A stretch of 32,000 nt of DNA, taken from contig NZ_CP011034.1 of the NCBI RefSeq assembly GCF_001465295.1, positions 2,430,001 through 2,462,000 on the forward strand, in the 5' to 3' direction. Both the position numbers and the translations under genes were made by a program. The notes under the pieces were generated by a model that was not told where the DNA came from, ran no database searches, and saw nothing but the letters and a program-made list of their open reading frames with translations. Origin of the DNA: Pseudoalteromonas translucida KMM 520 (GTDB lineage: Bacteria > Pseudomonadota > Gammaproteobacteria > Enterobacterales > Alteromonadaceae). Positions 1-32,000 of this stretch are shown here, in pieces. Every line of letters starts with the position of its first letter. Positions within the stretch are counted from its first letter, which is position 1.

Positions 1-1019
1 AAGGCTATAACTTGGGCCGTTTAACGGCGACCGCTGCAGGTCTGCCTAATAGCGTGCCGGGTATGACCCTTGACCGTCAGTGTTCGTCTGGATTAATGAG
101 TATAGGTTTTGCGGCGCAAAATATTATGCTTGGTTCAATGGATATTGTGGTTGCCGGTGGCGTTGAATCTATTTCTATGGTGCAAAACAAACACAAAAAT
201 ACTTATCGTAATATTTCTAAAAAAGTACTGTCGCATTCAGAGCATGCCTATATGCAGATGATCGAAACCGCAGAAGTTGTTGCAAAACGCTACAACATTT
301 CACGTTTAGCACAAGATGAGTACAGCTTACAGTCTCAGCTGCGTATTGCAGCGGCGCAAAAAAATAATCTGTTTGATAATGAAATTGTGCCAATGGCATC
401 CACCAAATCAGTATTTAACCGCGAAACCAAAGAGGTAACCTTTGAGGACGTATTGCTAGCTAAAGATGAAGGTAACCGCCCTTCTACAACTCTCGAGAGC
501 CTACAAAGCTTAGAGCCGGTTTGGAAAGATGGTCGCGTTATTTCACAAGGTGAATTTATTACAGCAGGTAATGCAAGTCAGTTATCTGATGGCGCGTCTG
601 CTTGTGTGGTAATGGACTCACAATTAGCGGCGCAAAAAGGCTTAGCGCCAATGGGGGTGTTTCGTGGTATGGCGGTTGCAGGTTGCGAGCCCGATGAAAT
701 GGGTATTGGCCCTGTGTATGCTATTCCTAAGCTATTAAAACAACATGGTTTATCAATTGATGATATTGGTTTATGGGAAATTAACGAAGCATTTGCGTGT
801 CAGCTTATTTATTCGCGCGACTACCTCGGTATTGATAACAATAAACTTAACGTTAATGGCGGCGCTATCGCCATTGGTCATCCCTTTGGTATGAGTGGCG
901 CACGTATGGTGGGCCATGCCCTTATTGAAGGCAAGCGTCGCGGTGTTAAATATGTTGTGGTGAGCATGTGTATTGGTGGTGGCATGGGTGCGGCAGGCTT
1001 ATTTGAGGTGTGCCTGTAA
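1..1019 (+). CDS. Thiolase (acetyl-CoA C-acyltransferase / 3-ketoacyl-CoA thiolase), 5'-truncated by the window edge
   Basis: The frame stays open upstream of the TTG at 12 (in-frame GYN... from nt 3), so the N-terminus lies outside the window. Thiolase signatures are visible: [16 protein letters not shown], and C-terminal [13 protein letters not shown]. Confidence 0.9.
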
Positions 1020-1074
1020 GGCAATCTTGATTTGCACAGCAACATGTTAGTCTAATTTAAGTAAGGAGATATTA

Positions 1075-1869
1075 ATGTCTATACTCGATAGATTTCGCCT
1101 CGATGGCCAAGTCGCTATTGTTACCGGCTCAGGGCGTGGCATAGGTGCAGCCATTGCACTGGCATTAGCCGATGCCGGTGCCGATATTGTAGTCACGGCC
1201 AGAACCATCGAAGATATTGAACAAACAGCAGCGCAAATACGCCAACGTGGCAGCCGCGCTTTAGTAGTCGCGTGCGATGTACTTGATGAGCAACAACGAC
1301 AGTCATTAGTTGATAAAACAATTGAGCATTTTGGCCGACTTGATATTTTAGTCAATAACGTCGGTGGCTCAGGCGCAATTAAGCCTACACTTAGCAGCAG
1401 CGCAGCAGAGTTAGAAAATTGCTTTAAGCTCAATACCGCTACCGCGTTTGATTTGTCACGTATTAGTGCCCCGCACATGGTAAATACCAGTGGCCAAGGC
1501 AGTATCATTAATATTTCATCGGTAGCTGGGCAATTAGCTCAGCCCGGCTTTATTAGTTACGGCATCGCCAAAGCGGCATTAAATTTTATGACGCTTAATT
1601 TAGCACAAGATTTTGCACCTAAAGTGCGCGTTAATGCAATTAGTGTAGGCTCAACCCTTACCGAAGCACTTAAAGGCGTAATGAATGATGAAATGGAGCA
1701 GGCTATTGTTAAACGTACACCTATGAATCGCTTAGGTCAGCCTGAAGATGTAGCGGCTTGTGCGCTATTTTTAGCCTCGCCTGCGGCAGGTTATATTACT
1801 GGTGAAATTTTTGGTGTTAATGGAGGGCTAACCGACGCGCCAATGCCTATGCCTCGCAGTAACTTTTAA
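1075..1869 (+). CDS. Short-chain dehydrogenase/reductase (FabG-like)
   Basis: RBS TAAGGAGA lies 6 nt before the ATG. The Rossmann motif TGSGRGIG, NNVG, and the catalytic Y-x3-K (YGIAK) are present. Length is 264 aa. Confidence 0.88.
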   Translation: MSILDRFRLDGQVAIVTGSGRGIGAAIALALADAGADIVVTARTIEDIEQTAAQIRQRGSRALVVACDVLDEQQRQSLVDKTIEHFGRLDILVNNVGGSGAIKPTLSSSAAELENCFKLNTATAFDLSRISAPHMVNTSGQGSIINISSVAGQLAQPGFISYGIAKAALNFMTLNLAQDFAPKVRVNAISVGSTLTEALKGVMNDEMEQAIVKRTPMNRLGQPEDVAACALFLASPAAGYITGEIFGVNGGLTDAPMPMPRSNF

Positions 1870-1890
1870 CGTCCTCACTGTGTTCAAACG

Positions 1891-1919
1891 AAGCCCGCTT
1901 ATTAAGCGGGTTTAGTTTT
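1891..1919 (+). terminator. Rho-independent terminator of the thiolase-SDR unit
   Basis: Stem CCCGCTT (1894-1900) pairs with AAGCGGG (1904-1910) around a 3-nt loop, followed by TTTAGTTTT. Confidence 0.7.
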
Positions 1920-2072
1920 ACAGCCCTTCTTACTCTTTAGTTAATTTTTAAACTCACAGCCTTCACTGCAAGTTTATTCTGTAAGCTTTTAGTAAAGTTA
2001 GGCAATGAATTACTTTAGTGACTGGACTGGATTGTATTTAGTTGTGATTGCTATCAGCAAGGAGGAAATAAT

Positions 2073-2110
2073 GCCATCACCTTAATAGTCATTGCTAATA
2101 AAGTGATGGT
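2073..2110 (-). terminator. Possible weak terminator hairpin at the end of the long minus-strand operon
   Basis: CCATCAC (2074-2080) pairs with GTGATGG (2103-2109), with two further A-T pairs after one mismatch and a roughly 16-nt loop. On the minus strand it is followed by ATTATTTCC. The large loop and poor U-tract make this tentative. Confidence 0.3.
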
Positions 2111-2130
2111 CGTTAAGTTAAACAATTATT

Positions 2131-3324
2131 TTATGCCGTTATTTTTGGCTCTTTGGGCATACCTAAGCCACGCTCAGCAATAATGTTACGTTGTATTTCG
2201 TTAGTGCCGCCGTAAATGGTATCTGAGCGAACAAACAAATACATAGCCTGTAAACGGGTTAATGTATAAGGGCCTGACTCTAGTATTTCGGCTTCGGGGC
2301 CAAGTACATCCATTGCCAGTTCGCCTAAATCACGGTGCCATGTTGCCCAAAATAACTTATAGATCAGCGCTTCTTTTTGTAAGCCGCCATCATCTGTATC
2401 TGAGAGCATACGCATACTGTTGTAGCGCATTATTTTAAGCCCTATATGAGCGTCAGCAATGCGTTGGCGAATAGTTGGATTTTGGCTTTTACCATTGGCT
2501 TTGGCTATATCAATAATTTGATTAAGCTCATTTTGAAACTGCATTTGCTGACCTAAGGTCGACACGCCACGCTCAAAATTAAGTAAACCCATAGCAATAG
2601 CCCAGCCTTCACCTGGTTGCCCTACAATATCGTCGGCATCACATTCGGCTTGATCAAAAAATACCTCATTAAACTCAGAGGTGCCGGTAAGTTGCCTTAT
2701 GCCACGCACTTCAATACCTGGCTGATCCATTTTCATTAAGAAAAAGCCCAGCCCTTTGTGAGCGCTAGAATTTGGGTTGGTACGCGCTATAACAAAAATA
2801 TAGTCAGATTCATGCGCAAGCGATGTCCACACTTTTTGCCCGCTAATAATCCACTTACCTTTGGCTTCATCAAAATGTGCCTTGGTATTAACATTTGCTA
2901 AGTCAGAGCCTGCGCCAGGCTCAGAATAACCTTGGCACCAAAGAGCGGTTCCTGCTGCAATGCCTGGCAGATATTTTTGTTTTTGTGCTTCGCTACCAAA
3001 GGCAATTAACGTTGGCCCAGCCAGCCCTTCACCTATATGGCCAACACGACCCGGCGCACCGGCGCGAGCATATTCTTCATTAAAAATAACTTGCTGTTCA
3101 ATAGAGCAACCTCGGCCACCATATTCTTTAGGCCAACCAATGCAGGTCCAGCCCCCTTGTGCGAGCTTTTGTTCCCACTTTTTACGCTCCAGAGGAAACA
3201 TGTGTTCATCCCCTGGGCCGCCGCGAAATTTAAGCTGCTCAAATTCACCCACTAAATTCTCAAAGAGCCAAAGTGCCACTTCGGCGCGAAATTTTTCGTC
3301 TTCATCACTAAAACTTAATTTCAT
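2131..3324 (-). CDS. Acyl-CoA dehydrogenase, candidate alpha-type subunit of a heteromeric steroid ACAD
   Basis: 397 aa. ACAD motifs are present: GYSEPGAGSD and C-terminal IYGGTNEIQRNIIAERGLG. It starts 26 nt downstream of the preceding ACAD gene. Confidence 0.88.
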   Translation of the reverse strand: MKLSFSDEDEKFRAEVALWLFENLVGEFEQLKFRGGPGDEHMFPLERKKWEQKLAQGGWTCIGWPKEYGGRGCSIEQQVIFNEEYARAGAPGRVGHIGEGLAGPTLIAFGSEAQKQKYLPGIAAGTALWCQGYSEPGAGSDLANVNTKAHFDEAKGKWIISGQKVWTSLAHESDYIFVIARTNPNSSAHKGLGFFLMKMDQPGIEVRGIRQLTGTSEFNEVFFDQAECDADDIVGQPGEGWAIAMGLLNFERGVSTLGQQMQFQNELNQIIDIAKANGKSQNPTIRQRIADAHIGLKIMRYNSMRMLSDTDDGGLQKEALIYKLFWATWHRDLGELAMDVLGPEAEILESGPYTLTRLQAMYLFVRSDTIYGGTNEIQRNIIAERGLGMPKEPKITA

Positions 3325-3349
3325 CTGTTTTACCTTTTTTAGCAGCCGT

Positions 3350-4507
3350 TTAATCTAATAACAATGTTGCGACGTGTTCACGATGATAAGCAGCATCACC
3401 TAAAAATAACTCAGACGATTTGGCTCGTTTAAAATATAAGTGCACGTCATATTCCCAGGTAAACCCTACTCCACCATGAAGCTGCAGCGCATCACCGGCA
3501 TTTTTAAAATAGCCTTCTGAGCAATACGACTTAGCTACGCTGGCTGCTTCGCCTAATTCATCGGCCAATAAACCACCACTGAGCGCTTCCTCTGCTACGC
3601 ACGCTGCGTAATAAACAGCTGATCGTGCTACTTCGGTACGCAGCATCATATCTGCCGCTTGGTGTTTAACTGCTTGAAAACCCGCTATAGGCCTACCAAA
3701 CTGCACTCGCTCTTTGGTGTACTCTAGGGTTAAATCTAATACTTGTTGCGAGCCACCCACTTGCTCCGCTGCAATGGCTATAGCTGCTAGTTGCAATACT
3801 TTATTTAGCTGTGGCCAGGCATTATTTGCCTCGCCCATTAATTGGCTGCTGCTCACTCGCACATTATCAAACACTATTTCTGCCTGTTTACGTGTTTGAT
3901 CCATTGTTGGCAACCAAGTGCGCTTTACCCCAGGGGTATTTGCATCTATTGCAAATAAACTTATTCCTTGCTCGCCCTCACTGCCTTCACTACGTGCGGC
4001 AACTATTAATAATTGCGCCGTGTGGCCATCTAGTACATAACGATATGTGCCATTAAGTACATAATCATCGCCCTGTGTAGTTACAATGCCTTGTACTGCT
4101 GTTGCGTCCCACTGGCCATTTTTACTGGTATAGGCAAGTGTAGCGGTTAAACTGCCTTCACATATTTGCGTTAAATATTGCTGCTTTTGCTCATCAGTGC
4201 CGGCAACTATTAAGGCATTACTGGCTAAACACACGGTTGAAAAAAACGGCGAACATAATAAATAACGCCCCATTTGCTCCAGCATAACCACCAAATCAAC
4301 ATAGCCTAATCCCATGCCGCCATATTCTTCCGGTATATGAATTGCCTGCCAGTACATTTCTTCGCAAATACGTTGCCATATTTGTGGATCAAAGCCTTGC
4401 TCAGTGTCCATTGCGCTGCGTATTGCATTCGATGACGATACTTCAGCTAAGAAGGCTTGCGCAGTATCGCGGATCATTTTCTGCTCTTCGGTAAATGAAA
4501 ATTCCAA
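3350..4507 (-). CDS. Acyl-CoA dehydrogenase family protein, candidate beta-type subunit
   Basis: 385 aa. The start is TTG, preceded by AGAAGGAG with 7-nt spacing. The ACAD fold ends in LHGGVGFTWEYDVHLYFKRAKS and lacks the xYxGTxEIQ motif found in its neighbour. Confidence 0.85.
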   Translation of the reverse strand: MEFSFTEEQKMIRDTAQAFLAEVSSSNAIRSAMDTEQGFDPQIWQRICEEMYWQAIHIPEEYGGMGLGYVDLVVMLEQMGRYLLCSPFFSTVCLASNALIVAGTDEQKQQYLTQICEGSLTATLAYTSKNGQWDATAVQGIVTTQGDDYVLNGTYRYVLDGHTAQLLIVAARSEGSEGEQGISLFAIDANTPGVKRTWLPTMDQTRKQAEIVFDNVRVSSSQLMGEANNAWPQLNKVLQLAAIAIAAEQVGGSQQVLDLTLEYTKERVQFGRPIAGFQAVKHQAADMMLRTEVARSAVYYAACVAEEALSGGLLADELGEAASVAKSYCSEGYFKNAGDALQLHGGVGFTWEYDVHLYFKRAKSSELFLGDAAYHREHVATLLLD

Positions 4508-4531
4508 ATGTTTGCTCCTTCTAAAATTTTA

Positions 4532-6139
4532 CTATTGCAAGAAATGCTTTATCAGTTCTGCTTTAACTACTTTGTTAGAAGCATTGACTGGCATTGCGTC
4601 AATTATTTTTATTTTTCTGGGTACTCGATAATTTGCCATGCGCTCACGACACCAAGTCATTAAGGTTGGCTCATCAAGTTCTGCTGATGATTTTAAAGTA
4701 ATAAATGCACAGCCAACTTCTCCCATGCGCTCATCTTTAATTCCTACCACTGCAACTTGTGCAATAGCGCTGTGCTCAATAAGTACTGCCTCTATTTCTG
4801 CCGGGTAACAATTAAATCCGCCCGAAATGTACATATCTTTTAGTCTATCGGTAATGCTTAAATAGCCATTTTTATCTAAATGCCCAACATCGCCGGTGTG
4901 CAGCCAATTGTCTTTATCTATGGTTTCGGCGGTGGCTTGTGGTTGCTCAAAATACCCTTTCATTACATGAAAACCACGAATACAAATTTCGCCAGTTTCA
5001 TTAGCACCAAGTATTTCACCCTGCTCAGACATTATTGCTATTTCGGTGCCTTCAATTGCGCGGCCACTGGTACTGGCTATGGTGGCAACGTCGGTATCAA
5101 TGCCACAAATACTTGCTAAACCACCGCACTCAGTTAATCCATATGCCGTGGTTACCACTTTAAAACCTAATAACTCACGCATTCGCTCTATTAAAATAGG
5201 TGGAATAGTCGCAGCGCCAGTAACGGCTATGCGCAGGCTACTTAAGTTAGCGCTTGCTAACTGCGGATGAGCAAGCAATGATAAATAAAGTGTTGGTGGC
5301 CCAGGTAATACGGTTATTTTATCTTGGCTAATTCGGGCAAGCACTTCATCGGCGTCAAACACTGCTTGTGGTAAAATAGTCGCGCCCGCTAATAAGCAAC
5401 TTACCCATCCGGCTTTATAACCAAAGGCATGAAAAAACGGATTAACTACTAAATAGCGATCGCCAGGCACTATGCCTAAGGTTTTTACAAATACGCTAAA
5501 CGCTTTAATTATTGCCCCATGGCGGCTCATAACGCCTTTGGGTTTGCCTGTTGTGCCTGAGGTAAACATAAGATCAGACAGATTATCTGCACCAACGCCT
5601 AAGGCAATTTCACGGGCACTGCGCTCATCAACACTGTCTTTTCTGGCTAAAAAGCGCTGCCAATCACAACAAATATCAAGTGGCTCCCCTTTACGTGGGG
5701 TTAAGGTTACAATCGACAGTTGCTGTGGGGTAAATAATTTTGCCAATTCGCCGGGGTAGTCACTTTTTAAAAAGTCACCAACACTAAATACTAGCTTTGC
5801 GCCGCTGCGATTAATAATTTCAGCCGCTTCAACGGCTTTCATACGGGTGTTAATAGGTACTAACACTGCTCCGGCCATTTGCAAACCAATCGCGGCAAGC
5901 ACCCAGCGCCCAGAGTTTGCCCCCCAAATAGCCACGCGATCGCCCGGCTTTATTCCAAAAGCAATAAGTGCACGGCTAACATTTAAACTCTCAGTAGGTA
6001 AGTCTTGATAGCTTATTTTTACTTCGCCATCTTCAATAGCAATAAGTTGTCCATGGCGTTTTGCAGCAGCAAACACTAATTTAGGAATACTATCCACTTC
6101 GTTGCTAATGCTAGGGTTTAATGAATTATTGATCGTCAT
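4532..6139 (-). CDS. AMP-dependent acyl-CoA synthetase/ligase (steroid or side-chain CoA ligase candidate)
   Basis: The AMP-binding motif FTSGTTGKPKGV is present, as are GYGLTE-like (AYGLTECGG) and TGD motifs. The track ORF starts at 6208 but would overlap the kstD 3' end by 59 nt. The internal ATG at 6139 (MTINNSL...) lies 10 nt after the kstD stop and is preferred. Confidence 0.85.
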   Translation of the reverse strand: MTINNSLNPSISNEVDSIPKLVFAAAKRHGQLIAIEDGEVKISYQDLPTESLNVSRALIAFGIKPGDRVAIWGANSGRWVLAAIGLQMAGAVLVPINTRMKAVEAAEIINRSGAKLVFSVGDFLKSDYPGELAKLFTPQQLSIVTLTPRKGEPLDICCDWQRFLARKDSVDERSAREIALGVGADNLSDLMFTSGTTGKPKGVMSRHGAIIKAFSVFVKTLGIVPGDRYLVVNPFFHAFGYKAGWVSCLLAGATILPQAVFDADEVLARISQDKITVLPGPPTLYLSLLAHPQLASANLSSLRIAVTGAATIPPILIERMRELLGFKVVTTAYGLTECGGLASICGIDTDVATIASTSGRAIEGTEIAIMSEQGEILGANETGEICIRGFHVMKGYFEQPQATAETIDKDNWLHTGDVGHLDKNGYLSITDRLKDMYISGGFNCYPAEIEAVLIEHSAIAQVAVVGIKDERMGEVGCAFITLKSSAELDEPTLMTWCRERMANYRVPRKIKIIDAMPVNASNKVVKAELIKHFLQ

Positions 6140-6149
6140 ATGCAATTCT

Positions 6150-7874
6150 CTAGTCATTGGCTTCTGCGCCGCGGTTAGCAGTAATGTGATTAGCCGCAAC
6201 GTAACCAAAGGTCATAGCTGGGCCAATTGTTGCACCCGCGCCTGGGTAGCTTGTGCCCATAACAGAGGATGAGCTATTACCAATGGCATAAAGTCCTGCA
6301 ATGGGCTCACCCGATGGGCGTACCACTTGGGCATACTCATTAGTAAGCAAGCCACCTTTAGTGCCAATATCACCCGGATGAATTTTTAATGCGTAATAAG
6401 GGCCTTTTGTTAGCGGGGCTAAACAAGGGTTAGGCTTAACTTTGGTGTCGCCGTAGTAACGGTCAAACACATTACCGCCACGGTCAAAGTCTTCATCTAC
6501 ACCCGTTGCTGCGTAGTGGTTCATCTTTTGTACTGTTTGTGCTAATCCATCAGCATCAATATTAACTAGTTTTGCCAGCTCTGCTAAGCTATCGGCTTTA
6601 AAATAAACCGAGCCTAACCAAGCTTTAGGCGCTCTGCTATCTGGCATAATTTTGCCAGGCATCAGTGGTCCCATAGCGTACTCATGGCGAAAATGGCCAT
6701 CAAAAACCACCCAAGCTGGAATAGAATTACCCATTTTTTGATGATTACGATACATAGCATCACCAAATTCTAAATAAGGCGCTGCTTCGTTAAAAAATCG
6801 TTGCCCTGCACCATCAACAACAATAGCACCAGGAAAGGCTCGCTCGGCAAATAAACCGCGAGCGTTGCGCTCTTTTGGTACATTTAAGGTAGGTGTCCAC
6901 CAGCACCAATCAAGTAAATCGGTGGCTGCGCCTAGTTTTTGCCCCGCTTCTAATGCCGCGCCAGTGTTACCGCCTTTAGGCGTTGCGCTCCAGCTTTGTT
7001 GAGACGGTGCCGGTAAATATTTTTCACGTAGTGCTTGGTTTTGCTCAAAGCCACCGCTGCCCATTATTACGCCATAACGCGCATTTAATGTAAGTTCTTG
7101 GCCATCGCGTAGCACTTTAATACCGGTCACTTTGTCGTTATTAATAACAAAATCGGTAAACTCTGTATCGCGCCATAATGGAATATTACGATCGCATAAC
7201 GAGTGGCGCAGTGACGCCACTAAACTCGCACCTAACCCAGCTCTGCGATCGCGGCGTCCTTTTTTACGCTGCTTAAAGTCCAATTTATAACGAAGCATTA
7301 AGCCAATTATCATCAGCATCCAACCACGCTCTTTCGACACTGCTTTATGTGCTTGGCGCGCAGTCCACGACATTTTCCCCATCAGTAATGCATTACCGGC
7401 AGCAGGCTGTTGGTTATTCATTTCATCGCCCAGCCCGGTGGTATCGTATAGCTCTGGATCCATACTGCGCCCACCCGGTAATGAGCCTTCAAGGTGTTGA
7501 TAGTAATCGGGGTACTTATCGGCAACCGCAAATTTAACCCGGCTATTAGCTTGCAGCTCGCGCAGCATTTTTGGTGCATTATCTAAATAGGCACGAATAC
7601 GCGTTTCATCAACACTGCCTTGGCTGGCCGCTTTAATATAAGTGAGTGCTGCTTCGTAGCTGTCTTTGCCGCCAAGTGCACGAAATTCATCGTTATTTGG
7701 GATCCAAATACCACCTCCAGATATTGCAGAGGTGCCTCCGTATTTATCGGTTTTTTCAACAATAAGTACTGAGTTCCCCTGATCGGCGGCAAACAGTGCT
7801 GCAGTCATTGCACCCGCTCCCGAACCGACAACAATTACATCGTAATTTTTTTCAACATCATTGGCTGTGGTCAT
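6150..7874 (-). CDS. kstD: 3-oxosteroid Delta1-dehydrogenase (KstD/TesH-like FAD flavoprotein)
   Basis: 574 aa. RBS AGGAGAAGG is present. The N-terminal FAD fold reads DVIVVGSGAGAMTAALFAA...VEKTDKYGGTSAISGGGIWIPNN, typical of KstD. The length matches KstD/TesH (about 570 aa). Confidence 0.82.
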   Translation of the reverse strand: MTTANDVEKNYDVIVVGSGAGAMTAALFAADQGNSVLIVEKTDKYGGTSAISGGGIWIPNNDEFRALGGKDSYEAALTYIKAASQGSVDETRIRAYLDNAPKMLRELQANSRVKFAVADKYPDYYQHLEGSLPGGRSMDPELYDTTGLGDEMNNQQPAAGNALLMGKMSWTARQAHKAVSKERGWMLMIIGLMLRYKLDFKQRKKGRRDRRAGLGASLVASLRHSLCDRNIPLWRDTEFTDFVINNDKVTGIKVLRDGQELTLNARYGVIMGSGGFEQNQALREKYLPAPSQQSWSATPKGGNTGAALEAGQKLGAATDLLDWCWWTPTLNVPKERNARGLFAERAFPGAIVVDGAGQRFFNEAAPYLEFGDAMYRNHQKMGNSIPAWVVFDGHFRHEYAMGPLMPGKIMPDSRAPKAWLGSVYFKADSLAELAKLVNIDADGLAQTVQKMNHYAATGVDEDFDRGGNVFDRYYGDTKVKPNPCLAPLTKGPYYALKIHPGDIGTKGGLLTNEYAQVVRPSGEPIAGLYAIGNSSSSVMGTSYPGAGATIGPAMTFGYVAANHITANRGAEAND

Positions 7875-7953
7875 CTACCTTCTCCTGTTCAATTATTTTT
7901 ATTCACTAATGAGTAATCTGCGCTTTATTGGCTTTTTTAACGGCGATTAACAT

Positions 7954-9648
7954 TTATTGATAAAGTTTTGTTTTTAATTTGTTTCTTAAAAGCTTACCCG
8001 CAGGGTTACGCGGGAGCTTGTCTTGCATAAGGTGAATTTTTTGCGGCACTTTATATTTAGCCAGTCGTTGTGCTACATGTATAAGCAATTGCTGCTCTTC
8101 AATAAACTCACCTTCTAATGGGCAAACAACAGCAATAACGGCCTCACCGGTTTCTTCATCTGGAATACCAAACACAGCTACTTCGGCTACCGCAGGGTGC
8201 TCAAGCAAACACGACTCCACTTCGGCAGCGGGAATATTTTCGCCCGCGCGGTTAATCACATCTTTAATACGGTCAACAATAAACAAAAAGCCTGCGTCGT
8301 CTATATAGCCCAAGTCGCCGGTATGTAACCACCCAGAGCGTATTGCATCTTGAGTTGCTGTTAAATCGCCAACATACTGCTCCATTAAAGTAATACCGCG
8401 CATACATACTTCGCCCACGCTATTGCTAGGTAACGACTGCCCATCTGCAGCGCAAATACGTACTTCCATAATGGGCGAAATAAGCCCTGAGCTTTTGGGT
8501 GCATGGCGAAATAAATCGCCAGACGCTGCTGCGCCTACGCCATTGGTTTCGGTCATACCAAAGCCAATTCCTATCATTTGCTCAGGTAGGCTAGACAGCG
8601 TTTTATCAATTAAGCTTGCTGGTAGTCCTGCGCCGCCAAAACCTAAACCACTAAACGAGGCCATTACTTCTGCACTATGAAAACTAGGCTCTCGTAATAA
8701 CTGCATCACCATAGATGGCGCACCATTAAATTGTGTTACTTGCTCTTTTTTAATTAGTTCAATTGCCTCTAATGGATCCCACTTATGGGTAAACACTAAA
8801 CGCCGCCCGCCACGTAATGCCGACAATAACTGGGCATGTAAACCACTAACATGAAATAACGGCACCGCGGTTAAAATAGTAGGCACCAGTCCTTTTTCCA
8901 TAATTAACGCTAATGCTTTAGGTGAAGTCATTGCCGATATAGCGCCAATAAAGTCAATATTATAAAGTGCTTGGCACACTGCAATATGGCTCGACTCAAC
9001 CGCTTTAGCTACGCTGGTCGCACCTGAAGTAAACAGGACTAAAGCCGCATCGGTTGCTGTTATTGTGGGTGGTTCAATGCTGTGTGCGGAATGATTAAGC
9101 GCCTCTGTAAAGTCTATTGCTGCAGCAGATTGCGATAAATCTAATGCTGTATCGTTTAATACTAAGGTATCGGTTAACCACTCATTGCTTTGGCTAATTC
9201 GCTGCCATCTTGGGCCATCACAAATTAATAATTTAGGCGTAATACCATTAAGTGCAGTTATTAGCTCTTGCTGCATACCAAAACTATTAAGTGGTGCAGG
9301 TACTGCACCTATCAATGCTATCGCGCAAAAAGCAATAACCCACTCAGGTCGGTTACGCATTGCAATAGCAACACGATCCCCTTGCTTTATGCCATGTTGT
9401 TGCAGGTAACTGGCAACATTATCAACTTGTTGAAAAAACTGTTTATAGCTGCAGTGCTCCCCCTGATAAACCAAAAATGATTGCTCATCAGTGCGCCTTG
9501 CATCATTAATCACTTGCGCTAAATTAAGCGGCGCGTTGCAATACACCTGATAACTTTGACCATTGATTTGCTTATTAGTGATTTCAAATGGTGCACCAGG
9601 CGCCATTAATTGTGATTTAGTGGCAGTGACTGAATTAAATAAACTCAT
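7954..9648 (-). CDS. AMP-dependent acyl-CoA synthetase/ligase (second copy)
   Basis: 564 aa. The AMP-binding core is FTSGATSVAKAV, with GFGMTETNG, HTGDLGY and a C-terminal PRNPAGKLLR. The start ATG overlaps the upstream MBL gene stop (ATGA, 9645-9648). Confidence 0.85.
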   Translation of the reverse strand: MSLFNSVTATKSQLMAPGAPFEITNKQINGQSYQVYCNAPLNLAQVINDARRTDEQSFLVYQGEHCSYKQFFQQVDNVASYLQQHGIKQGDRVAIAMRNRPEWVIAFCAIALIGAVPAPLNSFGMQQELITALNGITPKLLICDGPRWQRISQSNEWLTDTLVLNDTALDLSQSAAAIDFTEALNHSAHSIEPPTITATDAALVLFTSGATSVAKAVESSHIAVCQALYNIDFIGAISAMTSPKALALIMEKGLVPTILTAVPLFHVSGLHAQLLSALRGGRRLVFTHKWDPLEAIELIKKEQVTQFNGAPSMVMQLLREPSFHSAEVMASFSGLGFGGAGLPASLIDKTLSSLPEQMIGIGFGMTETNGVGAAASGDLFRHAPKSSGLISPIMEVRICAADGQSLPSNSVGEVCMRGITLMEQYVGDLTATQDAIRSGWLHTGDLGYIDDAGFLFIVDRIKDVINRAGENIPAAEVESCLLEHPAVAEVAVFGIPDEETGEAVIAVVCPLEGEFIEEQQLLIHVAQRLAKYKVPQKIHLMQDKLPRNPAGKLLRNKLKTKLYQ

Positions 9649-10748
9649 AATATGCTCTCGGCTGCTATTTTTTTGTCTGTAAGTAAGTAACTATTAATGC
9701 CTGAATCAGTTTTACGCTGACAAAATAATTCATCATTGCTTTCTAACCAATTTAAGTGCGCTAGGGTTTCGCCTAGTGCCATCATACTTTCTATAGGTGA
9801 AAGAGTGCGTTTAAATAAATGCTTCATTGCCTGATAGGCATTAAATTCAGGGGCTTGCAGTGCAAACTCTCTTAATATATCTAACTGCTCAAAGTGATGG
9901 TCAATCAACTGTTGTACGCGTAAATGCATGTGGCGAAATACCGGGCCATGGGCAGGTAATACTAAAGTTTGTGGATCGAGCGTGTGTAGTTTTTCAAGCG
10001 AACGTAGCCAGTTTTTTAATGGCTGACCTTGCGGCTCTAACTCAGACACTAAAATATTTGAACTAATATTGGGCAATAACTGATCGCCAGCTAGCAGTAG
10101 TTTGTCAGCTTCACAATAAAGGCACGCATGCTCTGGCGAATGCCCCTCCCCTATGACTATTTGCCAACGGCGCTTACCTATGGTGAGCACATCCCCTTCA
10201 CGCAGACGATTAAATGACGGCGGGCTAAATTTTATAAAGGGATCTTTACGGCAACTAGCAATGATCACATCTAACTCATCACGTGGTAAACCTGCTCTAT
10301 GATAAAAGTCTAATTGGTTGTCACTGCCAAGTGCTGCGGTGTTATTACTCAGCGTTTTTAGCATGTAAAACTCACCAAAAGTCATATATAGCGGCACATT
10401 AAACGTGGCCATTAACCAACTAGCTAGGCTGCTATGGTCATAATGAAAATGCGTACAAATAACGCCTTTAATTACTTTTTTGTTGCAATGTTGTTCTATT
10501 ACCGTTAACCACAATTGCCGTGTTGTGTCATTATTAAGCCCGGTATCGAGAATATACCAACCGTCGTTATCTTCGAGTAAATAAAGATTTATATGATCCA
10601 ACGACATCGGCATGGGCATGCGTAACCACAACAAACCTTCAGCTATCTCCACTACCGAACCATCCGCATTGGGTGGAGTAATTGGATATTCTAAAAGGCT
10701 ATGCAGCTGATGGCCTTGTGATTCTTTGGGTAAAATCATCGATTTCAT
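9645..10748 (-). CDS. Metallo-beta-lactamase-fold hydrolase with a roughly 90-aa C-terminal extension; first gene of the long minus-strand operon
   Basis: 367 aa. RBS TGGAGAAATA is present. All MBL metal ligands are visible: THFHYDH (HxHxDH), GHSPEH, AGD, PAHG. Confidence 0.8.
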   Translation of the reverse strand: MKSMILPKESQGHQLHSLLEYPITPPNADGSVVEIAEGLLWLRMPMPMSLDHINLYLLEDNDGWYILDTGLNNDTTRQLWLTVIEQHCNKKVIKGVICTHFHYDHSSLASWLMATFNVPLYMTFGEFYMLKTLSNNTAALGSDNQLDFYHRAGLPRDELDVIIASCRKDPFIKFSPPSFNRLREGDVLTIGKRRWQIVIGEGHSPEHACLYCEADKLLLAGDQLLPNISSNILVSELEPQGQPLKNWLRSLEKLHTLDPQTLVLPAHGPVFRHMHLRVQQLIDHHFEQLDILREFALQAPEFNAYQAMKHLFKRTLSPIESMMALGETLAHLNWLESNDELFCQRKTDSGINSYLLTDKKIAAESIL

Positions 10749-10816
10749 TATTTCTCCAAAAATAAGTTATCAGCGCGTTTATATTTTATTAACTTAATAA
10801 GAAGCCATTTAACGAT

Positions 10817-10834
10817 TCTGTAATACGTCCAAAA
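10817..10834 (+). promoter_or_regulatory. Box copy A (GTCCAaaagGACGATGcT) in the divergent MBL / MFS-kshA intergenic region; candidate operator or activator site
   Basis: The box ends 67 nt before the ATG at 10902. It contains the symmetric core CGTCC-N4-GGACG. It matches the boxes at 17777-17794 (+) and 30045-30062 (-). Confidence 0.55.
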
Positions 10835-10901
10835 GGACGATGCTGAAATTATTAGCAAAGTTAAGGTAGCTTAAAACAATATCAAAAAGAGAGAGCTATA
10901 A

Positions 10902-12302
10902 ATGCAAGTAGGTCAAAGTTCATTAAGCGCAGGTCGGACTCGTCTGACGCTATTATTGCTTTCTATTATTTACGTTTTTTCGTATATCGATCGCAACTTA
11001 ATTGCCATTGTTCTTGAGCCAATTAAATTAGAGTTTGGCGTATCAGATACTATTATGGGGGCGGTGAGCGGTCTTGCATTTGCCGTTTTATACTCTGCGG
11101 TTAGCTTTCCGTTAAGCCGTATGGCCGATAGAGGCACCGACCGTAAAAATATTATTGCGGTATGTTGTGGACTCTGGAGCCTTGCCACTATGGCCAGTGG
11201 TGTTGTTACCCAATTTTGGCAATTTGTGGTTGCCCGTATGACGGTTGCCATTGGTGAAGCAGGCGGTACATCACCATCTATTTCTATGGTTTCTGATTTA
11301 TACCCTCCACATCGTCGCTCATTTGCGATTAGTTTATATATGTTAGGCCCGCACATTGGCTTATTAGCCGCCATGGCATTAGGTGGTTGGATAGCCCAAG
11401 AGCACGGCTGGCGCGCAGTATTCATCTTTTTTGGTATTCCAGGATTATTACTAGCATTGCTACTTTATGTTTTTGCAAAAGACCCAGGCTTAGGTGTTTA
11501 TGACACCGATGCTGAGCGTAATATTCGTGCCCAACCGCAAGAAAACTTTTTTCATGCTGTTGCCGGTATTATGAAGCTAAAAGGGTTTTTCTTAATTTGT
11601 ATGGGCACTGCCATTGCTGGCATGGTCGGCTATGGTTACGCCATTTGGGCCCCTACTTTTATGGTACGCAATTACAATATGTCACTTTCACACGCAGGGC
11701 TTACCTTTGGTATAGCCAGTGGTATTTTTGCTGCTGCTGGGTCAATTTTTAGCGGTTATTACTGCGACAAATTAAGCCAAAAAGACTGTCGCTGGCAATT
11801 ACGTATGCCTGCGATTGGCGTATTAATTAGTATGCCTTTTGGCTTAGCTTTTTTACTTTGGCCTGCCGACGCCTTTTGGCAATTAGGAAGCCTTAAAATA
11901 CCGCACGCAATTATATTTGCTGCTGGCTTTAGCTTTTTTAATAGCTGGTGGCCAACACTTGCATTCGCTGCAGTAAGCCATTTAGTTAACAGCTTTCAAA
12001 GAGCTACCAGCATTGCAATACTAAGTTTATTTTTAACCTTTTTTGGTGCCGGTATTGGCCCATTGCTAACCGGTACACTCAGTGACTTATTTTCTGCCGG
12101 TGATGCGGGTGAAGGCCTTAAATACGCCATTGCAGTGATGATTGCTTTATCGTTGTTTTCGGTTTGGTTTTACTACAAAGCCATTGGCCCTTATCAACAA
12201 CGAATAGCAAGTAAAGTAAGTGATAACGATAAAACAGCGCAATCTTATAATAATAAAGCAGATTGCACCTCAGACAATAATTCAAGTACATCTACTACCT
12301 AA
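10902..12302 (+). CDS. MFS transporter (paralog 1), with a C-terminal Ser/Thr/Asn-rich tail
   Basis: 466 aa with about 12 hydrophobic segments. The N-terminal region SYIDRNLIAIVLEPIKLEFGVSD is paralogous to the MFS at 21586 ([23 protein letters not shown]). The MFS loop motif MADRGTDRKN is present. Confidence 0.88.
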   Translation: MQVGQSSLSAGRTRLTLLLLSIIYVFSYIDRNLIAIVLEPIKLEFGVSDTIMGAVSGLAFAVLYSAVSFPLSRMADRGTDRKNIIAVCCGLWSLATMASGVVTQFWQFVVARMTVAIGEAGGTSPSISMVSDLYPPHRRSFAISLYMLGPHIGLLAAMALGGWIAQEHGWRAVFIFFGIPGLLLALLLYVFAKDPGLGVYDTDAERNIRAQPQENFFHAVAGIMKLKGFFLICMGTAIAGMVGYGYAIWAPTFMVRNYNMSLSHAGLTFGIASGIFAAAGSIFSGYYCDKLSQKDCRWQLRMPAIGVLISMPFGLAFLLWPADAFWQLGSLKIPHAIIFAAGFSFFNSWWPTLAFAAVSHLVNSFQRATSIAILSLFLTFFGAGIGPLLTGTLSDLFSAGDAGEGLKYAIAVMIALSLFSVWFYYKAIGPYQQRIASKVSDNDKTAQSYNNKADCTSDNNSSTSTT

Positions 12303-12320
12303 ATATAAAAAGGAATACTT

Positions 12321-13415
12321 ATGGCCACTACACAAGATTATCGTCTCGGCGATTATACATTCCCAAGAGGTTGGTTCATGATAGCTACGGCTGAAGAGAT
12401 CAACACGCATAAGCCCCTAGCCGTACGATTTTTTGGTCGCGACTTCGCACTGTATCGCGGCAGAGCAACAGGTCGTGTAGTATTACTCGACGCGTATTGC
12501 CCACATATGAAAACGCATTTAGCCGCCGAAAATGATACCTCTTACGTTATTATTGATGGCGGTGGTACCAACATCGAAGGCGATAGCATTCGTTGTCCTT
12601 ATCATGCATGGCGTTTTGGCCCTGATGGCCAATGTGACGACATTCCTTACCACGACGGACCTATTCCAAAAACAGCCTGTATTAAAGCGTGGCCTGTGGC
12701 CGAGAGCATGGGTGCAATTTGGATATGGCACGATCCTGAAAATGGCGATCCTGAGTGGGATCACCCAAGCTTGCCACAATGGGACGATAAAGCCTGGGTA
12801 CATTGGCGCTTTGACGATTTGGGAATACTTGAGCAGCATCCGCAAGAAGTTATTGATAACATTTGTGACTATAGCCATTTAGCACCCATTCACGGCTCTA
12901 CTGTGCAGCGCTACGAAAATGAATTTGATGGCCACGAAGCAATTCAACGTCAATGTGGTCCGCACCGTACTTTAGTAGGCGAAGATGGCGCAAGCCCAGT
13001 GCTGCATACAGTAACTAAATACCATGGTCCGGGTGTGTTAATTTCACATTTGACTGGCTATTACGAGTCTTACTTAATGATCACGCATACCCCAGTAGAG
13101 GATGGCTCAATTAGAGTTTGGCACGCATTATTAGTTAAATCACCCGGTGGTAATGAAGTAGCCACAGTAGAGGATGAAGTAGCAGCACGCCAATTCCAAG
13201 ATGCTAGTAAGTTTGCATTTATGCAAGACTTCCAAGTGTGGACAAATAAAGCACCTTGTTTTAATGGGTTATTTTTACCAAGCGATGGCCCGTTTATGAA
13301 AGCGCGTATTTGGTATAAGCAGTTCTTCAATCCAAGAGCGCGTAAAGAAGAGTTCCAAAGTAAAGTAAATGGCGTATATGTGCCTAAAGGCACTGTAGCT
13401 TATACCCAAGACTAA
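12321..13415 (+). CDS. kshA: Rieske [2Fe-2S] non-heme iron oxygenase, KshA-like (candidate 3-ketosteroid 9alpha-hydroxylase oxygenase component)
   Basis: 364 aa. RBS AAGGAA is present. The Rieske ligands are CPH...CPYH. The mononuclear iron motif D-x2-H-x4-H reads NICDYSHLAPIHG. Size and single-subunit architecture resemble KshA. The ligand spacing is atypical (see findings). Confidence 0.65.
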   Translation: MATTQDYRLGDYTFPRGWFMIATAEEINTHKPLAVRFFGRDFALYRGRATGRVVLLDAYCPHMKTHLAAENDTSYVIIDGGGTNIEGDSIRCPYHAWRFGPDGQCDDIPYHDGPIPKTACIKAWPVAESMGAIWIWHDPENGDPEWDHPSLPQWDDKAWVHWRFDDLGILEQHPQEVIDNICDYSHLAPIHGSTVQRYENEFDGHEAIQRQCGPHRTLVGEDGASPVLHTVTKYHGPGVLISHLTGYYESYLMITHTPVEDGSIRVWHALLVKSPGGNEVATVEDEVAARQFQDASKFAFMQDFQVWTNKAPCFNGLFLPSDGPFMKARIWYKQFFNPRARKEEFQSKVNGVYVPKGTVAYTQD

Positions 13416-13442
13416 TCTATTTTTTAAATAGATTATAGATAC

Positions 13443-13482
13443 AAAAAAGAGCCCCTACTTATTAAGTAGGGGCTCTTTTTTT
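13443..13482. terminator. Bidirectional rho-independent terminator between the convergent kshA-like and TonB-receptor genes
   Basis: Perfect 12-bp stem GAGCCCCTACTT (13449-13460) / AAGTAGGGGCTC (13464-13475) with a 3-nt loop. It is flanked by A6 upstream and T7 downstream, so it can terminate on both strands. Confidence 0.85.
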
Positions 13483-13496
13483 AGCTGTAACTTTTA

Positions 13497-15665
13497 TTAA
13501 AATGAGTAAGTTATTTCTGCTCCATAAGTTACCGGGTCGCCATAGTAATTTAAGCCACCAATAAATACCCCCGACGAATCACCCAACGGCACACCGTTAA
13601 TTCGGTATTCTTCATCGGTCATGTTTTTACCCCAAATAGAGGCGCTAAAGTCGCTGCCGGCAATTCTTTTAAGTGAAACACGGGCGTTAAGTAAGTTGTA
13701 TTTTTCAATACGAGTATATTGGGCTGAAGGTTGATTATGAAACGCAAAGTGATCGTCCACAAAGCTGTAGTCGGCACCGGCGCTAAATTCACCAAGGGCT
13801 GTTTCACTAATGTAATTTAATCCAAGCGACCATTTATTTTTTGGACTATATGGAAACTCGGCACTGTCGGTAACATCGTTTGCTACCCCAGTGTACACAT
13901 CGTAAGTAATAAACTTGTCGTATTTAGGGTCTAACAAACCGTAATTAAAGTTTAGCGTTAAATCATCGGTTAATGCCGCTACTAATTCAAACTCTAACCC
14001 CGCCACTTTTGCCGATCCTGCGTTTTGTATATCTGAGTACGCACCTAAATATTCCGACATTTGCATATTGGTAATATCGTTATAAAACACCGCAATATTG
14101 GCTTGAATACGTTGATCTAACCAGCGCGATTTAAGGCCCCACTCGTAGGCAATTACTTCTTCTGGTGCATAGGGTTTGACTGCTAATGCTTGAGTTGCTG
14201 CTTCACCATTAAAACCACCCGCTTTCCAGCCTTGTGATACTTTTACATAGCTGTGAATATTATCTGCTAGCTCATAGTTAAGTGATGCCATAGCCGAGGT
14301 GTTATTCCAAGTATCGCCCGCTGTGGTGTATGGTAGAGGGAAAAAATAAGCAGCACTAAAGTCATCTGGGTGCTCTATATAAAATGACTTTTCTTCTGTG
14401 GTCCAACGCAGGCCCCCAGCCAACATTAGCTTGTCGCTTAGTCGATATTCTACATTACCATAAGCGGCAACCGAGGTAGACTCAACACCATAATAGTTAT
14501 TCACTGTGCCAAAACCCAGTACATACGGGTTGTTTACATCAGATTCTTCCTTAAAGTAAAACAAGCCTGCAACGTAGGTTAAATTATCTATGTCACCAAT
14601 AAATTGTAGCTCTTGTGATACTTGCTCATGCTCTACATGGCGGTAGGTATGAAAGCCAAGAAAATCAGCGCCATCGTAGTCATTACCATCGTCGTAATCT
14701 ATTTCACGTAGTGCCGTAATTGACTTAATAGTTAAGTTATTACTTTGCTGCCATGTAACTGTAAGTGCATGGCCTGAGCTTTTAGAGCGATCAAATATTG
14801 CGCCGTCTAACGCAGCACTTTCTTGGCGATCTTTCGTATCTTCTGGCATTGCACCTGCAATATAAACTTGGCCCAACGGAGGAGTATTTTTTTTATTGCT
14901 GCTATCGTAAGTGTAGTAAAACTCTAGATTATCGCTGTGCTCATACAAGGCACCAAAACGCAGTGAGGTAGAATCAAGCTCTTTAAACTTATCAATATCA
15001 GAACTTGTCGAAAGGTTATCGTAAAAGCCGTCGCGCTGTTTTTTATTAGCGGTAAAATTAAAACTGAGTTTATCGTTAATTTGCGCCGAGTCGGCAGTAA
15101 CATAAACATCTGTCATACCGTAGTTACCCGCCCCTACGCGCACTTCGCCGGTAAACTCACCACTGGGTTTACGCGTTACAATATTAAGTGCCCCACCTAT
15201 TGTATTTTTACCATAAAGCGTACCCTGCGGCCCGCGCAGCACTTCGACGCGCTCTATAGCGGCTACATCAAATAAACCACCGACATTTTTAGATACAAAT
15301 ACCCCGTCTATATACACACCAGTGGTGGGCTCCCAGGTAACTGCAGGGTTAATTGTAACCGAGCCACGAATGGCAATTGTAGCACCTGTACTGCCGCCTG
15401 GAGTTTCTGATATTTGCATATTTGGCGTATATACACTGAGATCTTCTACATCAGTAATGCCTTTATCGGCCAATGCTTGGGCATTAAACACGGTAACTGC
15501 TGTAGGTAGTTCTTGTAAGTTTTGTACCCGCTTTTGCGCGGTTACTTGGATCACTTCCAAACCTTCTTTTTTAGTACTTTGCTCTTGAGCCGCGAGTGTC
15601 GAATTTGCCATGCTAATTAAGGCTAACGCTATCGCTGCATTTAGTGGTTTTTTATTAATATTCAC
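13497..15665 (-). CDS. TonB-dependent outer-membrane receptor
   Basis: 722 aa. The start is GTG with AAGGA 7 nt upstream. A signal peptide is visible (...SMANSTLAAQE), followed by a plug region (VIQVTAQKR...TAVTVF), beta-barrel repeats and the C-terminal motif ...AEITYSF. Confidence 0.92.
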   Translation of the reverse strand: MNINKKPLNAAIALALISMANSTLAAQEQSTKKEGLEVIQVTAQKRVQNLQELPTAVTVFNAQALADKGITDVEDLSVYTPNMQISETPGGSTGATIAIRGSVTINPAVTWEPTTGVYIDGVFVSKNVGGLFDVAAIERVEVLRGPQGTLYGKNTIGGALNIVTRKPSGEFTGEVRVGAGNYGMTDVYVTADSAQINDKLSFNFTANKKQRDGFYDNLSTSSDIDKFKELDSTSLRFGALYEHSDNLEFYYTYDSSNKKNTPPLGQVYIAGAMPEDTKDRQESAALDGAIFDRSKSSGHALTVTWQQSNNLTIKSITALREIDYDDGNDYDGADFLGFHTYRHVEHEQVSQELQFIGDIDNLTYVAGLFYFKEESDVNNPYVLGFGTVNNYYGVESTSVAAYGNVEYRLSDKLMLAGGLRWTTEEKSFYIEHPDDFSAAYFFPLPYTTAGDTWNNTSAMASLNYELADNIHSYVKVSQGWKAGGFNGEAATQALAVKPYAPEEVIAYEWGLKSRWLDQRIQANIAVFYNDITNMQMSEYLGAYSDIQNAGSAKVAGLEFELVAALTDDLTLNFNYGLLDPKYDKFITYDVYTGVANDVTDSAEFPYSPKNKWSLGLNYISETALGEFSAGADYSFVDDHFAFHNQPSAQYTRIEKYNLLNARVSLKRIAGSDFSASIWGKNMTDEEYRINGVPLGDSSGVFIGGLNYYGDPVTYGAEITYSF

Positions 15666-15970
15666 TATTTAGTCCTTGTTTAAAATTGAACGCGAGTAAA
15701 ATTAACTAACAGGAATATCGCCAGTTACGCGCGCTGTACCTAACACTACATAAGTTAATTTTGAGACCGCTTTACACAGTCTCAAAACTTAACGTATTGC
15801 GCTTTCATAATTACAAAAAGCAAATTGCTGTATCACGTTATAATCGCGTGTTTATCAACAATAAATGTAAGGTTTTTATCCTCGCACACTATTACAAAAA
15901 CTAAATAGTCCGCATGAACGATAGCTAAAAATAATGAGGAATAACAAAGACTAAAAGGCAGGAATTAATA

Positions 15971-16010
15971 AAAAACATTAGGCACTGTTATTATTAAAAT
16001 AACAGTGCCT
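15971..16010 (-). terminator. Rho-independent terminator of the aldehyde dehydrogenase gene
   Basis: 13-bp stem AGGCACTGTTATT (15980-15992) / AATAACAGTGCCT (15998-16010). On the minus strand it is followed by TAATGTTTTTT. Confidence 0.8.
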
Positions 16011-16017
16011 GTTAACG

Positions 16018-17457
16018 TCAGTCGGATGTTACTTGCGCGACCATCATGGCTTTAAACTGATCATGATGCGGCGGTAATAAGCCCCACTCACCACGAGGGT
16101 CGTGTTTTGGGGCAACAAATACAGTACGCTGATGGCTAAAGGCTAAAAAGCCTTCACGACCATGATAATGCCCCATACCCGAGGCACCTACGCCACCAAA
16201 TGGCGCATCGTGCATTGCCGCATGCATTAAGCAATCATTTACCGCAACTCCACCCGATGAAGTGTTTGCTAAAAGCTTACTCAGCTCTGCGTCATTTTCG
16301 CCAAAGTAATACAGCGCTAATGGTTTAGCACGGCTGTTAATATCGCTAATAACGCCATCTATATCATCATAAGGAAGTAGCACTAATGCAGCGCCAAATA
16401 TTTCTTGCTGCATAATATCTAGCTCTTTATCTGGGGATATAACTAATTGCAGTGGTAAACGTTTATCGCTTGTGACCAACTCTGCTAAATTAGCAACCTC
16501 ATGACTACTAAGAACTTGGCATCCAGCATGGCGAGCTTGCTCAATTAAATCGACGACTCGTTGGCAATGTTGGCGGTTAACGCTAGGAACAAAGTCAGGG
16601 TTGTGAGTAATTTTTGGATAAAAGTGACGAAAATTTTCGAGTAATAATGCAGCCACTTGATCAAGCTTATTGCGCGGTACATAAACAATGTCGGGGCTAA
16701 CACACACTTGGCCGCCATTATTACTTTTTGCTAAGGCTAAGCGTTTGCAACTTTCGCTTAAATCGCAATCTTGGCTAAGTACTACCGGCGATTTACCGCC
16801 AAGCTCTAAGGTAACAGGTACTAAGTTTTTAGCCGCTGCCGCCATAATTTTTTTACCTACTTGGGTACTACCAGTAAAAACTAAATGATCGAACGGCAGT
16901 TCGCTAAATTTAGCGCCAGTGTCGGCCCCGCCTGTCACTACACTCACTAGTAATGGATCTATGTGTTTGGCAAATAATTGCGCTACTAACGCCGCTGTTT
17001 TAGGCGTGACCTCTGATGGTTTAAGTATGGCGCGATTACCCGCCCCTAATACACACGCCAACGGAGCAAATAAGGTATAAAGTGGCGCATTCCAAGTACC
17101 TATAATGCCCACACTGCCTTTGGGTTGGTATTCAACCCGTGCGGTACTACCGAGTTGATCATAAGGGGCAAACACTTCGCGGTTTTCACTTTTAAGCCAT
17201 GGCTCTAAGTTGTCGCGGGTATATTTAAGGCTGGCTAGCGAGCCGAGCACATCATTCATAATAGAAAAGCCTTGGCTGCGACCATTAAAGTCAGCTTCTA
17301 TTGCCTCGGCAAATGCTTGGTGATGCTCTACAAGCAAATTTATAACTTGTTGAATACGCTCTCGCCTTTGCGCTGCTGTTACCAACATTTGCAATTTATG
17401 CACTTGTTGCTGATGCTGCAGCAAAGCTGCCATTGAACCTGAATCATTGCTGTTCAT
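16018..17457 (-). CDS. NAD(P)-dependent aldehyde dehydrogenase (ALDH3 / coniferyl-aldehyde-DH-like); apparently monocistronic
   Basis: 479 aa. ALDH motifs are present: ELGGKSP, catalytic Cys in GGQVCVSPD, and PFGGVGASGMG. It has its own promoter region and terminator. Confidence 0.88.
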   Translation of the reverse strand: MNSNDSGSMAALLQHQQQVHKLQMLVTAAQRRERIQQVINLLVEHHQAFAEAIEADFNGRSQGFSIMNDVLGSLASLKYTRDNLEPWLKSENREVFAPYDQLGSTARVEYQPKGSVGIIGTWNAPLYTLFAPLACVLGAGNRAILKPSEVTPKTAALVAQLFAKHIDPLLVSVVTGGADTGAKFSELPFDHLVFTGSTQVGKKIMAAAAKNLVPVTLELGGKSPVVLSQDCDLSESCKRLALAKSNNGGQVCVSPDIVYVPRNKLDQVAALLLENFRHFYPKITHNPDFVPSVNRQHCQRVVDLIEQARHAGCQVLSSHEVANLAELVTSDKRLPLQLVISPDKELDIMQQEIFGAALVLLPYDDIDGVISDINSRAKPLALYYFGENDAELSKLLANTSSGGVAVNDCLMHAAMHDAPFGGVGASGMGHYHGREGFLAFSHQRTVFVAPKHDPRGEWGLLPPHHDQFKAMMVAQVTSD

Positions 17458-17589
17458 GCACTATATCCTTACTAGGTTTTACACTTGCCTGGCAAACAAT
17501 ATTTGCTTACACACCATATTGCAGCTTTTGCATTGCAAGTAAACTAATTGAGCTGTGCATCCTTTCTAGCTGTTTTTACTCAAATAAAC

Positions 17590-17607
17590 CTCGTCCACTT
17601 GGACGAG
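17590..17607. promoter_or_regulatory. Perfect palindrome CTCGTCCA-ct-TGGACGAG in the ALDH / flavin-reductase-MarR divergent intergenic region; candidate operator
   Basis: 8+8 nt perfect inverted repeat with a 2-nt centre. It contains the same CGTCC-N4-GGACG core as box A. Confidence 0.5.
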
Positions 17608-17776
17608 TTCTAGTATTTAAATTATTTAATGTACGGTTGCTGCAGTCACTATTTGCTCTATTTAAATTGGCCACTTAAAGCTAATCTTCGCAATAAAACT
17701 TAACCGCTGTTTAATATAAAATAACCTAAATAAATTGCTGATTAATCATATAAATAGCAAATGCCTGTGTTGTTTA

Positions 17777-17794
17777 GTCCATTGAGACGATGAT
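17777..17794 (+). promoter_or_regulatory. Box copy C (GTCCAttgaGACGATGaT) upstream of the flavin-reductase-MarR / lower-pathway operon
   Basis: The box ends 56 nt before the ATG at 17851. Extended to 20 nt, TAGTCCATTGAGACGATGAT matches 16/20 positions of the reverse complement of 30045-30064 (TAGTCCAGATTGACGATGAT). All four differences fall in the central spacer. Confidence 0.6.
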
Positions 17795-17850
17795 GAAAAA
17801 CAGCCAGATCATGATACTGACATTATATAACAGTAATAAGGCGAGTTAAC

Positions 17851-18831
17851 ATGGCACAAGCAGAATTTGATAGTCAGGCATTTAGACAGGCGTTGGGTAG
17901 TTTTACTACTGGCGTAACAATTATTACTGCCACCGCTCCAGATGGCACCCCTGTTGGTCTTACCGCAAACAGCTTTAATTCTGTTTCGTTAGACCCACCT
18001 ATGGTGCTATGGAGTTTGGCAAAAACCTCTCTTAGTGTGGCTGCCTTTAGCGAGGCCGAGCACTGGAACGTTCATGTTCTCTCGCAGCACCAACAAGAGC
18101 TGTCAAATAAATTTGCCGCAAAAGGCGAAGATAAATTTAATGACACTAATCTCGAAGCGGGGATTAGCTCTGCACCACTTATTGCCGACTGTAGCGCGCG
18201 TTTTCAATGTCGTAATATGGTAACGCACGATGGGGGTGATCATCTTATTTTTATAGGTGAAGTGCTGGGGTTTGATCATCAAGCTCTACCGCCACTGGTG
18301 TTTCAGCAAGGTCAATACGCAATGACTGCACGTAAACCTTGGGCAGCGGTTAACTTATCTAGTGAGCCTACAGCGCCACAGTGCAGCTACAACGAAGATT
18401 TACTAGGTTACTTGCTTGGGCGTTCACATTTTCAAATGCTGTACCGTATGCGTAAAGTACTCGATGAGCAAGCGCTGGAAGATTCACACTTTTTTGCATT
18501 ATCGGTATTAAATATTCAGCAAAATCTGAGTTTAGAGCAGCTAAATACCCACCTTGATTATACCGGTCACAGTGTCAATCTTGAAGATATGGCCTTTTTA
18601 GAAAAGCAGGATCTTATTTGCCAAAAAAGCGAAGACAATTACCAACTTACCACCGCTGGGCGAGAAACCTCACTACACCATATTGCGCAAGCAAAAGTAA
18701 TTGAAGAAGAGCTCATTACAGAGCTTGGTGCAGGCGACGTAATGGCATTAAAGCTATTACTTAAACGCCTTATTCATCAAACCGATCCTGGCTTACCTGA
18801 TCTTTGGTCAACAGAGGATAAAAGCGCATGA
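17851..18831 (+). CDS. Fusion protein: N-terminal HpaC/HsaB-type flavin reductase domain plus C-terminal MarR-like winged-helix domain
   Basis: 326 aa. Residues ~8-160 read FRQALGSFTTGVTIITA...GLTANSFNSVSLDPPMVLWSL...GGDHLIFIGEVLGF...PLVFQQGQY, a classic flavin-reductase fold. Residues ~180-320 read LLGYLLGRSHFQMLYRMRKVLDEQ...FFALSVL...LSLEQLNTHL...LEKQDLI...QLTTAGRE...EEELITELGAGDVMALKLLLKRL, following the MarR helix pattern. The stop overlaps the next start (ATGA at 18828-18831). Confidence 0.75.
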   Translation: MAQAEFDSQAFRQALGSFTTGVTIITATAPDGTPVGLTANSFNSVSLDPPMVLWSLAKTSLSVAAFSEAEHWNVHVLSQHQQELSNKFAAKGEDKFNDTNLEAGISSAPLIADCSARFQCRNMVTHDGGDHLIFIGEVLGFDHQALPPLVFQQGQYAMTARKPWAAVNLSSEPTAPQCSYNEDLLGYLLGRSHFQMLYRMRKVLDEQALEDSHFFALSVLNIQQNLSLEQLNTHLDYTGHSVNLEDMAFLEKQDLICQKSEDNYQLTTAGRETSLHHIAQAKVIEEELITELGAGDVMALKLLLKRLIHQTDPGLPDLWSTEDKSA

Positions 18832-19616
18832 GCGAACTACATCAGCATTTAGCACAAATTCTTTATGATGCGCAGCAACAGCGCACAGCTATTGCGCCAT
18901 TAATTAAAAATAACCCTGAGCTTACAATCGACGATGCCTATCAAGTGTCGTTAAAAACACTGGCAATACGTACTCAGGCTGGCGAAAAAATTATTGGTAA
19001 AAAGATTGGTGTTACCAGCGAAGCAGTGCAAAAAATGCTTAATGTGCATCAGCCCGACTTTGGCTTTTTAACCAACACTATGCACCACCCTGATGGCAGT
19101 AATATTAGCCTTAAAAAATCACATTTAATTCAACCACGCGCCGAAGGCGAAATTGCGTTTTGCCTAAAACACGACTTACAAGGCCCAAACGTTACCGCAG
19201 AGCAAGTGCTTGCTGCGACTGACTGGGTGGCACCGTGTTTTGAAATTGTTGATTCGCGTATCGAAAACTGGCAAATCACCATAGTTGATACCGTGGCCGA
19301 TAACGCCTCATGCGGGGTATTTGTAATTGGTGATAAACATACCGACCCTAGCACGCTCGATTTAGCTGCAGCCACTATGGTAGTTAAACACAATGGTAAA
19401 CAAGCGGTAACCGGTGTGGGCTCAGCAGTACAAGGGCACCCTGCGCAAGCAGTTGCGTGGCTGGCAAATACGCTAGGCGAGTACGGTATAGAGTTTAAAA
19501 AAGGCGAAATTATTCTGTCGGGAGCACTGGCTCCTTTAATAGATGCTAACAGCGGCGATCATTTTAGTATGGAGATCGAAGGTCTCGGTTCATGCTCTGT
19601 CAGCTTTTGCGATTAA
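18828..19616 (+). CDS. dmpE: 2-oxopent-4-enoate / 2-hydroxyhexa-2,4-dienoate hydratase (MhpD/DmpE/TesE/HsaE family)
   Basis: 262 aa. Family-typical features include GKKIGVTS, QPRAEGEIAF, and gene order upstream of the acetaldehyde DH and aldolase. Confidence 0.85.
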   Translation: MSELHQHLAQILYDAQQQRTAIAPLIKNNPELTIDDAYQVSLKTLAIRTQAGEKIIGKKIGVTSEAVQKMLNVHQPDFGFLTNTMHHPDGSNISLKKSHLIQPRAEGEIAFCLKHDLQGPNVTAEQVLAATDWVAPCFEIVDSRIENWQITIVDTVADNASCGVFVIGDKHTDPSTLDLAAATMVVKHNGKQAVTGVGSAVQGHPAQAVAWLANTLGEYGIEFKKGEIILSGALAPLIDANSGDHFSMEIEGLGSCSVSFCD

Positions 19617-19640
19617 CAGTTAACCCACGAGGGAAGTAAC

Positions 19641-20543
19641 ATGAAAAAGATTAAATGCGCCCTGATCGGTTCAGGAAACATTGGTACTGACTTACTTTAT
19701 AAGCTTAAACGCAGTGAGATATTAGAACCTGTTTGGATGGTAGGCATAGACCCAGATTCAGAAGGCTTAGCGCGCGCACGCGAATTAGGTATTAAAACCA
19801 CCGCTGAGGGTATCGATGGCTTAATACCGCATATTGAAGCCGATGAAATCAAAATTGCTTTTGATGCAACCTCAGCCTACGTGCATGGTGAAAACTCAGC
19901 TAAAGTGAATGCAAAAGGCGTGTTAATGATAGATTTAACCCCGGCGGCTATTGGCCCTTTTTGCGTGCCTCCGGTTAACTTAAATCAACTTAATGCTGAT
20001 ATTAAAAACGTTAACATGGTGACCTGTGGCGGCCAAGCAACTATTCCTATGGTTGCTGCGGTATCTCGCGTACAACCAGTTGAGTATGGTGAAATTGTTG
20101 CCACTGTTTCATCTAAATCGGTAGGCCCAGGTACACGCCAAAATATTGATGAATTTACTCGCACTACCTCAGGCGCAGTGGAGCAAATTGGTGGCGCTAA
20201 AAAAGGCAAAGCCATTATTATAATTAACCCTGCTGAGCCACCATTATTAATGCGCGACACCATCCATTGTTTAACCGAAACAGAGCCAGATCAAGCCGCT
20301 ATCACTGCATCTGTGCATGAAATGATTGCTGAAGTACAAAAGTATGTTCCTGGTTATAAACTAAAAAATGGCCCGGTGTTCGATGGTCGTAAAGTGTCTA
20401 TATTTTTAGAGGTTGAAGGTTTGGGCGATTACTTGCCTAAATATGCCGGTAACCTTGACATAATGACCGCGTCTGCCGCGCGTACTGCAGAAATGTTTGC
20501 ACTACAAATGCTAGGTCAATCGCCATCAGATAGTCAATCTTAA
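19641..20543 (+). CDS. dmpF: Acetaldehyde dehydrogenase (acylating) (DmpF/MhpF/TesF/HsaG family)
   Basis: 300 aa. RBS GAGGGAAG is present. N-terminal [17 protein letters not shown], the catalytic Cys region [11 protein letters not shown], and gene order all fit the family. Confidence 0.92.
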
Positions 20544-20554
20544 GGAGTAATATC

Positions 20555-21589
20555 ATGGATTTAAAAGGTAAAAAAGTTACCCTGCACGATATGTCATTAC
20601 GTGATGGTATGCATGCTAAGCAACATCAAATTAGCTTAGATGAAATGGTGTCTATTGCCACTGGCTTAGATCAAGCGGGCATTCCTTTAATTGAGGTTAC
20701 CCATGGCGACGGTTTAGGCGGCTCTTCACTTAATTATGGTTTCCCGGCTCATACCGATGAAGAATACCTAAGTGCTGTAGTGCCTAAAATGACCCAAGCT
20801 AAAGTCTCGGCGTTATTAATTCCGGGCATAGGAACGGTTGATCACTTAAAAATGGCTTATGATCATGGCGTAAGTACTATTCGAGTGGCTACTCACTGTA
20901 CTGAAGCCGACGTTTCAGAGCAGCATATTAGTGCAGCGCGTAAAATGGGTTTAGATACCGTTGGCTTTTTAATGATGGCACATATGATCAGCCCAGAGGA
21001 GCTACTTGCACAGGCTAAATTAATGGAGTCTTACGGTGCTAACTGTATTTACTGTACGGATTCTGCTGGTTACATGTTGCCCGACGACGTAAGCACCCGC
21101 ATTGCGTTACTGCGCAGCGAGCTTAACAGCGAGACCGAAATTGGCTTTCATGGCCATCATAATTTAGGCATGAGTATTCCAAATTCGCTGGCGGCAATCG
21201 AAATGGGCGCTAATCGCATCGATGGTTCGGTGGCAGGTTTAGGCGCTGGTGCCGGTAATACGCCCTTGGAAGTATTTACCGCAGTACTTGATCGTATGGC
21301 TGTTAATCATGGTATTGATTTATATAAAATTATGGATGTTGCTGAAGACTTAGTCATGCCAATGATGGATCAACCTATTCGTATTGACAGAAACTCGTTA
21401 ACTTTGGGTTATGCCGGTGTTTATTCGTCATTTTTATTATTTGCAGAACGCGCCGAGAAAAAATACGGTGTACCTGCACGTGATATTTTACTTGAACTCG
21501 GGCGCTTAAAAACCGTAGGCGGACAAGAGGATATGATAGACGATACCGCAATGACTATGGCTAAGGCCTTAAAGGCGGCGAAAGCTTGA
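20555..21589 (+). CDS. dmpG: 4-hydroxy-2-oxovalerate aldolase (DmpG/MhpE/TesG/HsaF family)
   Basis: 344 aa. RBS AAGGAG is present. Visible motifs are [24 protein letters not shown], and the HGHHNLG metal site. Confidence 0.92.
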
Positions 21590-22899
21590 ACATAAAAAAA
21601 TCTAATTGGCGCCAACATGCTTTATTGTTGGTGCTTACTTTATTTTATATAGAAAGTTTTGTTGGGCGACAAATTATGGCGGTGATGATTGAACCCATCA
21701 AAGCTGAATTTGGTGCCTCAGATGCGCAAATGGGCTTATTAACCGGCCTAGGTTTTGCCATTGTATTTACTTTAACCGGTTTATCGGCCGGCAGACTTGC
21801 TGACAAAGTTAGCCGAACACGCTTGTTAGCCGCCAGCGCATTAGTGTGGGGCATTATTACAGCACTTAGCGGCATAACTGCAGGCTTTATTAGTTTACTA
21901 ATAATGCGTATGTTGGTGGCAGTAGCTGAAGCCCCGCTTACTTCAGCCTCTTTATCGTTACTGTCGGACAGTTACCCGGTTGAGCGACGCTCATTTGCGA
22001 TTAGCTGTTTTACCTCTGGTGCTACCTTTGCCGCCATTATTGCACTTACCTTAGGGGCATATTGGGTAGAGCTGTATGGATGGCGAGAAACCTTTTTTAT
22101 TATTTCCACCCCCGCTTTGTTTATTTCTTTTTTGCTGTTTTTTGTGATGCCCGAGCCTAAACGCGGTCAATACGATGATGCCATTAGCTCTCCAACTTCG
22201 CCGCTGCAGCCTGTACTAGCCACAGGTTTTAGAGCATCAACAAAAGCATTGTTAAAACGCAAAGACTACCGACTACTGGTTTGCTCAAGCGCCATTGCAA
22301 CGTTAGGCGCAAATGCGTTTGGCATGTGGAATGCCACTTTTTTAGTACGCAGCCACGACTTAACACTTAGCCAAGCAGGCATGATGGCAGGCTTTTTTGG
22401 CGGCGGTGCGGCGGCAATTGGAATACTTTCTAGTGGTTATTTGGCCGATAGAATCGCCAGACGCAAAGGTGTTTTATGGCTACCTATACTGGGCCATATA
22501 CTGGGGTGGGTATTTATTGTTATATATTTTTTATGGCCTAAAGGCTTAGGCGATGACCTATTTTTTGCTGGTATTCCGTTTGCTATGCTGTTTTGCACCT
22601 TAGCGAGTTTCTTTTCTGTATGGTGGGTTAGCCCTTGTCTCACATTACTCACTTCAATTGTACCGGGCACTCAGCGGGCATTGGCTATTTCAATGCAAAC
22701 CGTGCTGATTACTTTTTTAGGCATAGGTGTTGGGCCTATGTTGGTGGGCGTGCTTAGTGAAGTATTTAGCGAGGTGGCCGGTGTTGAATCCCTACGTTAT
22801 GCTTTACTTATTAGTACGAGTACAACATTAATATCGGTATTTTTACTGTTTAAATTAAAATCTTATCAAGCAAAGCAACTCATAAAAAAAATTCAGTAA
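21586..22899 (+). CDS. MFS transporter (paralog 2), last gene of the lower-pathway operon
   Basis: 437 aa. The TTG start overlaps the aldolase stop (gcTTGA). The TTG is supported because paralog homology to the MFS at 10902 extends upstream of the first internal ATG. About 12 TM segments are visible. Confidence 0.82.
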
Positions 22900-22946
22900 A
22901 TTAAATTTTTTTAATTACTATTAACCAATAATGCTAGGAGTTTATT

Positions 22947-23714
22947 ATGTCAGTTACCGCAGTTACAGGTTCAGCATCAGGGATTGGCGCCGCCGTTTGT
23001 GAAAAACTACGCGCAGCAGGTCATACCGTGATCGGCATAGACCGCCATCAAGCCGAGGTTAATGCCGATTTATCATCTCCCGAAGGTCGCGCTAATGCCG
23101 CAGAGCAAGTTATCAAATTAGCCAATGGCAAGCTAGATGGCCTAGTTTGTTGTGCGGGCCTTGGCGTTACCGCACCAAGTAGCAGTTTAGTGGTTTCGGT
23201 TAATTATTTTGGCTCAACCGAGTTAATTGAATTACTCCAACCTGCACTCGCTAAAGGTGAGCAGCCAGCTATTACCGTTATTGGCTCAGTGGCCGCTAGT
23301 CAACAAGTGGCAGATCCACACCCTATTATTGAGTTAATGCTCAACAATGACGAGCCAGCCGCTCGCGCACTGGCAGATGAGCTTGGCCAACCACAAATAG
23401 CCTATTCGGCGTCAAAATACGCGCTCACTGTGTATTGTCGTCGTTTAGCCGTTAAAATGGGAAGTACCGGCGTGCGTATTAACCTAGTTGCGCCCGGTGC
23501 AATTGAAACTCCACTGCACGAAGCCTCTAAGCAAGATCCACGTTTTGGCGAAGCCGTACGTAACTTTGTTGCGCCTATTGGTCGCAATGGTCAGCCAAGT
23601 GAAATTGCCGATGCGGTCAGTTTTTTACAATCAGCCCAAGCCTCATTTGTACATGGCAGCATTATTTATGTAGATGGTGGTATGGACGCCATGATGCGCA
23701 GTGGCAAGTTTTAA
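22947..23714 (+). CDS. hsdA: 3alpha-hydroxysteroid dehydrogenase/carbonyl reductase-like SDR
   Basis: 255 aa. RBS TAGGAG is present. From memory it is co-linear with Comamonas testosteroni 3alpha-HSD/CR: VTGSASGIGAA...GHTVIGID...ADLS.PEGR...LDGLVCCAGLG...VSVNYFG...YSASKYALTV...APGAIETPL...DPRFGE...VHGSIIYVDGGMDAMMR..KF. This recollection needs an alignment to confirm. Confidence 0.7.
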   Translation: MSVTAVTGSASGIGAAVCEKLRAAGHTVIGIDRHQAEVNADLSSPEGRANAAEQVIKLANGKLDGLVCCAGLGVTAPSSSLVVSVNYFGSTELIELLQPALAKGEQPAITVIGSVAASQQVADPHPIIELMLNNDEPAARALADELGQPQIAYSASKYALTVYCRRLAVKMGSTGVRINLVAPGAIETPLHEASKQDPRFGEAVRNFVAPIGRNGQPSEIADAVSFLQSAQASFVHGSIIYVDGGMDAMMRSGKF

Positions 23715-23827
23715 ACACTAAATAACCTGAGCTCCGGATAATAAACTTATCTCAACCAGCTATTTTCAGCGCTAACTGCGTTGAATTTTCTTGCAATAGG
23801 CCAGTTATTGACGTGTAAATTCGCCTT

Positions 23828-23842
23828 GTTTTCACTGAAAAC
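23828..23842. promoter_or_regulatory. Perfect 7+7 palindrome GTTTTCA-c-TGAAAAC upstream of the second KstD-family gene
   Basis: Inverted repeat seen directly in the sequence. It lies about 100 nt upstream of the ATG at 23940, in a 225-nt non-coding gap. Confidence 0.35.
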
Positions 23843-23939
23843 CTCTGGCTAGAGAAAATAAAATTAAATATAACGATGATTCAATACGTTAGTAAATCTC
23901 TTAACCAGAGTTCAGATTAAATACTTATAAGGATATACC

Positions 23940-25445
23940 ATGAACCCAATACTGAGCACACACAAAGTTCGCGCTTTTGAATCGATTAGTCACTTTGATA
24001 TTAGCACCGACGTACTTGTGTGTGGTTATGGCGGCGCAGGAGCCGCCGCCGCATTAGAAGCTACAACCTTAGGTGCTAAGGTTACTATTTTAGAACGTGC
24101 CAGCGCTGGGGGTGGCTCGACTGCATTATCTAGTTGTGAAATGTATTTAGGCGGCAGTGGCGGCACCGCATTACAAAAAGAGTTAGGTGTAGAAGATAGC
24201 ACCGAAAACATGCTGGCTTATTTACGCGAAGCACTTGGCCCGTATGGCGATGAAGATAAAATGCGTTGCTATGCACAAGGCGCTGCAGGACATTTTGATT
24301 GGGTTGAATCTCTTGGTGTACCCTATAAACGCGCAGCCTTTTTAGAGCGTACAGTAGTGCCACTCAGTGATGAGTCGTTATTATTTACCGGTAATGAAAA
24401 AGCTCACCCTTTTAATGCCATTGCTAAGCCCGTTCCACGCGGTCACGTGCCCTCTAAAGTGGGCGACGAAGGCGGTAAAATATTTATGGATGCCATAATG
24501 CAGCGCATAGCAGCTGCGGGCGCTGAGGTAATTAATGATTGTCGCGCTATTGCTTTATTAGTAGGTAAAGATAATCGTGTTTGCGGCGTAATTGCTAAAC
24601 GCGACAACCGAGAAATTGCGATTCGCGCAACTCGTGGTGTGGTATTAGCCACTGGCGGCTTTGTAATGAACGACACCATGACACGCCAATATATGCCTGA
24701 TCTACTTGAGTATTGCGTACCTTATGGCAACACCTTCGATATGGGGGATGGTATTCAATTAGGCCAAGCGGTCGGCGGGCAAACTATCAATATGGAACAG
24801 GCTTTTATGTCGTTTCCGCTCTATCCACCAGCAAAGCTAACCTACGGAATTTTACTGAATAAACACGGTCAGCGTTATATAAATGAAGATGCGTATTTAG
24901 CCAGGCTGGCGCATTATTCTTGCCAACAAGCTGAGCAAAAGTTTTATTTATTAGTACAAGAAGAGGATTTTGAGGCGTCACATTATTTACAACGTGCAGC
25001 CATTGTTGCCACTGGCGATAGCATAGCAGAAGTTGCCAGTGAAGCGTCCTTCCCGGCCGGTATGCTTGAGCAAACTGTTAGCTACTTCAATCAGCACGCC
25101 AGCAATAAACAAGACCCACTATTTCATAAAACCGCCGAGTGGCTAAAACCGTTAAACAAGCCCCCTTTTGCCTTATTAGAATACTCTGCAAGTGAAATGA
25201 CAGCTGTAATTATGCCTGGTACAAAAGGTCCGCTGATATTTACGCTTGGTGGGCTAAAAACACTCACTACGGGTGAAGTGGTTAATTTAGACAATGAAGT
25301 AATAAGTGGACTTTATGCTGCTGGTCGAGCAACCGCGGGATTACCACGCACAGCCAAGGGATATGCCAGTGGTATGTCGGTTGGAGATGCCACTTTTTTT
25401 GGCAGACTCGCTGGGCGCAGCGCCGCTAAGCACCTGCCAATTTAA
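23940..25445 (+). CDS. KstD/fumarate-reductase-family FAD flavoprotein; candidate 3-oxo-5alpha-steroid Delta4-dehydrogenase (TesI-like)
   Basis: 501 aa. RBS AAGGAT is present. The FAD fold reads DVLVCGYGGAGAAAALEA...ILERASAGGGSTALSS, with C-terminal GLYAAGR. It is clearly distinct from, and shorter than, the kstD at 6150-7874. Confidence 0.6.
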   Translation: MNPILSTHKVRAFESISHFDISTDVLVCGYGGAGAAAALEATTLGAKVTILERASAGGGSTALSSCEMYLGGSGGTALQKELGVEDSTENMLAYLREALGPYGDEDKMRCYAQGAAGHFDWVESLGVPYKRAAFLERTVVPLSDESLLFTGNEKAHPFNAIAKPVPRGHVPSKVGDEGGKIFMDAIMQRIAAAGAEVINDCRAIALLVGKDNRVCGVIAKRDNREIAIRATRGVVLATGGFVMNDTMTRQYMPDLLEYCVPYGNTFDMGDGIQLGQAVGGQTINMEQAFMSFPLYPPAKLTYGILLNKHGQRYINEDAYLARLAHYSCQQAEQKFYLLVQEEDFEASHYLQRAAIVATGDSIAEVASEASFPAGMLEQTVSYFNQHASNKQDPLFHKTAEWLKPLNKPPFALLEYSASEMTAVIMPGTKGPLIFTLGGLKTLTTGEVVNLDNEVISGLYAAGRATAGLPRTAKGYASGMSVGDATFFGRLAGRSAAKHLPI

Positions 25446-25482
25446 CCTCGAAAAATAAACACGCCCTAGTACTTAATTTAAC

Positions 25483-25516
25483 AACCGTTATAGCGAACAG
25501 CGTAACGGTTTAATTT
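25483..25516 (+). terminator. Possible terminator of the 23940-25445 gene
   Basis: AACCGTTA (25483-25490) pairs with TAACGGTT (25503-25510) around a 12-nt loop, followed by TAATTT. The loop is large and the T-tract weak. Confidence 0.4.
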
Positions 25517-25639
25517 ACTTATTCTGCTTAGGCAATAAATCACCGCATTAAAAGCAAGTCTATTAAGTGCATGCTATAGATTAAAAATTAGCAGATTGAA
25601 ATGTCGTGTAGAGGTTGGTAAGTATTAATGGCAGATATA

Positions 25640-25670
25640 AAAAACAGCAGCTGGTTAATTTAAGCTGCTG
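25640..25670 (-). terminator. Rho-independent terminator of the aldolase-II / TauD operon
   Basis: CAGCAGCT (25645-25652) pairs with AGCTGCTG (25663-25670) around a 10-nt loop. On the minus strand it is followed by TTTTTTATATC. Confidence 0.6.
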
Positions 25671-25690
25671 CAATTGATGTATTGTATAAG

Positions 25691-26617
25691 TTATTCTGTT
25701 TTTAACACACGGCCAAGCGTTATATCGCCTTCAATGGTGGTGCGGTTAATAACGCGATTGATCCCAGGCTTAGTGCCGGTAGTGCAGTGCATTGCACGCC
25801 AGTTATCCCACAGTACCATGTCGCCTTCGCGCCACTTATGAAAGTAAGTAAATTCCGGCTTTTGTACATGCGCAACTAGTCGCTCAAGTAGCTCTATAGA
25901 TTCATCATTCGATAAACCAAATTGCTGCGGAGTAACAACTCTATCTAAAAACTGCTCTACCACCTCTAGCACTTTACGACCACTGATCGGGTGCGTAACT
26001 ACCATAGGGTAAGCTGCGTCAGAAAAGTCAGGAAAGCCAATATCGGTTGGTTTTGTTGGGCTGTTAGGGCCTGGCTCATAACCGTCTAAGTTAACGTAGC
26101 GCATATGGCGACGCTGCATACTAAAGCTGTAAACTACTTCTAGCTGTTCAATTAAAGCTTTAGTGTCGTCGTCTAGTGCATCGTACGCTTTTGCTAAATC
26201 GCCAAAACCGGTCATGCCATCTTCTGCTGCTACCACCACAGCACGTAATAAGGCACCATGATTTGGACGCGCTGTATAATGCAAATCCATGTGCCAATCT
26301 AACCGACCCACAATTTCTTCGCCTTTATAAAACGCAGTTTGAAACTTATCCATAGGACCACCATTTTGTAGCACAAATAACTCTGGATACTTATCACTGG
26401 TAGTAACTTTTAACGGATGTAATTCTAACGGGCCAAAAATGCGACTAAACTCAATTTGCTTTTCAGGGCTAATATCCTGATCTCGAAACACTAAAATAGC
26501 GTGTTCGTACCATAGTGCTTTAAGTTCAGCTTTTATTTCATCGGTAAGTGGCTCGTTAATATCGAAACCCGACACCTCTACGCCAACATTATCAAGCGGA
26601 GTTACTGTAAGCTTCAT
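25691..26617 (-). CDS. TauD/TfdA-family Fe(II)/2-oxoglutarate-dependent dioxygenase
   Basis: 308 aa. RBS GAAGGAA is present. The facial triad and 2OG motifs are intact: WHMDLHY (HxD), GMTGFGD, LWDNWRAMHCT (distal His), RVINRTTI (Arg). Confidence 0.85.
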   Translation of the reverse strand: MKLTVTPLDNVGVEVSGFDINEPLTDEIKAELKALWYEHAILVFRDQDISPEKQIEFSRIFGPLELHPLKVTTSDKYPELFVLQNGGPMDKFQTAFYKGEEIVGRLDWHMDLHYTARPNHGALLRAVVVAAEDGMTGFGDLAKAYDALDDDTKALIEQLEVVYSFSMQRRHMRYVNLDGYEPGPNSPTKPTDIGFPDFSDAAYPMVVTHPISGRKVLEVVEQFLDRVVTPQQFGLSNDESIELLERLVAHVQKPEFTYFHKWREGDMVLWDNWRAMHCTTGTKPGINRVINRTTIEGDITLGRVLKTE

Positions 26618-26656
26618 TTTTTATTCCTTCTACTTAGCTAAGTGAATCCGACAAAT

Positions 26657-27427
26657 TTAGTCGACTAAACCTGGATCTAGGCGTAATTCTTTGCGCGCCA
26701 TTGCTTCCCAAACAAAAGGGAAACCGTTGTCGTCAGCAATAGATACTTTTTTAACTTCTTCATCACTTAATGGTCGTCCGCCACCTGCTAATTCCACTTC
26801 ATACGCGCGTTTACTGCGCCACTCTAAAGTAATTGCTCTTAGGTGTGCTTGGCGCAGGTTTTTACCTACCACTAACGAGCCGTGGTTTGCCAGTAATGCC
26901 CACTTAGCATCCCCAAGTGCTTCAACGGCTGACAAGCTAGTTGCTTCGTTTTCAAAGGTGCCTTCATATTCATCATAAAGTGGTAATTCAACACCACAAT
27001 ACGCACTTGCTTGGTCGTATACTGGCGGCACTTTTTGCATACAAGCCCAAATACCACTCCAATGCGGGTGATTGTGAATAACAACATGTACGTCAGGTCG
27101 CATTGCGTGTAGCTGTAAGTGCAAACCAAGAGCTGGGGTCACATTCCAATCACTATCAAGCACATTGCCCTTTGGATCTAGCGTAACGATATCGCTGGCG
27201 GTTAACTCCCCCCAAGCGAGCTCCCATGGGTTAGTTAAAATATTACCGTTTTCTAATCGGTAAGTAATATGCCCTGCAATATGCTCATCCCATCCTTCAC
27301 GAATAAGCATGCGACACATAAGCGCAACTTGCGCTTTTTCGCTTAACTCTGGTAATAATTCTTTGCGACCCGGACGAGTGGCAAAGCGCTCTAGCATTGA
27401 TTGATTAAGGCCATCATATTTTTTCAT
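26657..27427 (-). CDS. Class II aldolase/adducin-domain protein (Zn-dependent aldolase/decarboxylase/epimerase family)
   Basis: 256 aa. The Zn-ligand motif VIHNHPHW and the family motif LLANHGSLVVG are present. It sits 39 nt upstream of, and is co-directional with, the TauD gene. Confidence 0.8.
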   Translation of the reverse strand: MKKYDGLNQSMLERFATRPGRKELLPELSEKAQVALMCRMLIREGWDEHIAGHITYRLENGNILTNPWELAWGELTASDIVTLDPKGNVLDSDWNVTPALGLHLQLHAMRPDVHVVIHNHPHWSGIWACMQKVPPVYDQASAYCGVELPLYDEYEGTFENEATSLSAVEALGDAKWALLANHGSLVVGKNLRQAHLRAITLEWRSKRAYEVELAGGGRPLSDEEVKKVSIADDNGFPFVWEAMARKELRLDPGLVD

Positions 27428-27557
27428 TATTATTATACCTTTCTGTTGCTGTGCAAAATAAACATGTTAAATAATGGTTTAAATAATAGGTCTGAGTGGT
27501 TAATAAAGCTTGTCTCATTGCGCCAAGTTGTTATCCGATCTGGCCATTAACTAGCTA

Positions 27558-28574
27558 TTAGCGCACCGCAAATAACGCATGGCGAAAAGCACTTGGCGAC
27601 AACCCAGTCCATTTTTTAAAAGCGCGATGAAACCCCGAACTATCGGCATACCCAAGTTGCTGACCAATGCGGGTGATTGATAACGTAGGATCGCTCAAAT
27701 GTCGCCGCGCATGAATTTCTCTTACTTGATCTATTAGTTGTTGATAGCGCCAACCTTGTGCTAATAATTTACGGCTCAAGGTACGGCAACTACAATGCAG
27801 CTTTAGTGCTGCATCGTGCAGCGATGGTGGACTTGCCGGATCTTCAACAATTATTTGCGACAAGCGCCAAGCTATGTCGCCATGATTTCGAGTAATGCTT
27901 TTTTCTTCGCACAGTTTTTTATAAAAGTTGACACTTTCTGGGCTCGACTGCGGTAGTGGTCGATCAAGAATCGCAGCATCAAAAAATAGCTGGGTTACTG
28001 GGGCATCAAATTCGACGGGGCAATTAAAAATGGCTTGGTAACGCTCAGCATGAACTGGCGCCGGATAATTACAACGTAGTTTAGTAATAGGCAATGCTTG
28101 ACCAAGCACCCAACGACAAGTAGTAACTATATTGGCAAGCAAATCCTCTATTGCTAATACCCGCAATTCACCCAGCTCAGTTTTAGCGTCAATTTGATAA
28201 CAGCCTTCGGCTTGAATTTCACTAAAGGAGGTCACTACTAAATTTCCAGAAAACCGGCCTGAGTAATTTTGATATTTAAGCCCAATATGGCTGGCATCGC
28301 GTAGCGTCGCACTGCTCATCATTAAATATGCAAGTTGGTCGTGGGTAGCAATAGAGCGTTTTAAACCTAATATGAGCCCAAGATCGCTGCCCTCATAACA
28401 CTGCTGTGCATCAGTTAGTAAACCTCGGTGCTGTTTAGCATTAATGAGCACATTAGGTTTGTGGAGCTCACTGCGACTGATACCATTGTTGGCAGCAATG
28501 GCATTGGTATCCATTCCCAAGCTAGATAAAAAATCCAGCAACCAAATAATATAACGCGTATCAGTATTGACCAT
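27558..28574 (-). CDS. AraC/XylS-family transcriptional regulator with an N-terminal ligand-binding domain
   Basis: The C-terminus carries two HTH motifs (...LKLHCSCRTLSRKL... and ...ITRIGQQLGYADSSGFHRAFKKWTGLSPSAFR). The preferred start is the ATG at 28574 (MVNTDTRY...), preceded by GAGGGG. The track start at 28640 lacks an RBS. Confidence 0.88.
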   Translation of the reverse strand: MVNTDTRYIIWLLDFLSSLGMDTNAIAANNGISRSELHKPNVLINAKQHRGLLTDAQQCYEGSDLGLILGLKRSIATHDQLAYLMMSSATLRDASHIGLKYQNYSGRFSGNLVVTSFSEIQAEGCYQIDAKTELGELRVLAIEDLLANIVTTCRWVLGQALPITKLRCNYPAPVHAERYQAIFNCPVEFDAPVTQLFFDAAILDRPLPQSSPESVNFYKKLCEEKSITRNHGDIAWRLSQIIVEDPASPPSLHDAALKLHCSCRTLSRKLLAQGWRYQQLIDQVREIHARRHLSDPTLSITRIGQQLGYADSSGFHRAFKKWTGLSPSAFRHALFAVR

Positions 28575-28726
28575 GTTACCCCTCGTTTGTGTAATTAAAT
28601 CCAACCTTTTATCAATAACCGTTACTCTTAAATTGCACACTTATATGAAGCAATTTAATACTATTATTTGTAACATAACCGCTAGCTGTTTAAGTGTTAT
28701 GCTTTAGTCGTGTTTAACCAACATTT

Positions 28727-29188
28727 TTAGACAAACGAGTAACGGCTAATGGTATCTACCACGCAGGCTGGCCTTTGTTGCTCTGCCACTTCAATGGTTA
28801 CTCGCGTGATCACTTGCACACTGCCTTTAACTTCTTCCACACTAATTATTTGCCCTGTGCCGCGTACTTTACTGCCCGCTTTAACCACATTAGGAAAGCG
28901 TACTTTATCGCAGCCGTAATTAACTCCCATGGTTATATTTTGCACATCTACCAACTGTGGTAAAAAATAATTGACCAAAGATAAGGTTAAATAACCATGC
29001 GCAATACATGCACCAAATGGGCCTTCTGCAGCTTTAATGGGATCGACATGGATCCATTGATGATCTCCCGTTGCCTCGGCAAACATATCAATACGGCTTT
29101 GCTCTACTGCAATCCAGTCGCTTACGCCTAAATCAAGTCCGGTTGAAGCGAGTAATTGCGCTTTGCTAGTAATTATTTGATTTGCCAT
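28727..29188 (-). CDS. MaoC-like (R)-specific enoyl-CoA hydratase (hotdog fold)
   Basis: 153 aa. RBS TAGGGGG is present. The hydratase-2 motif reads GDHQWIHVDPIKAAEGPFGACIAHGYLT. It starts 8 nt after the upstream SDR stop. Confidence 0.88.
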   Translation of the reverse strand: MANQIITSKAQLLASTGLDLGVSDWIAVEQSRIDMFAEATGDHQWIHVDPIKAAEGPFGACIAHGYLTLSLVNYFLPQLVDVQNITMGVNYGCDKVRFPNVVKAGSKVRGTGQIISVEEVKGSVQVITRVTIEVAEQQRPACVVDTISRYSFV

Positions 29189-29196
29189 TTTGCCCC

Positions 29197-29982
29197 CTAA
29201 GCGCGCTGCGAACTAACAGACACAACTTCGCCTGTCATGTAAGACGAGTAATCGCTGGCTAAAAACATCATCACGTTGGCAATTTCCCACACTTCTGCAG
29301 CACGACCAAAAGCTTCTTTTGAGGCTAATTGCTCAAGTACGTCGGCGCTTGAGGCTTTTTTAAGAAATTCATGTAAAGCGATTGATGGCGATACCGCGTT
29401 AATTCGCACTCCATGCTCAGCAGCTTCTAATGCCGAGCAGCGAGTAAATGCCATAACACCGGCTTTAGCAGCGGCGTAATGTGCTTGCTCTTTTTGTGCT
29501 CGCCAACCCAATACTGAGGCATTATTAATGATTACACCTGCCTTGCGTTGTTGCATAAATGGCAGCATTGCACGGGTCATACGAAATGTACCGGTAAGAG
29601 TAATGTCCATCACCTTACTCCACTGCTCGTCGCTCATATCTACCACTGCGGTTTGACCACCTAGACCAGCATTATTAATAAGCACATCAACACCGGCAAG
29701 TTTATCCTCAGCTGCATTGATCAATACCTGAACCTGTTCTTCTTGGCTTACGTCGCACAATTGACCAAACACCTGTTGCAAACCTGTTTGCGCTTTTATA
29801 TTAGCTACAGCTTCATCTAAACGACGTGGATGAATGTCAGATATCATTAATGCCCGGCACCCTTCTTCGGCTGCACGTAATGCGGCTGAAAAGCCAATGC
29901 CCGCGCCTGCGGCGGCCGTTACTAAAACCGATTTTCCACGTAACAGGTTATGCCCTTCTACGTACTTAGGTGCTGTCGTCAT
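29197..29982 (-). CDS. Short-chain dehydrogenase/reductase (candidate 3-hydroxyacyl-CoA dehydrogenase partner of the MaoC hydratase)
   Basis: The preferred start is the ATG at 29982 (MTTAPKY...), preceded by GGAGAT. The track start at 30042 would run through the promoter box. Visible motifs are TAAAGAGIG, NNAG and the catalytic YAAAK. Confidence 0.85.
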   Translation of the reverse strand: MTTAPKYVEGHNLLRGKSVLVTAAAGAGIGFSAALRAAEEGCRALMISDIHPRRLDEAVANIKAQTGLQQVFGQLCDVSQEEQVQVLINAAEDKLAGVDVLINNAGLGGQTAVVDMSDEQWSKVMDITLTGTFRMTRAMLPFMQQRKAGVIINNASVLGWRAQKEQAHYAAAKAGVMAFTRCSALEAAEHGVRINAVSPSIALHEFLKKASSADVLEQLASKEAFGRAAEVWEIANVMMFLASDYSSYMTGEVVSVSSQRA

Positions 29983-30044
29983 TCTTATCTCCGATGTCGT
30001 GCTTATTAATTTAGCACCCAGCATAAGGCTGACGCTGAGCAACT

Positions 30045-30062
30045 ATCATCGTCAATCTGGAC
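30045..30062 (-). promoter_or_regulatory. Box copy F (minus-strand reading GTCCAgattGACGATGaT) upstream of the SDR-MaoC operon
   Basis: The box ends 62 nt before the ATG at 29982, in the same orientation relative to the gene as copies A and C. Confidence 0.6.
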
Positions 30063-30221
30063 TAACCCGATAACTATTAGCAATATAAGAATGAAATTGT
30101 GGTGTGATACACGAGCAGCATACTGAAGGCTTAAGTTAGATAACTAATTAAGGAGATAATTTTAGTGCTTATAGCAAAAAACCTATACTAGGTTTCATAA
30201 AAACTCAGCATAGGTTTTGTT

Positions 30222-30341
30222 TTAATGGAGTATTAGCGCAAGCTCGCAAGCATTTGCTTGGTTAAACCACGCCGATACTCCTAAAATTATAATAGATATA
30301 ACCACTAAACTTAATTTAACGCCGCCTTGATTAGACTTCAT
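30222..30341 (-). CDS. Hypothetical 39-aa hydrophobic small protein (below the ORF-track length cutoff)
   Basis: My hand translation gives MKSNQGGVKLSLVVISIIILGVSAWFNQANACELALILH, with one clear TM or signal-like segment. A weak GAGA RBS is present. A weak hairpin plus T-run follows on the minus strand (AAACCT/AGGTTT, 30179-30195, then TTTT). There is no comparative support. Confidence 0.3.
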   Translation of the reverse strand: MKSNQGGVKLSLVVISIIILGVSAWFNQANACELALILH

Positions 30342-30440
30342 AGTATTCTCGATATTATTTTTATTAGTAAGAATAAGTTTCATACAATAATAAAAATTAC
30401 ACCTGTTAACAAGATGTTTATCAAATCATTTTCTTTGTGG

Positions 30441-31361
30441 CTAATAGCCTTTGGTTCTATCAACACGGTTTTTAAGTGGTGTGCCATTAGTTAAGCATTG
30501 AATACTCACTTCAATTTGTTCAATAACGCAGTTAACATCTGATAATGCAGCGCAATGTGGTGTTATGGTTATTTTAGGATGCAGCCAATATGGATGCTCA
30601 CTTGGTAATGGCTCTTGATCGAACGCATCAAGCGTGGCGGCGCGTAAACTGTCACTATTAAGTGCCTGTAATAAATCATCTTCTATTACGTGCTGGCCGC
30701 GTGCTGCATTTACTAATACTGCATGAGCGGGTAATTTAGCCAATAAATCTTTGTTGATAATTCCGGCTGTGTTTTCGGTCAGCGGTAATAAGCATACTAA
30801 GTAATCTGTATTAGGCAGCATTTCGTTTAGCCCATGCTCACCATAATACATGGTCACGTTATTCACGTTTTTATGGCTTTGTGCCCACGCGCTCACGCTA
30901 AAGCCATTATCAACGAGTCTTTGCGCACAGGCTCTGCCTAATTGACCAAAACCTAAAATAGCCACTTTGTTGTGACTTAACACCCTATTTGGCTTCCATT
31001 GCGTTGCAGCTTGTTTTTGATAATATTCTTTTAATTGTAGTTTTTGCGCCAGTACGTGAGTAAGTACATACTCGGCCATATCTATTTCTAATTGGGAGTC
31101 AACAATACGCACCACTTCAACATGCTCTGGCAGCAAATCTAAATCAATGCTATCAACCCCAGCACCAAACGACGACACTACTTTTAAATTAGGTAATTGT
31201 GCCCATAGTTCTTTTGGTGCATACCAGGCTAATACAAACTCAACTTTACTGAAATCTTCACACTGTGAATATTGCTCAATGTGTATATTAGGTAAGCGTG
31301 CTTGTAACTGCGACACCAGCTTAGAATTATCACGATCCCCTATAGCAACCAAAACAGACAT
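30441..31361 (-). CDS. ghrA: D-isomer-specific 2-hydroxyacid dehydrogenase, glyoxylate/hydroxypyruvate reductase A-like
   Basis: 306 aa. RBS AAGGAA is present. NAD motif ILGFGQLG, then LPLT..T.GII, ARG.HV.EDDL, ITPH, and C-terminal VDRTKGY, which resembles the E. coli GhrA C-terminus (VDRARGY, recalled from memory). Confidence 0.8.
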   Translation of the reverse strand: MSVLVAIGDRDNSKLVSQLQARLPNIHIEQYSQCEDFSKVEFVLAWYAPKELWAQLPNLKVVSSFGAGVDSIDLDLLPEHVEVVRIVDSQLEIDMAEYVLTHVLAQKLQLKEYYQKQAATQWKPNRVLSHNKVAILGFGQLGRACAQRLVDNGFSVSAWAQSHKNVNNVTMYYGEHGLNEMLPNTDYLVCLLPLTENTAGIINKDLLAKLPAHAVLVNAARGQHVIEDDLLQALNSDSLRAATLDAFDQEPLPSEHPYWLHPKITITPHCAALSDVNCVIEQIEVSIQCLTNGTPLKNRVDRTKGY

Positions 31362-31411
31362 AGTTATTCCTTATAAAGTTAATTATACGGCAGCAAAACC
31401 CACCGCAATGT

Positions 31412-32000
31412 TTAGTGACTGCCTTCTTCGATGAAAGCTTCTTGGCTAATTTTTGCTATGTCTTTGTCTTCTTTGGTTAAAATAGTTTTTTGCCACGAAC
31501 CTTGAGCAAACCACGCATAGGTAATAAGCGCAATAACTACGTTGGTAATGGCAAATGAATACCAAATACCGTTATCTCCTAATTGCGTATGTTTAGATAA
31601 AATATACGCCGCAGGAAACTGTACAACCCCCTGTGATAACAGGGCAACTAACATAGCATTAAGCATATTGCCTGATGCCCTAAAAGCAGCCACGACACAA
31701 AGTTGTACACCAATTCCCCCCCAAGTTAAACACATTATGCGAATAAAACTTGCGCCTTTAGCGATTACAGCCCCATCATCGGGAATAAAAAATGCAACTA
31801 AAACCTCGGCAAAATAATAGGCTAATCCCCCTACAAACGATAGGCCTAGTAAGCCCCACAAACTAGCTAGCTGGGTTATTTGCGCAGCGCGCTTGGGGTT
31901 TCCTGCGCCCATATTTTGCCCCACTAATGTAGACACGGCCATCGACAAACCCATTGCTGGGATCATCACCATTTGTAAAACATTGGAGCCAACACCGTAA
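31412..32000 (-). CDS. MATE-family efflux transporter, C-terminal part (N-terminus beyond the window end)
   Basis: The frame stays open to nt 32000. Polytopic hydrophobic sequence carries MATE-like segments (VSTLVGQNMGAGNPKRA..., FRASGNMLNAM...). Confidence 0.8.
   Translation of the reverse strand, partial: YGVGSNVLQMVMIPAMGLSMAVSTLVGQNMGAGNPKRAAQITQLASLWGLLGLSFVGGLAYYFAEVLVAFFIPDDGAVIAKGASFIRIMCLTWGGIGVQLCVVAAFRASGNMLNAMLVALLSQGVVQFPAAYILSKHTQLGDNGIWYSFAITNVVIALITYAWFAQGSWQKTILTKEDKDIAKISQEAFIEEGSH

Follow-up and report, generated by a model that had tools for sequence, protein, structure and literature searches.

According to reviews, little is known about how Proteobacteria regulate the breakdown of steroids and bile acids. 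They also report that TesR/TeiR of Comamonas testosteroni is genetically required for induction of the tes genes, and that steroid-degrading Proteobacteria have no KstR homologues. TeiR has been described in the literature as a membrane-associated kinase which sets off a signalling cascade, so that direct DNA binding by this protein is not established, and no DNA motif for TesR/TeiR came to light in the literature outside subscription papers. The actinobacterial KstR/KstR2 operators are the functional counterpart of the box analysed here, being short palindromes that are repeated before many steroid operons and allow regulon prediction. They serve TetR-family repressors that are relieved by CoA-thioester intermediates, unlike the activation that we propose for the box. 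The box motif differs from the KstR/KstR2 boxes, and no TetR-family gene was found in the 32-kb window (the whole stretch of DNA that was analysed) or in the loci examined.

In its layout the box, an imperfect inverted repeat of 16–20 bp, resembles the operators of several other families. Sites of the lux-box type (LuxR/TraR/LasR) are likewise inverted repeats of 18–20 bp that accommodate a dimer; they are centred near −42.5 over a weak −35 element at a strict distance from the −10, as is predicted for the box, and the regulator gene often lies within its own regulon, as it does for the candidate regulator discussed below. However, the box sequence is unrelated to the lux, tra or las boxes, and the candidate, for which we propose a response to steroids, has an uncharacterised N-terminal domain and a PAS-like region but no autoinducer-binding domain. 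NarL/FixJ-family sites are 7-2-7 inverted repeats for a dimer with a GerE-type helix-turn-helix (HTH), a domain that the candidate shares, and the box can alternatively be read in this way (TCGTCCA-NN-TGGACGA), although the heptamer sequence differs and neither a receiver domain nor a cognate histidine kinase adjoins the candidate regulator. Class II CRP/FNR sites (TGTGA-N6-TCACA, at −41.5) have the same 5-N6-5 core as the box (CGTCC/GGACG around GTC-N6-GAC, predicted at about −42) and activate by contacting RNA polymerase, as is proposed here, but they differ from the box in sequence, and the clusters have no associated CRP/FNR-family gene.

There is also a parallel with Comamonas testosteroni, whose TesR/TeiR regulon includes tesA1, tesEFG, kstD, a fadD3/scdA-type ligase and SDR-MaoC genes, as does the window, and whose steroid intergenic regions bear the same box. 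A positive LuxR-type regulator is known genetically in that organism, and the link between box and protein is our proposal. The window, by contrast, comes from a marine gammaproteobacterium of low GC content in which the cluster is split, and the regulator is not linked to the part that lies in the window.

The window contains three exact matches to GTCCA-N4-GACGATGNT, as the original prediction had said, against 0 matches in 100 dinucleotide shuffles. A scan with a position weight matrix (PWM) returned exactly four sites, scoring 18.6–23.3 bits (shuffle mean 0.25), and all four are intergenic in a window of which the intergenic share is 8.8%. The box is non-random and stands far above chance. 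The fourth full copy, box D, had been overlooked, and of the three copies listed, boxes C and F have the positions and distances to the ATG that had been given (56 and 62 nt, respectively), whereas box A lies at 10827–10844, 57 nt before its ATG, rather than at 10817–10834 and 67 nt.

Box A (18-mer on the + strand; 22-mer AATACGTCCAAAAGGACGATGC at 10822..10843, 19.4 bits; ATG at 10902) sits where the MBL-CoA ligase-KstD-FadD3-ACAD operon on the − strand and the MFS-KshA-like Rieske operon on the + strand diverge, in the 153 nt that separate them, with its proximal arm GGACGATG facing the MFS gene. Box C (18-mer at 17777–17794, + strand; 22-mer GTTTAGTCCATTGAGACGATGA at 17772..17793, 18.6 bits) is followed at 17851 by the ATG of an operon coding for a TesA1-like flavin reductase, tesE, tesF, tesG, an MFS protein and an SDR (with an FAD protein). 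It shares its intergenic region with box D (18-mer GTCCAAGTGGACGAGGTT at 17587–17604, − strand; 22-mer AACTCGTCCAAGTGGACGAGGT at 17588..17609), the most symmetric copy and the best-scoring one in the window (23.3 bits), which forms part of the palindrome CCTCGTCCACTTGGACGAG, can be written as the near-perfect palindrome CTCGTCCA-NN-TGGACGAG and points at the aldehyde dehydrogenase gene (16018–17457, − strand). Box F (18-mer at 30045–30062, − strand; 22-mer GGTTAGTCCAGATTGACGATGA at 30046..30067, 19.0 bits) precedes an SDR (PRK07831-type)-MaoC dehydratase operon that starts with the ATG at 29982.

Two further sequences resemble the box less closely. An intergenic site, CTATCGTTCATGCGGACTATTT (15903..15924, − strand, 11.6 bits), has GTT rather than GTC in its core and lies ∼240 nt upstream of a TonB-dependent receptor gene (13497–15665, − strand); the same 18-mer is kept in Pseudoalteromonas (locus L001), with different flanks. 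No −10 was found at the canonical offset from this site, so that we list it with low confidence as a possible weak fifth site. The half box AACGATGAT at 23872–23880, which had been proposed as a partial copy, exists but falls within a 191-bp insertion (23725–23915) that neither a 97%-identical strain nor the Pseudoalteromonas ortholog possesses. Because of this strain-specific location, we treat it as a chance occurrence.

The dyad GTC-N6-GAC that had been noticed in the box is real and forms the core of a longer inverted repeat, for which the symmetrised PWM reads T(C/A)GTCC-N4-GGAC(G/T)A; near-perfect palindromes are seen at 17588–17609 and among the Pseudomonas sites. The box is nevertheless oriented, as had been claimed, since the arms differ: the oriented logo has GGACGATG on the promoter-proximal side and TAGTCC on the distal one, and its positions T20/G21 are conserved on the promoter side only. 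In a scan for the sigma-70 consensus, none of the four window sites showed a canonical promoter, which indicates a poor −35. Hexamers like a −10 cluster 18–19 nt after the 22-mer, with 72 cases among 133 distinct site contexts, many of them orthologous, non-independent promoters; the other positions in the surrounding range have 1–6 such hexamers each, apart from a few isolated offsets that reach up to 13. This fixed distance places the predicted centre of the dyad near −42.5, over the poor −35, in agreement with the overlap suggested in the original prediction. We conclude that the box is probably a class II activator site with respect to the predicted start sites. A repressor bound over the −35 would sit in the same predicted position.

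Downstream of box C, the predicted −10 GATACT (17813..17818, + strand) of the flavin reductase/tesEFG promoter stands at the conserved offset seen in both the phasing histogram and the oriented logo, with either GATACT or AATACT being invariant there from Pseudoalteromonas to Aromatoleum; the predicted −35 ATGATG (17790–17795, + strand), at 17-bp spacing, lies within the proximal arm of the box. The predicted −10 of the aldehyde dehydrogenase promoter, TAGAAA (17563..17568, − strand), follows the 22-mer of box D by 19 nt and is also found at this offset in Thalassotalea (L002) and Pseudoalteromonas (L001). For the MFS-Rieske promoter, the predicted −10 is TAAGGT (10862..10867, + strand), 18 nt after the 22-mer of box A, and TAnnnT is kept at the same offset in orthologous promoters; on the side of the divergent MBL-KstD-FadD3 operon, no −10 is seen at the canonical offset from box A. 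The predicted −10 of the SDR-MaoC promoter, TATGCT (30020..30025, − strand), comes 20 nt after the 22-mer of box F. With transcription predicted to begin ∼7 nt beyond each −10, i.e. near 10874, 17556 (−), 17825 and 30013 (−), the four dyads would be centred between −41.5 and −43.5.

Analysis of related genomes showed boxes A, C and D to be kept, amid flanking sequence that has diverged, in the orthologous promoters of Pseudoalteromonas, Thalassotalea, Glaciecola, Oceanospirillum, Shewanella, Marinobacterium and Aromatoleum. Thus, TACGTCCAAAAGGACGATG is conserved among the orthologs of box A in Pseudoalteromonas, Thalassotalea, Glaciecola and Oceanospirillum, CCTCGTCCAnnTGGACGAG (box D) in all intergenic regions between the aldehyde dehydrogenase and flavin reductase genes from Pseudoalteromonas to Marinobacterium, and TTAGTCCAnnnnGACGATGAT (box C) before the orthologous gene in six gammaproteobacterial genera and in the betaproteobacterium Aromatoleum. 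The equivalent of box F, TTAGTCCGGTTTGACGATGG, precedes the orthologous SDR-MaoC-thiolase operon on the Vibrio plasmid pYa108. The steroid clusters of Pseudomonas carry 4–6 copies each, among them CATCGTCcattcaGACGATG. In C. testosteroni (locus L092), the tesA2-tesA1 intergenic region contains TCATCGTCCGATCAGACTAACG (21.7 bits), and further sites at 17593, 20101 and 20156 fall into two more steroid intergenic regions. The PWM was trained on the same collection of loci, with Vibrio left out for the plasmid scan and Comamonas for the Comamonas scan.

The box is largely restricted to steroid-catabolic operons. Its targets in the window are genes of the steroid 9,10-seco pathway, namely the tesA1-tesEFG, KshA-like, SDR-MaoC and aldehyde dehydrogenase operons. 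At least one box is present in 30 of the 31 loci with steroid marker genes but in only 8 of the 50 tesF-containing (meta-cleavage) loci that lack such markers. The complete plasmid pYa108 of Vibrio alfacsensis (221,076 bp), a more distant relative that was read as a whole replicon (elsewhere 20–40 kb per genome were inspected), has 13 matches of at least 12 bits, compared with 1.9 in shuffles, and all 11 matches of at least 16 bits lie between genes, immediately before steroid operons. Replicon-wide scanning for an intergenic and pathway bias and phylogenetic footprinting had been suggested as checks, and on related replicons both came out in favour of the box. Judged from these sequence comparisons, the box is a genuine regulon operator tied to steroid-catabolic operons, as had been supposed. 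It is also carried by transporter, TonB receptor and DUF1329/DUF1302/MMPL uptake genes.

The only regulator gene that is recurrently embedded among box-bearing operons encodes a TeiR-like protein of the LuxR type, found on the Vibrio plasmid, in Pseudomonas, Aromatoleum, Nevskia and Oceanospirillum and on contigs of the Alteromonadales type. In members of this family (∼385 aa), among them Vibrio alfacsensis WP_317984259.1 and the Pseudomonas protein of locus L078, an N-terminal domain is followed by a PAS-like central part and, at the C-terminus, by a GerE helix-turn-helix; the Pseudomonas protein (376 aa, with a PAS-like region and a GerE HTH) is encoded between box-bearing promoters. Homologues occur in exactly the box-bearing taxa, including the genomes of loci L005, L006, L028, L043 and L048 and an Alteromonadales clade, and their genes sit in operons that are themselves preceded by the box. 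The HTH is nearly invariant (RNTARxxLRxIFxKTGVxRQ) across members that are 32–37% identical overall, which matches an operator conserved over the same span. The connection of this family to TeiR/TesR of Comamonas is drawn from the shared architecture and from reviews, which call the Pseudomonas genes TeiR-like or tesR-corresponding; there was no Comamonas entry among the 120 matches listed for a betaproteobacterial query. Neither the 32-kb window nor the 9 kb to its left, as read in the 97%-identical strain, contains a TeiR-like gene, and we extrapolate from relatives that the source genome has one. Taken together, we infer that the box is probably bound by a dimeric factor controlling the steroid regulon, most likely a TeiR/TesR-like activator of the LuxR family. 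With less assurance, we lean slightly towards the more specific view that the inverted repeat is a TesR box, i.e. the direct operator of the proteobacterial master activator of steroid catabolism, from Comamonas to the marine Alteromonadales and Vibrio plasmids.

It is unlikely, in our view, that the box is instead bound by some other dimeric regulator encoded elsewhere, possibly a repressor sitting over the −35, with the TeiR-like protein acting upstream as a sensor or kinase. The description of TeiR as a membrane-associated kinase would fit such an arrangement, as would Zhongshania, which also counts against the TeiR-like protein as the binder and where a TeiR-like gene with the same HTH lies by tesEFG-like genes and yet no box of at least 9 bits is found within 20 kb; apart from the Vibrio plasmid, the 20–40 kb inspected per genome also leave room for another gene. 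What speaks for the TeiR-like protein is that its gene alone recurs among the box-bearing operons, that its HTH is invariant and that the box and the −10 have an activator-type geometry. A 196-aa GerE/CsgD-like regulator encoded to the left of the window, adjoining a fimbrial usher cluster, was rejected as a binder because it has no homologue in any box-bearing locus. The original prediction had put forward two regulators encoded in the window itself, and the LuxR-type protein from outside fits much better than either. For the AraC-family protein (27558–28640), a role as the binder is very unlikely: although the window encodes no other canonical DNA-binding regulator, activators of the AraC type often overlap the −35, and the box, when read asymmetrically (5 nt + N4 + 9 nt), looks like a monomer site with two subsites, the AraC gene is confined to the window and three related loci (L001, L004 and L082), always together with aldolase and TauD genes, and is missing from the other box-bearing loci. 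Moreover, the arms of the box are inverted, perfectly so in box D and in Pseudomonas, instead of forming a direct repeat like AraC/XylS-type sites. Least plausible of all, and barely credible, is a box with no protein-binding role, i.e. a chance repeat, an RNA or terminator hairpin or the −35 of an alternative sigma factor. A terminator scan did flag the palindrome 17590–17607 as a hairpin followed by a T-rich run, but no gene reads into it and it lies upstream of the predicted −10, so that it would not be transcribed; this terminator reading was rejected. The fixed spacing between the box and the downstream hexamer recalls the two halves of a sigma-factor promoter, whereas dyad symmetry and occurrence in both orientations (in Polaromonas and Comamonas) are unlike a −35 element, the hexamers are of the ordinary sigma-70 type (TAnnnT), and it is the box sequence itself, beyond its pairing potential, that is conserved across classes.

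The other local protein, the TesA1-type flavin reductase (17851–18831), might bind the box through its MarR-like C-terminal domain and repress its own operon and the three other promoters until released by a steroid intermediate, an option that we consider improbable. Box conservation is strongest directly upstream of the flavin reductase gene in all lineages, and box and fused protein are found together in marine gammaproteobacteria, Aromatoleum, Polaromonas, Comamonas and Vibrio. MarR dimers bind palindromes of 16–20 bp over the −35/−10, and box C is a palindromic site directly upstream of the gene for the fusion protein, over its predicted −35. The whole flavin reductase matches the C1 reductase, which bears a MarR-type domain, and two of its relatives have a precomputed MarR_2 Pfam match; the C-terminal domain by itself has no sequence match in the PDB, and its complete MarR-type winged-helix fold emerged by structure prediction only. 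However, the equivalent of the recognition helix (aa 244–252, LEDMAFLEK) shows the lowest conservation of all secondary-structure elements (majority frequency 0.47), averages 0.2 K/R and 2.7 D/E residues and is accompanied by a wing without a conserved arginine. A helix so variable and acidic would hardly be expected to read an operator that has been kept from beta- to gammaproteobacteria. In C1, the solved homologue, the equivalent helix docks via glutamates onto Arg20 of the reductase domain and acts as an allosteric autoinhibitor, and the counterpart of this arginine, Arg12, is invariant in the TesA1-type flavin reductases. Furthermore, the Pseudomonas loci with their 4–6 boxes have the LuxR-type gene but no fused flavin reductase gene within 10 kb on either side, and the strict −10 phasing and weak −35 suit activation better than repression of the MarR type.

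Returning to the TeiR/TesR-like activator, regulation could work as follows, in a scheme where the transcription start sites, the binding protein, its gene in the source genome and the choice of activation over repression are all inferred. The regulator would be encoded elsewhere in the source genome, in a second steroid cluster adjoining tesA2, kshB and etfBA. In the presence of a steroid or a steroid metabolite, the TeiR/TesR-like protein would activate the regulon, its own operon included, by binding the box as a dimeric transcription factor and thereby controlling the steroid (9,10-seco pathway) genes. At four promoters in the window, those of the MFS-KshA-like Rieske, aldehyde dehydrogenase, TesA1-like flavin reductase-tesEFG and SDR-MaoC operons, the proximal arm of the box would run into the 'TG' of a weak −35, so that the bound activator would replace the missing −35 contact and recruit RNA polymerase.

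In this scheme the box is a transcription-factor site with a predicted classic class II geometry and does not represent a new kind of biology. In Actinobacteria, the KstR/KstR2 boxes made regulon prediction possible, and a conserved box would offer the same for Proteobacteria: a scannable operator would delimit the proteobacterial steroid regulon in genomes and metagenomes, including its transporters, TonB receptors and DUF1329/DUF1302/MMPL genes. The box would also allow a direct test of the role of TesR/TeiR and would supply a compact steroid-responsive promoter module for biosensors. If it is indeed the TesR box, then TeiR/TesR would be a direct class II DNA-binding activator and not a membrane kinase only, and the whole steroid regulon could be predicted from sequence in any genome or metagenome of beta- or gammaproteobacteria.

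The pattern GTCCA-N4-GACGATGNT matches the window three times, with no match in 100 dinucleotide-preserving shuffles. Copies C (17777–17794, plus strand) and F (30045–30062, minus strand) lie where the original prediction had placed them, 56 and 62 nt from the respective ATGs, whereas copy A, put at 10817–10834 and 67 nt from its ATG, is actually found at 10827–10844, 57 nt before the ATG at 10902. Once mismatches were allowed, we found a fourth copy, D (17587–17604, minus strand), which belongs to the near-perfect palindrome CCTCGTCCACTTGGACGAG and shares a divergent intergenic region with copy C, facing an aldehyde dehydrogenase gene. A matrix scan of the window returned exactly four sites (18.6–23.3 bits; shuffles average 0.25), all of them in the intergenic DNA that makes up only 8.8% of the window. 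Box A lies within a divergent region of 153 nt, with both its proximal arm and its −10 directed toward the MFS-Rieske operon, the MBL-ligase-KstD-FadD3-ACAD operon being on the other side. A weak fifth site (15903–15924, 11.6 bits) upstream of the TonB receptor gene has the core GTT instead of GTC and no phased −10, and is kept in the Pseudoalteromonas locus L001. The 'half box' proposed at 23872–23880 drops out of the regulon, as it falls within a 191-bp insertion (23725–23915) missing from the 97%-identical strain (L082) and L001. This insertion, with no further copy in the window or the fetched loci, separates an SDR gene (22947–23714) from the gene of an FAD-binding protein (23940–25445); in L082 and L001 the two genes are ~35 nt apart.

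Genes of the steroid 9,10-seco pathway are clustered in the window, whose host is a gammaproteobacterium of roughly 43% GC; among the encoded proteins are a thiolase, SDRs, two acyl-CoA dehydrogenases, a FadD3-type ligase, KstD, a KshA-like Rieske protein, a TesA1-like flavin reductase, TesE/F/G, a MaoC dehydratase, MFS transporters and a TonB-dependent receptor. Sequence identity is 97% between the window and a contig of assembly GCA_017653575.1, and about 84% to a Pseudoalteromonas MAG. The FadD3-type ligase ORF, called mechanically (4532–6208) with a TTG start at position 6208, shares 59 nt with the KstD gene (6150–7874); because the ligase is annotated as 536 aa in the related strain, its true start probably lies ~66 nt further downstream. 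In the 97%-identical strain, DNA beyond the window's left edge (L081, 1262–7580) shows that the steroid cluster ends with the thiolase gene, after which come fimbrial usher/chaperone-type genes, a gene for a 196-aa CsgD/GerE-type regulator and another TonB-dependent receptor gene, with no boxes in this segment.

Comparison with 80 loci fetched around TesF homologues, in which many site counts are phylogenetically non-independent, bore out the expectation that orthologous promoters would keep the box. Before the flavin reductase gene it reads TTAGTCCAnnnnGACGATGAT in Pseudoalteromonas, Thalassotalea, Glaciecola, Oceanospirillum, Shewanella and Marinobacterium, and a near-identical form is kept in the betaproteobacterium Aromatoleum, while the flanking sequence has diverged completely between orthologous loci. 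These intergenic regions always contain a second footprint, CCTCGTCCAnnTGGACGAG. The box is inverted in orientation in the flavin-reductase region of Polaromonas and Comamonas, and steroid clusters of Pseudomonas hold 4–6 copies, CATCGTCcattcaGACGATG among them. The symmetrised matrix gives the inverted repeat T(C/A)GTCC-N4-GGAC(G/T)A, alternatively read as a 7-2-7 repeat, TCGTCCA-NN-TGGACGA; therefore, the asymmetric box originally described is one imperfect instance of a symmetric element. Its asymmetry is nevertheless real at promoters: in the 61 sites for which a downstream −10 gives the orientation, TAGTCC forms the distal arm and GGACGATG the proximal one, with T20 and G21 conserved on the promoter side only. 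A second element, TAGTCC-N7-GGATTC, is found near tesA1 in two Comamonadaceae (Comamonas L092, ~9930–9960; Polaromonas L012, ~7200–7225) and has the TAGTCC arm in common with the box but a different spacing and second arm.

The intergenic and pathway bias that the original prediction had proposed to seek across a genome is present on a related replicon, the complete 221,076-bp Vibrio alfacsensis plasmid pYa108, where syntenic steroid genes lie amid unrelated ones, for exopolysaccharide and phosphonate among others. With Vibrio sites left out of its training set, the matrix gave 13 matches of at least 12 bits (1.9 in shuffles), and all 11 matches of at least 16 bits were intergenic and directly upstream of steroid operons. 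The operons preceded by a box are those of a tesD-like hydrolase, a CoA synthetase, flavin reductase-tesEFG, DUF1329/DUF1302, YCF48-MMPL, MFS-Rieske, MBL-ligase-KstD-FadD3, SDR-MaoC-thiolase, etfBA and a tesB-like gene, together with side-chain operons. Among TesF-anchored loci, the box occurs in 30 of 31 with steroid marker genes versus 8 of 50 ordinary meta-cleavage loci, at least two of these eight resembling cut or divergent steroid loci. In Comamonas testosteroni, reached via the TesA1 protein, the tesA2-tesA1 intergenic region has a 21.7-bit box, and neighbouring steroid intergenic regions have three more. Genes for DUF1329, DUF1302, a BNR/YCF48-like protein and an MMPL/sterol-sensing-domain transporter are repeatedly found beside box-bearing promoters in several genera (pYa108 locus L083, 13057–19652; locus L023, 533–3475; loci L089, L090 and L094), which points to shared control of a conserved apparatus for steroid uptake.

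All four window promoters have −10-like hexamers 18–20 nt after the 22-mer (TAAGGT, GATACT, TATGCT and TAGAAA for boxes A, C, F and D). GATACT/AATACT is invariant at this offset in orthologs, and TAGAAA is also found there in Pseudoalteromonas (L001) and Thalassotalea (L002). Over 133 distinct site contexts, 72 such hexamers fall at offsets 18–19, compared with 1–6 per position elsewhere in the surrounding range, apart from a few isolated offsets with as many as 13. The dyad centre is ~30.5 nt upstream of the first −10 base and, given this phasing, would lie near −42.5 relative to the predicted start sites. A sigma-70 consensus scan reported no canonical promoter at the four window sites, and the −35 is therefore poor. 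As suggested, the box would overlap the −35 element: T20/G21 of the proximal arm match the 'TG' of a −35 hexamer set 17 bp from the −10. With start sites as predicted, this architecture is that of a class II activator site, as in the lux box. A repressor may instead bind over the −35, but it would have no need for strict phasing between box and −10.

Both local regulators put forward as binders are poor candidates. The AraC-family gene (27558–28640) was found in the window, L001, L004 and L082 but in none of the other box-bearing loci, and an inverted repeat is atypical as an AraC-family site. The gene forms a module with adjacent TauD-family dioxygenase and class II aldolase genes (25691–28640). 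Glaciecola L003 and others lack this module at the corresponding position, and it looks like an accessory block, with a regulator of its own, inserted into the steroid cluster. The 'MarR-like fusion' is structurally right, since full MarR topology is predicted (pLDDT 80–92) for the C-terminal domain of the two-domain flavin reductase (17851–18831), whose best structural match, over 312 columns, is the C1 reductase of p-hydroxyphenylacetate hydroxylase. However, its putative DNA-reading helix (aa 244–252) is the least conserved element and acidic (on average ~0.2 K/R and 2.7 D/E), and the wing has no conserved arginine. In C1, the equivalent helix, an effector-released autoinhibitor, docks via glutamates on Arg20 of the reductase domain, and the corresponding Arg12 is invariant here. 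Allosteric sensing is thus a likelier role for the domain than binding an operator that two proteobacterial classes have in common, which by analogy suggests NADH oxidation gated by a steroid intermediate. The oxygenase partner TesA2/HsaA is not encoded in the window; in relatives, TesA2 belongs to a second cluster, beside a TeiR-like gene.

A LuxR-family protein is the better candidate. In Pseudomonas, box-bearing promoters flank the gene for a 376-aa protein that combines a PAS-like region with a C-terminal GerE helix-turn-helix; reviews term these Pseudomonas genes TeiR-like or tesR-corresponding. Homologues are found in Nevskia and Aromatoleum loci, in an etfB-etfA-regulator operon preceded by a box on the Vibrio plasmid, on the contig of locus L005 (40 kb from tesF), in the genomes of L006, L028, L043 and L048, and in a distinct Alteromonadales clade including Colwellia, Aliiglaciecola and Thalassotalea. 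On an Alteromonadales-type contig, the gene adjoins tesA2, kshB, SDR and OYE genes and is surrounded by four boxes. The helix-turn-helix RNTARxxLRxIFxKTGVxRQ is nearly invariant in members only 32–37% identical overall to the Vibrio protein. There is no TeiR-like gene in the window or the 9 kb to its left, and its presence in the source genome is extrapolated from related box-bearing genomes; the matches listed for the family include no Comamonas entry. In Zhongshania, a TeiR-like gene carrying the same helix-turn-helix has no box within 20 kb. This gene directly follows tesEFG-like genes in a long co-directional operon (L046, 12081–13205; L054), with no steroid marker genes near it, and may represent a paralogous system for another substrate. 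Since earlier work describes TeiR as a kinase associated with the membrane, its direct DNA binding is only putative.

That the box is a transcription-factor site we regard as very likely. It is a genuine cis-regulatory operator, conserved widely, that belongs to the steroid-catabolic regulon of Proteobacteria and has a predicted class II geometry; the fuller statement, with a TesR/TeiR-type LuxR activator as putative binder, seems reasonably probable. According to reviews, TesR/TeiR is a positive regulator needed to induce most steroid genes in Comamonas, and regulatory mechanisms in Proteobacteria are otherwise largely unknown. In the freely readable literature covered, we came across no DNA motif assigned to TesR/TeiR. 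The motif appears undescribed, its mechanism is classic, and the box makes the regulation of steroid degradation in Proteobacteria, an acknowledged gap, directly testable.
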